Notes under the pieces: model-generated
Databases searched by the model: none
What the model was told of the DNA's origin: nothing
What the model saw: the letters and a program-made list of their open reading frames with translations, nothing else
Source of the DNA: Polyangia bacterium
GTDB taxonomy: Bacteria; Myxococcota_A; Polyangia; Fen-1088
NCBI GenBank assembly: GCA_036494575.1
Contig: DASXOE010000041.1
Location: 662-64,661, forward strand
Length of the DNA stretch: 64,000 nucleotides
Direction: 5' to 3'
Shown: positions 1 through 64,000 of the stretch, piece by piece
Position numbering within the stretch: position 1 is the stretch's first letter
Layout: each line of letters begins with the position of its first letter
Program-made: the position numbers and the translations under genes

Positions 1-828
1 CTCGGAGGCGAAGGAGTTGAGCTGGTCGACCATCGTGTTGATGGTGTCCTTGAGCTGGAGGATCTCGCCCTTGACGTCGACGGTGATCGTCTTCGAGAGA
101 TCGCCGTTGGCGACGGCCGTCGTGACGTAAGAGATGTTGCGCACCTGCGAGGTCAGGTTGCCGGCCATCGAGTTGACGTTGTCGGTGAGATCCTTCCAGA
201 CGCCGGCGACGCCCTTGACCTGCGCCTGGCCGCCGAGCTTGCCTTCAGTTCCAACCTCCCTGGCCACACGAGTGACCTCGGAGGCGAAGGAGTTGAGCTG
301 ATCGACCATCGTGTTGATGGTGTTCTTGAGCTCGAGGATCTCGCCCTTGACGTCGACGGTGATCTTGCGCGACAGGTCGCCCTTGGCGACGGCGGTGGTG
401 ACGTCGGCGATGTTGCGGACCTGGGCGGTGAGGTTGCCCGCCATGAGGTTGACGTTGTCGGTGAGGTCCTTCCACGTTCCGGCGACGCCCTTGACCTGCG
501 CCTGGCCGCCGAGCTTGCCCTCGGTGCCGACCTCGCGGGCGACGCGCGTGACCTCCGAGGCGAACGAGCCGAGCTGATCGACCATGCCGTTGACGACCTT
601 GGCCGTGCTGAGGAACTCGCCTTTGATGCGGCGGCCGTCGATGTTCATCGTCATCTTCTGCGACAGGTCGCCCGAGGCGACCGCGCCGATGACGCGGCCG
701 ACCTCCGTCGTCGGCTGCACGAGGTCGGCGATGAGCGCGTTGACCGACTCGATGCACGAGTTCCACTCGCCGCCCGCCTCGCGCAGCGTCGCGCGCTGCG
801 CGAGCTTGCCCTCCTTGCCGACGACCTT
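1..828. repeat. three tandem 276-bp units (92-aa HAMP-pair modules) inside the poly-HAMP gene
   Basis: Units start at 1, 277 and 553, each beginning ctcggaggcgaa / ctccgaggcgaa. Units 1 and 2 share long identical runs, e.g. the 41-nt ccggcgacgcccttgacctgcgcctggccgccgagcttgcc. Unit 3 is more diverged. Confidence 0.9.
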
Positions 829-1026
829 GCTGATGCGATCGAACTCGTCCGACATCCCCTCGTTGAGCTCGATGATCTCGTTCAACGACTCGACGATCTC
901 GCCCGCGACCCCCGTGAATTTCTGGGGCATGCGCACCGAAAAGTCGCCTTTCTTGAAGGCGCGCAACGTCCTTAAGAGCAGCCCGGGATCGATCGTGTCG
1001 GACATCGATCGTTTCACGACTTGCAT
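1..1026 (-). CDS. poly-HAMP signalling protein, N-terminal part (probable sensor kinase; 3' end lies beyond the window start)
   Basis: Absent from the ORF track because there is no in-window stop. My translation of the minus strand from ATG 1026..1024 (GGGGGA 6 nt upstream) reads [44 protein letters not shown]... It continues with consecutive ~92-aa units carrying [75 protein letters not shown], the classic concatenated HAMP signature. The frame stays open to base 1. Confidence 0.85.
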
Positions 1027-1088
1027 GCGAGTCCCCCTACCGAGTGGAGTGGCGCCGCGCCCGCCGGGCAGCGGCGTGAGACGTTGAT

Positions 1089-1118
1089 CATTGACGGGCG
1101 ACGCGACGCCCGTCAATG
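1089..1118. promoter_or_regulatory. perfect 12-bp inverted repeat with 6-nt spacer between the glgX stop and the poly-HAMP gene start (terminator-like hairpin or operator)
   Basis: cattgacgggcg-acgcga-cgcccgtcaatg read directly from the sequence. No U-tract follows on either strand. Confidence 0.4.
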
Positions 1119-1191
1119 CGCAAGTCATTGAAATGAAGTCACCTTCCGGTAACCACCATTTGCCGATGTGGCAGTTCGGTAACGTCTGTGT

Positions 1192-3276
1192 TCAGCCCGC
1201 GCTCACGAAGACGGCGGCGGAGCGGGCGAGGAGCTCGTGGCTCGCGCCCGCGGCGCGCGGCGTCGCGTCGGGCGCCGCCGCGCTCCGCGTATCGACGCGC
1301 GCGCTCCAGGAGCCGGGGCCGGGCGGAAGCGTGAAGACTTTTGCCTCTGCGTCGGCGTTGAGCAGGAAGAGCACATGCTTGCCGCTCGTGTGGCGGAAGA
1401 CGACCTGGAGCGACCGCACGAAGGGCCGCTCCCAATCCTCCTTGGGCATCTCGGTGCCGTCGGGCCGATGCCACTCGAGGTCCTTGTGCGCGCTGTCCCA
1501 GATCTCGCCCGTGAAGAAGGCGTCCATGCGCACGACCGCGAGCTCGGCGCGCAGCGCGACGAGACGCCGCGTGAAGGCGAGCAGCCCCTGGCGCGTCTCG
1601 TCGAGGTTCCAGTCGAGCCACGCCGTCTCGTCGTCGAGGCAGAAGGCGTTGTTGTTCCCGCGCTGCGTCCGCCCGAGCTCGTCGCCCGCGGTCAGCATGG
1701 GGACGCCGCGCGCGAGCAGCAGCGTCGTGAGCAGGTTCCGCTTCTGGCGCTCGCGCAGCTCGCGGATCGCGGCGTCGGTCGTCTCGCCCTCGACGCCGCA
1801 ATTCCACGATTGATTGTCGTCGGCGCCGTCGCGGTTGCCGTCGCGGTTCCCCTCGTTGTGCTTCTGCCCGTAGGTCACGAGATCGTGCAGCGTGAAGCCG
1901 TCGTGACACGTGACGAAGTTGATGCTCGCCGACGGGGTTCGGCCCGCCGGCTCGAAGAGGTCGCCCGAGCCGGTCAGCCGATAGCCGACCTGGCCGGCCA
2001 GGTTTTCGTCGCCTTTCCAGTAGCGCCGAAAGGCGTCCCTGAACTGACCGTTCCACTCGGACCAGAGGACGGGGAACTGTCCGAGCTGGTAGCCCCCCTC
2101 GCCCGTGTCCCAGGGCTCGGCGATGAGCTTGAGGCGCCCGAGGATGGGATCCTGGTGAATGGCGCGCAAGAATCCGGCGGCGGCGTCGAAGGCCGGCGGC
2201 GAGCCCTCGCGTGCCAGCACGGTCGCCAGATCGAAGCGGAAGCCGTCGACGTGCATGTCGACGGCCCACATGCGCAGGCTGTCGAGCACGAGGGCGAGCG
2301 CGAAGGGCGAGCGCATGTCGAAGCAGTTCCCGCAGCCCGAGAACTCCATGCAGTAGCGCGCGCTCTCGCTCGACGCCAAGTAGTAAGACGCGTTGTCGAG
2401 GCCCCGGAACGAGATTGTGGGGCCCTTGTGGTTGCCCTCGTACGTGTGGTTGTAGACGACGTCGAGCAGCACCTCGAGCCCGGCCTCGTGCAGCGCGCGG
2501 ACCATTTGCTTGAACTCGCGCACGGCCGCGCCCGGCGCCTTCGAGACGGCGTAACCCGCGTGCGGCGCGAGGTAGCCGAGCGGGTTGTAGCCCCAGTAAT
2601 TCACGAGGCCCTTGTCGGCGAGGGTGCCGTCGTCGTCGAACGCCAGCACGGGCAGCAGCTCGACGGTCGTGACGCCGAGGTCCTTGAGGTGGCCGATGGC
2701 GGCCGGGTGCGCGAGCCCAAGGTAGGTCCCGCGCAGCTCCTCGGGAACGCCGGGATGGCGCCGAGTGAAGCCCTTGACGTGCAGCTCATAGATGACGCTG
2801 TCGGCGAGCGCGCGCGCCGGGCGCGGCGCGGGGCTCCGATCGACCTCGCGCGCGATGACGACGCAGCGAGGGACGGAGCCGGCGCTGTCGCGGGCGTCGA
2901 AGGAGAGGTCCTCCTCGGGGCTGCCGACGTCGTAGCCGCAGATGGGGCCCTTGAGATCGACGCGGCCGAAGAGCGCGCGGGCGTAGGGATCGAGGAGGAG
3001 CTTGTTGACGTTGAAGCGGTGACCCTTCTCGGGCTCGTAGGGTCCGTCGACGCGGAACCCGTAGAGTGCGCCCGCCTCGAGGCCTGGCACGAAGCCGTGG
3101 AAGACGTGCGCCGTGCGTCCCGGCAGTTCGTGACGGGTCGTCTCGCGCGACGGGTCGTTGGGGTCGAAGAGGCAGACGAACGCGCGCGTGCCGTGGCGCG
3201 AGAAGACGGCGAAGCTCACGCCTCCGTCCTCGAGCGTGGCTCCAAGAGGATAGGGGCGTCCCTCGGTGATGCTCAT
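1192..3276 (-). CDS. glgX: glycogen debranching enzyme GlgX/TreX (isoamylase, GH13)
   Basis: ORF 1192..3291. N-terminus MSITEGRPYPLGATLEDGGVSFAVFS, plus DVVYNHT, GFRFDLA, EPWD and FVTCHDGFTLHDL motifs typical of GlgX. The ATG at 3276 is preferred over the TTG at 3291. Confidence 0.95.
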   Translation of the reverse strand: MSITEGRPYPLGATLEDGGVSFAVFSRHGTRAFVCLFDPNDPSRETTRHELPGRTAHVFHGFVPGLEAGALYGFRVDGPYEPEKGHRFNVNKLLLDPYARALFGRVDLKGPICGYDVGSPEEDLSFDARDSAGSVPRCVVIAREVDRSPAPRPARALADSVIYELHVKGFTRRHPGVPEELRGTYLGLAHPAAIGHLKDLGVTTVELLPVLAFDDDGTLADKGLVNYWGYNPLGYLAPHAGYAVSKAPGAAVREFKQMVRALHEAGLEVLLDVVYNHTYEGNHKGPTISFRGLDNASYYLASSESARYCMEFSGCGNCFDMRSPFALALVLDSLRMWAVDMHVDGFRFDLATVLAREGSPPAFDAAAGFLRAIHQDPILGRLKLIAEPWDTGEGGYQLGQFPVLWSEWNGQFRDAFRRYWKGDENLAGQVGYRLTGSGDLFEPAGRTPSASINFVTCHDGFTLHDLVTYGQKHNEGNRDGNRDGADDNQSWNCGVEGETTDAAIRELRERQKRNLLTTLLLARGVPMLTAGDELGRTQRGNNNAFCLDDETAWLDWNLDETRQGLLAFTRRLVALRAELAVVRMDAFFTGEIWDSAHKDLEWHRPDGTEMPKEDWERPFVRSLQVVFRHTSGKHVLFLLNADAEAKVFTLPPGPGSWSARVDTRSAAAPDATPRAAGASHELLARSAAVFVSAG

Positions 3277-3483
3277 GAGTCGCGATACCAATTCATACCG
3301 TGTGCCACGAGACCATCGCGCTCAAGTCCAATCCTGGCCACGCCGACCGGGCGCGCGCGTCACTCAGCCGTGACGAATCGGGAACTCTCGGTGACCCTTT
3401 TGAGTCCTGCAAACAACGGTAAACGAGAATCTCAGCGTGGCATGACGGCTGCATTCGAGGCGATGCAAAAGGGAGGTACGCCC

Positions 3484-4041
3484 ATGCGATCCAATCGAGC
3501 TTCGTTTCTTGGTGGTGTCCTGACGTTGGCCCTCGGCCTGTTCCTGTCGACGAGCGCGAGCGCGAAGGTGGACGCGCCGGCCGGGCAGGGCGCCGTCACG
3601 CCCGAGCGGGTGCAGCCGCTCCTCCTCGCCGACGTCGTCGTGCAGGGGCAACAGCCCACGCCGACGCCCGCGCCCGCGCCGGCGGCGCCCGCGCCCGTCG
3701 TCGTCGAGCCGCAGACGCAAGCGCCTGTGGTCGCGCCCACGCACAGCTCCACCGTCGTCGAGCACGAGAACCACAACTACATGGAGACCATCGCGGTGAG
3801 CGCCATCATGGGCGCCGTCGCGGGCGTCCTCGTCGGTGGAGCCATCTATTACCTCGCCGACAATCGGACGCACTCGCAACGCATCATCTACTGGGGCGCG
3901 GGCGGCGTGATCGTCGGCACCGCGGTCGGCCTCACGCAGCTCGCCGTGCAAGAGAGCCGCGTCGATCGGGCCACGGCTTCGCTGCTGCCGACCGACCCGG
4001 CGCCCACCTTCCGCCTCGCGCTCCTCCAAAAGAGCTTCTGA
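3484..4041 (+). CDS. hypothetical secreted/membrane protein (signal peptide, Pro/Ala/Thr linker, two C-terminal TM helices)
   Basis: This is the 3' part of the artefactual ORF 1237..4041. ATG at 3484 is preceded by aagggagg. Sequence MRSNRASFLGGVLTLALGLFLSTSASA..., then AIMGAVAGVLVGGAIYY and WGAGGVIVGTAVGL. Third-position GC is high. Confidence 0.7.
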   Translation: MRSNRASFLGGVLTLALGLFLSTSASAKVDAPAGQGAVTPERVQPLLLADVVVQGQQPTPTPAPAPAAPAPVVVEPQTQAPVVAPTHSSTVVEHENHNYMETIAVSAIMGAVAGVLVGGAIYYLADNRTHSQRIIYWGAGGVIVGTAVGLTQLAVQESRVDRATASLLPTDPAPTFRLALLQKSF

Positions 4042-4042
4042 G

Positions 4043-5812
4043 TCAGGCGAGATCGAGCCACCGGGGCGAGGCGGCGAAGGCGCCGTGGATGAGCCCCGCG
4101 TGGGAGTAGGCCTGGGGGAAGTTGCCCCACATTTGTCGCGCGGCGGGCGCGTAGTCCTCGGCGAGCAGGCCGAGGGGTGACATCGCGGCGCGCACGCGCT
4201 CCATGAGGGCGCGCGCCTCGTCGAGCCTCCCGGTCGTCGCGAGCGCCTCGATCAGCCAGAACGTGCACAGCACGAAGGCCACCTGGGGTCTGCCGAAACC
4301 ATCGTCGAGATCATACCGGTAGAGCCATCCGTTGCGCGTGAGCGTGGCGCGGATGGCGTCGACGGTGCGGACGAGCTTCGGGTCGTTCGGGGGCAAGAAC
4401 CGCAGCGGCGCCATCTGGAGGAGAGAGGCGTCGAGGTCGTGCCCTCCGTGCGCGCCCGCGAAGGCGCCGAGGCGCTCGCTCCAGGCCTCGGCGATGATTC
4501 GGGCGCGGATCTCGGCCGCCGCCGTCTCGAAGCGCGCGCGCATCGCGGGCGCGTGGCGCGCGGCGATGAGCGCCATGCGATCGGCCGCCGCCCAGCACAT
4601 GAGGCTCGAAAAGGTCTGCGGCTGCCATTCCGTGCGGTATTCCCAGATGCCGGCGTCGGGCGTGCCCACGACCGCCTGGGCCTGGCCGGCGAGGCGTTCG
4701 AGGAGCGCGAGCGTCTCCGGCGACCGCTCGTCGGCGAAGCGATCGTCGAGGTAGAGCGGCGACAGCGCGAGGAGCATCTCGCCGAAGATGTCGTTCTGCG
4801 TGTGGCGGGCGGCGCCGTTGCCCACGCGGACGGGCCGCTCGCCTCCGAACCCTGGCCATCCCTCGAGCATGCGCTCTTCGAGATCGCTGGTCCCGTCGAC
4901 GCGGTAGAGCGGAGAGAAGCGGAGGTCGGGCGTGTGGGCGCTGATGCGCAGGAGGTACTTCACGAAGCCCTCGCGCTCCTCGAAGTGGCCGAGCAAGCGC
5001 AGCGCGCTCAGCACGTAGGACGCGTCGCGCAGCCAACAGTAGCGGTAGTCCCAGGTGCGGCCCGCGCCGGGCGATTCGGGGATCGAGGTCGTCATGGACG
5101 CCACGATCGCTCCCGTCTCGTCGTAGCAATGGAGCTTGAGCGCGAGCGCCGAGCGAATGGACTCCTGCTGCCAGACGGGCGGGATGTTGCAGTGCTTGAC
5201 CCAGGTCTGCCAGTAGCGAAGCGTCGCCGCGAGCACGCGGTCGCCGTAGGCCGCCACGGGCTCCGCCACGGGCGCGCCCCACGTGAGGACGAGGCGACGA
5301 CGCTCCGAGAGCGCGAAGGGCCGGCCGTTTGCGATGTCGTCGACGGCGACGTCGGTGTCGAGCCAGAGCGGGCTCGCGAGGCCGTCGACGCGGAGCCGGC
5401 CCTCGTCGGGTATGAGAGGCGCGCGCGCCTTGGACCATCCAAGGCGCGGCTCGAAGAGAACGCGCGCGGTCGGCTGCCCCTCGAGCGGTTCGATCACGCG
5501 GAGGATTTGTGTCGGGTGGAAGATGTTCTCGACGGGACCGAAGCGGGGCGCGAAGTCCAGCACCCGAAAGGTGCCCGCGTCGGTCCGAAACAACGTCGAG
5601 AGCACGTTCGTGTTCTCGACGTAGCTCTGTTGGCCGGCTTCGCCCCCGGGGGGCTCGACGACGAAGCGTCCGCCATCCGCCTCGTCGAGCAGCGTCGAGA
5701 AGATCGGCTCGGAGTCGAAGCGCGGCAGGCAGCACCACACGACGCCGCCCGAGCGCTCGACGAGCGCCGAGCATTGACAGTTACCGATGAGCCCCATGTC
5801 CTCTAGACGCAT
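4043..5812 (-). CDS. glycoside hydrolase family 15 (glucoamylase/trehalase-type)
   Basis: ORF 4043..5911 trimmed to MRLEDMGLIGNCQCSALVERSGGVVWCCLPRFDSEPIFSTLL. Contains WDYRYCWLRDASY and QNDIFGE, which are GH15 catalytic-domain signatures. Confidence 0.88.
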   Translation of the reverse strand: MRLEDMGLIGNCQCSALVERSGGVVWCCLPRFDSEPIFSTLLDEADGGRFVVEPPGGEAGQQSYVENTNVLSTLFRTDAGTFRVLDFAPRFGPVENIFHPTQILRVIEPLEGQPTARVLFEPRLGWSKARAPLIPDEGRLRVDGLASPLWLDTDVAVDDIANGRPFALSERRRLVLTWGAPVAEPVAAYGDRVLAATLRYWQTWVKHCNIPPVWQQESIRSALALKLHCYDETGAIVASMTTSIPESPGAGRTWDYRYCWLRDASYVLSALRLLGHFEEREGFVKYLLRISAHTPDLRFSPLYRVDGTSDLEERMLEGWPGFGGERPVRVGNGAARHTQNDIFGEMLLALSPLYLDDRFADERSPETLALLERLAGQAQAVVGTPDAGIWEYRTEWQPQTFSSLMCWAAADRMALIAARHAPAMRARFETAAAEIRARIIAEAWSERLGAFAGAHGGHDLDASLLQMAPLRFLPPNDPKLVRTVDAIRATLTRNGWLYRYDLDDGFGRPQVAFVLCTFWLIEALATTGRLDEARALMERVRAAMSPLGLLAEDYAPAARQMWGNFPQAYSHAGLIHGAFAASPRWLDLA

Positions 5813-5952
5813 CGGCGACGCTCGGGTGGAAGGTGTACGCGACGGTAACGCGTGTCCATCACTTGTGACCCCGCGCGCGGCGAACGCGCCGTTCGCCAGC
5901 CCCGCGCGCATGGCACGCCGATTGAACCATCGCTCGTCGGGGAGGACAGACG

Positions 5953-6411
5953 ATGAACCAAATGAGGACTGAAAGGGACGACAGCACCGTCGATGCGCTG
6001 AACGAGCTCCTGCGCGGGGAGCTCTCGGCGGTCGAGAGTTACGATAAGGCGCTTCCCGCCGTGGAGGACAAGCCGGCGCTGCGCAGCGATCTGCAAGAAT
6101 GTCGCGCCTCTCACGAGGCGCGCGTCGAACGGATCCGCCGCGCCATCGAGCAGGTGGGCGGCGAACCTGCCCGGGCCTCCGGGGCGTGGGGGTTGTTCGC
6201 GAAGGCGGTCGCGGGGGGGGCGCGGGCGCTCGGGTGGAAGACGGTCGTGTCGACGCTCGAGGAGGGCGAGGACCATGGCCTCAAGGAGTACAAGGACGCG
6301 CTCCCGCGGCTCGACGAGGGGTTGCGCCATCTCGTCTCGAGCGAGCTCTACCCGCAGCAGCAGCGCACGCACAGCGTGATGTCCGCTCTCAAACGCGTGG
6401 CGTCCGCGTGA
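5953..6411 (+). CDS. PA2169/DUF2383-family four-helix-bundle (ferritin-like) protein
   Basis: 152 aa. STVDALNELLRGELSAVESYDKAL...CRASHEARVERIRRAI...LEEGEDHGLKEYKDAL gives the pattern of the small stress-induced four-helix family. Confidence 0.7.
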   Translation: MNQMRTERDDSTVDALNELLRGELSAVESYDKALPAVEDKPALRSDLQECRASHEARVERIRRAIEQVGGEPARASGAWGLFAKAVAGGARALGWKTVVSTLEEGEDHGLKEYKDALPRLDEGLRHLVSSELYPQQQRTHSVMSALKRVASA

Positions 6412-6499
6412 GCGCAGGTTGAAGGTGGGAGCCGCGATCTTAAGTTGATTCGAACGTGAGTTGGGACGGCGGCGGTGTAGCTTGGGGCGGCGTTTGGTC

Positions 6500-6540
6500 G
6501 ACGCGCATCCCGGAACGAAATACGTCCCGGGGTGCGCGTC
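6500..6540. terminator. strong GC-rich stem-loop between convergent genes (bidirectional terminator candidate)
   Basis: gacgcgcatcccgg (6500-6513) pairs with ccggggtgcgcgtc (6527-6540) with one mismatch and a 13-nt loop. It lies between the stops at 6411 (+) and 6558 (-). Confidence 0.5.
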
Positions 6541-6557
6541 GAGTTGGGTGACGTCGC

Positions 6558-8618
6558 TCAAGCTCCGGCCTTGGAGTCGAGCGGCGGCGGGGCGGGCGCC
6601 CGCGGCGCTTCCGAGGCGCGGTCACGGGCGCGCAGCCACTCGGCCACGCCCCATGCCTGCGCGACGCAGCCCCGCGGCGCGAACGGAGGCTCGGCGTCGA
6701 ACACCTCCGCGATCTGACCGATGCAGCTCTGCATGGCGTGGTCGCCGAGCCCCCGCAACGACGCGCGCGCCTTCTCTCGCGCCCCCGGCTCCGTGCGCAG
6801 GAGGGCGTCGACGTACGGTCCGATGAGCCAGCTCCAGACAGTGCCCTGGTGGTAGGCCGCGTCGCGCGTCCGGAGGTCGCCGTGGTAGTTCGCCTGGTAG
6901 CCGGGGCTGCCCGGCGCGAGAGAGCGCAGCCCGACGGGCGTGAGCAGCGTGCGCTCGACGATCTCGAGGACCGAGCGCCAGCGCGAGCGGTCGAGCACGG
7001 GATGGCCGAGCGAGAAGGCGATGAGCTGGTTCGGGCGCAGAGCCGGGTCGACCTTGGTCTCGGGGCCGTCGATGACGTCATAGAGGTAGCCGCCCTCGTC
7101 TTGCCAGAAGCGCGTGTTGAACGACGCGCGCACCTGCCGCGCCCGGTCCTCGGTCTCGCGGGCGTCGCCTTCGCGCTCGAGCGCGCGCCGCCAGCCGGAC
7201 ATGACTATGAGCGCGTTGTACCAAAGGGCGTTGATCTCGACGGCCTTCCCGCGCCGCGGCGTCACGACCCAGTCGCCGCACTTCGCGTCCATCCACGTGA
7301 GCGCGTAGCCGTCCTCGCCCTGCGAGAGCAGACCATCGCCCGGATCGACGTGGATGCCGAAGCGCGTGCCCGCGACGTGCTTGGCGATGATGTTCTCCAG
7401 CAGAGGCATGAGCTCGCGCAGGAAGGCGACGTCGCCCGTGTAGGCGAGGTAGCGCTCGAGGGCGTGGAAGAACCACAGCGTCGCGTCCGCCGTGTGATAG
7501 AGGCCCTCGTGCGCGCCCTCGGGGAAGAGGTTGGGCACGAGGCCGTCGCGCACGTAGCCGGCGAAGGTGCGCAGGATCCAGCGCGCCTCGCGGTGCCGGC
7601 CCGTGAGCAGGCACAGCCCCTCGAGCGAGATCATCGTGTCTCGTCCCCAGTCGGTGAACCAATGATAGCCAGCGATGATCGTGCGCAGGCTGTCGCCGCG
7701 CGCGCGCGCCCGCGCGGCGTCGACGGTTCGGCCCACGGGCGAGATCACGAACTGGTCGGCGCCCAGCGCGAGGCTGTCCGCGACGGCGTCGGCGCCCGCG
7801 GTCGGGACGCGCCGCAGGAGCCCGACGCGCCTGTCGCGCTCGCAGTCCTGCAGCTCGGCTGGATCGAGCGCGAGCAGGATCTCCCAGTCCTCCGCCGAGG
7901 CGACGAACGTCGCGGGAACGCCGGGCTCGAGCGTGACGTCGAACCGGCCGCGCGACCACAGCACGCCGCGCGAGTCGTAACCGCGGGCGGCTTCGACGGC
8001 GTACTCGACGGGGCGCCGCTCGGACGGCTCGAAGACGAAGCTCGTGCGCGCGCCGCTCACGTACATGCGCAGCGGCGGGTAGGGCCCGCCGCTCGTGAGC
8101 TCGAAGCGATCCTCCGTGAGCGAGACCGTGTAGACGGGCAGGTCGGTGGCGACCGAGCCCTCGTGCGGGCGCACGTGGATCGCTGGGCGCAGGTGCAGGC
8201 CGAGGCCGGTCGGGCCCTCGAGCAGGCGATAGACGACGGCGACGGTGTTCTGCCGCGCCGGCAGGAAGAGGCGGCGCTCGAGGCGGATGCCTTCGATCTC
8301 GAGGCACCACACGGGCAGGCCAAGCTCGAGGCGAAACTCCGCCAGCGCCGTCGAGCCCGCTCCACCGAGCTGGATCTCGCGTCCATCGGGCAGCACGAGC
8401 CAGTCGGTGAGGCGATTCAACATCATCGTGCGGCCGAGGGGGTTGCGGAGCGCGGCGATGAGGAGGCCGTGAAAGCGCCGCGTGATGACGCCCGAGATCG
8501 TGCCCGACGCGTAGCCGCCGATGCCGTTCGCGACGAGCCACTCGCGCTCGACGAGGACGCTGGCTGGGGTCGTGCCGCGCGTGTAGGCGACGAAGGACGG
8601 GAGGGGCGGCAGGCTCAT
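6558..8618 (-). CDS. amylo-alpha-1,6-glucosidase / GDE_C-family glycogen debranching enzyme (archaeal type)
   Basis: ORF 6558..9347 trimmed to MSLPPLPSFVAYTRG...EWLVANGIGGYASGTISGVITRRFHGLL. Also GYHWFTDWGRDTMISL, ALTWMDA and NQLIA motifs. The ATG at 8618 overlaps the treZ stop (ATGA). Confidence 0.88.
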   Translation of the reverse strand: MSLPPLPSFVAYTRGTTPASVLVEREWLVANGIGGYASGTISGVITRRFHGLLIAALRNPLGRTMMLNRLTDWLVLPDGREIQLGGAGSTALAEFRLELGLPVWCLEIEGIRLERRLFLPARQNTVAVVYRLLEGPTGLGLHLRPAIHVRPHEGSVATDLPVYTVSLTEDRFELTSGGPYPPLRMYVSGARTSFVFEPSERRPVEYAVEAARGYDSRGVLWSRGRFDVTLEPGVPATFVASAEDWEILLALDPAELQDCERDRRVGLLRRVPTAGADAVADSLALGADQFVISPVGRTVDAARARARGDSLRTIIAGYHWFTDWGRDTMISLEGLCLLTGRHREARWILRTFAGYVRDGLVPNLFPEGAHEGLYHTADATLWFFHALERYLAYTGDVAFLRELMPLLENIIAKHVAGTRFGIHVDPGDGLLSQGEDGYALTWMDAKCGDWVVTPRRGKAVEINALWYNALIVMSGWRRALEREGDARETEDRARQVRASFNTRFWQDEGGYLYDVIDGPETKVDPALRPNQLIAFSLGHPVLDRSRWRSVLEIVERTLLTPVGLRSLAPGSPGYQANYHGDLRTRDAAYHQGTVWSWLIGPYVDALLRTEPGAREKARASLRGLGDHAMQSCIGQIAEVFDAEPPFAPRGCVAQAWGVAEWLRARDRASEAPRAPAPPPLDSKAGA

Positions 8619-10564
8619 GGCTCTTCGACCTTCGGCTCCGGCTTTGGCTCCGGCTTTGACTTTGGCTCTGGATCTTTCGCCGGCAGCGCGGCGGGCGACA
8701 TCACGACGGCGGCGTCGGCCGGGAAGAAGAGCGCGCGCCCCGGCCGCGGCCCGCGCGCGCCCGCGCCGCCGTAACGCGGGTCGTCGCTCGACCAGGTCAG
8801 CTGCCAGTCGTGCCCCAGCGGCGGCGCCGCGAGCGGTTCCGAGGACGAGGCCGGCTCGAAATCGACGCCGAGGTTGACGAGCAGGAGGCGATCGTCGGCG
8901 CCACCCAGGTCGGCGCCGAAGTAGCGGACGACCAGGAGCGCGTCCGTGAGCGCAGCCGCGTCGACCGTGACGCCGTCCAGGCCCTCGCGCCCGATGGTTG
9001 GATCCTCGCGCCGGAGCTCGAGCAGATCGCGGTGCAGCCGCAAGGCGCGCGCGTGGAGGGGCGCCTCGCGCTCGTTCCAGTCGAGACGGCAGGACGCGAA
9101 GGTCTCGGGCGCGCCCGGATCGGGGAGGCGATCGCGCGCCTCGGGCGAGGCGTAGCGGGGAAACTGGCGCAGAAAGTCGGCCCGACCCGCCTTGACGACG
9201 CCCGCGAGGTCCTGGCCCTGATCGGCGAAATACGCGAAGCGCGCCGTGGCGTTCCATTCCTGGCCCTGGAAGAGCAGCGGCGTCGACGGCGCGAGAAGGG
9301 TGAGCGCCGTCAGCGCGCGCAGCCGCCCGGGCGCGACGCGGGTCCACAGCCGTTCGCCGAGTCCCTCGTTGGCGAGCTGATCGTGGTTTTCTAAGAAGAC
9401 CACGAAGGCGCGCCCGGCGAGCCCGCGCGTCGGGCGGCCGCGCGGCTTGTCTTGCCAGGCGTAGCGCTGTCCCTGGAAGAGGAACCCGTGGCGCACGCAG
9501 GCGGCGAGCTCACGTGCCTCGCCGGCGTAGTCCATGAAGTAGGCCTCGCTCTGGCCCGTCAGGGCGACGAGCGCCGCGTGGTGGAAGTCATCGTTCCACA
9601 GCGCGTCGACGCCGACCCCGCCCTCGGACGTCGGGCGCGCGAGTCGACTGTCCTGCGGCTCGTTCTCGGCGACGAGGTAAAGCGTCTTGTCGCCCGCGGC
9701 GACGCGCGCGGCGGCGGCCGCCTCTGTGAGGACGTGCGGCGTCGAGCTGTCGACGATGGTCTGGGTCGCGTCGAAGCGAAAGCCGTCGAGGTGGAGCTCG
9801 TCGATCCAGTAGGCGGCGTTCTCGACGACGAAGGCCCGCATGGGCCGCGCCTCGCCCTCGTCGAAGTTCAAGGCCGTGCCCCACTCGCTGGGCTTGCTGC
9901 CCACGGTGTCGAGCGAGAAGCGCGGCAAGACATTGCCGACGTCGCCGAGGTGGTTGTAGACGACGTCGAGAATCACGCCCATGCCGAGGCGATGGGCGTC
10001 GTCGACGAAGCGGCGCATGTCTTCGGGGCGGCCGTAGCCGTGAAACGGCGCGAACCAGAAGACGCCGTCGTAGCCCCAGCCGCGCTGCCCCGGGAACTCG
10101 CCCACGGGCATGACCTCGATGACGGTGACGCCGAGCCGCGCGAGGTCCGGCAGGTGCGCGCGCGCGGCGTCCCAGGTGCCCTCGGCCGTGAACGTCCCGA
10201 CGTGCAGCTCGTAGACGACCCGTCCCCTGGCGGGGATGCCCGGGAATGGCGCGTCTGTCCAGGCGAACGTCGGGTCGATGACCTCCGACGGTCCCAGGAC
10301 TCCCGCGGGCTGGAAGCGGGAGGCCGGGTCGGCGAGGGCCTCCTCGTCGGGCGCGAGGCGGTATCTGTAGAGGGCGCCCGCGCGGAGATCGGGCACGTCG
10401 ACGGCCCAAGCGCCCGGCTCGCGGTCGCGGGAAAGCGGGATGGCGCGCGCCGCGGGTCCTTCGCCGATGATGACCTCGACGCGCTCGCGTCCCGGCGCGA
10501 GGACCCTGAAGTGGACCCCGCGCTCGTCGGGCTCGGCGCCCCACATGCGACGTCGGGCTCTCAC
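8615..10564 (-). CDS. treZ: malto-oligosyltrehalose trehalohydrolase
   Basis: WGAEPDERGVHFRVLAP, VYELHVGTFTAEGTW, GWGYDGV, VILDVVYNHLG, GFRFDA and ENHDQ motifs. GTG 10564 overlaps the treY stop (GTGA); an alternative ATG lies at 10546. The C-terminal KDPEPKSKPEPKPEPKVEEP tail is low complexity. Confidence 0.93.
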   Translation of the reverse strand: MRARRRMWGAEPDERGVHFRVLAPGRERVEVIIGEGPAARAIPLSRDREPGAWAVDVPDLRAGALYRYRLAPDEEALADPASRFQPAGVLGPSEVIDPTFAWTDAPFPGIPARGRVVYELHVGTFTAEGTWDAARAHLPDLARLGVTVIEVMPVGEFPGQRGWGYDGVFWFAPFHGYGRPEDMRRFVDDAHRLGMGVILDVVYNHLGDVGNVLPRFSLDTVGSKPSEWGTALNFDEGEARPMRAFVVENAAYWIDELHLDGFRFDATQTIVDSSTPHVLTEAAAAARVAAGDKTLYLVAENEPQDSRLARPTSEGGVGVDALWNDDFHHAALVALTGQSEAYFMDYAGEARELAACVRHGFLFQGQRYAWQDKPRGRPTRGLAGRAFVVFLENHDQLANEGLGERLWTRVAPGRLRALTALTLLAPSTPLLFQGQEWNATARFAYFADQGQDLAGVVKAGRADFLRQFPRYASPEARDRLPDPGAPETFASCRLDWNEREAPLHARALRLHRDLLELRREDPTIGREGLDGVTVDAAALTDALLVVRYFGADLGGADDRLLLVNLGVDFEPASSSEPLAAPPLGHDWQLTWSSDDPRYGGAGARGPRPGRALFFPADAAVVMSPAALPAKDPEPKSKPEPKPEPKVEEP

Positions 10565-13425
10565 GACGCCGCCTCCTCGACGACGAGGGCGAGCGGCAAC
10601 GTCTCGAAGACCTCCGACAGCGCGAGCTCCCGGGTGCCTTCACGCACCGTCGGCGTCACGGCGCGGCCGGTCAGCGCCTCGCGGTAGCGCGTGCCTGGGG
10701 CGGGCGCCGGCAAGGCGACGGCCGTGTCTCGCCAAACCTCGCCAACCGGCACGGCGGCGCCTTCGGTGAGGCGGGCGAAGAGGCGGCCCGTCACGACGAA
10801 GACACGCCGGCCGGGCTCCCCGCGCGCGAACGCGACGACGTGGCGCTCGCGCGGACCGCGCACGGCGCATGCCTCGTAGGTCGGGCTCTCGAAGGCGTCC
10901 CGGCGCGACGCGCGCGTGACGAGCGCGCGGTGAAGGACGAAGGTCTTGATGGCGCCGTCCCGGGGACGCGCGAGGAGGTCGCGCGCCGTCCGCGCGGCAT
11001 CGACCTCGGCCTGGCGGCGCAGCTCGGCGAGGGTCGAGACGCGGCGCTCGAAGTCCACGGCTCGCCGGTTGTCGGGATCGGCGAACGAGAAGTCCCAGGA
11101 CTCGTCGCCCCAGTAGACGTCGGGCACGCCGGGAGCCGCGACCTTCAGCAACGTCTGAGCGAGAGAATTGAGGACACCGGCCGTCTCGATGCTCGACACG
11201 AAGTCGTCGAGGGACGCCAGGAACGGCGCGCTCACGCCGGCGTCCAGCACCGACCGGACGAAGGACGCGACGGCGTCTTCATAGGCGGCGTCGGGGTTGA
11301 TCCAGCTCGTGTGGAGCTTGGCCTCGGCGATGCTCTTGGCGATATGGGCCGAGAAACGCTCGCCGAAGTCGCGCTCGGCCGCGAGGCGCGGCCCCGGCCA
11401 CCCGCCCACGAGGGCCGCATAGATGAAGACCTCGGTGAGCGGGTCGGGAATTCCCAAGGCGGCGCGCACGGGCGCGTTGAGCGCGCGCCACGAGAGGACA
11501 GCCTCGCGCCACTTCTCGGGCGCCTCGGAGAGCACGTGGAGGCGGGCACGCGCGTCCTCGCCGCGCTTCGTGTCGTGCGTCCCCGTCGCCGAGAGGGCGT
11601 GCGGCCAGGCAGCCGCGCGGCGTCGCATGGTCGCGTGAAACTCCGCCACCGAGATCCCGAGTCGATCCGGATCGCCGCCGACCTCCGCCAGCGAGAGCAA
11701 CGGGAAGTACCGATAGAAGGCCGTGTCCTCGACGCCCTTGGCGGCGACCGGGCCCGTGAGCTGCTGCAGGCGCAGCACGAAGTCGCGGCGCCCCTCGACC
11801 TGCTCGGCCGTGAGGCCCTCGGGGTCCTTGAGGAGCAGCAAGTCCTCGATGAACTGGAAGAGCGAGCCGTTGACGACCGGGTTGCGGCGGGCCGCCGCCC
11901 GCACGGCGCGCAGGATGACGTCGCGATCGCGCGGCCTGACCTCGGTGGCGTCGCGCGCGATGTAGGTGCGGTAGACGGGGAAGCACGAGAGGACCTCGCG
12001 CAGCGCCTCGTGCAGGCTCGCGAAGGTGAAGTCGCGTGTGTAGCGGTGGTCCTCCGAGATGGCGTCGAGCCGGCGCGTCAGCACGTTGAGCTCGGCGGCG
12101 AGCGCCGTCTCGAGGATGAGGCGCCGGCTCTGGTAGGCGACCTCCATCCAGGAACGCGTCTCGTGAGTGACCGCCGTCCAGGCGGCGCGCACGGCTGCGG
12201 CGTTGTCGGCGTCGACGAGCACGCCCGCGGTCGCCGCGAGGTGGTCGTAGCCCGTCGTGCCGTCGACCGGCCAGTCGTCGGGCAACGTCTCGTCGTCGGC
12301 GAGAATCTTCTCGACGAGGATCGTGGCCGCGGGGGTCGGACCGCGGTCCGCGAGCGCCCGCAGACGCGCGAGGTAGCGCGCGGGCTCGAGTAGGCCGTCG
12401 ACGTGATCGACGCGGAAGCCGCTCACGAGGCCACGCTCGACCCAGCGCGCCGGGAGCTCGTGGACCGTGCGGAAGACGTCCTCGCGCTCGACCCGTATGG
12501 CCGCGAGGTCGTTGATGTCGAAGAAGCGCCGGTAGTTGATCTCGTCGGCGGCCACGCGCCAGTGCGCGAGGCGATAGGGCTGCGCCTCGACGAGCGTCTC
12601 GAGCACGTCGAAGCTGCGTGGCACGCCCTTCGTGCCGTTGACCTCTCGGAGCACCTCCGCGAGATCGTCGGCCACGGCGCCGTCGGCGCTCGCGAGCGCT
12701 GCGAGGCGCCGCACGATGGCGTCGCGTTCGTGCCGGCGCGCGCGGGCCGCCACCCGCTCCATCGGCCAGTGCCCGAGCGCGCGCAGGATGCTCTCGACCT
12801 CGACGGCGGCCTCGGCCTCGCCGCCGGCGCGCGTCGAGACCCGGCGCCACAGCGGTTCGAGGATGAGCCGCCAGGACGGCGGCGCGAGCGGCAGCACGTG
12901 ATCGCCGTGCCGGAGACGGAACGCGCCGTCGTGGAGCTCCACGGCGAGCGCGCCGGACTCGAGCTCGCGGCCGAACTGATCGCCGAGGATAGGCAGCAGC
13001 ACCTTACCCGCGAGCGCGGGCTTGGGAGGCCCCCAGTCGATGTCGAAGAAGTCGACCCACACGGAGCCCTGGCCATTCTCGAGCACGTCGCGCCAGCGCT
13101 GGTTCTCCTCGTCGGCGATGCACATGTGATTGGGCACGAGATCGACGATGAGCCCCATGCCGCGCTCCGCGAGGGCGTGGCCGAGCGCGACGAGGTCGTC
13201 CTCAGTGCCGAGCGCGCGGTCGATGGCGCCGTGCGCGACGACATCGTAGCCGTGCGCGCTACCGGCGCGCGACGCGAGGAGCGGCGAGGCGTAGACGTGG
13301 CTGACGCCGAGCAGGTCGAGGTACGGGACGAGCGCGTGCGCGTCGGCGAGCGTGAACCGCGGCGAGAGCTGCAGGCGGTAGGTCGCGAGCGGCGCGCCGC
13401 CGTCGCCCGTCGGGGCCCGACTCAC
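10561..13425 (-). CDS. treY: malto-oligosyltrehalose synthase
   Basis: ORF 10561..13545. ATYRLQLSPRFTLADAHALVPYLDLLGVSHVYASPLLASRAGSAHGYDV and LIVDLVPNHM are the TreY N-terminal signature. The start is placed at GTG 13425 because the upstream gene only stops at 13433. Confidence 0.92.
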   Translation of the reverse strand: MSRAPTGDGGAPLATYRLQLSPRFTLADAHALVPYLDLLGVSHVYASPLLASRAGSAHGYDVVAHGAIDRALGTEDDLVALGHALAERGMGLIVDLVPNHMCIADEENQRWRDVLENGQGSVWVDFFDIDWGPPKPALAGKVLLPILGDQFGRELESGALAVELHDGAFRLRHGDHVLPLAPPSWRLILEPLWRRVSTRAGGEAEAAVEVESILRALGHWPMERVAARARRHERDAIVRRLAALASADGAVADDLAEVLREVNGTKGVPRSFDVLETLVEAQPYRLAHWRVAADEINYRRFFDINDLAAIRVEREDVFRTVHELPARWVERGLVSGFRVDHVDGLLEPARYLARLRALADRGPTPAATILVEKILADDETLPDDWPVDGTTGYDHLAATAGVLVDADNAAAVRAAWTAVTHETRSWMEVAYQSRRLILETALAAELNVLTRRLDAISEDHRYTRDFTFASLHEALREVLSCFPVYRTYIARDATEVRPRDRDVILRAVRAAARRNPVVNGSLFQFIEDLLLLKDPEGLTAEQVEGRRDFVLRLQQLTGPVAAKGVEDTAFYRYFPLLSLAEVGGDPDRLGISVAEFHATMRRRAAAWPHALSATGTHDTKRGEDARARLHVLSEAPEKWREAVLSWRALNAPVRAALGIPDPLTEVFIYAALVGGWPGPRLAAERDFGERFSAHIAKSIAEAKLHTSWINPDAAYEDAVASFVRSVLDAGVSAPFLASLDDFVSSIETAGVLNSLAQTLLKVAAPGVPDVYWGDESWDFSFADPDNRRAVDFERRVSTLAELRRQAEVDAARTARDLLARPRDGAIKTFVLHRALVTRASRRDAFESPTYEACAVRGPRERHVVAFARGEPGRRVFVVTGRLFARLTEGAAVPVGEVWRDTAVALPAPAPGTRYREALTGRAVTPTVREGTRELALSEVFETLPLALVVEEAAS

Positions 13426-13432
13426 GGCGACC

Positions 13433-14029
13433 TCAGAGCGCGGCGCGGGGTTCCCGCGCCTCCGCGTTCGGGGCCAGCACGAGTGTGACCCACCCGGCGC
13501 GCGCCCAGTCGGCCTCGAGCGCGTCGCGTCCGAGCGCGAGCACACCCAGGGCTGGGTCGGCTACGAGCCAACGTCTCACCTTCGCGTCGTGTCCGACGAC
13601 GACGGCGAAGTGCGCCGTACGCAGCTCGCGCTCGAGCCGCACGAGACCGACGATCACGGGATGTCCCGCGTCGACCTCCGCCGACAGATCGTCGAAGGAG
13701 CCCTCGAGCACGAAGGCCTGGAAGCCGGCGCGCCGCGCCTCGTCGCGCAGCGCGCCCGCGGACACGCCACCGGCCGGCGCGGGCTCGCCGCGCCGAGGTT
13801 GCCACGCGTCGGGCGACGGCGCCGCGTCCCAGCGGCCGAGCGCCATCGCGAGCGCCGCTGGTCCGCAGTCGGTGTCACCCTCCTGGGCGACCATCTTCAC
13901 GTGTGGAATGACGACCCAGTCGCGCGCGTCCGGCGGGGCGACGGGCGCGCCCGTGCGGGCGTGGGCGCATCCCGTCACCAGGAGCGCCTCCACGATGCCG
14001 AGCGCGCGGCGCCGCGCGCCGCCGCTCAT
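13433..14029 (-). CDS. C39-like (papain-fold) cysteine peptidase lipoprotein, copy 1
   Basis: 198 aa. Lipobox LLVTGC; Cys motif QEGDTDCGPAALAMAL; His motif TAHFAVVVGHD. It is a paralogue of 61125..61697. The ATG overlaps the upstream stop by 1 nt. Confidence 0.8.
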   Translation of the reverse strand: MSGGARRRALGIVEALLVTGCAHARTGAPVAPPDARDWVVIPHVKMVAQEGDTDCGPAALAMALGRWDAAPSPDAWQPRRGEPAPAGGVSAGALRDEARRAGFQAFVLEGSFDDLSAEVDAGHPVIVGLVRLERELRTAHFAVVVGHDAKVRRWLVADPALGVLALGRDALEADWARAGWVTLVLAPNAEAREPRAAL

Positions 14030-14328
14030 CAGAGCAGCACCACGATGAGAACGATGATGAGCACGACCGCGAGCGTCGAGCCGCCGATGTAGACACCCAC
14101 GCCGTTACCCTTGAAGTCGGCCGCGCGGGGGCTCGCGGCCTCGCGCTGGGCGTAGTGACGCTGGCGCTGCTGAGCGTCGCTCGACGGACGCGCCGCGGGG
14201 CTCGCCTCGGCCGCCGCGGTCGGCGAGGGCGTCGGAGCCGGCGCCCCATGCGCGAGGGTGGGCGCTCCGACGAGAGCCAGTCCGAGGCCGAGGGCCGCGA
14301 GCCAACGCGCGAGGGTTTGCTTCGTCAT
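14029..14328 (-). CDS. small exported protein with Sec signal peptide and uncharged C-terminal hydrophobic anchor, copy 1
   Basis: 99 aa. MTKQTLARWLAALGLGLALVGAPTLAHG|APAP... and ends FKGNGVGVYIGGSTLAVVLIIVLIVVLL. A ggagga SD lies upstream. It is a paralogue of 61694..62017. Confidence 0.75.
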   Translation of the reverse strand: MTKQTLARWLAALGLGLALVGAPTLAHGAPAPTPSPTAAAEASPAARPSSDAQQRQRHYAQREAASPRAADFKGNGVGVYIGGSTLAVVLIIVLIVVLL

Positions 14329-14356
14329 GGTCGTCTTCCTCCGGTGGGGTTGCGGG

Positions 14357-14893
14357 TCAGGCCATGGCCAATGCCACGGTCTCCTCGAGGACGAGGCGGC
14401 GCGGCTCAGTGTCGGTGCGGAGCTGAAACTCGAGCACGCGCATCTCGTACGCGAGGCGGCGCAGGCGGGAGAGCGACAGACGCCGCTGGATGCGGGGGAA
14501 CAGACGCTCCTCCGCGGAGAGGTGTGCGCTCACGCTCTCGTGCAGGCGGCGCACGGTGGCCTCGAAGGCGAGGTTCTCGACGCCGGTCTCGAGCAGATCC
14601 GATAGAAGACGCTTTTGCTCGAAGTGATCCTCGACGGCGAGGACGACGAACGTGCGATCCGCCGACTCGGCCACGTTGGGCGTGAGGCCCGGATAAAACA
14701 CGCGCTCCTCGATAGCCATGTGGACGGCGAGCAGGTCGCCGAGCTCGGCGATGAGACGACTTCTGTCGCGGGCCAGCGTGGCGCGCTCGAGCGCGCCGAG
14801 GAGCTGATCGATCTCGCGGTGTTGCCCGCGCAGGAGGTCGAGGGCGTTTCCGCCGTCGTAGTAAGAGCTCAACGTTGTTTTTGCTGTTTGCAT
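14357..14893 (-). CDS. hemerythrin-domain protein
   Basis: 178 aa with H..E/H motifs (LLAVHMAIEERVFYP, VEDHFEQKRLL, SAHLSAEERLFP). Confidence 0.8.
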   Translation of the reverse strand: MQTAKTTLSSYYDGGNALDLLRGQHREIDQLLGALERATLARDRSRLIAELGDLLAVHMAIEERVFYPGLTPNVAESADRTFVVLAVEDHFEQKRLLSDLLETGVENLAFEATVRRLHESVSAHLSAEERLFPRIQRRLSLSRLRRLAYEMRVLEFQLRTDTEPRRLVLEETVALAMA

Positions 14894-14992
14894 GACGACG
14901 GTCGCGAGACTTTCGAGAATCGTGCCAAGCAGTGACGCTGTGGAGACCGGGGCTCTCGGGGCGTGCTCGCGCCGAGCCCAGCGCTGGATTGC

Positions 14993-15004
14993 TACCGATC
15001 GGTA
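14993..15004. promoter_or_regulatory. perfect 12-bp palindrome TACCGATCGGTA upstream of the hemerythrin-led operon (operator candidate)
   Basis: Read directly from the sequence. It lies in the 155-bp gap between the YihY stop (15049) and the hemerythrin start (14893). Confidence 0.3.
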
Positions 15005-15048
15005 ACCGAGTTACGTGGCCGTGCCCTGGCGGTCCCGCCGGTCACGGC

Positions 15049-16113
15049 TCAGCGCGACGCTTCGGGGGCGCCACCTCCCGATGCGCGCTCGGCGGCGTTG
15101 GCCGAGCCCGCCGCGCCCACGGGAACGGCGCTCGGTCGCTCGCTCTTGGGCGGAGGTCTCTGCCCCGGCGCGCGCGCGCCCGCGCTCTTTCCCAGTGGCG
15201 ACTCGTGCTCGAGGGTCGCGTTGATCTCGCCCCCCATGAGGTAGATGAGCCCCAGGATGTAGAACCAGGTCATGAGCACGACCACGCCGCCGATCGAGCC
15301 ATACGCGAGGTCGTAGCTGGCGAAGTGCGCGGCGTATTGGCCGAAGCCCCAGCTGGCGCCGAGGGCCGCCAGCGTCGCGATCACGGAGCCGGGCGTGATG
15401 AACTTGAACTCCTGCTCGACGTCGGGAAGCAGGTAGTAGCCGAGGGCGGCCATGAACATCGTCAGCAAAATCGTCACCGGCCAGCGCGCCCAGCGCCAGG
15501 CGTCGACGTAGAGCCCGCCAATACCGAGGTGGCGGGACAGCCAGAATCCGAGGTCGCCGCCGATCACCGCGACGCCGACGCTGACGAGCACGAGCAGCGC
15601 CCCGCCGACGGTGACGCCGAAGGCGAGTCCTTGGGTCTTCCATAGCGGCCGCGACTCCTTGACGTCGTAGGAGAGGTTGAGCGCGGCCCGCAAGGCGTCG
15701 ACGCCCCGGGACGCCGAGTACAGCGTCGCAACGAGGCCGAGCGTCAAGAGCTTCGGATGTCCGCCCACGCCTTGGAGGTGGCTGTCGACGAGCTTCATGG
15801 CCTCACCGGGCAGGACGTCCCTGGCTGCCTCGAGGATCCTCTGCATCGACGGGTCGAAGACCGGCAGGTAAGCCGCCAACGCCACGAGCACGAAGAGAAA
15901 CGGAAACAGCGAGAAGAAAAAATAGAAGCTGAGCGTCGCGGCACTGCTCGAGACCGCGTGGTCGAAATATTTCTCATAGAGGAGCCTCCCGAGCCGCGAA
16001 ACGGAGAGCCGACCTCCGCCGGGGAGAGGGAGGCCCCACCGGGCGTGGGAGCGGACGGGGTTACCGGTGGCGGTCACGGGCCGAAGCATGGGAACGCCCG
16101 AGCGCGCCGCCAA
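15049..16113 (-). CDS. YihY/BrkB (ribonuclease BN-like) family membrane protein
   Basis: AATLSFYFFFSLFPFLFVLVAL, YSASRGVDALRAALNLSY, GSIGGVVVLMTWFYILGLIYLMGGEINA. The start is uncertain (alternative ATG at 16089). Confidence 0.85.
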   Translation of the reverse strand: MAARSGVPMLRPVTATGNPVRSHARWGLPLPGGGRLSVSRLGRLLYEKYFDHAVSSSAATLSFYFFFSLFPFLFVLVALAAYLPVFDPSMQRILEAARDVLPGEAMKLVDSHLQGVGGHPKLLTLGLVATLYSASRGVDALRAALNLSYDVKESRPLWKTQGLAFGVTVGGALLVLVSVGVAVIGGDLGFWLSRHLGIGGLYVDAWRWARWPVTILLTMFMAALGYYLLPDVEQEFKFITPGSVIATLAALGASWGFGQYAAHFASYDLAYGSIGGVVVLMTWFYILGLIYLMGGEINATLEHESPLGKSAGARAPGQRPPPKSERPSAVPVGAAGSANAAERASGGGAPEASR

Positions 16114-16172
16114 GTGAGGGACTTGTACATCTGGTGGTCATGCTTATCTTTTTCGTCGAAGGGAGGGGCACG

Positions 16173-16589
16173 ATGAAAGAAATATTTCTCGCTGGTCGCG
16201 TCCTGCTCGGAGGGTTCTTCCTGCTGAGCGGCGCGCACCACTTCACGAGCGCAACGGCGATGGCCGAGCAGGTCGCGCGCCACGGCATCCCCTTGCCAAT
16301 GGCGGCCGTCCTCGTGGCCGGCCTGCTTCTCATCGTGGGCGGCGTGACGCTCCTCCTCGGGGTCGCGCCGCGCATCGGCGTGGCTGCGCTCGCGTTGTTC
16401 CTCGTGCCGGTGACGTTGACGATGCACGCGTTCTGGCACGAAGAAGGCATGCGGCGCGCCATCGATCTCGTCAACTTCATGAAGAACTTCGGATTGCTCG
16501 GCGCCGTCATGATGTTGGTCGCGGTCCCAGAGCCGTGGCCTTACAGCGTCCACGTGCGTGGGCACCTGCGTCGCCACGCGAGCGTGTAG
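16173..16589 (+). CDS. DoxX-family membrane protein
   Basis: ORF 16134..16589 trimmed to MKEIFLAGRVLLGGFFLLSGAHHF (gggagggg SD). Also LTMHAFW and NFMKNFGLLGAVMML. Confidence 0.8.
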   Translation: MKEIFLAGRVLLGGFFLLSGAHHFTSATAMAEQVARHGIPLPMAAVLVAGLLLIVGGVTLLLGVAPRIGVAALALFLVPVTLTMHAFWHEEGMRRAIDLVNFMKNFGLLGAVMMLVAVPEPWPYSVHVRGHLRRHASV

Positions 16590-16598
16590 GAGGATCCC

Positions 16599-17159
16599 AT
16601 GAACCGCATCCACGCCATCGCCTTCGCAGCCGTCAGCGCCTTAGCGCTTCTCATCGGGCCGGGGGCGCACGCGGCGGCGCCGCCGCTGGCGCCGCCTCCA
16701 GTGGCGCCGCCCATGGTCACGGGCGGCGACAAGCTCACCCTTCAACAACTCCATCAGGCAAATCAGACCGCCATCGATATGGCCCGCCTGGCGTCGACCA
16801 AGGGCTCGACCCGCTCGGTGCGGGACTACGCCCGCACGCTCATCGACGAGCACACGCTGGCCGATCGAAAGCTCGACGAGTACCTGCGCAGGCGTGGCTC
16901 CGACCTCGCGGCGCTTGGCTCGACAACGAGCGCGGACGCGGACCACGAGCTGCTCGCGACGAAGTCGGGGCTGGATTTCGACCGCGCCTTCGCCGATCAA
17001 ATGGTGCGTGATCACCAGACAGTCCTCGATCGGCTGTCGAGCGCGGTGCTCGAGACGTCGGACGACGTCCTCCGTCTCCTCTACGAGCAATTGACGACGA
17101 CGGAGCGCGCCCACAAGCGCGTCGCAGAAAGTCTCCTGGCCGCCACGGCCCGCAGCTGA
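16599..17159 (+). CDS. DUF4142-domain secreted protein
   Basis: Signal peptide, then LHQANQTAIDMARLA...YARTLIDEHT...FDRAFADQMVRDHQTVLD. An aggagg SD is present. Confidence 0.8.
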   Translation: MNRIHAIAFAAVSALALLIGPGAHAAAPPLAPPPVAPPMVTGGDKLTLQQLHQANQTAIDMARLASTKGSTRSVRDYARTLIDEHTLADRKLDEYLRRRGSDLAALGSTTSADADHELLATKSGLDFDRAFADQMVRDHQTVLDRLSSAVLETSDDVLRLLYEQLTTTERAHKRVAESLLAATARS

Positions 17160-17200
17160 GGGTGGGCCAGCGCTCGCTCGGTTTCAGGTGCCTTGCTCGG

Positions 17201-17240
17201 AAAAAACGGCGCGCCGCGACCCGAGAGCGACGACGCGCCC
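17201..17240 (-). terminator. candidate intrinsic terminator of the small membrane-protein gene
   Basis: On the minus strand GGCGCG...CGCGCC is followed by GTTTTTT (plus-strand A6 at 17201-17206). The stem is only 6 bp with a ~20-nt loop. Confidence 0.35.
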
Positions 17241-17246
17241 ATATGG

Positions 17247-17408
17247 TCACGGAGCGCTTCTCGTTCCAGTCCCCCCGCGCACGACGTGAAGGACAAGGCT
17301 GATCACCGCGAGGATGATGAGCACGTGAATCGCGGCCGACGCCACGTGGAAGACCGTGAAGCCGAGCAACCACGCGATCCCTAGGATGATGGCGAGCAGA
17401 ATGAACAT
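17247..17408 (-). CDS. lmo0937-family small membrane protein (53 aa)
   Basis: Too short for the ORF track. My translation is MFILLAIILGIAWLLGFTVFHVASAAIHVLIILAVISLVLHVVRGGTGTRSAP. A caggagg SD sits 6 nt upstream of ATG 17408, and the stop is at 17247-17249. Confidence 0.75.
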   Translation of the reverse strand: MFILLAIILGIAWLLGFTVFHVASAAIHVLIILAVISLVLHVVRGGTGTRSAP

Positions 17409-17633
17409 GACGACCTCCTGACCGAAGAACCTAGGGACGTGACGTCGGCAGTCAATTGGACGTCGGTCGCACGTTCAGGTCCGGTCCCGACAGCGCCATT
17501 CCGGGAGGACGCGCGTGGGGGACACACCTCGTTACTCGCGTGCGACGGACGGCGGCCGTGAACGACACCGTCCGGTAACGTTCGGCGGCGCGAGGTGAAA
17601 AAAGACGAGTGGGAGCGCGTCTCGGTCGACTGG

Positions 17634-17650
17634 CTCAAGCATTGCTTGAG
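17634..17650. promoter_or_regulatory. 8+1+8 perfect palindrome ctcaagca-t-tgcttgag in the sigma-factor leader
   Basis: Read directly from the sequence. It ends 8 nt before the ATG at 17659. Confidence 0.3.
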
Positions 17651-17658
17651 AGCGTCGC

Positions 17659-18771
17659 ATGCCAAGTACCGCCCACTTAAGAGTCAACGAGGGTCGCTCG
17701 CCCGAGTCCCGCCCCGCGCATCGCGCGCCGAAGGCCACGCAGACGCCGCAACCTCGCACGGAGCTCCGAGCGCAACTCCGCCCGCAACTGCGACCGCAAC
17801 TGCGACCGCAACTCCGACCGATAGAAGATTGGGAGGAGCCAAAGCCGAGCAACGTACGCTCGCGCGCCGTCGTTCCGGAGCGTCCCGACAGTCCTTCGAA
17901 GAAGATGATGACCTACTTCCAAGAGCTGAGGAGGCATCCGCTCCTGACGCGCGATGAAGAGCAGCGCATCGCGCTCGAGCTCGCCGCGACGGGCGACCAG
18001 AAGCTCGCGCGCCGCCTCGTGACGGCGAACCTCCGGCTCGTCGTGAAGATCGCCCTCGAGTATCGGACGGCGCGCCACAACCTGCTCGACCTCGTCCAAG
18101 AGGGCAACCTCGGGCTCATTCACGCCGTGCAGAAGTACGATCCTCATCGCGGCGTCAAGCTCGCGACCTACGCCTCTTGGTGGATTCGCGCCTATATCTT
18201 GAAGTTCATCCTGTCGAATGCGCGGCTCGTGAAGCTGGGCACGACGCAGGCGCAACGCCGGCTGTTCTTCGGTCTGCGGCGCGAGAAGGCGCGCCTCGCG
18301 GGGCGGGACGGCACCGCGGCCGGCGCGCAACAGCTCGCGGCTGCGTTCTCCGTGAGCGAACAAGAGGTCGTCGACATGGAGCGGCGCCTGTCGGCTTACG
18401 ACGCCTCGCTCGACTGGCCGACGCGCGGCGACGACGACGAGCGTACCCTCGGCGAGGGCCTGAGCGCCGAGGCGACCTTGCGTCCGGACGTCGCGGCGGA
18501 GTCGCAGGAGTTCAACGGCATCCTCGGACGCGAGGTGCGCGTCTTCCAGGAGACCCTGACGGGACGCGACGCCGAGATCTTCAACGGGCGGCTCGTCTGC
18601 GAGGACCCGACGACGCTGGCCGAGATCGCGGGGCGCTTCGGTGTGAGCCGCGAGCGCGTCCGCCAGATCGAGGAGCGCCTCAAGCTGCGCCTGCAGCGTC
18701 ACCTCCGCGCGTCGCTCGGCGACGCCGTGCCCGCGCCGAGCGCCGCCAAGCATGGCGCCGCCAGCGCCTGA
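17659..18771 (+). CDS. RpoH-like (sigma-32 / group 3) RNA polymerase sigma factor
   Basis: DLVQEGNLGLIHAVQKYDPHRGVKLATYASWWIRAYILKFIL and the RpoH-box-like LVKLGTTQAQRRLFFGLRRE. Region 4 is TLAEIAGRFGVSRERVRQIEERL. The start is uncertain: the first 83 codons have mediocre GC3 and contain a 12-bp tandem repeat, so ATG 17908 (MMTYFQELRRHPLLTRDEE) is a plausible true start. Confidence 0.85.
   Translation: MPSTAHLRVNEGRSPESRPAHRAPKATQTPQPRTELRAQLRPQLRPQLRPQLRPIEDWEEPKPSNVRSRAVVPERPDSPSKKMMTYFQELRRHPLLTRDEEQRIALELAATGDQKLARRLVTANLRLVVKIALEYRTARHNLLDLVQEGNLGLIHAVQKYDPHRGVKLATYASWWIRAYILKFILSNARLVKLGTTQAQRRLFFGLRREKARLAGRDGTAAGAQQLAAAFSVSEQEVVDMERRLSAYDASLDWPTRGDDDERTLGEGLSAEATLRPDVAAESQEFNGILGREVRVFQETLTGRDAEIFNGRLVCEDPTTLAEIAGRFGVSRERVRQIEERLKLRLQRHLRASLGDAVPAPSAAKHGAASA
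17771..17818. repeat. 4 x 12-bp tandem repeat (cgcaactSCGMC), in-frame QLRP repeats if translated
   Basis: cgcaactccgcc cgcaactgcgac cgcaactgcgac cgcaactccgac read directly from the sequence. Confidence 0.9.
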
Positions 18772-18896
18772 CGTCCGCGCGGCGAAGTCATGAGCGCATT
18801 TACCGACTCGAGCGCGGCGCGTGCACCGCGTTGGGTGTTTCGAGCGAATGATCCGCCGACCTGGACCTTGGGCGTGGATTCGCGCAGGCTGAGGGC

Positions 18897-19838
18897 ATGA
18901 TGTTCACTCCTCCCGTCGGCAACGCGGCGCTGTTCCACAGGCGCGGCCTCATGGCGCCCGTCAACGCAGACCGCGAGATCGGCGACGGCAAAACCGTCAA
19001 GCACCCGTCACCCTTCGCGCCGCGCTTCTTCGCGGACTCGGCGACGCGCGCCGACGTCGAGCCGTTGCTGCGCGCGGGCATCATCGACGGCTTGACGACC
19101 AATCCGACGCTCCTCAAGAAGGCCGGTGCGGACTCTTGGAGCCGCGCCAAGGACATCATGCGCGAGCTCTGCGCGCTGTTCCGCCCGCACCCGGTCTCGC
19201 TCGAGCTCACGGCCCTCGACGAGGAGGGCATGGTGAGGCAATCGGCCGAGCTCGCGGCCCTCGGCGACAACGCCATCATCAAGGTGCCCGTGGGCGGCTA
19301 TCGCGCCGTCAATCCCGAGGCCGATCCCTACACCGGGCTGAAGGTCATCCGACGGCTCTGGGAGCAAGGAATCCGCGTCAACACGACGCTGGTGTTCAAC
19401 ACGGCTCAGGCCCTCTGGGCGGCCAACGCGGGCGCGGTCTACGTCAGTCCCTTTCTGGGCCGGCTGGCCGACTACGCCTATTCGCACGACGACCCGCGCC
19501 GGTCGCCGGGAAACTCGCTTTACTGGGCCGAAGATCGCGTGAAGAGCACCGGCACCGAGGCCACGCACAACACGGCCTACGTCGCGACGGGTGGACCGGT
19601 CAAGGACACGGGCGCGCGGCTCATCTTCGAGATCGCGACGGTGTTCGCCAACTACCGCATCACGACGGAGATCCTGGCGGCCAGCATCCGCAATCCCGTC
19701 CAGATGATGGATTGCCTCGTCGCGGGCGCCGACATCCTCACGGTGCCGGCCGGCGTGCTCGGCACGGTGGCCGATCACCCGCTCAGCGACGAGGGCATGA
19801 AGGCCTTCGCCAAGGACGCCCAGGCCTTCACCCGCTGA
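18897..19838 (+). CDS. tal: transaldolase / fructose-6-phosphate aldolase family protein
   Basis: FFADSATRADVEPLLRAGIIDGLTTNPTLL, AIIKVP, VNTTLVFNTAQALWAANAGAVYVSPFLGRL. The N-terminal ~40 aa are an extension, so the start is uncertain (alternative ATG at 18951). Confidence 0.82.
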   Translation: MMFTPPVGNAALFHRRGLMAPVNADREIGDGKTVKHPSPFAPRFFADSATRADVEPLLRAGIIDGLTTNPTLLKKAGADSWSRAKDIMRELCALFRPHPVSLELTALDEEGMVRQSAELAALGDNAIIKVPVGGYRAVNPEADPYTGLKVIRRLWEQGIRVNTTLVFNTAQALWAANAGAVYVSPFLGRLADYAYSHDDPRRSPGNSLYWAEDRVKSTGTEATHNTAYVATGGPVKDTGARLIFEIATVFANYRITTEILAASIRNPVQMMDCLVAGADILTVPAGVLGTVADHPLSDEGMKAFAKDAQAFTR

Positions 19839-19872
19839 GCGTTCCCCGCCCCCGCGCCTGCGGCGTTGGTAC

Positions 19873-21618
<1,746 letters not shown>

Positions 21619-21623
21619 TCAAG

Positions 21624-21773
21624 ATGATGTTCCTCTCGGACACGAAGGCGCTCAAAAGCCAGCTCGCCCAATGGGCGGACCTGCCCGGCCTCGCGCGCGT
21701 CATTCCCTGCCACGGAGACCCGGTCCAGGCGGGCCCGGGGCCGGCCCTCAAGGGCGCGTCGGCGGCGCTCTGA
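21624..21773 (+). pseudogene. possible 49-aa C-terminal remnant of a larger gene (...VIPCHGDPV... tail)
   Basis: My translation is MMFLSDTKALKSQLAQWADLPGLARVIPCHGDPVQAGPGPALKGASAALstop. The frame has high GC3 but opens only ~13 codons upstream, after TAG TGA. It lies in the 264-bp gap between pgi and the receptor gene. Confidence 0.25.
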
Positions 21774-21795
21774 CGGCAGGACGGGCTCGAGCTCA

Positions 21796-24423
21796 TCAGA
21801 AGCGAGCGCGGAAGCCCACGGTGGGGAGGGGGAATCGGATGACGGTGCCCGGCTCGACCTCCTCGGGGAAGACCGCGGCGTTCGTGACGTCGACGTAGAA
21901 GTCGAGCAGCCACTTCTTCCAGACGGCCCGCTTGTCGATGCGAAAGTCGAAACGGAAGTAACCCGTGCCGTAAGCGGCGTTGTAGCCGGCGGTCGTCGTC
22001 GTGGGCCGGCCGCTCTCGTACTGCAGGCGGACGCCCAGATCCCAGTTGCGGCGCAGCGGCATCCCGGCGACGAGGTTGAAGAGGTGCGTTCGGTCGAAGT
22101 CGTAGGGCGCCCAGCTCCCGTCGCGGTACCGCTCCGAGCGCGAGAGCGTGTAAGAGATCCACCCGAAGACGCCGGTCTTCGAGCGGCGGCGCAGCAAGAC
22201 CTCGAAGCCGTAGGCGCGGCCGAGCTGCGGCATCGTCAAGCGATCGATGAACTGCTGGGCGTCCATCGGCGGCATGACGATGTTCGTCGGCAGGACAGTT
22301 TGGTTGGCGGCCGTGACGACGGAGGTGGAGTTCAAGGACAGGTCGAAGATCGTCGGGTCCATGTAGTTGAAGAAGCCCTCGAGCGAAACCTCGAGCCGGT
22401 TTCGCAGCGGGACGTCGGCGCCGAGGCTGGTCTGGTAGGAACGGAGCAGCCCGTACTTGAGCGGCATGATGTCGAGGCCCGGCAGCGGCAGCACGAAGCG
22501 CGGGGGCTGGTGATAGATGCCGGCGCTGGCCTTGAGCCACACGGCGCGGTCGTCGCTGCCGGCGGTGAGCTCGGGCAGGTTGCGCTCGAACAGCCGGTAG
22601 CGCGCCGTGAGCCGGGGATCGGCGGCGCCCTTGGTCGCCGTATCGTCCTCGTAGACGTCGGCGCGCACGCCGGGGCGCAGGAGGAGCGTGGGCGTGGGCC
22701 GCCAGATCGCCTCGAGATACGAAGACTCCGTGTAGACCTTCCCGATGGAGGCCGTGAGCGAGGAGAAGGCGTTGGTGGCGGCCACCGCCGCCGCGCCCTG
22801 CTGGACGTCGCGAAACGCGCCCGAGACACCGCCGGCCAAGCGGAGCTGCTCGCTCTGCGTCCACTGCGCCGAGATGGAGGGCTCGGCGCTCCACACCGAG
22901 AAGTCCGTCCCCATGCTGACCGTGCGGTCGTACCCGAGCACGGCCCTGAACGTCTCCTCGAGCCGGCCCTGCGTTCGGTGCTCGCGCAGGTCGAGGCGGT
23001 GGAATCCGAGGACGAGCGAGGGCTGGAGCGGCGGGTTCGGGTCAGTCGGAGCTGCGGTGGCCGCGGGCGTGTCGAGCTCGTCGCGCGCGCCGAACAAGAA
23101 GGCCGTCCAGCCGTTGGCGGCGTTGCCGCCGTCGAGCCGCAGCTGGTAGTCCCAATACGACAGCGAGATCTGATTCGTGGCGAGGCCGAGCAAGAAGCCG
23201 GGGTAGCCGTAGCGCCCGGCGGCGGTCACGGTGGCGCCGAGGCCCGGCACGGGCCCGCGCACGAGGGCGCCGGTCTGCAGGAGGTTGAGGTCGATGTCGA
23301 CGAGGCGCTCGTCGGGCCGCGCGCGCGCGGTGCGGCCGTCGACGATGCCGCCCACGTAGCCGCCGTAGGGCGCGGGCGCGCCGCCCGGGAAGAACTGGAT
23401 CTCGTCGATGAAATCGGGATGGATGACGCTCGTCGCGAGCAGCAGGTGGAAGAGGAGCGGCACCCGGATGCCGTCGAGCAGGAAGCCCGTCGAGCTGGGG
23501 CTCGAGCCGCGCACGACGGGGAAGGGCAGCAGCGACACCACCGACGAGACCCCCGGCAACGTCTGGATGACGCGAAAGGGATCGCCGAACGTCCCCGGGA
23601 TCTGTTCGATCTCGGCGCCGCGCAATGAGATGCGCGAGACCTCCTCGCGCCGCCGCGCGCCGACCACGATCGTCTCGTACGAGTTGTAGCGATCGCGCTC
23701 GACGAGGTACGTGACCGCGAGCTCCTGATTGGCCGTGAGCGTCTCTTGCTGGACGAAGGGGTTGTGATCGGCCGCGAACACGGAGATGCGCGTCGGGCCC
23801 GGCGGCAGCGGCAGCCTAAAGCGCCCTTCGGCGTCGGATTCGGCGGAGTAATATTGATCGCCGATGACGGCCGAGACGGTCGCGTGGCGCAGGGCCGCGC
23901 GCGTCCCGAGCTCGACGAGGCGGCCGCGCAGGACGGCGGTGAGCGCCGGGCCCTGCGCCGTCGCCGCCGCGACGGGCCGCGGCCGGGGCAGGAACCGCTG
24001 CGTGAACGTGACTTCGACGGGTACGGCCGCGCCCTTGTAGCGGCCCGCCTCGAACTTGAAGTCGCGCGCGGCCGTGAGCACGGCCTCGTCGAAGGGCGGC
24101 CGCGGCGGCGTGCGCAGCTCGGCCTTCGTGACCGCGCCGGTCTTGTCGACGAGGAGCTTCACCGTGACGACGACCGGCTCCGTGATGTCCGGGGCGCCGG
24201 GTGGATACGCCACGTGCGTGTCGGTGAGCGCGCGCGGCGGCTCGAATGTGGCGCCGCCGTCGGGTGGGCCACCGTCCCGCGGGGCTTCGGCCCCGGCGTC
24301 CGCGGGCGTCGCATCGCCTGCGTCGGCGAAGGGCGCGGGCGCGTCCGGAGCCGCGGCGTCCGCACGCGCGAACGCCGCGGTCGGCGTCATGAGCGCGAGG
24401 AGAAACGCGAGTCTCAACGCCAC
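21796..24423 (-). CDS. TonB-dependent receptor-like outer-membrane protein with N-terminal TonB_C and CarboxypepD_reg domains
   Basis: ORF 21796..24873 trimmed to GTG 24423 (VALRLAFLLALMTPTAAFA signal). TonB_C-like segment VAYPPGAP..VVVTVKLLVDKTGAVTKAEL...VLTAARDFKFEAGRYKGAAVPVEVTFTQRF. CarboxypepD_reg segment LRGRLVE...AESDAEGRFRLPLPPG. Plug segment EIEQIPGTFGDPFRVIQTLPGV. C-terminal ...GFRARF. Confidence 0.85.
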   Translation of the reverse strand: MALRLAFLLALMTPTAAFARADAAAPDAPAPFADAGDATPADAGAEAPRDGGPPDGGATFEPPRALTDTHVAYPPGAPDITEPVVVTVKLLVDKTGAVTKAELRTPPRPPFDEAVLTAARDFKFEAGRYKGAAVPVEVTFTQRFLPRPRPVAAATAQGPALTAVLRGRLVELGTRAALRHATVSAVIGDQYYSAESDAEGRFRLPLPPGPTRISVFAADHNPFVQQETLTANQELAVTYLVERDRYNSYETIVVGARRREEVSRISLRGAEIEQIPGTFGDPFRVIQTLPGVSSVVSLLPFPVVRGSSPSSTGFLLDGIRVPLLFHLLLATSVIHPDFIDEIQFFPGGAPAPYGGYVGGIVDGRTARARPDERLVDIDLNLLQTGALVRGPVPGLGATVTAAGRYGYPGFLLGLATNQISLSYWDYQLRLDGGNAANGWTAFLFGARDELDTPAATAAPTDPNPPLQPSLVLGFHRLDLREHRTQGRLEETFRAVLGYDRTVSMGTDFSVWSAEPSISAQWTQSEQLRLAGGVSGAFRDVQQGAAAVAATNAFSSLTASIGKVYTESSYLEAIWRPTPTLLLRPGVRADVYEDDTATKGAADPRLTARYRLFERNLPELTAGSDDRAVWLKASAGIYHQPPRFVLPLPGLDIMPLKYGLLRSYQTSLGADVPLRNRLEVSLEGFFNYMDPTIFDLSLNSTSVVTAANQTVLPTNIVMPPMDAQQFIDRLTMPQLGRAYGFEVLLRRRSKTGVFGWISYTLSRSERYRDGSWAPYDFDRTHLFNLVAGMPLRRNWDLGVRLQYESGRPTTTTAGYNAAYGTGYFRFDFRIDKRAVWKKWLLDFYVDVTNAAVFPEEVEPGTVIRFPLPTVGFRARF

Positions 24424-25187
24424 GTGACGCTCCAGGTCCCCGTGACGCCGGCGTGAGGCCACCACTGGCGGCGCACGATGGCCTGGCCGGTGTCGGGCTC
24501 GACGCGACCCGTGTCGTCGCTGCAACCGGTCCACTGGCCTAGCCCCTCGAGGCCGAGGCTCGTCGCCGCGCGCGGCCCCAGAACGATCGACCATTCGGCG
24601 CGCACGAGGCCGGCCGCGCCGACGCCGCTGCAGCTCGGCAGCGGTGGCGACGGGCTCGGGAACGTGTACGAGGTATCGATCGTGCTCGGCAGCGGCGAGA
24701 TGTCGGGGCGGCCAGTGCGTCCCTCGACGATGCCGCCGAACCCGAGCCCCACGGCCAGCGACAGATGCTCCGTGGCGTGCCAGGTCGGATCGATCGTGCC
24801 TGCGAACCTCAGGCCCGACAGCCCGCCCGCCGCGGAAGCGCTCGCGTATTGAAACGACGCCAGGATGGACCACGCGGGGTCGAGCCGAATTCCGAACTTG
24901 ATCGTCGGGCCGAGGAGGCGCCCGCTCGGCGCGCCCTCGAGCCCCACCAAGCGTCCGTAGGTCAGGCCGAGCGCGAGGCGAAAGCCGCTGCGCTTCCAGG
25001 CGTCACGATCGGCCTCCGTGGGCAGCGAGAGGCGTGGTTCGCCTTCGTCGTCCTTCACCGCCGGTGCCGCCGCCGGGCCGGGGGGGGGCGTCGGCGTTGG
25101 CTGCGCGCGCGCCGGGCCCGCGTCCAATGCGAGCGCGAGCGCGAAAGGGATCGCGAGCAGATTCCTTCGATGGGATGGCCGGTTCAT
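24414..25187 (-). CDS. hypothetical secreted Gly/Ala-rich beta-rich protein (small OM barrel candidate)
   Basis: 257 aa. Signal peptide MNRPSHRRNLLAIPFALALALDAGPARA, and a high-GC3 frame. The stop overlaps the receptor GTG by 10 nt. Confidence 0.65.
   Translation of the reverse strand: MNRPSHRRNLLAIPFALALALDAGPARAQPTPTPPPGPAAAPAVKDDEGEPRLSLPTEADRDAWKRSGFRLALGLTYGRLVGLEGAPSGRLLGPTIKFGIRLDPAWSILASFQYASASAAGGLSGLRFAGTIDPTWHATEHLSLAVGLGFGGIVEGRTGRPDISPLPSTIDTSYTFPSPSPPLPSCSGVGAAGLVRAEWSIVLGPRAATSLGLEGLGQWTGCSDDTGRVEPDTGQAIVRRQWWPHAGVTGTWSVTWR
25080..25088. repeat. G9 (C9 on the coding strand) homopolymer inside CDS 24414..25187
   Basis: Read directly from the sequence. It encodes PPP in ...QPTPTPPPGPAAAP, just after the signal peptide. 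Confidence 0.95.
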
Positions 25188-25209
25188 GCGAGGCTCGGGC
25201 GCGCGTCGG

Positions 25210-26322
25210 TCAGTGACACGGCCACCAGGCCGGTGGCGTTGCCGTGAAGTCCCAGTCGGGAACGGAGCACGTCACACTTTCCCGGCAACCACGCAACGTG
25301 TAGTGCGTGAGGCCCTTGCAATGATCGCTGGCGTGGCCCGAGAGGACGAGCTGGATCAGGGTCGACGGCGTCCCCATGCCGCCCGTGTCGAACGACGGCA
25401 GGTGCGCGCACGCCATGACGCGCCCCCCGAAATCGGGCGCGCTCTCCGGAGGCTCGCGGTAGCGCGTGCTGCTGTCCGCCGTTCGTTCGTCGCACCCGAC
25501 CTCCTCGACATGCGCCGGCGCTTGGGCCGCAATGGCTGTCACGGTGTCGTCCGGCGCCGAGTCGAAGCAGCTGCGCTCGGCCGGGAGGGCTCCCGCGAGC
25601 GCGGACGCGAGGTCCGGCGCCATCGAGAACCCGCCCGCGCCGACCACCGAAAAGCCCGGCCGCGGAGCGGAGCAGCCCCCCCGCGGGTAGAAGGCGGTCG
25701 GCGTGAAGGCACCCTCGCGATAAGCGACGCGTCGATCGGGCATGGTCATGGTCACGAAGCTCGCGCCATAGATCACGTCCAGCGCATCCGCGACGTTGTC
25801 GCCGTTGGGCCCGCCGCCGCGGTCACCGCGGCCGCTGGCCGCGCGCTGAGGCTGCGAGAGGTCGAGTGTTCCGTTGCCCGCCCCGTTGCCGCCGCGGTCG
25901 TCGAACACGACGAAGCTGCCGTAGGCGACGCGCGACGTGACGTCGCCCACCAAGAGGTCCGCCGACGGAAGCTGCTCGAGCGTCAACGTCGTCGGCCCGT
26001 CCAGCGCGAGGGGAACGCTGGCGGCGACATTGGCGGGGACGAACCCGAACGGATCGCGGCAGCCCGCGGCGATGACGGCGGCGGCGTCCGGCGACTCCGC
26101 CTTTAACACGCAGAAGGGCTCGGTGAGCCACTGGTCGCCCCACACGAGCGCGACCCGAAGCTGCTGCTCGGCCTGGATTCCCGGCGGACGCAGCGCCGCC
26201 AGATCGCCGGTGAAGGTGACGTCGAACGAGACGAGCGGCGGCGCGGGCCCACCGAAGCCCTGGACCTTTCCACAAGCCGTGAGGCCGAGCGCGAGGAGGG
26301 CCGTGGTGGCGACGCGCCTCAT
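25210..26322 (-). CDS. hypothetical Cys-rich lipoprotein
   Basis: MRRVATTALLALGLTAC lipobox. Asp/Gly/Asn-rich stretches (DDRGGNGAGNGTLD, GRGDRGGGPNGDNVAD). C-terminal Cys cluster ...HCKGLTHYTLRGCRESVTCSVPDWDF..WWPCH. The ATG at 26322 overlaps the upstream stop (ATGA). Confidence 0.7.
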   Translation of the reverse strand: MRRVATTALLALGLTACGKVQGFGGPAPPLVSFDVTFTGDLAALRPPGIQAEQQLRVALVWGDQWLTEPFCVLKAESPDAAAVIAAGCRDPFGFVPANVAASVPLALDGPTTLTLEQLPSADLLVGDVTSRVAYGSFVVFDDRGGNGAGNGTLDLSQPQRAASGRGDRGGGPNGDNVADALDVIYGASFVTMTMPDRRVAYREGAFTPTAFYPRGGCSAPRPGFSVVGAGGFSMAPDLASALAGALPAERSCFDSAPDDTVTAIAAQAPAHVEEVGCDERTADSSTRYREPPESAPDFGGRVMACAHLPSFDTGGMGTPSTLIQLVLSGHASDHCKGLTHYTLRGCRESVTCSVPDWDFTATPPAWWPCH

Positions 26323-26945
26323 GGTTGCCACCCCGCGCCGAGCTGGGCCGTCCAGCCGCGGACGAGCGCGCCGTCGGAGAGGAGGGCAGAGGGGCCCCCG
26401 CTCAAGGTCATGAGCCAGCGACCCGCCACGTGAACGGACACGACCGCTTCGAGCTCACCCGCCGGCAGCGCGACGAGCGCCGACGTCTCGAGGTCGCTCC
26501 CCGTGAGGTGGGCGCGGCTTCCCTGGTTGCGGATCCTGTCCTCGTAAACGAACGTGGGGCCAAGACCCAGGCGGAGCCCGAAGGCGCCGCGCCCGACGGG
26601 CTGCTGGACGGCCGCCACGGCGCGCAGGCGGAAGGCTTGCTGCGTGACGGTCCAGACGAGCGACGACTCGGTGGACGTCGACCACGACGCGCGCACGCCC
26701 CACGCGAGCCGCCGTCCCACCGTGAGGCCGCCGCCCACGCCCGTCGACAGGCCGGTCGACAAGGTCAGCGGCGGGCCCATCAGCAGGCCCGCGTCGACGG
26801 CCAGCGGACCCTTCGAGGTCACCGTCCACTGGGCGTCGTCGAGGCGCGGCGCCTCCGCGGCTTCGACGACGGCTGACAGCGCGAGGATGAGGAGGACGGG
26901 GGCCGCGAAGCGCACGGTCCCATGAGTTGCCGCCCGGCTGCTCAC
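26319..26945 (-). CDS. hypothetical secreted beta-rich protein (small OM barrel candidate)
   Basis: 208 aa. Signal peptide ...RFAAPVLLILALSAVVEA, with alternating Gly/hydrophobic strands. Confidence 0.6.
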   Translation of the reverse strand: MSSRAATHGTVRFAAPVLLILALSAVVEAAEAPRLDDAQWTVTSKGPLAVDAGLLMGPPLTLSTGLSTGVGGGLTVGRRLAWGVRASWSTSTESSLVWTVTQQAFRLRAVAAVQQPVGRGAFGLRLGLGPTFVYEDRIRNQGSRAHLTGSDLETSALVALPAGELEAVVSVHVAGRWLMTLSGGPSALLSDGALVRGWTAQLGAGWQP

Positions 26946-27057
26946 CCTTCGGGTGTTCTACTTCGATTCGGCCGGATGAGCCCGCGCATTTCCGCGCGGC
27001 GTGCGCGCGCTCACGCGCCGAGAGCAGACTGCGCTTCGCGTTCGGCGCGCGCGCGAA

Positions 27058-28602
27058 TCAACGGATCCGATCGTTGAGCACGGCGCGCAGCTGCTGGGTC
27101 TCGAACGGTTTCTCGATGCGCTGGTTCGGCACGGCGTCGAGGAAGGCGCGCGCGCCCGCCGTGAAGGCGCCGCCCGTGACGAAGACGATGCGGGCGGCCT
27201 GCTCGGGGGCGAGGCGCGCGAGCTCGGCGTGCAGCTCCATGCCCGTCATCTGCGGCATCATGAGATCGCAGATGATGACGTCGAAGCGCTGCCCGTCGCG
27301 CAGCCGTATGAGCGCGTCGCCGGCGCTGGCGGCGAGTGAGACGTCGTGCTCTTGCGCGATCGAGCGTGCGATGGCCTTCGCGAACAGCACCTCGTCGTCG
27401 ACGATGAGGACCCGGCCGCGTCGCGCGGCCGCGGAGACGGGCAGGGGTGCGTGCGGAGTCGCGGTCTCGGCGCTCGACGGCGGCAGGAGGACGCGGAACG
27501 TCGTGCCCTTGCCGCGCTCGCTCTCGACCTCTATCTCGCCGCCGAGGCCGCGCACGATGCGGTGACAGATCGACAAGCCGAGGCCCGTGCCCACGCCGAT
27601 GGCCTTCGTCGTGAAAAAGGCGTCGAAGATACGCGAGAGGTTTTCAGGTGCGATGCCCATGCCCGTGTCGCTGACCTCGACCGAGATGCGCCCCCCCGCG
27701 TCGACCTTCGTGACGACCCGGACGGCGTTGTGCTCGGCGTCGCCCTCGGGGATGGCTTGGGCGGCGTTGACGATCAGGTTGAGGAAGACCTGCCCGAGGC
27801 GTGCCTCGTTCGCCTCGACGGGCGGCACCGGGCCATAGTCCTTGATGAGCCGCGCGCGGTGCCGGATCTCGTTCCAGGCCATGCGCAGCGAGGACTCGAG
27901 CACGCGCTGAACCTCGACGGGGCCGCGGCGCTCCTCGTCGGGCGCGCGCGAGAAGATCTTCAGGTCGCGGATGATCTGTCGCACGCGCTCGGCGCCGTCG
28001 CGCGCGTCGCGCAGCTCGTCGATGACGTCGGCGAGCCGGTGGTCCATGCCGGGCTCGGCCGCGAGGTCGCCCACGGCCTTCGACATCAGCTCGAGGTTCG
28101 CGCAAATCGCGGCCAGCGGGTTGTTGATCTCGTGGGCCACGCCCGCGGCGAGCGTGCCGACGGACGCCATGCGATCGGAGATGAGCAGCTGCTCTTGCAT
28201 CTTGCGCTGCTCGACGCGGCGCTGGGCTTCGCGCAGCTCGCGCTCGATAGCGGGGCAGAGGCGCGCCAGGCTCCCCTTGAGCACGTAGTCGCTCGCGCCG
28301 CTGCGCATGGCCGCGACGGCCGTTTCCTCGCCCACGGTGCCCGACACGATGATGAACGGCGTGTCGAAGCCGCCCTCGCGCAGGAGCTCGAGCGCCGCCG
28401 GGCCGCTGAACGTCGGCATGACGAAGTCCGAGAGCACGATGTCCCACGGCGCGTTCGCCAGAGCCGCACGCATGTCGTCCGCCGATTCGACCCGTTCGTG
28501 AACGACGGCGTACCCCCCGCGTCGCACCTCGGCGAGGACGAGCTCCTCGTCGTCGGAGCTGTCCTCGATCATGAGGACGCGGATGCCCCGTCCGGCGTTC
28601 AC
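27058..28602 (-). CDS. hybrid sensor histidine kinase/response regulator (REC-HisKA-HATPase_c-REC)
   Basis: IRVLMIEDSSDDEEL...VLSDFVMP; H-box LAAGVAHEINNPL; N/G boxes VFLNLIVNAAQA, DTGMGI, GTGLGLSI; C-terminal REC RVLIVDDE...IICDLMMP. Confidence 0.93.
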   Translation of the reverse strand: MNAGRGIRVLMIEDSSDDEELVLAEVRRGGYAVVHERVESADDMRAALANAPWDIVLSDFVMPTFSGPAALELLREGGFDTPFIIVSGTVGEETAVAAMRSGASDYVLKGSLARLCPAIERELREAQRRVEQRKMQEQLLISDRMASVGTLAAGVAHEINNPLAAICANLELMSKAVGDLAAEPGMDHRLADVIDELRDARDGAERVRQIIRDLKIFSRAPDEERRGPVEVQRVLESSLRMAWNEIRHRARLIKDYGPVPPVEANEARLGQVFLNLIVNAAQAIPEGDAEHNAVRVVTKVDAGGRISVEVSDTGMGIAPENLSRIFDAFFTTKAIGVGTGLGLSICHRIVRGLGGEIEVESERGKGTTFRVLLPPSSAETATPHAPLPVSAAARRGRVLIVDDEVLFAKAIARSIAQEHDVSLAASAGDALIRLRDGQRFDVIICDLMMPQMTGMELHAELARLAPEQAARIVFVTGGAFTAGARAFLDAVPNQRIEKPFETQQLRAVLNDRIR

Positions 28603-29048
28603 GCCGGCCTCGCGGGGGGCGGCAGGTTGAGCAGCATCCAGTAGACGCCGAGCTGGCGTGTCGCGACCACGAACTGGTCGTAGTCGACCGGCTTGCGCAC
28701 GTAGCTGTTGACGTGCTGGTCATAAGCGGCGAGGCGATCGCCCTCCTCCGCGGACGAGGTGAGGACGACCACGGGGAGGTGCTTCGTTCGCGGATCGGCG
28801 CGCAGGCCCGCGAGCACCTCGAGCCCGCCCACGCGCGGCAGGTTGAGGTCGAGGAGGACGACGGCGGGAACGTCCACGGGATCGCGCGCCGCCCAGCGGC
28901 CGCGACACAGGAGATAGTCGAGCGCCTCGACGCCGTCGGTGAGCCGCACCACGGGGTTCGAGACCTTCGCCTCCGAGAAGGCCATGATCGTGAGATCCGC
29001 ATCGTCGTCGTTGTCCTCGACGAGCACGATGGTCTGCCGGCTCGTCAC
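28599..29048 (-). CDS. single-domain response regulator (CheY-like receiver)
   Basis: TIVLVEDNDDDADL...VVLLDLNLP...YVRKPVD. The ORF extends to TTG 29138, but GTG 29048 with GGAG 7 nt upstream fits the family N-terminus better. The stop overlaps the HK start. Confidence 0.85.
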   Translation of the reverse strand: MTSRQTIVLVEDNDDDADLTIMAFSEAKVSNPVVRLTDGVEALDYLLCRGRWAARDPVDVPAVVLLDLNLPRVGGLEVLAGLRADPRTKHLPVVVLTSSAEEGDRLAAYDQHVNSYVRKPVDYDQFVVATRQLGVYWMLLNLPPPARPA

Positions 29049-29252
29049 GGCGGCGCTCCGAGGCGCCGACAGGAGAGGTCGTTCGTTGCGGCCGTCATTT
29101 TCCGCCCTCGACAGGATCGCGCGAAATGATCTCCGCAATCAAGCTTTGCGATGTACGAGACGCAAATCCAACGGTCTATACAGTTGTGGTTTCGAAACCG
29201 ACACCTCGAGATGGAGAAAGAATGTTACCGAAGGGCAACAACGAGCGCGGTT

Positions 29253-30140
29253 TTAGCGTTCGGCGGCGAGCTGCGCGCGGAACTGTTCCTCTGCTCCGGC
29301 AACGAAGCGGCGATAGCCGTCAGGGTCGACGAACGGATTTCGGGGCGCGCCGTCGCGCTGTCGCGCGCGCTTGGAATCCATGCCGTAGAAGGAGCCGTGA
29401 ACGCCGAGAAACACGTCGCACGGGAGTGCCTTCCAGACCTCGAAGCTGTGGGTGAAATCTCGCGCTATCTCCGGGTAGCGGACGTTGCCGACGAGACGCA
29501 CTCCCGAATTGATGTTGGCGCTCGGGAAGAAGACGACGTCGAGGCGGCGCGCGGCTGGGCCGCCCTCGGGCGCGGCCACCCGCATCGTCCAGGTCACGGC
29601 GCCGCGCGTGTGACCCGGCGTCAGATGCGCAATGAGCGTCGTGCCGCCGAGCGTGAGCTCGTCCCCGTCGGCGACGAGGCGATCGACCGGGCACGGCGTC
29701 CAGCTGTAAACGCCGTCATACACGGCTTCGCCGCGGCCGCCCGCGGCCAGCACCTCGCCGTCGCGCGCCGAGGCGACGACCTGCGCGCCCGTGAGGCGCC
29801 GCACGAGCGCGTCTCCCTGGACGTGATCGATGTGAGCGTGGCTCGTCAGCAGGAAGCGGATGTCCTCGAAGCGGAAGCCGAGCGCGGCCACCTCCGCGCG
29901 CAGGCGCGGAACGGACGACGCGAACCCGCCGTCGAGGAGGAAGTGTCCGGCCGGCGTCGTGATCAAGAACTGCGCGATCTCGCTGCTGCCGACGTAATAG
30001 ATGTTGTCGATCACGCGGTAAGGCGGGAAGTCGCGGTTCCAGGTCCACATCTTGCCCGGGACGCCGCCTTGGCCTGCGCAGCCGCCCAAGACGAGAGCCG
30101 TGAGCGCGAAGCCGGAGAGCAATCTGGCGGTCTTCAGCAT
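29253..30140 (-). CDS. subclass B3 metallo-beta-lactamase-fold lipoprotein
   Basis: Lipobox LVLGGC. DNIYYVGSSEIAQFLITTPAGHFLLDGG, TSHAHIDHV (HxHxDH) and LTPGHTRGA give an L1/B3-like pattern. Confidence 0.85.
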   Translation of the reverse strand: MLKTARLLSGFALTALVLGGCAGQGGVPGKMWTWNRDFPPYRVIDNIYYVGSSEIAQFLITTPAGHFLLDGGFASSVPRLRAEVAALGFRFEDIRFLLTSHAHIDHVQGDALVRRLTGAQVVASARDGEVLAAGGRGEAVYDGVYSWTPCPVDRLVADGDELTLGGTTLIAHLTPGHTRGAVTWTMRVAAPEGGPAARRLDVVFFPSANINSGVRLVGNVRYPEIARDFTHSFEVWKALPCDVFLGVHGSFYGMDSKRARQRDGAPRNPFVDPDGYRRFVAGAEEQFRAQLAAER

Positions 30141-30410
30141 CGTGCCCTGGGGATAATGGCGCGCATTTGTTTCGACGGGGCGAAGGAAGCGCCGCGGACG
30201 GCAACTAACCTCATTGTGCGAACCGCGCGCGAGCTGCCCCGTGAAGGTGACCTACCCGAAGAACGCCCTGATGAATCCGAGACTGGCAAGCGCGCGTCGC
30301 CTGAAGACGTGCAGCCGGTTCCTTCCGGGGCGGACCCGATGATTCAAAACGCCATCGATCGGCTATACCAAAAGCTCAAGGGTTTCCCGCGCTGAGGAGC
30401 GGCGCGTCCT

Positions 30411-30460
30411 CGCCTGTCTTCCCTTGTCTTCCCTTGTCTTCCCTTGTCTTCCCTTGTCTT
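30411..30460. repeat. 5 x 10-bp tandem repeat (cccttgtctt; first copy imperfect)
   Basis: cgcctgtctt cccttgtctt x4 read directly from the sequence, in a 383-bp region with low GC3 in all frames. Confidence 0.95.
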
Positions 30461-30523
30461 GGGCCCCGTTCGGCGGAATGATCCTCCCCGGCCTCCGCGA
30501 GCGATCGGAGGCATGGAGGGTCG

Positions 30524-31435
30524 GTGCGCCCGTACTTCGTGTTCGCCGTCATGCTTTGGATCACCGTCGGACTTGGCCGAGGGGCGCAGGCCTGCCCGCC
30601 CACGGTTCGTCTGAGCGGGGACGAAAGTCTCATCGCGGAGGTGACGCCGGTGCTCGTCGAGCGCGGGATCGCGCTCGACGAGGGCGCGTGTCCGGCGCTC
30701 GTGATCACTCTCGCAAGGAGGGGCCAGACGATCGCCGTTCGCGATGTGTCCGCGGACGGTCCGGCGAGCGCGCGCGAGGTCACGGACGTGAGGACGGCGG
30801 CCACCGTGATCGAGTCCTGGGTCCGCACGGACGTCGAGGCGCCGCTGCTCGAGCCCCGGCTGTCGCGCGACAGCGAGCCAACGGGAGGAGCTTCCACCGT
30901 GGTGGCCACCGGGCCGCCGGCCCGGGGACGAGGGTTGCAAGTGTTCGCCGCCGGCGAGGCTGCCTTCGCGAGCGATCACAGCGACTGGCTCGGCTTCGAG
31001 CTCGGCGCGTGTTTGATGCTCGGGCGCACGTGCGCGGGCGCGCGGGCACGCTTCTCGGCGGTCGCAGACGGCCGGGGACCCTGGGAACGGGCCGTCGACC
31101 GGCAGGTCGTCGAGGCCCTCGTCGGCCTCGACCTGCCCGTGCGCCTCGGGCGCGCGACGCTGTGGCCCGGCCTCGCCGTGGGCGCGGGGCGCGCGCAAAC
31201 CCACGAGGAGAGCGCCGAGCGAACCCAGGAAGGCGGCCAGGCGACGATCGGTTTACGCGGCGAGCTCCATCTCGCGTTGTCGGTCGCAGTCAGTCGGTCG
31301 CTCGCGGCCGAGACGAGCCTCTCCCTCGAGGCTGCCCGAACGGTCCGCACCGAGTCGACCTCGAGAGAGCCGCTCCCCGGCGACGCGCGCGTGCTGGCGC
31401 ACGCGGGCGTCGGCCTCAGGTTCGGGGCCCCATGA
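30524..31435 (+). CDS. hypothetical secreted protein (N-terminal alpha/beta-like domain plus Gly/Ala-rich beta C-terminus), ECF-module partner A
   Basis: 303 aa. GTG start with signal VFAVMLWITVGLGRGAQA. The stop overlaps the sigma-factor ATG (ATGA). Its architecture resembles 51531..52556. Confidence 0.65.
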   Translation: MRPYFVFAVMLWITVGLGRGAQACPPTVRLSGDESLIAEVTPVLVERGIALDEGACPALVITLARRGQTIAVRDVSADGPASAREVTDVRTAATVIESWVRTDVEAPLLEPRLSRDSEPTGGASTVVATGPPARGRGLQVFAAGEAAFASDHSDWLGFELGACLMLGRTCAGARARFSAVADGRGPWERAVDRQVVEALVGLDLPVRLGRATLWPGLAVGAGRAQTHEESAERTQEGGQATIGLRGELHLALSVAVSRSLAAETSLSLEAARTVRTESTSREPLPGDARVLAHAGVGLRFGAP

Positions 31436-32025
31436 GCGGCAAGCTGGTCTCCCTTCGCCGTTTCGGCGACGCCGCGGCCGCGATGTCGGACGAGGCCCTG
31501 CTCGCGGCGAGCGCCACCGGCGATCTGGCGGCGCTGGACGCGCTGTTCGAGCGATTTCACGTCGCGGTCTTTCGATTCCTCGGCAGGTTGGCCGCCGCGG
31601 ACGAGGCGGCTCGTGACGACCTCGTGCAGGCGACGTTCCTCGAGGCGCGGCGCGGAGCGAAGCGCTTCCGCGGCGGCTCCTCCGTGAAGACGTGGGTGCT
31701 GGGCATCGCCGCCAACCTCGCGCGCCAGCACCTGCGCGGCGAGCGACGCCGTCGCGAAAAGCACGCCCGCTACGCCGATGGTCTGCAGGTCGTCGTGGAG
31801 CGCCCCGACGAGCATGTCGAGCGGCGCGAGATCCTTCACGAGATCGAAAGTGCGCTCGGGAGTCTGCCGCACGATCTGTGCGTGGCGTTCGTCCTGTGCG
31901 ACCTCGAGGACATTCCCGGCGTCGAGGCGGCGCGCGCGCTCGGTGTTCCGCAGGGAACGCTGTGGCGGCGCCTTCACGTAGCGCGGAAGGCCGTGCGCGC
32001 CGCCGTCGAGAAGGCCACCCGGTGA
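31432..32025 (+). CDS. ECF (group 4) sigma factor A
   Basis: Part of ORF 30424..32025. LFERFHVAVFRFL, DDLVQATFLEARRGAKRFRGGSSVKTWVLGIAANLARQHLR, and region 4 IPGVEAARALGVPQGTLWRRLHVARKAV. Confidence 0.9.
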   Translation: MSGKLVSLRRFGDAAAAMSDEALLAASATGDLAALDALFERFHVAVFRFLGRLAAADEAARDDLVQATFLEARRGAKRFRGGSSVKTWVLGIAANLARQHLRGERRRREKHARYADGLQVVVERPDEHVERREILHEIESALGSLPHDLCVAFVLCDLEDIPGVEAARALGVPQGTLWRRLHVARKAVRAAVEKATR

Positions 32026-33173
32026 CCCGTTCCGCCTGCCCGTCGGAGGACGAGGCGCTGCAGCCGCCGGGCGACGCCGAGCTGGACCGACACGTCGCGA
32101 CCTGCCCGCGGTGTCGCGCCACGCGGGACGAGCTCCTGCGGGCCATCGCGCTCGCGAAGGCGCTGCCGTCGAACGTGCCCGGGGCGGCGCGCCGCGAGGA
32201 GGTGCGCGCGAGCTTGCTCGCGACCGCGGCGGCCGAGCCCGCCGCGGTCGCGCCACGGACGTCGTGGGCGGTGGGAGGCATCGTCGCCGTCGCCGCGGTC
32301 ATCCTCGCGCTCGGGCTCGCGCGGGGCCGACGGCCGCCGGAGCCTGCGCGCTCGCACGTCGTCGTGCGGCCGGCGAGCGGGGCTCGCTACGCGATCGCAT
32401 CGCCACCGCCGCTCGAGACGATTCGACTCTGGGACGGGGCCATCGACCTCGACGTGCAGCCGCTGGGGCCGGGCGATCGCGTGCGCGTCGAGGTGGGCGA
32501 TGGCGAGATCGAGGTGCGCGGAACGCGCTTTCAGGTCGCGGCGGAGACAGACCGGCTCGTCGGGGTCGAGGTGACTCACGGTCGCGTCGAGGTCCGCCCG
32601 CGCGGCGCAGCGCTCGCGACGCTCGGGGCCGGCCAGAGGTGGCGCGCCGCACCGCGGGCGGCGCCGGAGAGGCCGTCGCCGCCCGCCGAGCTTCCCGTCG
32701 CCGAACCGCCGCGCGCCATCGCCCCGCGGCTCCGCCGGGTGGCGGCGCGGGCCGAGGCGGGCGTCGCTCGCGCCCTCGCGCCCACGCGACAGGAGGCCCT
32801 CTACGACGATGCCTGGGACGCATTGCGGGCCAGACGCTTCGATGAAGCGGCCACGGGGTTCGGTCGCGTCTTGGCGGAGTCGCCGTCCGGGCCGCTCGCC
32901 GACGAGGCCGGGTTCTGGCGGGCCATCGCGCTCGCGCGCGGGAAGAAGAACGCGGAAGCCGTCCCGGCGTTCCGGGCATTTCTCGCGACCTATCCGGCGT
33001 CGCCCCGGCGCGGCGAGGCGTCTGCGATCTTGGGCTGGCTGTTCGTCGATGCACACCGGATGGAGGAGGCGGCGGCGCTCTTTCGGACGGCCGCGCAGGA
33101 CCCGCACGAGAGCGTGCGCGCAAGCGCGCGCGAAGGCTTGGGCGCGTTCGCGCGATCCTCCGCGGGCCGCTGA
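32022..33173 (+). CDS. anti-sigma factor (zf-HC2, single TM, FecR-like domain, TPR-like C-terminus)
   Basis: GTG 32022 overlaps the sigma stop (GTGA). HVATCPRC (HxxxCxxC); TM segment WAVGGIVAVAAVILALGL; FecR-like segment EIEVRGTRFQVAAE...VEVTHGRVEV. Confidence 0.82.
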   Translation: MTRSACPSEDEALQPPGDAELDRHVATCPRCRATRDELLRAIALAKALPSNVPGAARREEVRASLLATAAAEPAAVAPRTSWAVGGIVAVAAVILALGLARGRRPPEPARSHVVVRPASGARYAIASPPPLETIRLWDGAIDLDVQPLGPGDRVRVEVGDGEIEVRGTRFQVAAETDRLVGVEVTHGRVEVRPRGAALATLGAGQRWRAAPRAAPERPSPPAELPVAEPPRAIAPRLRRVAARAEAGVARALAPTRQEALYDDAWDALRARRFDEAATGFGRVLAESPSGPLADEAGFWRAIALARGKKNAEAVPAFRAFLATYPASPRRGEASAILGWLFVDAHRMEEAAALFRTAAQDPHESVRASAREGLGAFARSSAGR

Positions 33174-33486
33174 TCGGGGAGCATGCGCCCTCCGTGCGTC
33201 GCCGACCGACGGACCGAGACCAAGTATAGGAAGTGCGCAGGCCTTAGAAAACGGCTCACGCGAACGTCGCGTAGCGTGCGTTTCATCCGGGAGGGCTGCG
33301 CCAAAATACCGCGAAGGGATCACCGACCACGGCAACGCGAGCGGACACGAGCGGATCGGTCTGCAAATTCGGCTTTCCGCGGACCGGAAACCTGTTGCCG
33401 GGTCTCTGCCACTGACGTAGGTTCGGCCAGAGATCCGGCCAAGCGACGCGTGTCTCGTCGCGCCGTTCGAGGAGGAGGTTCGCTCG

Positions 33487-33930
33487 ATGATCCGCTCGAT
33501 ACCCCGAGGTACCGCCCTGTTGATCGCGATCGTGTGTGCGTCGTTGACGTCGCCGCTGACGCGCCGTGCTCACGCGGCTGCGGCGCCCATCACCGTGACG
33601 GCCAAGCTCGTCGAGATTCCCTCGAGCTTACCGCCCGACGATCTTTACGATTACGCGTACGTCATGCGTTACGAAGTGATCGGTGGGCCGATGGACAAGC
33701 AACTCATCCTCGTGGCTCATTACAAACCGCGGTTGCCACGCGCGAAGATCAAGGACGGCATGAAGGCTCACGTCGGCGGCAAGCTCCGCAGCTTCACGAA
33801 GGGTGACGTTCACAAGCTCAAGCTCACGCCCGATCTGAAGGCGATCTGGAAGGGAGCCGTCATCGACGATTTCGCGGCCACCGATCGCAAGAGCGTTCGC
33901 TACTGGTGCTTGGAGGCGGATCCCGCGTGA
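33487..33930 (+). CDS. hypothetical small secreted protein
   Basis: 147 aa. gaggaggagg SD and signal peptide ...LIAIVCASLTSPLTRRAHA. Consistent high GC3. First gene of the 33.5-46 kb cluster. Confidence 0.7.
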   Translation: MIRSIPRGTALLIAIVCASLTSPLTRRAHAAAAPITVTAKLVEIPSSLPPDDLYDYAYVMRYEVIGGPMDKQLILVAHYKPRLPRAKIKDGMKAHVGGKLRSFTKGDVHKLKLTPDLKAIWKGAVIDDFAATDRKSVRYWCLEADPA

Positions 33931-34976
33931 GGAGCCTCCGGACGCTGCTGCTCGTCGTCGGCTGCGCCTCCATTCTTTTTTCCCTCGGCGCGAAGGAGGT
34001 CGCGCGTCGTCGTCTGTCGGCGCGCCTCGCGCGTCTCGAGCGCGCGCCCGGGGCGGCGTGCGTCGCGTTGGACGAGACGGCGCTGGCGCCGCGGGTCGCG
34101 CGCCTCGGGCCGCTCCTCGCGGGCTGGGAGACGATCGGCGGCTGCGGCGCGGGCGGCGGCACGAATGGCGCCGGAGTGCGCTGGATCGGCCGGAACACGA
34201 CGGGCGGGCTGTTCCAGGTCATCAGCCTCGACAACTACATCACGATTCCAAGGAGCGGCCCGACGGGCCCCGCTCTCGGGGGCTACAACGTCATCAGCAA
34301 CAACCAGATCACGCGCGACTTCACCGACAAGTGGAACGCCGGCGTGTCCATCCCGTACGCTTACAAGTGGTACCGCGATCCGTTCGGCACTGGCTGGGTG
34401 TCGAACGCGGGCCTGGCAGACATGAACGTTCTGGCGACCCGACGCCTGGGCACGGACAACTCGACCCTGCTCTCGGGAATCGTGACGCTGCCCACGGGGA
34501 CGTACCGGGCGGCGTATCGCGGCGTCGAGCTTTCTCCCGACGAGCAGCTCGGCTTCGGGCGCTTCACCGGGTCTCTGCTCCTCGATCACATCTTCGACGA
34601 GGATTGGGGCATCGTGCTCGTGGGCGGCGCCGCGAACTACCGCGGGGGCAGAAACTCCGCGGCCAATTACCGCGCGCCAGGCGCCACGCTCTACGGTTAC
34701 GCCGGGTACTTTCTCGGTCCCCTCGTGCCCGCGCTGGGCCTGAACCTCGTCGGCCAGACGCAACAGGATACACGCGGCGACTTCGGCGAGAATCTCAACA
34801 CGCCGGTGCTCGCGGGCGCCGCGCAGGCGTCGGTCGAATGGTCGACCCCGTACGTCGCGGTCCTCCTCGGCGCGTACATCCCGGTGGCGCTGCTCAACGA
34901 GAACTGGCACACGTCGGGTCACTTCGACCTGCAGGCGTGGGTGGTCGCGCTCGGCCTGTCGGTGTCTCCCTTTTGA
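33927..34976 (+). CDS. putative outer-membrane beta-barrel protein
   Basis: GTG 33927 overlaps the upstream stop (GTGA). Signal/lipobox-like LLLVVGCAS, alternating beta-strand pattern, and an aromatic C-terminus ...ALGLSVSPF. Confidence 0.6.
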   Translation: MRSLRTLLLVVGCASILFSLGAKEVARRRLSARLARLERAPGAACVALDETALAPRVARLGPLLAGWETIGGCGAGGGTNGAGVRWIGRNTTGGLFQVISLDNYITIPRSGPTGPALGGYNVISNNQITRDFTDKWNAGVSIPYAYKWYRDPFGTGWVSNAGLADMNVLATRRLGTDNSTLLSGIVTLPTGTYRAAYRGVELSPDEQLGFGRFTGSLLLDHIFDEDWGIVLVGGAANYRGGRNSAANYRAPGATLYGYAGYFLGPLVPALGLNLVGQTQQDTRGDFGENLNTPVLAGAAQASVEWSTPYVAVLLGAYIPVALLNENWHTSGHFDLQAWVVALGLSVSPF

Positions 34977-35131
34977 GTCATGACGCGGGCGCTCTTCAGA
35001 GACCGCAAACGGCCGGGCGCGCTCGGGGAGATCGTCCCTGTCGACGCCATGGAGACCCTTTTCGCGCGGCGGGGAGTCTCTGTAGGAGTGGACGCGCCCA
35101 AAGCAGAGTTGCACGCGCGATGGGAGGCCCG

Positions 35132-36328
35132 ATGACGCCGACGAAGAAGAAGACGACGATGAGGCAGGCTCGTGACACGTCGCGCGAAGTTCGATGGAAC
35201 CGAGTGGCCGCCGTCGCGGGCTGGCTCGTTGCGGCGAGCGGCCTCGCGTGCGGCGTCCACGGGGAAGCTGACACCGTCGGGAACGGCGCGGCGGGAAGCT
35301 CCCAGACGGGCGCGGCCGGAAACATCTCCGTGAGCGGAGCGAGCGGCAACGGCGCGGCGGGAAGCGTGGGGACCACGGGCGCGGCCGGCACGACGACGGG
35401 CGCCGCTGGCTCGACGACGGGCGCGGACGGCTCGACGACGGGCGCGGCCGGCTCGACCGGCGCCGCGGGCGCGTCTGGGACGGGCGCGGCCGGCGCGTCA
35501 GGCGCCGCGGGAATGGCGCCGCTCTCCGGCATCACCGTCAACATCGGCGGCACGAACGTCCCCAAGGAGAACGTCATCGCGTTCATCAACTTCGGGCACT
35601 CGAACATGGCCGGGCGCGGCGTCAGCCCCGCGGATCAACGAACGTTCTTTTTCGGTGCCCCGGACCCGCACGCGTGGATGTACCACAGCGGGAAGGGCTT
35701 CCAGCCGGCCGTCGAGCCCAACACCGCCGGTGACGGCGGCAACATGGTCAACGGAATGGTTTCGGGCGGTCTCAGCACGCCCCTCGTGAAGCAGGCCGCG
35801 GCCCTCGCGCCCGGCAAGTATTTCGTGACGATTCCCTTTGCCCAGGGCTCGGCCTATTGCTCGCAGTTTCTTCCCAATGCGCTCTACTACAACAAGCTCA
35901 TCACGGGCGCGAAGGAGCTCAAGGGCAAGGTGACGTTCGCAGGGATCGTCATCCTGCTGGGCATCACCGAGCGGCACGGCACGCAGGCCGACATCAACAA
36001 CTATCCCCAGTGCATAAGCACGCTCGTGACCGCCATTCGCAACGACCTCGGTGAGCCGAACCTGCCCCTGCTGCTCAACGACTACGAGATGGGCACGACC
36101 GGCCCCCTCGCGCCGACGAGCGCGTTCGCGCTGGCGATCCGGCCCAAGATCCTCATGGTGCCGAGCGTCGTCACGAACTCCTTCATCATCCCGACCGACA
36201 ATCCGATCGTCCAGATCGAGGACGACAAGTCGACGGACGACGATCACCACTTCAGCCTCGGCGGCCACGAGGAATACGCGCGTCGCCTGTTGCAGACGAT
36301 GAAGGACAAGGGCTTCTTCCCGTGGTAG
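35132..36328 (+). CDS. SASA/DUF303-family (sialate O-acetylesterase-like, CE6-like) carbohydrate esterase lipoprotein
   Basis: 3' part of ORF 34058..36328. gggagg SD; lipobox LVAASGLAC; ~90-aa (G-A-A-G-S/T)n linker. Then INFGHSNMAGRG (GxSNMxG), AGIVILLGITERHG and DDHHFSLGGHEEYARRL. Confidence 0.75.
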   Translation: MTPTKKKTTMRQARDTSREVRWNRVAAVAGWLVAASGLACGVHGEADTVGNGAAGSSQTGAAGNISVSGASGNGAAGSVGTTGAAGTTTGAAGSTTGADGSTTGAAGSTGAAGASGTGAAGASGAAGMAPLSGITVNIGGTNVPKENVIAFINFGHSNMAGRGVSPADQRTFFFGAPDPHAWMYHSGKGFQPAVEPNTAGDGGNMVNGMVSGGLSTPLVKQAAALAPGKYFVTIPFAQGSAYCSQFLPNALYYNKLITGAKELKGKVTFAGIVILLGITERHGTQADINNYPQCISTLVTAIRNDLGEPNLPLLLNDYEMGTTGPLAPTSAFALAIRPKILMVPSVVTNSFIIPTDNPIVQIEDDKSTDDDHHFSLGGHEEYARRLLQTMKDKGFFPW

Positions 36329-36357
36329 TTGGCGGGTAGCGCGGGGGACGCCGCACG

Positions 36358-37815
36358 ATGGTCTTTTCGAGCCAGATCTTTCTCTTTTACTTCCTGCCGG
36401 CGGTCCTCCTGCTCTATTACCTGGCGCCTTTCCGGGCGCGCACGGCCCTCATCGCGATCTCGAGCTACGTCTTCTACGGGTGGGCCAACCCGATCTGGGC
36501 CGTCATCATGTTCTTCGGCTCGAGCGTCGACTACATGTGCGGGCTCGCGCTCGTGAGGCTCTCGCGGCTCCCCGATCGCGACGGCCTGCCGCCCGTCATC
36601 GGCCCCGAGGTGCCGCGCACGCGCGCCATGAAGAGCGTGCTGGCGCTCTCGATCATCACCAACCTCGGCCTCCTCGCCGCCTTCAAGTACACCGGCTTCG
36701 TGGCCGAGAACATCAACGCGCTCGGCGGCGCCTTGGGCCTGGGCGGAGCACTGTTGCCCGTCTTCCACCTCGTCCTGCCCGTCGGCATCTCGTTCTATAC
36801 GTTCAAGGCCATGAGCTACGCGATCGACGTCTATCGGGGCGACGCGCGTCCCATGCGCCGCTTCACCGACTACATGTGCTTCGAGGCGTTCTTCCCCGAT
36901 CTCGTCGCGGGGCCCATCATCCGCTACGCCGCCATGGAAGAGCAGATGCGCCTGCGGCAGCACACCTGGGAGAAGTTCGCGCGCGGCGTGGCCTTCTTCG
37001 CGTTCGGCATGGCCAAGAAGATCCTCATCGCGAACCCCATGGGCCACATCGCCGACACGGCCTTCGGGGCGGGCGCGCTGCACGCGCACGACGCCTGGTT
37101 CGGCGTGTTCGGCTACGCTTTCCAGATCTACTTCGACTTCTCGGGCTACTCCGACATGGCCGTGGGCCTCGCGCTCATGATGGGCTTCGTCCTCATTCAG
37201 AACTTCGACTCGCCCTACAAGGCGGACAGCATCACCGACTTCTGGCGGCGCTGGCACATCAGCCTGTCGACGTGGCTGCGCGACTACCTCTACATCCCGC
37301 TCGGCGGCAACCGGAAGGGCGAGCGGCGCACGTACGTCAACCTCATGACCGTCATGCTGTTCGGGGGCCTCTGGCACGGCGCGAGCTGGAACTTCGTCCT
37401 TTGGGGCGCCATTCACGGCGGCATGCTGGCCTTCGAGCGCGCGCAGGGCAAAAAGGGCTTCTACGCGCGCCTGCCGCACCCCGTGCGGGTGGCGCTGACG
37501 TTCGTGATCGTCTGCCTGTCGTGGGTCTTCTTCCGGGCGAAGACGCTGCCGCAGGCGCTCGCTTACCTCGGCTCGATGTTCGGCGTCGCGCACGCCGGGC
37601 CGTCCTCCGACGTCGTGGCCGGCGCGATCTACACGCCGTATCATGCCGCGATGTTCGTGGTCGCGGCGCTGACGGTCTGGGCCTTGCCCAACACGTGGGC
37701 CTTCACCAATCGCCTGTCGCTCGGTCGCGCCGCCTCGGGCATGGCGCTGCTCGCGCTCTCGGTCCTCATGATGTGGACGCAGACGGTGAATCCGTTCCTC
37801 TACTTCCAGTTCTGA
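36358..37815 (+). CDS. MBOAT-family membrane O-acyltransferase (AlgI/PatA/DltB-like)
   Basis: 485 aa. MVFSSQIFLFYFLP, FDFSGYSDMA, FWRRWHISLSTWLRDYLYIPLGGNR, GGLWHGASWNFVLWGAIHG (catalytic His region). Confidence 0.93.
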   Translation: MVFSSQIFLFYFLPAVLLLYYLAPFRARTALIAISSYVFYGWANPIWAVIMFFGSSVDYMCGLALVRLSRLPDRDGLPPVIGPEVPRTRAMKSVLALSIITNLGLLAAFKYTGFVAENINALGGALGLGGALLPVFHLVLPVGISFYTFKAMSYAIDVYRGDARPMRRFTDYMCFEAFFPDLVAGPIIRYAAMEEQMRLRQHTWEKFARGVAFFAFGMAKKILIANPMGHIADTAFGAGALHAHDAWFGVFGYAFQIYFDFSGYSDMAVGLALMMGFVLIQNFDSPYKADSITDFWRRWHISLSTWLRDYLYIPLGGNRKGERRTYVNLMTVMLFGGLWHGASWNFVLWGAIHGGMLAFERAQGKKGFYARLPHPVRVALTFVIVCLSWVFFRAKTLPQALAYLGSMFGVAHAGPSSDVVAGAIYTPYHAAMFVVAALTVWALPNTWAFTNRLSLGRAASGMALLALSVLMMWTQTVNPFLYFQF

Positions 37816-37817
37816 AG

Positions 37818-39179
37818 ATGACGGTTCCAGATCACGCCCTTCCCCTCGACGCGCGCGCCGTCGGCGCTGGCGCGGAGGCTCGCAAGGAAGCAGCGCCCCG
37901 GCGCGGGGGGCCGACTGATCCGTCGCACGACGAGCGGCTGCGGCGGGGCATCATCGACACCGACCTGCCGCTCGGCCGCGCCCGCTGGATGACGGCGCTC
38001 TTCATCGTCGGAATCTTCGCCATCCCCGTCTCTCAGGAGGTCATGCAACGCGCTCGCGGCGAGGACTCGGTGCTGCCCGAGCTCTTCCGCCACCGACCGA
38101 CGCGCGAGAGCCTGCGCCAATTCGAGGACGATCTCGAGCAGGCCTCCTACTTCAAAGACTACGTCCAGCCGCGCATGCAGGCGCTCCTGACGCGCTTCGG
38201 GCGGGTCGGCAACAAGAAGGCGGTCGTCGGTCGGGAAGGTTGGCTCTACTACAAGCCCGGCATCGCCTACGTCGGCGGTCCCGGGTTCCTCGCGGCCGAC
38301 ACGATCGACGGGCGTGTGCGCGCCGCGCGTGACGGCGGCGGACCCGACGTCGGCGCCGATCCCCGCCCGGCGATCCTGTCGTTCCAGCGGGCGCTCGCGG
38401 CGCGCGGGATCGCGCTCGTGCTGTTCCCGGTCCCCGACAAGTCGATGCTGGAGCCGCGCCAGCTGCACGGCCGGGCGTCGCCCGCCGAGGTGGTTCCCGT
38501 TCCGCGCAATCCGGACTGGGGACGTTTCGTCGAGGAGATGACCACCGCGGGCGTCACCGTCTTCGACCCGGCGCCGTCGGCTCTCGGCGCGGGTGAGCCG
38601 CCGCATTACCTCGTCCAGGACACGCACTGGACGCCGGCCTGGATGGAGGAGGTCGCCGGGAACCTCGCGGCCGTCGTCGCGCGCGTCGGTCGCCTTCCCG
38701 CTCTGTCCTCGCGGCCCGTCTGGCGCGAGGTCGAGCGGCCGGTCGCGCGCCTCGGCGACGTCGTCGACATGTTGAAGCTGCCCGAGGGGCAGACCATCTT
38801 CGCGCCGCAATCGGTGACGACGCGCGCGATCGTCGTCGGTGCGCAAGCGGCGGGCGGGAGCGCGGACGCCGCCGACTGGGAGCCAGAGGAGACGGCCGAC
38901 GTGCTGCTCCTCGGCGACAGCTTCACGAACGTGTTCTCGCTCGAGGCGATGGGGTGGGGGACCGCGGCCGGCCTCGCGCCGCACCTGGCCTTCGCGCTCG
39001 GGCGCCCCGTCGACGTCATCGCTCAGAACGATTCGGGCGCGTTCGCGACCCGCCAGGCGCTGGCGCGCGAGCTCGGCGGCGGCCAGGATCGGCTGCGTGG
39101 CAAGCGCGTCGTCGTCTGGGAGCTCGCGAGCCGCGAGCTCGCCGTGGGCGACTGGAAGGCCGTCGAATGGCCGAAATGA
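37818..39179 (+). CDS. AlgJ/AlgX/PatB-like SGNH-type O-acetyltransferase, membrane-anchored (copy 1)
   Basis: 3' part of ORF 36480..39179. TM anchor WMTALFIVGIFAIPV. FPVPDKSMLEP, YLVQDTHWTPAW (D-x-H-W) and LLLGDSFTN. Confidence 0.78.
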   Translation: MTVPDHALPLDARAVGAGAEARKEAAPRRGGPTDPSHDERLRRGIIDTDLPLGRARWMTALFIVGIFAIPVSQEVMQRARGEDSVLPELFRHRPTRESLRQFEDDLEQASYFKDYVQPRMQALLTRFGRVGNKKAVVGREGWLYYKPGIAYVGGPGFLAADTIDGRVRAARDGGGPDVGADPRPAILSFQRALAARGIALVLFPVPDKSMLEPRQLHGRASPAEVVPVPRNPDWGRFVEEMTTAGVTVFDPAPSALGAGEPPHYLVQDTHWTPAWMEEVAGNLAAVVARVGRLPALSSRPVWREVERPVARLGDVVDMLKLPEGQTIFAPQSVTTRAIVVGAQAAGGSADAADWEPEETADVLLLGDSFTNVFSLEAMGWGTAAGLAPHLAFALGRPVDVIAQNDSGAFATRQALARELGGGQDRLRGKRVVVWELASRELAVGDWKAVEWPK

Positions 39180-40165
39180 ACGGGGGGGCCGCGACCTCCG
39201 GCCGCACGGCGTTCGTCACGGGCGCCGCGGGCGTCATGGGCGTCCGCCTCGTGCGCGGGCTCGTCGAAGCGGGATGGCGCGTGCGCGCGCTCGTGCTGCC
39301 GGGGGACCCGCTGCGCGCGCGCCTCGCCGGGCTCGGCTGCGACATTCGCGAGGGCGACGTGGCGGACGCGGCCTCTCTGGAGGGCGCCTGCGCGGGGGTC
39401 GACACCGTCTATCACCTCGCGGCCGTGATCCTCTCGCACGATCCGTTGGTCTTCGCGCGGGTCAACCGCGAGGGCACGGCGCACGTCGTGGCCGAGGCGG
39501 CGCGCGCCGGCGTGCGTCACTTCATCTATGTGTCCTCGGCGTCGGTGACGTATCCGAAGCGGACCCCTTACGCCGACTCGAAGCTCGCGGCCGAGGAACT
39601 CGTCAAGGCCGAGGGTTCGTTCGCCCACACGATCGTGCGGCCCACGCTGGTCTACGACGTGGGCGGCGGACAGGAGCTGCTCCTGTTCCTCGACTATTTG
39701 CGGCGCTTCCCCGTGGTCCCGTTCATCGGCGCCGGCCGGGCGCTCAAGCGCCCCGTGTGGGCGGGCGACGTCATCGACGGGCTGCTTCGCCTCGCCGGCA
39801 ACGCCGTCGCGCACGGCAAGACCTTCAACTTCAGCGGTGGCGAGGCCATCGCGATCGCCGACTTCGGCCGCCTCCTGCTTCGTCATCACGGCGAGCGCCG
39901 TCTCTTCGTGCCGGTCCCCGTGCCGATCTGCCGCGCGGTCGCCTTCGTGCTCGCGCGCCTCATGAAGCGGCCGCCGCTCACGGCCAGTGCGATCGCCGGG
40001 ATCGTGAACGACGCCGATCTCGATCCGGCCCTCGCGACGCGCGAGCTCGGCTATCGGGCCATGCCCGTCAGCGAGGGGTTGAGCCTTTGCTTCCCCGTCA
40101 AGTCGTCTCCGACGCTCCGCGAGCGCTCCGCGCTCGCCTCGAAACCCGAAGGGAATTCATCATGA
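39176..40165 (+). CDS. NAD-dependent epimerase/dehydratase (extended SDR)
   Basis: AFVTGAAGVMG Rossmann motif and the YADSK catalytic YxxxK. ATG 39176 overlaps the upstream stop (an alternative ATG lies at 39167). Confidence 0.85.
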   Translation: MNGGAATSGRTAFVTGAAGVMGVRLVRGLVEAGWRVRALVLPGDPLRARLAGLGCDIREGDVADAASLEGACAGVDTVYHLAAVILSHDPLVFARVNREGTAHVVAEAARAGVRHFIYVSSASVTYPKRTPYADSKLAAEELVKAEGSFAHTIVRPTLVYDVGGGQELLLFLDYLRRFPVVPFIGAGRALKRPVWAGDVIDGLLRLAGNAVAHGKTFNFSGGEAIAIADFGRLLLRHHGERRLFVPVPVPICRAVAFVLARLMKRPPLTASAIAGIVNDADLDPALATRELGYRAMPVSEGLSLCFPVKSSPTLRERSALASKPEGNSS

Positions 40166-41349
40166 CCTCGCGCAAGACGTCGTTCGTTGCTCCGCTCATG
40201 GTTTCTTCTGCGCTGTTCGCGTCCCCCTTGCTGTTGGCGCTCTCGATGTGCGCCTGCGCCACGCTGTCGGGGGCGCCCCCGACGGGGACCGAGGAGAAGC
40301 CCACCGACGAGGACGCCGCCGCGAGCAAGCGCATCGGCGAGAAGGCGGGAGGCCTCATCGTGTGGTCGAGCTCTCGCAACGGCAACCACGATCTCTTCAC
40401 GATGAAGACCGACGGGTCGGACGTGAAGTCCATCACGAAGGGCGACGAGGTCGATTGGTTCCCGCGCTTCTCGCCGGACGGCTCGAGGATCCTGTTCTGC
40501 CGCAGCAAGAAGGGTTGGGTCAGCGAGAAGGACGCCAACATCAGCTCGAAGTGGGATCTCTGGACGGTGCACCCCGACGGCAGCGAGCCCACGAAGGTCG
40601 TCGAGAACGCGACCTGGGGAAGCTGGACCAGCGCCGACCACATCGTCTTCGTGCGCGACGGCAAGATCCTGCGCACCAAGCTCGGCTCGGACGGCGCCGG
40701 AAAGGAGCACTTGCTGCTCGACGGAAACAAGGCCACGTCGCTCGACGGGGCCGAGCTGCAGCAGCCTGAGCTCTCCCCCGACGGGCGCTACATCGCCATC
40801 ACGCTGCGCGGCTCCCGGCGCGAGACGGGCATCTGGAGCCTCGACGACAAGACGTGGACGAAGACCGGTCTCGGCTGCCAGATCAACTGGGCGCCCGATG
40901 GCAAGACGATCTACTGGATGAATCCCACGGGCAACGGCGGCAGCGAGGTGTTCCGCATGCCCATCGTCGACGGCGCGCCTCCCGCGAAGGCCCCGAGCGA
41001 CGACGAGATTCGATTCATGGACATGCCGGGGCGGCGCTCGCACGAATACTTTCCGCAGCTGTCGCGCGACGGCAAGTGGCTCGTCTGGGGCATCACGCAG
41101 CGCGGCCACGATCACGACATCGCCGACTACGAGATCTACCTGTGGGAGGTGGGCACGGCGCCCGACACGGGCGCGGCGCGCCTGACGTTCCACTCGGCCA
41201 ACGATCGCTGGCCGGACATCTTCATCCCGAGCGCGGCGGGCGCCGGGGCACCGGCCGCCGACGGCGAGGGCGGCGAGGCCGCCGACAGCACCGGCGAGAA
41301 GGCCGACGCCGACAAGGCTCCGTCGCACGCCAAGAGGAAACACAAGTGA
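40162..41349 (+). CDS. TolB-like beta-propeller (PD40/WD40-like repeat) lipoprotein
   Basis: Lipobox LALSMCAC. Repeated SPDG motifs (FSPDGSRILF, LSPDGRYIAI, WAPDGKTIYW, LSRDGKWLVW). Lys-rich tail. ATGA overlap with the upstream gene. Confidence 0.78.
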   Translation: MTSRKTSFVAPLMVSSALFASPLLLALSMCACATLSGAPPTGTEEKPTDEDAAASKRIGEKAGGLIVWSSSRNGNHDLFTMKTDGSDVKSITKGDEVDWFPRFSPDGSRILFCRSKKGWVSEKDANISSKWDLWTVHPDGSEPTKVVENATWGSWTSADHIVFVRDGKILRTKLGSDGAGKEHLLLDGNKATSLDGAELQQPELSPDGRYIAITLRGSRRETGIWSLDDKTWTKTGLGCQINWAPDGKTIYWMNPTGNGGSEVFRMPIVDGAPPAKAPSDDEIRFMDMPGRRSHEYFPQLSRDGKWLVWGITQRGHDHDIADYEIYLWEVGTAPDTGAARLTFHSANDRWPDIFIPSAAGAGAPAADGEGGEAADSTGEKADADKAPSHAKRKHK

Positions 41350-42440
41350 AGCCGGAGCGCGTCGCCGTCCTCGGCGCGGGCGGCTTCATCGGGTCGCACC
41401 TCGTGCCGGCGCTGCTGGCCGAGCGCGAGGAAGTCGAGGTTGTGGCCGTCGACCTGACGTTCGAGAAGCTCGTCTCGACGGATGCGCGCGTGCGCTTCGT
41501 GACGGCGTCCGTCGATCGGCCTGGGTTGCTCGACGAGGTGACGGCGCGCTGCTCGACGGTGGTGTCCCTCACGGCGCTGTGCAACCCGTCGCTCTACAAC
41601 ACGCGGCCGCTCGACGTCATCGACGCCAACTACACCGATCTCGTGCCGCTCGTGAAGCTGTGCGCGGCGCGCGGGGTTCGCCTCGTTCATTTCTCGACGT
41701 GCGAGGTCTACGGACGGCGAGCGCTCGACGCCGGAGGCCACGGGACGCCCACGATGAACGAGGAGACGACGGGGATGTTCCTCGGTCCCGTCGACCGCGA
41801 GCGTTGGACCTACGCCTGCGCCAAGCAGCTCCTCGAGCGCGTGATCTGGGCGCACGGTCTGCACGGCGCGCTGGACTTCACGATCGTCCGGCCCTTCAAC
41901 GTCATCGGGCCGCGCATGGACTTCGTGCCCGGCGTCGACGGCGAGGGCGTGCCGCGCGTGCTGGCGTCGTTCATGAGCGCCCTGCTGCGCGACGAAGAGC
42001 TTCCGCTCGTCGCCGGCGGCGCGCAGCGGCGATCGTTCATCTCGGTCGAGGACTTCGTCGAGGCCGTCGTCCGGATCGTCGAGCGGCCCACGGCCTGCCG
42101 GCGCCAGATCCTGAATCTCGGCAACCCGGCGAACGAGGTCAGCGTGCGCGCGCTCGCGGAGGTGCTCGCGCGCGCCTACGCGGCCCGCGTGCCGGGCGCG
42201 GCCCGCGCGCGGTTCCGCGACGTCACGGCGGAAGAGCTCTACGGCGCCGGCTACGACGACTCCGAGCAGCGCGTCCCCGACATCGGCAAGGCCCGGCGCC
42301 TGCTGAGCTGGCAACCCGAGACGACCCTCGAGCGGATGCTCCCCGGAATCGTCGACGACTACGTGGCGCGCTACGGTCCGGCGCTGGCCAGCGAGAGGCA
42401 CGCGGTCGCCGCGCGCGCGGCGCGGTCGAAGGCGCCGTGA
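41346..42440 (+). CDS. ArnA C-terminal-domain-like UDP-glucuronate decarboxylase / UDP-4-keto-pentose synthase (extended SDR)
   Basis: VAVLGAGGFIGSHL, WTYACAKQLLERVIWAHG, FTIVRPFNVIGPRMD, RRSFISVEDFVEAVVRIVE, ILNLGNPANEVSV. These closely parallel the ArnA decarboxylase-domain motifs. GTGA overlap. Confidence 0.78.
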   Translation: MKPERVAVLGAGGFIGSHLVPALLAEREEVEVVAVDLTFEKLVSTDARVRFVTASVDRPGLLDEVTARCSTVVSLTALCNPSLYNTRPLDVIDANYTDLVPLVKLCAARGVRLVHFSTCEVYGRRALDAGGHGTPTMNEETTGMFLGPVDRERWTYACAKQLLERVIWAHGLHGALDFTIVRPFNVIGPRMDFVPGVDGEGVPRVLASFMSALLRDEELPLVAGGAQRRSFISVEDFVEAVVRIVERPTACRRQILNLGNPANEVSVRALAEVLARAYAARVPGAARARFRDVTAEELYGAGYDDSEQRVPDIGKARRLLSWQPETTLERMLPGIVDDYVARYGPALASERHAVAARAARSKAP

Positions 42441-43159
42441 GGGTCGCCGTCGTCATCCCGGCGTACGACGCCTCCAGACACGTCGCCGCGGTCATCGAGC
42501 GGGTCCTCGCGGCTCCCGTGCCGGACCTCGACCGCGTCATCGTCGTCAACGACGGCAGCCGCGACGACACGGCGCGGATCGTCGCGGAGCTGCCGCGTGG
42601 CCGCTGCCCCGTCGAGCTCGTCGACCGCCCGCGCAACGGCGGCTACGGCGCAGCCATGAAAGACGGGCTCGCGCGCGCCGCCGAGACCGATCCCGACGTC
42701 GTCGCCTGCGTTCACGCCGACGGACAGTACAGCCCCGAGGCTCTGCCGTCGCTGCTCGACGCAATGCAAACCGGTGGCCTCGACCTGCTCCAGGGCTCGC
42801 GCATCGCCTCGGGCTCCGCCCTGTCGGGCGGGATGCCCATCTACAAGTACGTCGCCAACGCCGCGCTCAACGTTCTCGAAAACCGGGCGCTCGGCCTGCG
42901 CATGACGGACTATCACAGCGGCTATCTCCTCTACGGCCGCCGCCTGCGCGAGAGCGTTCCGTTCGCGCGCCTCTCCGACAGCTTCGACTTCGACCTCGAG
43001 GTCATCGCCTCGGCGCGCGCGTGCGGTCTCGCCGTCGCCGAGGCGCCCGTGCCCACGCGCTACGCCGACGAGATCTCGCACCTGCGACCGGTCCCGTACG
43101 GCTTGCGCGTGCTGCGCGTGCTGTGGCGCTTCCGCCGGGGGCACTATGCTCCTTCCTAG
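42437..43159 (+). CDS. family 2 glycosyltransferase, polyprenyl-phosphate sugar transferase type (ArnC/DPM1-like), no C-terminal TM
   Basis: VAVVIPAYDASRHV, VIVVNDGSRDDT, NGGYGAAMKDG, HADGQYSPE, DYHSGY. GTGA overlap. Confidence 0.83.
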   Translation: MRVAVVIPAYDASRHVAAVIERVLAAPVPDLDRVIVVNDGSRDDTARIVAELPRGRCPVELVDRPRNGGYGAAMKDGLARAAETDPDVVACVHADGQYSPEALPSLLDAMQTGGLDLLQGSRIASGSALSGGMPIYKYVANAALNVLENRALGLRMTDYHSGYLLYGRRLRESVPFARLSDSFDFDLEVIASARACGLAVAEAPVPTRYADEISHLRPVPYGLRVLRVLWRFRRGHYAPS

Positions 43160-45221
43160 TCGCGCGGCCGCCACCCGCGCGCGCGCCGCAGGCGTCGTTG
43201 GCGTCGCGCTGGCGGCGCTCGCGCTCGCCTGTCACCCGGGCCTCGGGCCCGCGCCCTGGTCGGCGACCAAGGGCTCGGTCCCCGCCGTCCACGCCCAGGT
43301 GCGGACGCTCAACGACGGGTACAGCCGCACGCGCTCCACCGCGCTCGTGCGCGAGATCGACGAGCCGACGCGCGCCAACCTCGACTACGCCGCCTACCAC
43401 GCCAACTTCATGATCGCCGATCCCGAGCCCGCGGGCGCGCGCTCCGCGGGCGGCGTGGCCGTGGCGACGGCGCCGTTTCACGGCCTCGTCGAGGCGGCGA
43501 CGCTCACGGGCGACATCGGCCGGACGCCGCTCACGCCGGAGGAGCGCGCGCACCCCTTGGCGTTCGCGCCGGTCGTCGAATACCTGTCGGCGCACAAGGT
43601 CGCGGGCGCGTCCGACCTCGAGGACGTCGGCGGCGCCGTGCACGGCGAGAGCTGGGGTCTTCCGGGTGGCCCGCAGATCGTGCCGCAGTTCGCGAGCGAG
43701 CTCTTCGTTCATGCGGGCCCGCACGCGGGGTCGGCGCCGGAGCTCTGGGTCAAGGTGGAGTTCGAGCCCTGGTTCGAGGCCCTCGGCGCGTTGCCCGATC
43801 AGGACGGCGACGGCTTTCCGGAGATCTACGGGCGCGTGGCGCCCGCGCACGTGAGCGCCTCCGTCGTCGATACGATCTTGGGCGACTATTCGCGAAAAGT
43901 GCTGTCGCGCGCCGAGATCAAGACCTGGGCCAATCAGCTCTCCGGCTACTGGTACCCGTCGTACAACACCGACCTCATGGTGGCGGGCCCGACCTGGCCG
44001 AACGACGCCACCGAGGCCGACGTCAAGACCGAGCTCGGCGGCCACACGTTCGAGGCGCCGACGATCGTCATGCGCGGAAAGCCCCAGGGCAAAGCCACCT
44101 ACGAGGTTTTCATCGTCAAGGGACAAGGAGCATCGGCGACGCCGGGCGCGGCGCGCGCGGCGACGGTTCCATCCCTGCCCAAGACGCAGCCGAGCCCCCA
44201 CCCGGAGGTCGTCGTCGAGGCCATTCGCAAGGAGCTCGCGACGACGGGCGGCGGCTCCTGGGAGAAATGGGCGGCCTCGGTGGCGCCCTGGGGCGAGATC
44301 GTTCGGCGCGTGCTCGGCGCGACGCCGGCGACCGTGAAAGGGATCGCTGGGACCGACGGGTTCCTCTTCTTCCGGAACAGCCTCGAATACGCCGTGGGCG
44401 GCGATCTCGAGGCTCAGCCCAAGGGCAAGAATCCGTTGCCCGTCATCGTCGAGTTCAAAAAGGAGCTCGAGGCGCGCGGCGTGGACTTCCTCTTCGTGCC
44501 CGTGCCCACGAAGGCAGAGATCTTCCCCGAGGAGATCGACGGCCGCGCGAAGGGTTTCGCGGGTCGGGTGGTCAACCCCTACGAACGCAAGCTGCTCTAC
44601 GACCTCGGCCTGGCCGGCGTCGAGACGGTCGATCTGCTGCCCGCGTTCCTCGCGGCGCGCGAGCCGGACAAGGTCGAGCGCGAGCTGATCTTCCAGCACC
44701 AGGACACGCACTGGACGGATCGCGGGCTGCGGCTCGCCGCCGAGCTCATCGCCGAACGCGTCAAGAAGTACCCCTGGTACGGCGCCGCCGCGCGCAACGG
44801 ACAGAAGCTGCACAGCAAGCAGACGACGTTCAGCCGCCACGGAGACCTGCATTCGCGCCTGCCCGTCGCCGAGCGCCGCAGGTACAAGCCCGAGACGCTC
44901 GTCGCGCATCAGGTGCTGCACGCCGACGGGACGCCGTACGACGACGACGACACGAGCCCGATCGTCGTCCTGGGCGACAGCTTCACGGGAGTCTACGAGC
45001 TCATGGACGCCGAGCACGCTGGCGTCTCCGCGCACCTCGCGCTCGACGCCGGCGTGCCCGTCGATCTCGTCATGAGCTACGGCGGCGGGCCGAACGTCCG
45101 GCAGAAGCTCATGCGTCGCGGCGCCGATGCCCTCGGCAGCAAGAAGCTCGTCGTCTGGATCATGACGGCCCGCGATCTCTACAACTACTGGGAGGAATGG
45201 GAGCCGCTGAAGGTCAAGTGA
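43146..45221 (+). CDS. lipoprotein with an unrecognised ~400-aa N-terminal region plus a C-terminal AlgJ/AlgX-like SGNH domain (copy 2)
   Basis: 691 aa. Lipobox ALALAC. C-terminal FVPVPTKAEIFPE, FQHQDTHWTDRG and VVLGDSFTG parallel copy 1. I recognise no motif in the N-terminal half. Confidence 0.72.
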   Translation: MLLPSRAAATRARAAGVVGVALAALALACHPGLGPAPWSATKGSVPAVHAQVRTLNDGYSRTRSTALVREIDEPTRANLDYAAYHANFMIADPEPAGARSAGGVAVATAPFHGLVEAATLTGDIGRTPLTPEERAHPLAFAPVVEYLSAHKVAGASDLEDVGGAVHGESWGLPGGPQIVPQFASELFVHAGPHAGSAPELWVKVEFEPWFEALGALPDQDGDGFPEIYGRVAPAHVSASVVDTILGDYSRKVLSRAEIKTWANQLSGYWYPSYNTDLMVAGPTWPNDATEADVKTELGGHTFEAPTIVMRGKPQGKATYEVFIVKGQGASATPGAARAATVPSLPKTQPSPHPEVVVEAIRKELATTGGGSWEKWAASVAPWGEIVRRVLGATPATVKGIAGTDGFLFFRNSLEYAVGGDLEAQPKGKNPLPVIVEFKKELEARGVDFLFVPVPTKAEIFPEEIDGRAKGFAGRVVNPYERKLLYDLGLAGVETVDLLPAFLAAREPDKVERELIFQHQDTHWTDRGLRLAAELIAERVKKYPWYGAAARNGQKLHSKQTTFSRHGDLHSRLPVAERRRYKPETLVAHQVLHADGTPYDDDDTSPIVVLGDSFTGVYELMDAEHAGVSAHLALDAGVPVDLVMSYGGGPNVRQKLMRRGADALGSKKLVVWIMTARDLYNYWEEWEPLKVK

Positions 45222-46045
45222 GGCGGGCCCTGCTCGTGCTGCTGCTGCTCGCGGCCTGCGAGAGGCGCCGCGGGGGCCCCGCCGTCGAGGAGGCGCCGTT
45301 CGCGCGGCGCTTGCTGACGATCTCGCGCGGCCTCGAGGTTGGCCCGACCGCCGATCCCGCCGCAGCCGCGCGCGACCTCGAGCGGCTCGCGGCCGCGGCG
45401 CGCGCCGCGCTCACTCGGCGCGGGCCGGCGTCGGCCGTCGAGGTCCTGAACCGCCTCGTCTTCGAGACAGAAGGCTTCAGTCGCGAGGTCGACGACACCT
45501 CGCTCGCGTATGTCTTGCTTCCCTCCGTCCTGCTCAACCACCGGGGCAGCTGCGTGGGCCTCGGCACGCTCTATCTTGCCCTCGGCAGCCTCCTCGAGAT
45601 TCCGATGCGTGGCGTCGTCGTCCCGGGGCACTTCTTCGTGCGCGCCTGGGTCGATGGCCGCTGGCGTCCGGTCGAGCTGCTCCGCCGCGGCGACGAGGAG
45701 AGCTCTGACTGGTATCGCGCCCGCTGGCCCTTGCCGCGGACCACGGCTCCCGTCTACGACCGTCCGCTCACCGAAGACGAGGCCGCTGGCGTCGTGGAGT
45801 ACGACATCGGGAACGACCTGCGGCGGCGCGGCAGGATCCCCGAGGCGCGCCGTGCCCTCGAGCGCGCCGTGGCGCACTTTCCGGCGCTCCCGGAGGCGCA
45901 GGCGAGCCTGGGCGCCGTCCTTCAGCTCGCGGGCGCGCTCGACGCCGCGCGAGGAGCCTACGAGGCCGCCGCGCGGCTCGAACCCGGCTTGCCCGGCCTT
46001 GGCCAAAATCTCCGCCTGCTCGAGGACGAGCGGCGGGCCCCATGA
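45218..46045 (+). CDS. transglutaminase-like/TPR-containing lipoprotein
   Basis: GTGA overlap. Lipobox LLLLAAC. NHRGSCVGLGTLYLALG...VVPGHFFVR (Cys...His as in the transglutaminase-like fold), then TPR-like ...EARRALERAVAHFPALPEAQASLGAVLQLAGALDAARGAYEAAARLEP. Confidence 0.65.
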   Translation: MRRALLVLLLLAACERRRGGPAVEEAPFARRLLTISRGLEVGPTADPAAAARDLERLAAAARAALTRRGPASAVEVLNRLVFETEGFSREVDDTSLAYVLLPSVLLNHRGSCVGLGTLYLALGSLLEIPMRGVVVPGHFFVRAWVDGRWRPVELLRRGDEESSDWYRARWPLPRTTAPVYDRPLTEDEAAGVVEYDIGNDLRRRGRIPEARRALERAVAHFPALPEAQASLGAVLQLAGALDAARGAYEAAARLEPGLPGLGQNLRLLEDERRAP

Positions 46046-46071
46046 TCGATTGCCCGCTCGCCGCGGCGGGC

Positions 46072-47172
46072 TCAGCTCTCGGCGGCGCGCTGGACCGTAA
46101 CCGCGAAGACGCACCCCTTGCCGGGGCGGTTGTTCACCGAGAGCCGGCCCCCGTGCGCCTCGATCGCCTCGCGCGTCACCGACAGCCCGAGGCCGAGACC
46201 GCGTCGGTCCTTTCCGCGCTGAACGAACGGCACGAACAGCTCCTCCTCTCGCCCCGGCGGGAGACCTCCGCACTCGTCCTCGACCTCGATGACGCTCGTG
46301 TCGCCCTCGGCGCGGGCGCGCATGACGACGTGGCCGCCGTTGCGCGTGAACTTGAGCGCGTTCTGGACGAGGTTGCTGAGCGCCGAGGTGAGGAGACGCT
46401 CGTCGGCGTCGAGCTCGAGCGAATCGTCGACCTCTACCGAGAGGGTGACGCCGCGCTCGAGGACGGCGGAGTCCTCGAGCTCGTGCAGCAGCGCGCTCGC
46501 GCGGATGCGTCGCGGCTCGACGGCAACGCCCGCCTCGAGCTGAACCGTCAGCAGGGCCTGGCCGATGATCCCGTCGAGGCGCGCCAGGCCGCGCGCGAGC
46601 ACGTCCCCCGCGCGGCCGTTGATGCAGCCCTCGTCCCGCTTGAGGATCGAGAACGCCATCCGCGCGCTCGCGAGAGCGTTGCGCAGCTCGTGCGCGAGCA
46701 GCCCCACGCGCTCGGTCGTCGCATGCTGGAGCTTGGCGCGCGCGTCTTTCCAGTACTCCTCGATGGCTGTCCCGATCGCCTTGTCGAGGCACAGGTTGAA
46801 AATTTGGTACTCGCGCGCGTCGAAACAGAGGCCCTCGGGCCCGGCGAGCTCGCCCACTGAGTCCGAGATCGCGCCGAAGTCGCGGCTGATGATCTGGATC
46901 GTGTAGCCGAGCTCCTGGCGCCGCCGACCGTGGCGCGCCGCCGTCTCGCTCTTGCCGCCGGGCAGCGGCGACGTCTCCGGTAAGCCCTGCTCTCGGCCGA
47001 GCGCACGCGCGATTTCGTCGATGAGGGCGGCCAGGTCGGTCTCGAGGTTCGTCCCCGGCTGGTCGGGCCAATCCGCCCGGATCTTGCGCACGCAGAGATC
47101 TCGGATCTCGTCACGGCGATTCGCGATGAATTCCCGCAGCGAGGCCACGTTCAATATCGTGGGCACCCTCAC
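46072..47172 (-). CDS. cytoplasmic sensor histidine kinase with RsbRD_N-like N-terminal sensor domain (HK-1)
   Basis: 3' third of ORF 46072..48762. H-box LLAHELRNALASA. LSNLVQNALKFT, DECGGLPPG and GLGLGLSVTREAIEAHGG. No TM segment. Start approximate (GTG 47172). Confidence 0.85.
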   Translation of the reverse strand: MRVPTILNVASLREFIANRRDEIRDLCVRKIRADWPDQPGTNLETDLAALIDEIARALGREQGLPETSPLPGGKSETAARHGRRRQELGYTIQIISRDFGAISDSVGELAGPEGLCFDAREYQIFNLCLDKAIGTAIEEYWKDARAKLQHATTERVGLLAHELRNALASARMAFSILKRDEGCINGRAGDVLARGLARLDGIIGQALLTVQLEAGVAVEPRRIRASALLHELEDSAVLERGVTLSVEVDDSLELDADERLLTSALSNLVQNALKFTRNGGHVVMRARAEGDTSVIEVEDECGGLPPGREEELFVPFVQRGKDRRGLGLGLSVTREAIEAHGGRLSVNNRPGKGCVFAVTVQRAAES

Positions 47173-47292
47173 GTCGGTCACAAGACGTTGGCCTTCGGAT
47201 ACGGACGACACACGACCGTCTCTCGCGCCCGCCGGGGGGCGCGCTTGACGCCTCGCTCGGCCGCCACCATTTTGCCAAGGGGTCGCCGTCCC

Positions 47293-48447
47293 ATGGCTCG
47301 CGACCCGTGTCGAAAGGGACTCATGGAAGGGCAAGAGGATCTGGGTGCGGCGCGGAAGCTCGCGGCGCTCATCGACTGCGAACGCGACGAAATCGAGCGC
47401 CGCTGGCTCGCGCGCGTGCGCGCGGACGTCGCCCGTGCTCCGGGCATCGAGCTCACGCAGTTGCGCGCCGGGATGCACGAGTACCTCGCAGGCCTGGCGG
47501 CGCTGCTCCTCGGTCCGCGGGCGGCGTTCGAGCGCGACGCGCGTGAGGTCTGGGCCAAGGTCGCCCGCGAGCACGGCATCGCGCGCGTGCGCATCGGCTT
47601 CGACATCGGGCAGCTCGTCCACGAGTTCGTCGTGCTTCGGCAGGTGATCCGCGCCGTGGCCCTCGACGCCGGCATCGCCGTCGACGGACCCGAGTCGATT
47701 CTCGCCGACATCCTCGACGCGGCCATCGCCGCGGCTGTCCAGGCCTACGTCGATGCCCGCGACCACGAGACGAAGCGCCGGCAGGCCGAGTATGTGGCCT
47801 TTCTCACGCACGAGCTGCGCAATCCTCTGGGCACGGCCATGCTGACCGCCTCGCTCCTGCGCCGCCACGTGCCGCAAGAGAAGGGCACGCTCGAGAAGCT
47901 CGAGCGCAGTCACCAGCGCCTGAGCGAGATGATCGACGGCGTCCTGCTCACCGAGAAGCTCGGCGCGGGAACCGTCGAGAGCCGCCCCACGAACGTCGAC
48001 CTCGGGAAGATCCTCGACGACGCCGTGGAGGTGGCCCGCTGCGCGGCCGAGCGCAAGGGCGTCGCCTTCCGGATGGCGCGAGTCGCGGGGCTGTGCGTTC
48101 ACGTCGATCCGCTGCTGACGCGCACGGCGATCCAGCACCTCGCCGAGAACGCGGTCCGCTACGCCGAGAAGCGCGGCATCGACGTCGCCGTCGAGACGCG
48201 GCTCGACGACGTCGTCATTCACGTCCGGAACGACTGCCCCGCGCTGACGGACGACGAGGTCCGCACGCTCTTCGAGCCCTTCGAGCGCACCCCGACGCCC
48301 CAGGCGGGCGCCGGGCTCGGCCTCGTGGTCGCGCGGCGCGCCATCGAGGCGCAGGGCGGCTCCATCCAGGCCGCGCAGGCCGGGACGTCCGGGTGCCATT
48401 TCTGGATCACGCTCCCCCGCCGCGTCGTGGCGTCTCACCCGCACTAG
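47293..48447 (+). CDS. cytoplasmic sensor histidine kinase with RsbRD_N-like N-terminal sensor domain (HK-2), divergent from HK-1
   Basis: ORF 47188..48447. IDCERDEIERRWLARV...; H-box FLTHELRNPLGTA; GAGLGLVVARRAIEAQGG. Start ambiguous (ATG 47293 or 47323). Confidence 0.85.
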   Translation: MARDPCRKGLMEGQEDLGAARKLAALIDCERDEIERRWLARVRADVARAPGIELTQLRAGMHEYLAGLAALLLGPRAAFERDAREVWAKVAREHGIARVRIGFDIGQLVHEFVVLRQVIRAVALDAGIAVDGPESILADILDAAIAAAVQAYVDARDHETKRRQAEYVAFLTHELRNPLGTAMLTASLLRRHVPQEKGTLEKLERSHQRLSEMIDGVLLTEKLGAGTVESRPTNVDLGKILDDAVEVARCAAERKGVAFRMARVAGLCVHVDPLLTRTAIQHLAENAVRYAEKRGIDVAVETRLDDVVIHVRNDCPALTDDEVRTLFEPFERTPTPQAGAGLGLVVARRAIEAQGGSIQAAQAGTSGCHFWITLPRRVVASHPH

Positions 48448-48457
48448 GAGGCGATCC

Positions 48458-48817
48458 TTGGCCCGCATTCTCTTCGTGAACGACGAGGCCGATCTCGTCG
48501 AGGTGTCGTCCGACCTGCTGTCCGGCGAAGGGCACGAGGTCGTCGCCCTCACCGACGCGCGCCAGACCTTGGAGACCGCGCGGCGCATGAAGCCCGATCT
48601 CCTCGTGCTCGACTGGATCCTCAACGGACTCACGGCCGAGGATGTCGTTCGCCAGTTGCGCCTCGAGCCTGCGACGGCGCGCTTGCCGATCTTGCTCATC
48701 TCGGCCCTTTCGGACACCGCCGAGAGGGCCCGGCTCTTGACCGCCGATGGATATCTGCGCAAGCCCTTTTCAGCCGAGGGCCTCTCGCGCGCCGTCGCCG
48801 CGCTGGTCCCTCGTTAG
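48458..48817 (+). CDS. single-domain response regulator
   Basis: ILFVNDEADL, LLVLDWIL, YLRKPF. Confidence 0.88.
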   Translation: MARILFVNDEADLVEVSSDLLSGEGHEVVALTDARQTLETARRMKPDLLVLDWILNGLTAEDVVRQLRLEPATARLPILLISALSDTAERARLLTADGYLRKPFSAEGLSRAVAALVPR

Positions 48818-48851
48818 ACCCGTTGGTCCGCGACGCTGGTATCGTGTCGCG

Positions 48852-49904
48852 GTGATCTTCCGACAGCTCTTCGATCCGACCTCGAGCACGTACACCTATC
48901 TGCTGGCAGACGAAGGGACGCGCGACGCCGTGCTCGTCGATTGTGTCTTCGAGCAGCACACGCGCGACGCCGCGCTCATCCGCGAGCTCGAGCTCGGGCT
49001 GCTGTGCGCGCTCGACACGCACTGCCACGCGGACCACGTGACGGGGGCCTGGCTCATGACGGCGGCCTTCGGCTCCGAGGTGGCCCTCGCGGCGGCATAC
49101 GGCGCCGAGAACGTCGACCGTCCGCTGGCCCACGGCGACCTCGTCCGGTTCGGCGCGCACGCGCTCGAGATCCGCGCCACGCCCGGTCACACCCCCGGTT
49201 GCCTGTCGTTCGTCACGGGCGACCACGGCATGGTCTTCACGGGCGACGCGCTGCTCGTCCGCGGCGCGGGCCGCACGGACTTTCAGCAGGGGGACGCCGG
49301 GCGCCTGTTCCGTTCCATTCGCGAGCAGCTCTTCACGCTTCCCGACGCATGCCTCGTCTACCCGGCGCACGACTACGAAGGACGCACGGCGAGCACGATC
49401 GGCGAGGAGCGTCGCTACAACCCGCGCATCGGCGGGGGCGCACGCGAGGAGGACTTCGTCGGGTACATGCGCAACCTCGGGCTGCCGCACCCCAAGCAGC
49501 TCGCCGTCGCCGTGCCGGCCAACATGCGCGCGGGACGGCCCGAGAGCGTCGCGCCGGGGCCGACGCCGCCCTGGGGGCCGGTCGTGCGCACGTATGCCGG
49601 CCTGCCGGAGATCGCGTGCGAGTGGGTGGCCCGCCACCGCGACGACGTTCACGTGCTCGACGTGCGCAGCCCGGCCGAGTTCGACGGCGAGCTCGGCCAT
49701 CTCGAGGGCGCGCAGCTCATCCCGCTCGACGACCTGCGCGCGCGCCTGTCCGAAGTGAGAGCCGACAAGCCTGTCGTCGTCGTCTGCCAGACCGGCAGGC
49801 GCGCGGGAATGGCGACCGTGATTCTCGCGAAGGCGGGCCTGCCGGGCGTCGCCAACCTCGCAGGCGGCATGGTGGGCTGGCGCGACCTCGGCTTGCCGAG
49901 CTAG
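48852..49904 (+). CDS. persulfide dioxygenase (ETHE1-like MBL fold) fused to a C-terminal rhodanese domain
   Basis: GTG start VIFRQLFDPTSSTYTYLL, DTHCHADHVTG, TPGHTPG, YPAHDY. Then a rhodanese segment VLDVRSPAEF...VVVVCQTGRRA (active-site Cys loop). Confidence 0.85.
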   Translation: MIFRQLFDPTSSTYTYLLADEGTRDAVLVDCVFEQHTRDAALIRELELGLLCALDTHCHADHVTGAWLMTAAFGSEVALAAAYGAENVDRPLAHGDLVRFGAHALEIRATPGHTPGCLSFVTGDHGMVFTGDALLVRGAGRTDFQQGDAGRLFRSIREQLFTLPDACLVYPAHDYEGRTASTIGEERRYNPRIGGGAREEDFVGYMRNLGLPHPKQLAVAVPANMRAGRPESVAPGPTPPWGPVVRTYAGLPEIACEWVARHRDDVHVLDVRSPAEFDGELGHLEGAQLIPLDDLRARLSEVRADKPVVVVCQTGRRAGMATVILAKAGLPGVANLAGGMVGWRDLGLPS

Positions 49905-49934
49905 GGGTGGCGGCGACGCCGAGCCGCTGCGCCG

Positions 49935-50774
49935 CTACTGCTTCGATACCATCACCGTGGCGAGCCCCGTGCCGGCGCTCGCGCCGACGTACCAGGCCAG
50001 CACGGTCTCGCTGTTGAAGGGGCTGAAGTCATGGTTCGTCCCCACGCCGTTCAGGATGACGTATCGGAAGTCCTCGTGGGGCTGTTCGCTCGGGACGCGG
50101 AGCAGGACGAAGTCGTCGTGCGCGCCCGCGCCCGAGGAGAAGGTGCTGTCGACGAGCGTCGCTCGATAATTTCCATCGGGGACCACGAGCATGGCTGGCG
50201 TCGAGTGGCAGTTGGTGTCGTAGGCCAAGACGTTCTTCGTCGCGTCCACCGTCGTGCTGGCGCCGCCCGGCGAGAGGGTCACCGTCGCCGTCCCCGCGTT
50301 GTCGGCGAGGTCCGAATCGACGAACATGACTTCGATCGTGCCCATGGCCGGGAGCGTGACGGACGCCGTCGCGCCGATCCCGTTCAGCATGAAGAACCGG
50401 TGGTCTTCATTCGGGTCGCCGGCGGGCAAGGGCGCGTGGACGATGACGTAGTTGTCGAAGGACGGCGGCGGGGGCGTTGGTCCCGACACGCCTCCCTTCG
50501 TGAGCGTGCTCGCGCTGAGCGCGATCGTGTATGTTCCCGCGGCGACGTCGGGGATGACGGCGGGCGTGACCCCGCACGCGTCCATGCGCACCGCGTTCTT
50601 GGTCGCGTCGACGGAGATATTGGCCGTCGTGAACGCGCCGCCGGCGCCGCCCATCTCGGGATCGCCGCCCGCGGCGCCCGTGTCGCTGCCGGAGCCCGCT
50701 TTCGTGCCGCCGCATCCAAGCAGCACGGCGCCTGAAACAATCGCCACAGCTCGCCAAGGAGAGACCCGCATCAT
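49935..50774 (-). CDS. hypothetical lipoprotein with internal two-fold domain duplication
   Basis: Lipobox AVLLGCGG. Two ~105-aa repeats both start (S/T)VDATKN and contain ...F(M/V)(L/I)LNG(I/V)G(A/T).... Confidence 0.7.
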   Translation of the reverse strand: MMRVSPWRAVAIVSGAVLLGCGGTKAGSGSDTGAAGGDPEMGGAGGAFTTANISVDATKNAVRMDACGVTPAVIPDVAAGTYTIALSASTLTKGGVSGPTPPPPSFDNYVIVHAPLPAGDPNEDHRFFMLNGIGATASVTLPAMGTIEVMFVDSDLADNAGTATVTLSPGGASTTVDATKNVLAYDTNCHSTPAMLVVPDGNYRATLVDSTFSSGAGAHDDFVLLRVPSEQPHEDFRYVILNGVGTNHDFSPFNSETVLAWYVGASAGTGLATVMVSKQ

Positions 50775-50969
50775 GCTGACAAGCTAAGTCGCGATCAGCG
50801 TCAGGCGAGGTGCCAGAAACCGGGCTGCGGGGCCGCGTCGACCGCGCACAGCACCTCCCGAAAACTGGGTCGCGTCCGGGTAAAAAAAAGATGAGGCGCG
50901 ACATTTTGCCGCATTGCGGCCGTCAGCGCGTTGTGATACTCACAGACCGCAACTTACAAAAGGATCCCG

Positions 50970-51461
50970 ATGCGCTCACTTCGCCTGATTGGTTGTTCGA
51001 TGGTCCTGGGGTTGGTTCTGGTCGCCTGTGGAAGCAGCGGGACCAAGAATCCCGACGGTGGAAAAGCCGGAAAAGACGGCGGAGCGGGCACGGGCGGGGC
51101 AGGCAGCGGCGGAGCGGGCAGCGGCGGAGCGGGCACGGGTGGTAATGCCGGCGCCGATGCCGCCGCGGGTACGGGTGGTAGCGCAGGCGCTGACGCCACG
51201 GGCGCCGCTGGTTCGGACGCTCATCCTGACGTTGCTCCTGATACCGCGACGGACGTGGCGACGGATCACTCGACCGACACGCCGGCGCCCGACACGGCGA
51301 CCGACCACGCGGGCGACGCCTCGGACGCGGGCACGGGCGGCGACGCCTCGGATGCTGCGGCCTCGGATACCGGGACCGACTCCTCCGGCGACGCCTCGAG
51401 CGAGGCCGGTGTGGACGGGGGCACGGACGGCGCCAGCGATTCAGGTTCCGAAGCAGGCTGA
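50970..51461 (+). CDS. low-complexity Gly/Ala/Asp/Thr-rich lipoprotein
   Basis: Lipobox LVLVACGS. The remainder is GGAG(T/S)GG and D(A/T)(S/T)D repeats. GC3 is high in this frame. Confidence 0.6.
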   Translation: MRSLRLIGCSMVLGLVLVACGSSGTKNPDGGKAGKDGGAGTGGAGSGGAGSGGAGTGGNAGADAAAGTGGSAGADATGAAGSDAHPDVAPDTATDVATDHSTDTPAPDTATDHAGDASDAGTGGDASDAAASDTGTDSSGDASSEAGVDGGTDGASDSGSEAG

Positions 51462-51530
51462 GCGCGGTTGCGCTGACGGCTCGGCCCCCGCGAACCTTCA
51501 ATAGCGAAGCTTCGCCCGCGAAGTTTCGCC

Positions 51531-52556
51531 CTATCGCAGGGCGAGACCGACCGTCAGCATCGCCTCGCCGTTCCAGCGCGGCAGCGCGGCGGGCGCCACG
51601 GCCCCGGCCGCGGCGCTCGGTGAAGTGAGCACGTAAAATCCGCCCGCGCGGAAGCCCACGAGGGCGCGACCGAAGGGCAGGACGGCGCCCCCGAGGGCGT
51701 CGAGCGCGAGCTCGGGCCGACGTGCGGCGGGAGGTCCCGCGTCGACCGAGAGAACGTGAACGGACGGACCGAGCTCGAGCTCGAGCCACAGCGGAGCGAG
51801 GGGAAGACGGCCGTGGGCGCCGAGCTCGATCGCGACGTCGTTCACGGTTCGCCCCGCCGGAGCGGCCCCTCCGGACGCGAGCGACGGACCGGCCGCGAGC
51901 CCGACGCCGACGCCGAGCGCTCGCCCCAACGCCTCGGGGGTGAAAACGCCTTTGAGCCCGAGACGCAGACCGACGTGTTGCGAGGGGGGTGACTGCAGGC
52001 GAGCGCCGGCCGCGAGCTCGACGGCCAGCGTCGGTGGCGCGGGGCGGCCCGGGGAGAGGTGCGGCGCCGGCGTCGGCGAGGGGCTCGTCGTCGGCGGTGG
52101 CGATCGCGTCGGGGCGGGCGGAGGGGGCGGGGAGCCGAGCAGCATCTTCACGGAGAGGGCCACAGCGGCCGCATCGGGCGGCGCGAGCGGCGTCGTCACC
52201 GACAGGGGCCTCACGGCGAGGATTCCGTCGCGGCCGCAGAAGCAGAGCGCGTGGGCGCCGCTCTCGTCGTCGCAAAGCCAGACGACGGCCACGGTGCCTG
52301 GGACCGAGATCTCCCGCCGCGCGGCTTCGATGTCGGCGACGCCCATCAACGGGCCGGGCAGCTCGAACACAGACAACCCGCGTGGCGAGACGGCGACCGA
52401 CAAGGCGGAGGCGAGCGCGGCGTCGTGCGTGCCGAGGACGACGCGCTCCGAATCCGCGCGCCCCGGTCGGCTCGCGAGGAGCAGGACCGCGAACGCCCAC
52501 GCGCGGGCTCGTCGTGTGAGCGCCGCGGAGCCGGCGATGTCTGCGGGCGGGCGCAC
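51531..52556 (-). CDS. hypothetical secreted protein, ECF-module partner B
   Basis: 341 aa. Signal ...AFAVLLLASRPGRA, a Pro-rich linker, and a Gly/Ala/Leu-rich beta C-terminus. It follows the anti-sigma gene after 6 nt. Confidence 0.65.
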   Translation of the reverse strand: MRPPADIAGSAALTRRARAWAFAVLLLASRPGRADSERVVLGTHDAALASALSVAVSPRGLSVFELPGPLMGVADIEAARREISVPGTVAVVWLCDDESGAHALCFCGRDGILAVRPLSVTTPLAPPDAAAVALSVKMLLGSPPPPPAPTRSPPPTTSPSPTPAPHLSPGRPAPPTLAVELAAGARLQSPPSQHVGLRLGLKGVFTPEALGRALGVGVGLAAGPSLASGGAAPAGRTVNDVAIELGAHGRLPLAPLWLELELGPSVHVLSVDAGPPAARRPELALDALGGAVLPFGRALVGFRAGGFYVLTSPSAAAGAVAPAALPRWNGEAMLTVGLALR

Positions 52557-52562
52557 GGACCG

Positions 52563-53732
52563 TCAGCGCGCCGGCGCGAGCAATGTGCGGGCGTCGTCGG
52601 CGTTGGGGCCGTGTGGGAATCGGCGGAGATAGGTCTCGCAGAGCTCGCGCGCGAGCTGGGCCTGGCCGCGCTCGCTCTCGAGGCGCGCCGAAGCGAACAA
52701 GGCGATCGCGGCCCAGCCGTCCTCGCCGGCCGCGAGCTCGCCGTAGATGCGCAGCGCGGCCTCGGGATCGCGGATCTCGAGCTGCGAGGCAAGCTCGAAC
52801 AAGACCTGAACGGAGTGGCGCGGCGCGACGAGCGGCGTGTCGGGGCTCGGCTTCGCGGCCGCGGCGTCGGTGAGCGCGCTCGCGTTGGGGCGGTCGGCGA
52901 TGGTCAGGTCTCCAGACCGAGCGGTCGCCGCGGGAGCCGCGCCGTCCTCGGGCGTGCGCGGCGACGCGGGGGCGTGACCTTCGGCGTCCGCCAGCGCGAC
53001 CCGGCGCGGGTGGCGCTGACGCGTCGCCGGGGTCGGATCTTCGTGGGGGGGCACCTGCGCGGTCGCGCCGGCCGCCGATGACCCGAGGGGCGGCGTCGAC
53101 GCGATCGCCGCGGGCGCCGGCGCCGCGGACGCGACGGGCTCGCGGGTGACCGCCTCGCCCGGCGTGTAGCGCTCGCCCGCGTGAACGAGCTCGGTCATGT
53201 TCGTGTCGGCCACCTCGACGAGGCCGTGGTCGACGGACACTGTCGCGTGCCCGCCGACACGATGGACGGAGAAGCGCGTGCCGATGACGGTCACGCGCGT
53301 CGCGCCCGCCTCCACGATGAACGGCGCGCGCGTGGCGCGGGGTGCCACCTCGCAGGTGACTGTCCCGCGATCGAGCACGACGACGACGGCGCCGCCTCGC
53401 CCGCCGCCGAAGCTGATCGCGGACTGCGGCGCGACGTCGAGCGTGGCGCCCCCGATGGCGATGCGCGAGCCGCTGGTGGTCGTGGTCACCTGCGCGGTGC
53501 CGAGCTGCGCGCGCGCCGGGAGCGTCTCGCCGCGGCGTCCCTCGCGGACGGCGAAAATACCGGCGGCCGCGGCCACGCCAGCGAGCGCGAACGCGAGGCC
53601 GCTGCGCCTCGAGACCCAGGGCCGCGGGGGCGCGAGCGGGCGCGCGTCGAGCGCCGCGAATAGGCCGCGCTCGATGCGCGCCACGGCCGCGTCGGCGAGG
53701 GCGGGCGTCGGAGGAATCGGTCCGCGCTTCAT
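52563..53732 (-). CDS. FecR-domain anti-sigma factor B (single TM, TPR-like C-terminus)
   Basis: ORF 52563..53831 trimmed to MKRGPIPP (ATGA overlap with the sigma stop). TM segment LAFALAGVAAAAGIFAV. FecR-like segment VIGTRFSVHRVGGHATVSVDHGLVEV. Confidence 0.8.
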   Translation of the reverse strand: MKRGPIPPTPALADAAVARIERGLFAALDARPLAPPRPWVSRRSGLAFALAGVAAAAGIFAVREGRRGETLPARAQLGTAQVTTTTSGSRIAIGGATLDVAPQSAISFGGGRGGAVVVVLDRGTVTCEVAPRATRAPFIVEAGATRVTVIGTRFSVHRVGGHATVSVDHGLVEVADTNMTELVHAGERYTPGEAVTREPVASAAPAPAAIASTPPLGSSAAGATAQVPPHEDPTPATRQRHPRRVALADAEGHAPASPRTPEDGAAPAATARSGDLTIADRPNASALTDAAAAKPSPDTPLVAPRHSVQVLFELASQLEIRDPEAALRIYGELAAGEDGWAAIALFASARLESERGQAQLARELCETYLRRFPHGPNADDARTLLAPAR

Positions 53733-54349
53733 TCCGTATCCTCCGCCGCGTCGCCGAGCGCGCCGCCCAGGAATGACGCCAGCAGCGGATCGCGTTTGGC
53801 GCGTTTGTCGAGCTCGCGTCGCGCGCGCCACACGCGGGCCTTGGTCGCCACCAGGGACGCCGACATGAGCTCGGCCACCTCGCGCAGTGGTCGTCCATCG
53901 ATGGCGTGCAGCGTGAAAGCGATTCGCAGCCTCGGATCCATCCGTTCGAGGAACTGGTACACGCGGCGCAGGCCCTGGCGCGCCGCAACCTGTTGCTCGG
54001 CCTCTGATTCATCGACGCGCGCGTCGGGCACGAGCTCGAGGCGAACGGCTGGCGGCGGGTTGGAACGCAGGTAGCCGTACGCGACGTTGAGGGCGATGCC
54101 GCCGATCCACGTCGTGAGCTGCGACTCGCCGCGAAACTGCGGGAGCGACCGGAACACGCGCAGGAAGGTCTCTTGAATCAGGTCCTCGTGAGGGCCGTTC
54201 GGGCCGAGCACGCGGTAGAGGAGGCCGTGGACCCTCCTAACCTCCTCGCGGAACAGGCGCGTCTGCGCGGCGCGGTCGCCGTCGACGCACCGGCGCGCGA
54301 GATCGCGCGCGGCCTCTTCGCCGTCGAGGGACTGCACAGCCAGGATCAT
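53729..54349 (-). CDS. ECF (group 4) sigma factor B
   Basis: ORF 53729..54529 trimmed to MILAVQSL. EDLIQETFLRVFRSLPQFRGESQLTTWIGGIALNVAYGYLR, and region 4 PLREVAELMSASLVATKARVWRARREL. Confidence 0.9.
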   Translation of the reverse strand: MILAVQSLDGEEAARDLARRCVDGDRAAQTRLFREEVRRVHGLLYRVLGPNGPHEDLIQETFLRVFRSLPQFRGESQLTTWIGGIALNVAYGYLRSNPPPAVRLELVPDARVDESEAEQQVAARQGLRRVYQFLERMDPRLRIAFTLHAIDGRPLREVAELMSASLVATKARVWRARRELDKRAKRDPLLASFLGGALGDAAEDTE

Positions 54350-54541
54350 CTCAGCGTTGGTGGGCGGGCGCCGGAGAAAAGTTGCGCGAATCCACGCCCC
54401 GCCGGCCGTCCTCGCGCCCGCGAGGTAGCAGAAGGTACGACATTGCCTTACACGGAGTCCTCCGGATTTTTTTCCCGCAACCTTTCCTCGCGACTTCGCA
54501 CCTGACATCTCCGTAGACCGAACCCGCACCTCGGAGACGCC

Positions 54542-55006
54542 ATGAAGTTGCTGATTGTCGACGACGATAGCCTCATCTGTAGCTCGCTTGCCCGCAGCCT
54601 CATCCGCCTAGGCCACGCCGGCCGCGCCGCCCGCTCCGTCGAGTCGGCGCTCAGGATGATCGAGAGCGATTCACCCGCCGCCGTCCTGACCGATCTCGAT
54701 CTCGGTCCCGGGGGCGACGGTGTCGATCTCATCGCGCGGATGCGCCGCGAGGGCTGCCAGGTGCCGGCGATCATGATGACGGGCAGCGACCCGGCGCTCG
54801 CGCGCGCCCGCCTCGCCCGCGCCGGGTTGGACGACATCGCGCTCCTCGTCAAGCCGTTCGCCTTCGACGAGCTCATGAAGATTCTCGGCGAGGTCCTGCC
54901 GGGGGAGGCCTCGGAGGCCGCCGCTCCCGGCCGCGTCCCCCGCCTGACTCCCGTCGCCGCGCTCGTGGACAAGGTCGTCCACTTGTTCGGCGGCCGCGCG
55001 CCCTGA
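54542..55006 (+). CDS. single-domain response regulator with a short C-terminal extension
   Basis: MKLLIVDDDS, AVLTDLDLG, LLVKPFAFDEL. Confidence 0.85.
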   Translation: MKLLIVDDDSLICSSLARSLIRLGHAGRAARSVESALRMIESDSPAAVLTDLDLGPGGDGVDLIARMRREGCQVPAIMMTGSDPALARARLARAGLDDIALLVKPFAFDELMKILGEVLPGEASEAAAPGRVPRLTPVAALVDKVVHLFGGRAP

Positions 55007-55033
55007 CCCGGTCCCTCGCGCCGCCGGACGGCT

Positions 55034-55867
55034 CTATGACGCGAGGGGCTCGCGCAATGTCTGATCGAGCGCGCGTAGCCCCTCGACGAGGTCGCAGGTC
55101 GCCTCCGTGAGCTGTCCCTCGATGTTGCCGTCACAGGCCTCGAATCGGCGGAGCTGGACCGACGTGATCATCGCGGGCAGCTGCTCGAGCGTCGCGAGGG
55201 CTTCTTCGCCCATGCCGAGGAGCCGCTCCCCTTCGGCCTGTAGCATGAGCACGGACTCGAAGTGCGATCGGCTCAGCTCGGCGGCGCGCTGAAAGCTCTC
55301 GCGGGTCTCGCCGTCGCGTTCTCGCGCGCGCTCGCGCAGGCGCTCGCCGTCCGCACGCAGGCAGCTCACCGCGGTCGTCGCGATGAACCGCGCGACGTAC
55401 TCGACGCGCGCTGCGATCACGACGATTTGACGCTCGAGCTGCGGAATCCGCGCGAGCGCGGGCTCGAGATCGAAACCGCCGCCCCGCGGCGCCGCCTCCA
55501 GCACCTCGCGGATCGCCTCGCGGCTCCGGGCCAGGCGCTCGAGCAGGATCCGGGCCTTCGGATCGGTGAAAGCCGTGAGGGGAGGGAGCTCGATGGGGAG
55601 GGCGCGCGCCCTCCGCAGCGCCATCTGCCTGGTCTTTCCATCGAGGAACGTCCCTGCGAAGAGGAGTGTGAAGATCACGGGTACGCCGACGAGCACCGAC
55701 GGCATTCCCGCGAGCACGGCGACGAGCACCGCCATCCCGGCGGCGAGGAGCGCGCCCGGCCTAGAGATCGCCGCCTTGCCGCTCGCGGCGAGCCAGAGCC
55801 GCCCGCTGTTCTCGTGCGCGGAGGTGTCACCGACGAGATCCCGCTCGAACCACTTGGGAGACGCCAT
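55034..55867 (-). CDS. hypothetical membrane protein (two TM helices plus long coiled-coil-like C-terminus)
   Basis: ORF 55034..56104 trimmed to MASPKWF (ATG 55867), because the upstream 79 codons have low GC3. TM segments LLAAGMAVLVAVLAG and VLVGVPVIFTLLFAGTF. Confidence 0.6.
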   Translation of the reverse strand: MASPKWFERDLVGDTSAHENSGRLWLAASGKAAISRPGALLAAGMAVLVAVLAGMPSVLVGVPVIFTLLFAGTFLDGKTRQMALRRARALPIELPPLTAFTDPKARILLERLARSREAIREVLEAAPRGGGFDLEPALARIPQLERQIVVIAARVEYVARFIATTAVSCLRADGERLRERARERDGETRESFQRAAELSRSHFESVLMLQAEGERLLGMGEEALATLEQLPAMITSVQLRRFEACDGNIEGQLTEATCDLVEGLRALDQTLREPLAS

Positions 55868-56124
55868 GGCCGCCCTCAAACCCCTGACCTCTGCGGGCCC
55901 AACGAACGCTCCAAGACGATCTGCCAGTTGCGATGCTGCGTGTTCATGACTGACCTCCAGAAACGAAACGGGCCCGCGGCCCGCAGAAAAACAAGTTAGC
56001 CACTCGATCGAGGTCGCCAAGCCAGGTTCATCCTTCGTTCGCGGCCGGGTCCATCGCGTGAGGCCTCGGCCGCGTGACCTTGATCGACCGCGGCGGAGAT
56101 CCAAGCTTTTGATGGGAGGCGCGG

Positions 56125-56355
56125 GTGGCGATGTCGACGTTGAGAAAGCAGGTTGTGGACGGCCCGCCCTTTGGCCAGTTCATCGATCCGGACGAGGCAT
56201 ACGTGCACTCGCAAGGCGAGTCCCTCGGCAGCGGCGCCCTCGGCGGGTGGAGCCAGGCGAATTTCGGCGGGTTTTTCTCGGAAGAACCCTCCGTCGAGAT
56301 CCGGGAGGAGATCCTGAGGGTGCGCGAAGAGCGCGCGAGAGGAACGCCGACCTGA
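56125..56355 (+). CDS. hypothetical 76-aa protein
   Basis: GTG start with gggagg 5 nt upstream, and high GC3 throughout. MAMSTLRKQVVDGPPFGQFIDPDEAYVHSQGESLGSGALGGWSQANFGGFFSEEPSVEIREEILRVREERARGTPT. Confidence 0.5.
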   Translation: MAMSTLRKQVVDGPPFGQFIDPDEAYVHSQGESLGSGALGGWSQANFGGFFSEEPSVEIREEILRVREERARGTPT

Positions 56356-56391
56356 GCAAGAACGCGCGCGCGACTCCCGCGCGGCGTGAGG

Positions 56392-58344
56392 TCACGTGGC
56401 GCGGAGCGCCTTGCGAATCAAGTCGGGCGGAACGTCGGGCGGGGGCAGGCGGGGCGCCCGCGTCGTCCGCCCTTTCGGGCGCTCCTTGAACCACGTGCGG
56501 ACGTCGGCGTCGAGGCCAATCCCGTGCATGAAGTTGTAGACGGCCTTGCGCAGCCCGCGGCCGAGCGTCTCGTGATCGCAGCCGACCGGGTCCTCGAACG
56601 GCAGCTCGTTGCGCGCGAACGTCGACGCCGGCTCGGGGCGCAGGCGGATGCCGAAGAGCTCGGGGCGAAGGCCGATGGGGCTGTGCGCCGTGGCCGCGAA
56701 GCGGTGCCAGAACGCCGACTGGATGCAGCCCTCCTCGAAGAGCTGGCGCACGCGCTCGAGGGCGTCGATGGTCTCCTGCTCCGTCTCGGTGGGAAAGCCG
56801 TACATCAGATAGGCGTGAACCATGATGCCGGCGTCGGTGAAGGCGCGCGAGACGCGGGCCACCTGGGCCACGGTCACGCCCTTCTTCATGAGGGCCAGCA
56901 GGCGATCGGACGCCACCTCGAGGCCGCCGCTCACGGCCACGCAGCCCGAGCGTGCCAGGAGCGCGGCGAGGGCGGGCGTGAAGGTCTTCTCGAAGCGGAT
57001 GTTGCCCCACCACGTGATCGTCACCCGGCGCGCGATGAGACGCTCCGCGAGCGCCCGCAGCGCCGCCGGGGGCGCCGCCTCGTCGACGAAGTGAAAGCCG
57101 CTCTGGCCGGTCTCTACCGCGAGCGCGACGATGCGATCGACGAGCAGGTCGGCCGCGAGCGGATCGTAGCGGCCGATGTAGTCGAGCGTGACGTCGCAGA
57201 ACGTGCACTTCTTCCAGTAGCAGCCGTGCGCGACCGTCAGCTTGTTCCAGCGGCCATCCGACCAGAGCCGGTGCATCGGGTTGAGCATCTCGACGAGCGA
57301 CAGGTAGCGCCCGAGGGGCAGGCCGTCGTAGGTGGGTGTGCCCGTCTCGGCGTGGGGAATGTCGTGGAGCGACGGATCGCTGCGCGTGACGACGCGATCG
57401 CCCTCCCGCAGCATCGTACGAAGGAGAGGCCGCCGTTCGTCGCGGCCCGCGCGCAGGAAGTCGATGAGCGCCAGCAACGGCGCCTCGCCGTCATCGAGCG
57501 TGATGTAGTCCACGTGCTCGAAGACGCGCGGATCCGAGAGCCCGCGCAGCTCGGTGTTGACGTAGCCGCCGCCCATGGCGACCACGGTCTCCGGTCGCGC
57601 GCGCTTGACCGCGCGCGCGATTCGGAACGCGCCGTAGACATTGCCTGGAAACGGCACCGTGAGCGCGAGGAGATCCGGCGCGTGGTGCCGGGCCAGCTCG
57701 ACGGCCAGCTCGTCGAGCCAGGCGTCGATCAAGGTGGGCGGGCCTGCGAGCGCCTCGCGAAGCGCGTCGAAGGTCGGCGCGCTCGCCGCGAGGGCCTCGC
57801 CGTAGCGCGCGAGCTCGAAGCGCGCGTCGACGCCGTCGCGCACCACGTCCGCCAGATCGTCGATGTACAACGTGGCCAGGTACTTCGCGCGATCCACGAG
57901 CCCCAGCTCGCCGAAGGCCCAGAGCAGCATGTCGTCCTCGGCGCCGGCGCGCAGCACGGCGAAGCGCGGCCCCTCGGGCAGGAACGCGCGGCCGGCGATG
58001 CGCAGCGCCAGCGTCGGGTCGCCGCCTTGGAGGAATCTCACGACGGCGTCGATCGTCGCGAGGTAGCGCTCGTGCTCGGCGAGGAAGAACGCCACCGAAG
58101 GTGGGCGGGCCGCGGTCTCCCCGCCGCGGCCGGCGCGCGGCCGCCTTCGCTCGAGCTCGTCGCGGACCGCCTCGAGCCCGTCCCGCGACAACAGGCGCAG
58201 CACGAGCCCGAGCGCCGGGTCGTCTTGCACGGCCACCACGCCGCGCGCGATGGCGTGCGTCCGCAGGAATCCCGTCAGGTAGGCCGTGGCCGGGTAGGGC
58301 GTGTTCACCTGGACCATCGGCGGCGTGAGGAGCAGGACTTTCAT
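56392..58344 (-). CDS. B12-binding-domain radical SAM enzyme (class B), function unknown
   Basis: 650 aa. MKVLLLTPPMVQVNTPYPATAYLTGFL N-terminus, TVVAMGGGYVN, cluster motif HGCYWKKCTFCD, and VSGGLEVASDRLLALMKKG. Confidence 0.85.
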   Translation of the reverse strand: MKVLLLTPPMVQVNTPYPATAYLTGFLRTHAIARGVVAVQDDPALGLVLRLLSRDGLEAVRDELERRRPRAGRGGETAARPPSVAFFLAEHERYLATIDAVVRFLQGGDPTLALRIAGRAFLPEGPRFAVLRAGAEDDMLLWAFGELGLVDRAKYLATLYIDDLADVVRDGVDARFELARYGEALAASAPTFDALREALAGPPTLIDAWLDELAVELARHHAPDLLALTVPFPGNVYGAFRIARAVKRARPETVVAMGGGYVNTELRGLSDPRVFEHVDYITLDDGEAPLLALIDFLRAGRDERRPLLRTMLREGDRVVTRSDPSLHDIPHAETGTPTYDGLPLGRYLSLVEMLNPMHRLWSDGRWNKLTVAHGCYWKKCTFCDVTLDYIGRYDPLAADLLVDRIVALAVETGQSGFHFVDEAAPPAALRALAERLIARRVTITWWGNIRFEKTFTPALAALLARSGCVAVSGGLEVASDRLLALMKKGVTVAQVARVSRAFTDAGIMVHAYLMYGFPTETEQETIDALERVRQLFEEGCIQSAFWHRFAATAHSPIGLRPELFGIRLRPEPASTFARNELPFEDPVGCDHETLGRGLRKAVYNFMHGIGLDADVRTWFKERPKGRTTRAPRLPPPDVPPDLIRKALRAT

Positions 58345-58405
58345 CGGCGCCGCCGAATCTACCGGATCCCCCGGCCGACCGGCGGCGCCGCCGCGCGCGC
58401 GACCG

Positions 58406-58723
58406 CTACATGGTGCCGCCGGAGCCGGCGCTGCCGCTGCCGCTCATTCCGGCCGTGCCCTTGTCCTTGTGGCGCTTCCGCGCGCTCTTGCCGCCGCCCG
58501 TGCCCGCGGCGCCGGTCGAGCCGCCCGTGTCGCCGCCCGCCGTCGTGTTGCGATCGTCCGAATCATTGAATCCCGGCCCCGGGTACCCCCCCGGGTGCTC
58601 GTCGTTGTTTTCGCTGCCCGCGGCACCGCCTGGAGACGGCGCGTTTCCAGGTGCGGACTCGCCTAGCGCGACGCCGCTCGCGAGAATGCCTGAGACGAGG
58701 AGAGCTAGAGCCGTGTTCTTCAT
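58406..58723 (-). CDS. small secreted Gly-rich protein (105 aa)
   Basis: 3' part of ORF 58406..59128. MKNTALALLVSGILASGVALG|ESAPGN..., with a Gly/Ser/Thr/Asp-rich body and a KSARKRHKDK basic patch. Confidence 0.6.
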   Translation of the reverse strand: MKNTALALLVSGILASGVALGESAPGNAPSPGGAAGSENNDEHPGGYPGPGFNDSDDRNTTAGGDTGGSTGAAGTGGGKSARKRHKDKGTAGMSGSGSAGSGGTM

Positions 58724-59037
58724 GGTTGCGTCCTTTCTCGCGAAGGGACGTTCAAAGGCCGTACCAAGACGCCGAGCGAAGCGCTCTGCGGCACGGGCCG
58801 TGCTGCGTGGCCGTGCGTCGCGACGAACGCTACGGCCACGCTGATGAGCACGAGGAGCTTTCGGCCGATCGAGGTCTCGACGAGCTGGGAGAGGTTCACG
58901 GTCTGGCGTCCAACGACGCGTGCCCCTCCGCTGCGGCTCGAGCCACGAGACTCCGAAAAAGCGCGGCGCCGCCGCCCGCGCGCCAGCTCGCCGCGCAAGG
59001 CGACCGGGAATCTCGGGATTGATCGAAGAAGCCTCAT
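58720..59037 (-). CDS. possible small membrane protein (Arg-rich N-terminus, one TM)
   Basis: ORF 58720..59049. MRLLRSIPRF...RKLLVLISVAVAFVATHGHAA.... GC3 is moderately high, and the stop overlaps the next ATG (ATGA). No recognisable family. Confidence 0.3.
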   Translation of the reverse strand: MRLLRSIPRFPVALRGELARGRRRRAFSESRGSSRSGGARVVGRQTVNLSQLVETSIGRKLLVLISVAVAFVATHGHAARPVPQSASLGVLVRPLNVPSRERTQP

Positions 59038-59162
59038 GGCGTGCACCAATGGTGACGCGCGCCGCGGGTGTCAATATCGACGGCGGCCCCGTCAAGGCTG
59101 ATACGGAGGCGCCCGACTCGCGCCGCACGCGCGGGACGCCGACGGTTCCGGCCAGGCTGGCG

Positions 59163-59441
59163 TTACTTTCCCGTGGTCGAAGTCGGCGCCGGGCTCAGCG
59201 GCGGCGAGGTCTGGCTGTTGGTCGTGGGCCCAGCTGGGCCGGCGCCGAGACCGACGTCCGAAGGAACGATGACGCCGCGCCTGCCGGGGGCGGGCGGCGG
59301 CGGCAGCGCCGCGTCCCACGGAGGCTTCTCGGCGGCTTGGTCGAGGGGCGACGGCGCACCACCGCCATGCGCGCGACAGGCGACGAACCCGGGCGCCCCC
59401 AGCGCCACGACGGTGAGGGCGACGAGCACCAGCCTCTTCAA
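59163..59441 (-). CDS. small Pro-rich lipoprotein
   Basis: MKRLVLVALTVVALGAPGFVAC lipobox. The ATG overlaps the PP2C stop (ATGA). Confidence 0.6.
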   Translation of the reverse strand: MKRLVLVALTVVALGAPGFVACRAHGGGAPSPLDQAAEKPPWDAALPPPPAPGRRGVIVPSDVGLGAGPAGPTTNSQTSPPLSPAPTSTTGK

Positions 59442-60298
59442 GGCGGCGCCTCGAGAGGGCCGCAGTCGGCGACGACGACCGTGACGTTGTCCGGTCCGCC
59501 GGAGGCGAGCGCGGCCGCGATGAGCGCCTGCGCGGCGGCGGCTGGATCGTCAGGCGCCGTCTTGAGGATAGACGCGATCGAATCGTCCGACACGGGTCCA
59601 TGCAAGCCGTCCGAGCACAGGAGGACGCGATCGCCCTCTTGGAGCGGGACGTCGGTGATGACCGGTTGAACGCGCCCCGTGGTGCCAAGGGCCTGGACGA
59701 GGACGTGCCGATACGGAAAGTGCTCGACCTGATCGGGCCGCAGGACGCCCGCCTCGACGAGTTGCGACGCCATCGTTTGATCTCGCGTGAGGAGCTCGAG
59801 CCGCCCACCCCGCAGCAGATAGGCGCGCGAGTCACCCACCTGGGCGAGCGAGAGATGATCGAGCCCGAAGACCGCCGCCGTGCAGGTCGTGCCCATGCCC
59901 TTGTCCTCGGGGTGGGCGTTGGCCTCCGCGAGGATCGCCCGGTTCGCGCCTTCGAGGGCGCTCTTCAGCGTGGGCCCGGGCGCGCTCACGAGCGCCGGGC
60001 CCGCACCGGCGAGCTCGGCTTTGATCGTCGCGGCCGCCACCTCGGCGGCGACGTCGCCCGCGGGCGGGCCGCCCATACCGTCGCACACGACGGCCAGCAT
60101 CCCGGGGCGGCAGACCGAGACCTCCGTACGGACGCACGGGCTGCTCATCCGACCGGACGCGAGATCCGCGATCACGAACGTGTCTTGATTCTCATCTCGC
60201 TCTCGGCCGACGTCCGATCCGCCGCAGACCGTGAAGTGACGACTCGCTCTCGTGGCCTCTGCCTTGGGCGCGCTCGCCAGCGTGGGTGCATCAGGCAT
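59438..60298 (-). CDS. PP2C-family Ser/Thr protein phosphatase
   Basis: GGSDVGRERDENQDTF, LAVVCDGMGG, GMGTTCTA, VGDSRAYLL, LLCSDGL, GGPDNVTVVV. The ORF extends to 60382; ATG 60298 is preferred. Confidence 0.9.
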   Translation of the reverse strand: MPDAPTLASAPKAEATRASRHFTVCGGSDVGRERDENQDTFVIADLASGRMSSPCVRTEVSVCRPGMLAVVCDGMGGPPAGDVAAEVAAATIKAELAGAGPALVSAPGPTLKSALEGANRAILAEANAHPEDKGMGTTCTAAVFGLDHLSLAQVGDSRAYLLRGGRLELLTRDQTMASQLVEAGVLRPDQVEHFPYRHVLVQALGTTGRVQPVITDVPLQEGDRVLLCSDGLHGPVSDDSIASILKTAPDDPAAAAQALIAAALASGGPDNVTVVVADCGPLEAPP

Positions 60299-60419
60299 TC
60301 TCCCGACAAGATAAGGCTGGTTCCGAGGCGCGCCAGATGCCCGATCGATTTTGTCGGGCACGGTCGCCGCGACCGGGATCAATGCTTATGCGTTGAGAAA
60401 CCTCATCCAAGGAGCGCCC

Positions 60420-60662
60420 ATGCCAGGCATTCGACGGTTCCCGAACGTCACGAAAACCCTCAGCCTCGCCGCAATGCTCGCGGCCTCCGTCGTCTTGTCG
60501 GGTCTTTGCGGAGGCGGCTGCGCGTACAGCGGGATGGCGGCGACACCGGACGGAACGGTGGTCCTCGCGCGCAACTCCCTGCTCGGCGCGAATCGGAAGA
60601 TCTTCGTGTGTCACATCGCGGGGAACGATCTCAAGTGCGTCGAGAGCGCGTCCCCGCCGTAG
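60420..60662 (+). CDS. small lipoprotein (80 aa, 4 further Cys)
   Basis: ORF 60351..60662 trimmed to ATG 60420 with aaggag SD. MPGIRRFPNVTKTLSLAAMLAASVVLSGLCGGGC.... Confidence 0.65.
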   Translation: MPGIRRFPNVTKTLSLAAMLAASVVLSGLCGGGCAYSGMAATPDGTVVLARNSLLGANRKIFVCHIAGNDLKCVESASPP

Positions 60663-60666
60663 CCCC

Positions 60667-61128
60667 TCACCGGGACGCCGCGCTTTCGACGTGGTCATTG
60701 TAGACGTTCAGGGCGTCGACCGCGTTCGTGGCGCCCGCGCCCATGAGGCCGAGGCCGACGCCAGCGGTCGCGACGCCCGCGCCGGCGGAGAACCAGCCCG
60801 CCGGCTTGGCGATCGCGGCGCCGACGACGACCGCGGCGAGGCCGCATACGTAGGCCGGGACGCCGACGACGAGCTGGTGGCGCGCCCGCCGTGCGTAGCG
60901 AACGGCGTCCGGCTCGCCCGCGACGAGCGCCGCGAGATCGCCGCCGAGCGGTCCGATCGGCGCCTCGACGCCTTCCTTGACGTACCAGGGAACGCCGTGG
61001 CGGATGACGATGCCGATGCGTGGGCTCGCCGAGGGTTGATAGGCGGTGCCGCACGCCCCGGCCAGAAGCGCGACCACGGCCGCGCCGATGACGACCGGTC
61101 CGGCGCCGCGGATGCGCCGCGCGCTCAT
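60667..61128 (-). CDS. lipoprotein with Gly/Ala-rich hydrophobic C-terminal region
   Basis: 3' part of ORF 60667..61638. MSARRIRGAGPVVIGAAVVALLAGAC lipobox. The ATG overlaps the stop of the C39-like gene (ATGA). Confidence 0.65.
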   Translation of the reverse strand: MSARRIRGAGPVVIGAAVVALLAGACGTAYQPSASPRIGIVIRHGVPWYVKEGVEAPIGPLGGDLAALVAGEPDAVRYARRARHQLVVGVPAYVCGLAAVVVGAAIAKPAGWFSAGAGVATAGVGLGLMGAGATNAVDALNVYNDHVESAASR

Positions 61129-61697
61129 GCCGGCGCGACGACGAGCGTGAGCCGCCCCGCATCGCGCCATTCGTGGTCGAAAGACGCGAGCCCATCCTCG
61201 CGCGGGCCGCGCCCCGGATCCAGGAGCAGGACGTGGCTGGTGGCTTCGTTGATGCCAATCACGACCTCGTAGTGAGACAGGGCCTTGTCGCCCGTGTAGC
61301 GTTGCACGAGCCCGACGAGGACCGGCCGATTGGCTCGAAGCTCGCGCACGAGATCCGCCTCCACGCCCGTGATGAGGAAGGCTCGTAGCCCCTTGTCGCG
61401 CGCGAGCTGGCGGAGCGCGCCCGCGGTCGAACCCTGCTCGCGGGCCGAGGGCATGGCCAATCGGACCTGGACCGCGGCATCGGCGACGCCCCAGTGGTCG
61501 AGCACCATCGCCAATGCCGCACTTCCGCAGTCGTGGGCCGACTCCTGCCGAATGACCCGCACGCCGCGGACCATCAACCAACCCGGCTGTCGGTCGATCT
61601 CGGCCAAGGAGACCGTCCGAGCGGAGCCGCGATAGCAACCGGCGACGGCGACCAAGAGGATCGCCGCGCGGCCGGCGCGGAAAAGAGCGAGCTTCAA
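61125..61697 (-). CDS. C39-like (papain-fold) cysteine peptidase lipoprotein, copy 2
   Basis: 3' part of ORF 61125..62867. TTG 61697 overlaps the upstream stop (TTGA). Lipobox LLVAVAGC; QESAHDCGSAALAMVL; LSHYEVVIGIN. Collinear with 13433..14029. Confidence 0.8.
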   Translation of the reverse strand: MKLALFRAGRAAILLVAVAGCYRGSARTVSLAEIDRQPGWLMVRGVRVIRQESAHDCGSAALAMVLDHWGVADAAVQVRLAMPSAREQGSTAGALRQLARDKGLRAFLITGVEADLVRELRANRPVLVGLVQRYTGDKALSHYEVVIGINEATSHVLLLDPGRGPREDGLASFDHEWRDAGRLTLVVAPA

Positions 61698-62017
61698 AGC
61701 AGCAAGATGATGAGGATGACGAGCAGCAGGATGATCAGTCCCGTGCTGCCGATGATGACGACGTCGCCGCCTCGAAAGGCTTCGAGGCCCGCGGCGCTGA
61801 CCTCGCGTTCGACATAAAGGTCGTCGAAGGCTGGCTCGGGCGCCGGCGGGGGCGCCTGCGTCCGCGTCTCCAGAGACGCGGGAGCTTCCGTGGCCGCACG
61901 CGCGGGCGGGTTCCCCTTGGCCCAGGCGTCGGCCGTGCCGAAGCTGAGGGTCAGGGCGAGCGCGAACGATACGGGAAGCCACCGCCGCCAACGGCGTGCC
62001 TTCGCGCGGGGTGGCAT
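61694..62017 (-). CDS. small exported protein with Sec signal peptide and uncharged C-terminal hydrophobic anchor, copy 2
   Basis: ORF 61694..62107 trimmed to MPPRAKARRWRRWLPVSFALALTLSFGTADAWA|KG (aggag SD). Ends FRGGDVVIIGSTGLIILLLVILIILLL. Confidence 0.75.
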   Translation of the reverse strand: MPPRAKARRWRRWLPVSFALALTLSFGTADAWAKGNPPARAATEAPASLETRTQAPPPAPEPAFDDLYVEREVSAAGLEAFRGGDVVIIGSTGLIILLLVILIILLL

Positions 62018-62327
62018 GGATCTCCTGGTTGTCGTCGGCATGTCCACTTGCCTCCTGTGCCTCGTCACTCTCGGGCCGGCGCCCAGATCTGCCCCGCGGC
62101 GACCCACCGGCTCGCCCTTCCAAATTCAATCCGTGTGCCAGGCCGTGGGGCCGCCAGGCGGCCGCGCGTCTCGCCGGGGCTCGAGCCGCCGTTACCGAAG
62201 GGAACGCGACGCTACCCATCCGTGACGTCGCTGGCGCCGGCGCCGCGCGAGACCGCGGTTTTGGCGCCGGCACGCGCGTCGCTACGCGTAGGTCACGGAG
62301 CGTTTTCTCACTCGAAAGGATCGAACC

Positions 62328-62585
62328 ATGCACATCCTGTGGGCACTCATCGTGGGGCTCGTCGTCGGGGCCATCGCCAAGCTCGTCATGCCGGGCCGCG
62401 ATCCGGGCGGCATCGTCGTGACGTCGTTGCTCGGCATCGCCGGTTCGCTCGTCGCTGCCTTGATCGGGCGCGCGCTGGGCATCTACCGCGCCGGCGACGT
62501 CGGCCCAGGCATCATCGCGTCGATCGTGGGAGCGGTCATTCTGCTCGCCATCTATCGGGTCGTCATGCGCCGCAGGCTCGTCTGA
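62328..62585 (+). CDS. GlsB/YeaQ/YmgE-family stress-response membrane protein
   Basis: MHILWALIVGLVVGAIAKLVMPGRDPGGIVVTSLLGIAGSLVAALIGR... is the typical transglycosylase-associated family pattern. Confidence 0.88.
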   Translation: MHILWALIVGLVVGAIAKLVMPGRDPGGIVVTSLLGIAGSLVAALIGRALGIYRAGDVGPGIIASIVGAVILLAIYRVVMRRRLV

Positions 62586-62587
62586 CG

Positions 62588-63478
62588 TCATGAGCGATCG
62601 CCGTGCTTCGCAGCGCGGCGACGCGGCCTTCCCTTGACGTGAGAGCGCTCGCGCGCTTGCGTGCGCGTCGAGGCCGCCGTCCTGCGCGCTGGCGCTGGCC
62701 CCTTGGGGCCCTGCTCGAGCGTGGCCTTGAGGGCCTCCATGAGATCGACGACGCGCGCAGCCTTGGGGCGCGCGGCGCCGGTCTCGATCGTCTCGCCTCG
62801 CTCCTTCTTCTTCACGAGCGCGAGCACGCTCTGCCGAAACGTGTCCTGGTACTCCCGCGGCTTCCACGGCCCCGAGAGCGAAGAGATGAGCTCGGCAGCC
62901 ATCGCCAGCTCACGGGCGCTCACGGTCGTTCGCGCGGGGAGATCAGCGACGGCCTCGGGGCGACGGATCTCGTCGGCGAAGTACATCGTGTGGAGAACGA
63001 GGACTCGTCCGAGCGGCCGGATGCAGGCGACATATTCCTTCGTGCGCATGACGAACCGGCCGACGGCGACGCGGTCCTCCTTGTGCATGGCGTCCCGCAA
63101 GAGGACGTAGGGCTTGCCGGCGGCGGCGCCGTCGGGCGCCGCGTAGTACGCCGCGCCGAAGCTCAGCGGATCGATCTCCGCGAGGCCGACGAACTGCTGG
63201 ATGTCGACCGTGTGCGTCCGCTCAGGCTCGGCGGCGGCGACCTCCTCGTCGGAGAGTACGACGAAGCGGTCCTTCCCGACCGCGAAGCCTTTCTGGATGT
63301 GATCCCACGCCACCTCGTGACCGGAGCCTTCCGCGACGCGCTTGTAGCGGATCCGCTCTCCCGTGCCCTCCTCGAGCTCGTGGAAACCCACGCGATGCGA
63401 TTCGATCGCCGAGACGAGCCTGATGGGAATATTGACGAGCCCGAAGCTGATCGAGCCCGTCCAGATCGGGCGCGGCAT
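62588..63478 (-). CDS. ku: Ku protein (non-homologous end joining)
   Basis: MPRPIWTGSISFGLVNIPIRLVSA, YKRV, FVVLSDEE, and a basic C-terminal tail. Confidence 0.96.
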   Translation of the reverse strand: MPRPIWTGSISFGLVNIPIRLVSAIESHRVGFHELEEGTGERIRYKRVAEGSGHEVAWDHIQKGFAVGKDRFVVLSDEEVAAAEPERTHTVDIQQFVGLAEIDPLSFGAAYYAAPDGAAAGKPYVLLRDAMHKEDRVAVGRFVMRTKEYVACIRPLGRVLVLHTMYFADEIRRPEAVADLPARTTVSARELAMAAELISSLSGPWKPREYQDTFRQSVLALVKKKERGETIETGAARPKAARVVDLMEALKATLEQGPKGPAPARRTAASTRTQARERSHVKGRPRRRAAKHGDRS

Positions 63479-63648
63479 CAGGGCTCCAACACGAACGCGA
63501 TTGCCGAAAGCATGAGCTCGTTCTCCTCCCGAGCAGGGTAAGTCGCGTGCGCCCAGGGGAAAGGTCGCCGCCCACGAAGAGCTGCGTCGGGACGAGGCGT
63601 GTCAGGAGTAACGGCGTTACGACGATGCCGCCGAGCCGGTCCGCAGAT

Positions 63649-63667
63649 GGGGTGGGGTGGGGTTGGG
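63649..63667 (+). other. canonical G-quadruplex motif GGGGTGGGGTGGGGTTGGG
   Basis: Four G-runs (4,4,4,3) with 1/1/2-nt loops, read directly from the sequence. It lies ~170 nt upstream of the Ku start, on the strand that is template for ku. Confidence 0.7.
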
Positions 63668-63760
63668 TGATCACGGGTACCTAACCTTGGGTGCGGGAAT
63701 GACATTGATGCTGTCGGAGGCTACGGCACTAGGTGTTTTCCCTTGGGCCAGGTGAGGGTT

Positions 63761-63779
63761 CCCCCCCCCGGTCGGGGGG
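63761..63779. repeat. C9 homopolymer followed by ggtc and G6 (self-complementary C/G tracts)
   Basis: cccccccccggtcgggggg read directly from the sequence, in the divergent ku/downstream-gene intergenic region. Confidence 0.9.
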
Positions 63780-63814
63780 TCAAGACCCCGCCTTTGACAC
63801 CCGATTAACATGTC

Positions 63815-64000
63815 ATGTCCAACACGATGAAATTCGGATGCGCTACCGCGACTCGGGCCGCGTTCAAGATCAGCGCGTCATTCATCGCGGGTATCGTCCT
63901 CCTCGCCCTCTCCGGTCAGGCGCACGCTGGTGCCGTGCTCGAGCAGAGCAGCTCGGCGACCGGCACGACGAGCGCGGCCCCCGCGTGGTCGACCAAGGCG
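63815..64000 (+). CDS. hypothetical secreted protein, N-terminal fragment (continues beyond the window end)
   Basis: My translation is MSNTMKFGCATATRAAFKISASFIAGIVLLALSGQAHA|GAVLEQSSSATGTTSAAPAWSTKA. The frame stays open to base 64000, and an alternative ATG lies at 63827. Confidence 0.55.
   Translation, partial: MSNTMKFGCATATRAAFKISASFIAGIVLLALSGQAHAGAVLEQSSSATGTTSAAPAWSTKA

Follow-up and report, generated by a model that had tools for sequence, protein, structure and literature searches.

Locus architecture and gene content

Which envelope pathway is encoded by eleven genes lying on one strand (33487-46045, +) of the 64-kb stretch of Polyangia DNA analyzed here (the window), and is it one that has been described? 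The G+C content of the window was ~70%, and genes were therefore called by codon-position GC together with a start-codon scan, giving the following features (domain assignments by Pfam where indicated):

30524..33173 (+): neighboring trio of a secreted protein U1 of unknown kind, an ECF sigma factor, and a zf-HC2/FecR/TPR anti-sigma factor (Pfam)
33174..33486 (+): 313-bp intergenic stretch 5' of G1
G1, 33487..33930 (+): 147-aa secreted protein of unknown fold with a signal peptide
G2, 33927..34976 (+): 349-aa predicted outer-membrane beta-barrel protein (sequence and alignment)
G3, 35120..36328 (+): SASA/CE6-type SGNH esterase lipoprotein (PF03629, E 1.8e-14)
G4, 36358..37815 (+): MBOAT (AlgI/DltB/PatA-type) membrane acyl translocase (PF03062, E 3.4e-31)
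G5, 37818..39179 (+): AlgJ-like periplasmic AlgX-family SGNH protein with a single-TM anchor (PF16822, ALGX, E 7.9e-24)
G6, 39176..40165 (+): extended SDR, NDUFA9/HpnA/3-beta-HSD-like (Epimerase-type by Pfam)
G7, 40162..41349 (+): PD40/Tricorn_N-type beta-propeller lipoprotein (PF07676, E 4.6e-16)
G8, 41346..42440 (+): UDP-apiose/UDP-xylose synthase (UAXS/bUAS) family SDR (Epimerase-type by Pfam)
G9, 42437..43159 (+): 240-aa GT2, PpgS/DPMS/ArnC/GtrB-like (PF00535, E 1e-24)
G10, 43146..45221 (+): 691-aa lipoprotein with a C-terminal AlgJ/AlgX/PatB1-fold SGNH domain (PF16822, ALGX, E 1.2e-26)
G11, 45218..46045 (+): lipoprotein with a transglutaminase-like core (SirB1-type, PF13369, Transglut_core2) plus TPRs

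The eleven same-strand genes had been proposed from sequence alone (the original prediction), and this count held; its seven overlapping junctions were all exact, namely six 4-bp overlaps (GTGA at 33927, 41346, 42437, and 45218; ATGA at 39176 and 40162) and one 14-bp G9/G10 overlap (43146-43159), while the remaining junctions were gaps of 143 bp (G2/G3), 29 bp (G3/G4), and 2 bp (G4/G5). HMM searches supported the SASA, MBOAT, AlgX-type, PD40, Epimerase, Glycos_transf_2, and transglutaminase calls, and all of the prediction's assignments to named Pfam families were confirmed. Its core reading, in which UDP-pentose formation and a polyprenyl-phosphate-type GT2 are joined to an MBOAT/AlgX-type periplasmic O-acetyl relay, an esterase, and outer membrane (OM)-proximal lipoproteins, also held, as did its claims that the locus matches none of the known alginate, cellulose, Pel, and Arn clusters and that the combination was not recognized as a described system: no description was found in the literature searched.

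The 313-bp stretch 5' of G1, the sole long gap on this strand, probably holds the operon promoter; a scan that leaves out ECF-type promoters detected no sigma-70 consensus in it. The ECF sigma/anti-sigma trio, with 4-bp overlaps at 31432 and 32022, lay outside the conserved module and was not seen beside it in the other genomes examined; it is a possible candidate for a local regulator.

Conservation of the module and a twelfth gene

Gene structure and co-conservation showed that the eleven-gene operon was real and conserved in soil Polyangia. G3 to G11 were all present in 34 of the 81 fetched loci, nearly all from Polyangia/Myxococcota, and the related loci displayed 30-85% protein identity to the module genes; among the soil-dwelling myxobacterial hosts is Sorangium, which can be cultured. 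The overlapping junctions were kept in related genomes, including the 4-bp G8/G9 and 14-bp G9/G10 overlaps. Recurrence of the same gene set and the same junctions is therefore more than chance, and the single co-conserved, start/stop-coupled unit of the original prediction was upheld by this neighborhood comparison. Gene clustering over 80 loci returned exactly 12 co-occurring families, the eleven plus a GT-C gene, and no others.

This twelfth gene, located between G2 and G3, was found in 30 of the 34 loci with complete G3 to G11, and the natural unit is therefore one of twelve genes. Its product, a ~660-aa membrane protein with C-terminal TPRs and an invariant DGD..WHLAAGR loop following TM1, matched no existing Pfam or NCBIfam model. 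When its AF2 model (pLDDT 87, pTM 0.85) was searched with Foldseek, the top 17 matches were all GT-C enzymes (STT3, AglB, DPY19, and PglB), and AftA ranked 20th. The protein is thus a GT-C-fold transferase by model prediction, and its activity as the missing periplasmic transferase is inferred.

The original prediction had found no GT-C gene in the locus, which was true for the window but not for most complete related loci: no ArnB, GT-C, Wzx/Wzy, synthase, or ABC exporter was present anywhere in the 64 kb, and tblastn with the twelfth gene gave nothing at E<=1 in the window, two alignments (E 2.5 and 9.3) being noise. The gene was also missing from the window's nearest relatives. It presumably lies elsewhere in this genome or has been lost, and because it is missing from the window, the local pathway may be incomplete or differently wired. 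A flippase (GtrA/SMR/MATE type) was likewise not found in the window, and no such family was conserved in the 80 related loci.

G8 belonged to the UDP-apiose/UDP-xylose synthase family

G8 matched plant UAXS (PDB 6h0n) at 300 bits (E 2.3e-88, 45% identity), compared with 196 bits for PbgP3, 187 bits for ArnA, and 74 bits for human UXS; against the NCBIfam U4kpxs model it scored 257 bits, under the cutoff of 294. It contained the extended-SDR GxxGxxG motif (GAGGFIGSH), and its T118/Y156/K160 aligned with the catalytic Thr139/Tyr185/Lys189 (A. thaliana numbering); moreover, it retained 10/10 signature residues (Table 3 of PMC12820599). Two of its cysteines, C79 and C119, occupied the UAXS-specific Cys100 and Cys140 positions: (i) Cys100, required for ring opening, is replaced by Ala in ArnA and UXS; and (ii) Cys140 is replaced by Ser in ArnA and UXS (Ala393 and Ser433 in ArnA; PMC12820599). 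Across 65 module homologues of G8, the Cys100 column was invariant, and the Cys140 column held Cys in 42, Ala in 22 (Sorangium-type proteins), and Ser in 1. Validated bacterial UAS enzymes share 43-49% identity with the plant enzyme (PMC5607165), the value for G8 being 45%, and JGI annotated G8 homologues as 'UDP-apiose/xylose synthase'. Membership of G8 in the UAXS family, rather than in the ArnA or UXS type, was thereby shown; conversion of UDP-GlcA to UDP-apiose is inferred. The original prediction had likened G8 to the ArnA decarboxylase and offered a UDP-pentose or 4-keto-pentose as product: the Arn-like analogy was wrong, and the product claim held in part, apiose or xylose being the likelier sugar, although its identity is inferred. 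UAXS enzymes also yield UDP-xylose, and with Cys140 replaced by Ala in 22 Sorangium-type homologues, the product ratio may therefore differ by lineage.

An Arn-type modification of lipid A/LPS, with G8 acting as the ArnA C-terminal domain to give a UDP-4-keto-pentose and G9 acting as ArnC, was all but excluded. The ArnA C-terminal domains were clear homologues of G8 (E ~1e-54), ArnC was a detectable relative of G9, and both routes would share oxidative decarboxylation of UDP-GlcA by an SDR followed by GT2 transfer to undecaprenyl phosphate. However, G8 was of the UAXS type by the scores and cysteines above; ArnB, the formyltransferase domain, ArnD, ArnE/F, and ArnT were absent from the window and from all related loci; and the co-conserved GT-C protein resembled STT3, DPY19, and PglB rather than ArnT.

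Another known system related to G8 was the Xanthomonas pisi operon XpUAS-XpApiT-XpXylT (PMC5607165 and PMC6193724), in which a UAXS-family synthase gene also overlaps a downstream glycosyltransferase gene at start/stop codons, and in both cases the sugar product probably resides in the insoluble cell fraction. The X. pisi transferases, however, are soluble Leloir enzymes (the GT90 ApiT and the pfam13704 GT2 XylT), whereas the module had a DPMS/PpgS-like GT2 plus a GT-C and ten more genes; no GT90-type domain was found in the module, and G9 belonged to PF00535/PF13641, not pfam13704.

Proposed lipid loading by G9 and the possible role of G6

The top NCBIfam model for G9 was PpgS, whose 226 positions aligned with it end to end, followed by AglJ and dolichyl-P hexose transferase, all under family cutoffs; its nearest solved relatives were DPMS (5mlz), ArnC, and GtrB. 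From these relatives, G9 is a predicted polyprenyl-phosphate pentosyltransferase. It contained no TM segment and its first DxD aspartate was substituted (HADGQ), and the lipid acceptor is therefore not proven. G6 displayed TGxxGxxG, YxxxK, and a hydrophobic C-terminal helix, and homology gave no functional assignment.

These features leave room for a Leloir-type route, in which G9 would put UDP-apiose/xylose directly on a membrane lipid or other cytoplasmic acceptor (ceramide, diacylglycerol, and ornithine lipid being candidates), with export and O-acetylation to follow. In its favor are (i) the missing TM segment and variant DxD of G9, (ii) the lack of a flippase in the module and of a GT-C in the window, (iii) the resemblance of G6 to lipid-acting SDRs (HpnA, OleD, and 3-beta-HSD models), and (iv) the description of S. 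cellulosum So ce56 as LPS-lacking with unusual OM lipids, given in the title of a 2011 paper by Keck et al. (cited in PMC11324152). Against it, every one of the nearest relatives of G9, named or solved, is a polyprenyl-P glycosyltransferase, PpgS is likewise a short GT2, and the gene co-conserved in 30 of the 34 complete modules is a GT-C, a class using lipid-phosphate donors. We regard this route as unlikely.

The preferred reading, lipid loading followed by GT-C transfer, resembles the three-component systems GtrA/GtrB/Gtr*, PpgS/Rv3632/Rv3779, and Citrobacter youngae ORF15/ORF14/ORF12 plus the SDR ORF13 (PMC11127046), with which it would share cytoplasmic synthesis of a polyprenyl-P-monosaccharide and GT-C transfer outside the cytoplasm: G9 was like the PpgS/GtrB-type synthases, and the twelfth gene product had a GT-C fold. 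The Citrobacter system also offers a precedent for an extra SDR, since its auxiliary cytoplasmic SDR acts on a lipid-linked pentofuranose (PMC11127046). The module differed in that (i) a UDP-apiose/xylose synthase would supply its donor, whereas theirs derives from PRPP or a common UDP-hexose, (ii) it had no flippase gene, its GT-C bore TPRs, and the window itself lacked the GT-C, and (iii) an O-acetylation relay and five envelope proteins were firmly joined to it.

Predicted acetylation and envelope-associated genes

Of all the module proteins, G4 showed the highest conservation (76-84% identity in the majority of related loci and 43-52% in divergent ones); it had multiple TM segments and the WHISL histidine motif, and it scored 163 bits against the DltB model, under the cutoff of that model. 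G5 (TM segment at residues 58-76) and G10 each carried DTHW and GDSF motifs. The G10 AF2 model (pLDDT 80) matched 4o8v (E 2.5e-14), then 4knc, 7ula, and 5v8d in Foldseek, with its C-terminal domain superposing on AlgJ, AlgX, and PatB1. The N-terminal ~350-aa domain of G10 had no PDB, Pfam, or Foldseek match, and its family comprised just 187 representative clusters in 1.84 billion proteins; the lipobox Cys29 was kept in at least 90% of G10 homologues. G3, conserved in 34 loci, showed the SASA catalytic blocks GHSNM and DDDHH and a Gly/Ala/Ser/Thr-rich linker, with an uncertain start (35120, 35132, or 35159).

Four further proteins were envelope associated. G1 was preceded by a strong RBS (GGAGGAGG) and bore the conserved motifs VTAKLVEIP...DDLYDYAYVMRY...VAHYKPR; it had no Pfam, NCBIfam, or PDB match and was present in 21 related loci (54-80% identity), often after G11 or before the MBOAT gene. 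G2 co-occurred with the module in 34 loci and contained an N-terminal anchor/lipobox (VVGC), a conserved GGCGAGG...KWIGR, and an OM-protein-like C-terminus (...LGLSVSPF); it had no Pfam family or PDB sequence match, and its beta-barrel is inferred from sequence without a structural model. G7 had a conserved HEYFP...HDHD..DYE motif, and Tricorn_N was found in its homologues. In G11, the core Cys and His were conserved, and an alternative ATG start was present at 45197.

The module shared with the alginate machinery (AlgI-AlgJ-AlgF-AlgX with AlgK/AlgE; related WssFGHI for cellulose and PatA/PatB/Ape for peptidoglycan) an MBOAT, an anchored AlgJ-like SGNH protein, a second AlgX-like SGNH protein, a TPR lipoprotein, and an OM barrel (predicted only for G2); an esterase partner is likewise present in O-acetyl-peptidoglycan (OAP) clusters. 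The module differed in having a SASA-type esterase, a TPR protein with a transglutaminase-like core, and, in place of the CBM of AlgX, the G10 N-terminal domain without structural match. AlgF, an Alg8/Alg44 or BcsA polymerase/copolymerase, an epimerase, and a lyase were not part of the module, and AlgF and Alg8/Alg44 domains were absent from the window and related loci.

Two independent neighboring functions with different targets could also be envisaged: (i) pentosylation by G6-G9 plus GT-C and (ii) OAP-like acetylation/de-acetylation by G3-G5 and G10, perhaps of peptidoglycan as for PatA/PatB/Ape. O-acetyl-peptidoglycan clusters consist of an MBOAT, an SGNH transferase, and an esterase, which supports this view; B. 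cereus PatB1 was a structural neighbor of G10; and in deeper-branching genomes (L038, L040, and L065), an MBOAT/AlgX-like/G1 operon was separate from G6-G11. However, in shuffled or split modules all parts remained within ~10 kb, G10 was always joined into a G8-G9-G10-G11 run with its 14-bp overlap with the GT2 gene conserved, and the neighborhoods had no other common gene family. Independent functions thus appear improbable.

Even less support was found for catabolism or remodeling of foreign acetylated polysaccharides (plant xylan or apiogalacturonan) with the SGNH and SASA proteins as esterases. This explanation accommodates the SASA/CE6-type G3, alginate-lyase and PL14 genes near the module in one contig, and a Fibrobacteres MAG in which a G10+G7 homologue pair lay beside T9SS-secreted SASA esterases without any biosynthetic genes. 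But UAXS, GT2, MBOAT, and GT-C all serve biosynthesis, the module had no conserved partner among glycoside hydrolases, lyases, or sugar transporters, and lyase neighbors occurred in one locus only; we consider it very unlikely. The Fibrobacteres arrangement nevertheless leaves it possible that G10 acts as an esterase and not as a transferase.

Proposed pathway and its implications

The main reading, to which we assign a probability of roughly 0.5, is that the module makes apiose, loads the pentose on a lipid, and decorates and O-acetylates an unknown envelope glycan. G8 would convert UDP-glucuronate to UDP-apiose, with UDP-xylose as by-product; the translationally coupled G9 would transfer the pentose to polyprenyl phosphate; and the membrane-peripheral SDR G6 might further epimerize or reduce the lipid- or nucleotide-linked sugar. 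The lipid-linked pentose would be flipped to the periplasm (the module encodes no flippase), where the GT-C-fold TPR transferase would pass it to an unknown envelope acceptor. The same acceptor would be O-acetylated, with G4 moving acetyl across the inner membrane to G5 and then G10, and the esterase G3 would strip acetyl groups; G2, G11, G7, and G1 would form an OM-proximal part loosely resembling AlgK-AlgX-AlgE. The demonstrated part comprises gene structure, family memberships, the model-based folds of G10 and GT-C, and gene co-conservation; sugar identity, lipid carrier, acetyl flow, acceptor, and any protein complex are inferred, and neither an enzyme activity nor a lipid intermediate or glycan has been observed.

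A bolder reading, which we consider possible but less likely than not, is an unrecognized lipid-linked apiofuranose pathway in Polyangia, in which the coupled GT2 would trap UDP-apiose as polyprenyl-phosphate-apiose, a new TPR-bearing GT-C family would apiosylate a periplasmic envelope polymer or protein or even polymerize apiose, and the product would be O-acetylated by an AlgI/J/X-like relay whose G10 has a novel substrate-binding domain. If true, an apiose-containing envelope glycan of bacteria would have a defined genetic system for the first time, and no polyprenyl-P-apiose donor would have been known before.

Apiose has long been regarded as a plant-only sugar and has been shown in only two bacterial species. 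No bacterial apiose glycan or function is known (PMC6193724), and a 2017 survey listed just 8 UAS genes in bacteria, without an operon that was conserved (PMC5607165). The module contradicts that view: dozens of Polyangia genomes carry a UAXS-family gene within an envelope operon of 11-12 genes that is tightly conserved. The module further suggests that a lipid-linked pentofuranose donor is made by a new route, from UDP-apiose instead of PRPP, and points to a new GT-C family with TPRs and a new AlgX-type acetyltransferase architecture. Sorangium strains are genetically tractable and industrially important; with the conserved UAXS operon present in them, bacterial use of apiose is therefore directly testable, in hosts whose outer membrane is already known as unusual.

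Gene organization and coding content of the module

Raw ORF lists were noisy in the window because of its G+C content (~70%), and genes were called from a codon-position GC profile plus a start-codon scan, which resolved eleven + strand genes (G1 to G11) from 33487 to 46045. These genes were joined by GTGA overlaps at 33927, 41346, 42437, and 45218, ATGA overlaps at 39176 and 40162, and a 14-bp overlap (43146-43159), and the other gaps were 143, 29, and 2 bp; the seven overlaps listed in the original prediction were thus all exact. G1 had a strong ribosome-binding site (GGAGGAGG), and scans for sigma-70 promoters and terminators gave nothing exceeding background. The named-family domain calls of the original prediction all held in Pfam, as follows.

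Gene content of the module (33487-46045, + strand, in order; families of G3 to G11 from Pfam, motifs from sequence inspection)
G1: small secreted protein
G2: putative outer-membrane barrel, inferred from its alternating pattern and typical ...SPF terminus
G3: SASA esterase, catalytic motifs GHSNM/DDDHH intact
G4: MBOAT (acyl translocase family), WHISL motif intact
G5: AlgX-family SGNH protein, DTHW and GDSF intact, single TM anchor like AlgJ
G6: extended SDR, YxxxK intact
G7: PD40 propeller, HDHD conserved
G8: extended SDR, YxxxK intact
G9: GT2 glycosyltransferase, 240 aa, no TM segment
G10: AlgX-family SGNH protein, DTHW and GDSF intact
G11: Transglut_core2 plus TPR, Cys/His of transglutaminase-like core conserved

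Lipoprotein-type signal peptides were recognized by inspection in G2, G3, G7, G10, and G11. Profile searches of G1 and G2 against Pfam, NCBIfam, and PDB returned no family or solved-structure match. Because the candidate catalytic motifs of G7 and G11 were conserved, these two proteins could conceivably be enzymes rather than scaffolds.

G8 belonged to the UDP-apiose/UDP-xylose synthase family

G8 matched the plant UDP-apiose/UDP-xylose synthase (UAXS; 6h0n) with an E value of 2.3e-88 and 300 bits, versus 187 bits for ArnA and 74 bits for UDP-xylose synthase (UXS); its identity to the plant enzyme was 45%, and the experimentally validated bacterial UAS enzymes show 43-49% (PMC5607165). All 10 of the 10 tabulated UAXS signature residues were kept in G8, including Cys100, described as a key residue for sugar-ring opening, and Cys140, these two positions being Ala and Ser, respectively, in ArnA and UXS (PMC12820599). 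Across 65 G8 homologues of related modules, the Cys100 position was invariant, while the Cys140 position was occupied by Cys in 42, Ala in 22 (Sorangium-type loci), and Ser in 1, with Cys kept in the clade of the window; the apiose/xylose product ratio might shift between lineages with Ala or Cys at this position. G8 homologues were annotated by JGI as "UDP-apiose/xylose synthase". The original prediction had proposed Arn-like pentose activation with G8 as an ArnA-like enzyme: this label failed on scores and signature residues, and the Arn reading as a whole was rejected on the signature residues, the relative scores, and the missing partner genes.

Conservation of the module and its twelfth gene

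Neighbourhoods were mapped by tblastn in three contigs and 79 genome loci. G3-G4-G5-G6-G7-G8-G9-G10-G11 were colinear in most Polyangia genomes, among them Sorangium cellulosum So0157-2 (NC_021658.1, locus within 1919445-1941484) and four more Sorangium strains, and module proteins shared about 30% to 85% identity among relatives with the overlapping junctions retained. The positions of G1 and G2 varied between genomes, and a deeper clade displayed the order G6-G7-G2-G8-G9-G10-G11, with the MBOAT, AlgX-like, and G1 genes a few kilobases off. The genome nearest to the window was a Polyangia MAG (L004; 81-98% protein identity), and homologues of G8 and G10 were common in soil and sediment metagenomes. 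At one related locus (L001:14657-20067), genes for an Asp/Arg hydroxylase, an alginate lyase, and a PL14 polysaccharide lyase came after the module and were not conserved in other loci.

When all predicted proteins of 80 loci were clustered, a single extra family traveled with G1 to G11, and no flippase, synthase, Wzx/Wzy, or ABC exporter was conserved with the module. This twelfth gene, usually located between G2 and G3, encoded a protein of ~660 aa that had about 11 TM helices and, at its C terminus, TPRs; its TM1 was followed by an invariant DGD..WHLAAGR loop. Only the TPRs were matched in Pfam, NCBIfam, and PDB profile searches, the membrane domain being covered by no Pfam or NCBIfam model, and the fold was revealed only by an AF2 model (pLDDT 87, pTM 0.85) and Foldseek, whose top 17 matches were STT3, AglB, DPY19, and PglB, with AftA at rank 20; the predicted fold was unambiguously GT-C. 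At L016:185-2170, L020:411-2399, and 29 other loci, this GT-C-fold glycosyltransferase with C-terminal TPRs was listed in public annotation as a 'tetratricopeptide repeat protein'.

The twelfth gene was present in 30 of the 34 loci with complete G3-G11; the four exceptions were two loci with too short a flank and the two nearest relatives of the window. No copy was found in the window, nor was any GT-C, flippase, Wzx/Wzy, synthase, or ABC exporter found elsewhere in its 64 kb. The statement in the original prediction that no GT-C was present therefore held for the window DNA, but the ancestral module includes one.

Glycosyltransferase G9, SDR G6, and two-domain lipoprotein G10

G9 aligned over its full length to the PpgS (polyprenyl-phospho-GalNAc synthase) model, followed by AglJ, dolichyl-P hexose transferase, and ArnC, and its best solved relatives were DPMS, ArnC, and GtrB by both single sequence and family profile. 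A polyprenyl-phosphate acceptor is supported by these named and solved relatives but unproven. G6 resembled SDRs of the NDUFA9, HpnA, OleD, and 3-beta-HSD types rather than the nucleotide-sugar epimerases of the GalE type and had a hydrophobic C-terminal helix; a cytoplasmic SDR known to convert undecaprenyl-P-ribofuranose into undecaprenyl-P-xylofuranose by epimerisation (PMC11127046) offers, by analogy, a possible lead for its role and no test of it.

In the AF2 model of G10 (pLDDT 80), the C-terminal domain superposed on AlgJ, AlgX, the AlgKX complex, a DHHW protein, and B. cereus PatB1, while a structure search with this model found no neighbour for the N-terminal ~350 residues. The N-terminal domain family was small (187 representative clusters among 1.84 billion proteins), most members sharing the ~680-aa architecture. 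A 910-aa fusion of G9 (GT2) and G10 (AlgX-like), protein P0189, was seen at L082:1018-3750 on just one metagenome contig of 4 kb; a frameshift in the 14-bp overlap is its probable origin, a genuine rare fusion remaining conceivable, and the protein was discounted as evidence.

A Fibrobacteres MAG (JAEUSG010000177.1, L078:9923-20590) harbored a G10 homologue (38% identity) with the two-domain architecture kept and, immediately after it, a PD40 propeller of the G7 type (50% identity). Upstream of this pair lay a sigma-54 activator, and the pair was flanked by three secreted proteins with T9SS tails, of which two carried SASA esterase domains. UAS, GT2, and MBOAT were absent from this locus, with no biosynthetic genes beside the pair, and G10 plus G7 (plus SASA) therefore looks like a portable sub-module. 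Given the pairing with secreted SASA esterases, an esterase role for G10 cannot be set aside.

Proposed pathway and comparison with known systems

Family memberships, folds, and co-conservation were shown, and from them a two-half pathway is proposed as the best-supported model: (i) a three-component-like periplasmic pentosylation, which would run from G8 through G9 to the GT-C protein and in which the SDR G6 may diversify the sugar, and (ii) an AlgI/AlgJ/AlgX-like O-acetyl relay, which would run from G4 through G5 to G10, with the SASA esterase G3 as editor of O-acetylation. The two halves would share one unidentified extracytoplasmic acceptor, and G2, G11, G7, and G1 would be their partners close to the outer membrane, in a loose parallel to AlgE, AlgK, and AlgX. 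UDP-apiose is reported as labile, and the conserved 4-bp coupling of G8 and G9 is consistent with immediate capture of the G8 product. The identity of the sugar, the lipid carrier, the flow of acetyl groups, the acceptor, and any complexes were all inferred. The model has four weak points: no flippase was encoded, the window lacked the GT-C gene, the DxD motif of G9 was variant, and in the Fibrobacteres MAG the G10-G7 pair occurred next to secreted SASA esterases but without biosynthetic genes.

The module takes its logic from three-component systems of the GtrB/PpgS type and from the pentofuranose system of Citrobacter (PMC11127046), and also borrows from the alginate and OAP acetylation machineries and from the X. 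pisi apiose operon (PMC6193724), but it is a member of none of them. The primary bacterial UAS paper described only 8 UAS then known and no conserved operon (PMC5607165), and the literature searched for apiose with Sorangium or myxobacterial terms gave incidental mentions at most. As a candidate for the first apiose-glycan pathway in bacteria, the module is well supported, widely conserved, and open to experiment; all of its chemistry is predicted.

Flanking regions of the module in the window

Three genes on the same strand, 4-bp coupled to each other, preceded G1 with a 313-bp gap, the putative promoter region of the operon (33174-33486).

Upstream trio (30524-33173, + strand)
First gene, +: unknown secreted protein, 303 aa
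31432-32025, +: ECF sigma factor
32022-33173, +: zf-HC2/FecR/TPR anti-sigma factor

This trio was not found next to the module in the related loci compared; the ECF sigma/anti-sigma pair was therefore rejected as a module part, and a lineage-specific regulator of the operon remains one possibility for the trio. Downstream, a convergent gene began 26 bp past G11. A long - strand ORF (46072-48762, 896 aa) overlapped a + strand histidine kinase gene (47188-48447); codon-position GC suggested that the kinase gene is genuine and that the - strand is coding only from 46072 to about 47100 (345 aa, no family). The remainder of the window encoded glycogen/trehalose metabolism, PGI, transaldolase, a TonB receptor, two-component systems, radical SAM, and Ku. 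The glycogen/trehalose-type run (1192-13425, - strand) was composed of CBM48 and alpha-amylase family proteins, a GH15 glucoamylase/trehalase-like protein, and a GDE-type debranching enzyme, and the transaldolase (18897-19838) and PGI (19873-21531) genes were located near it.
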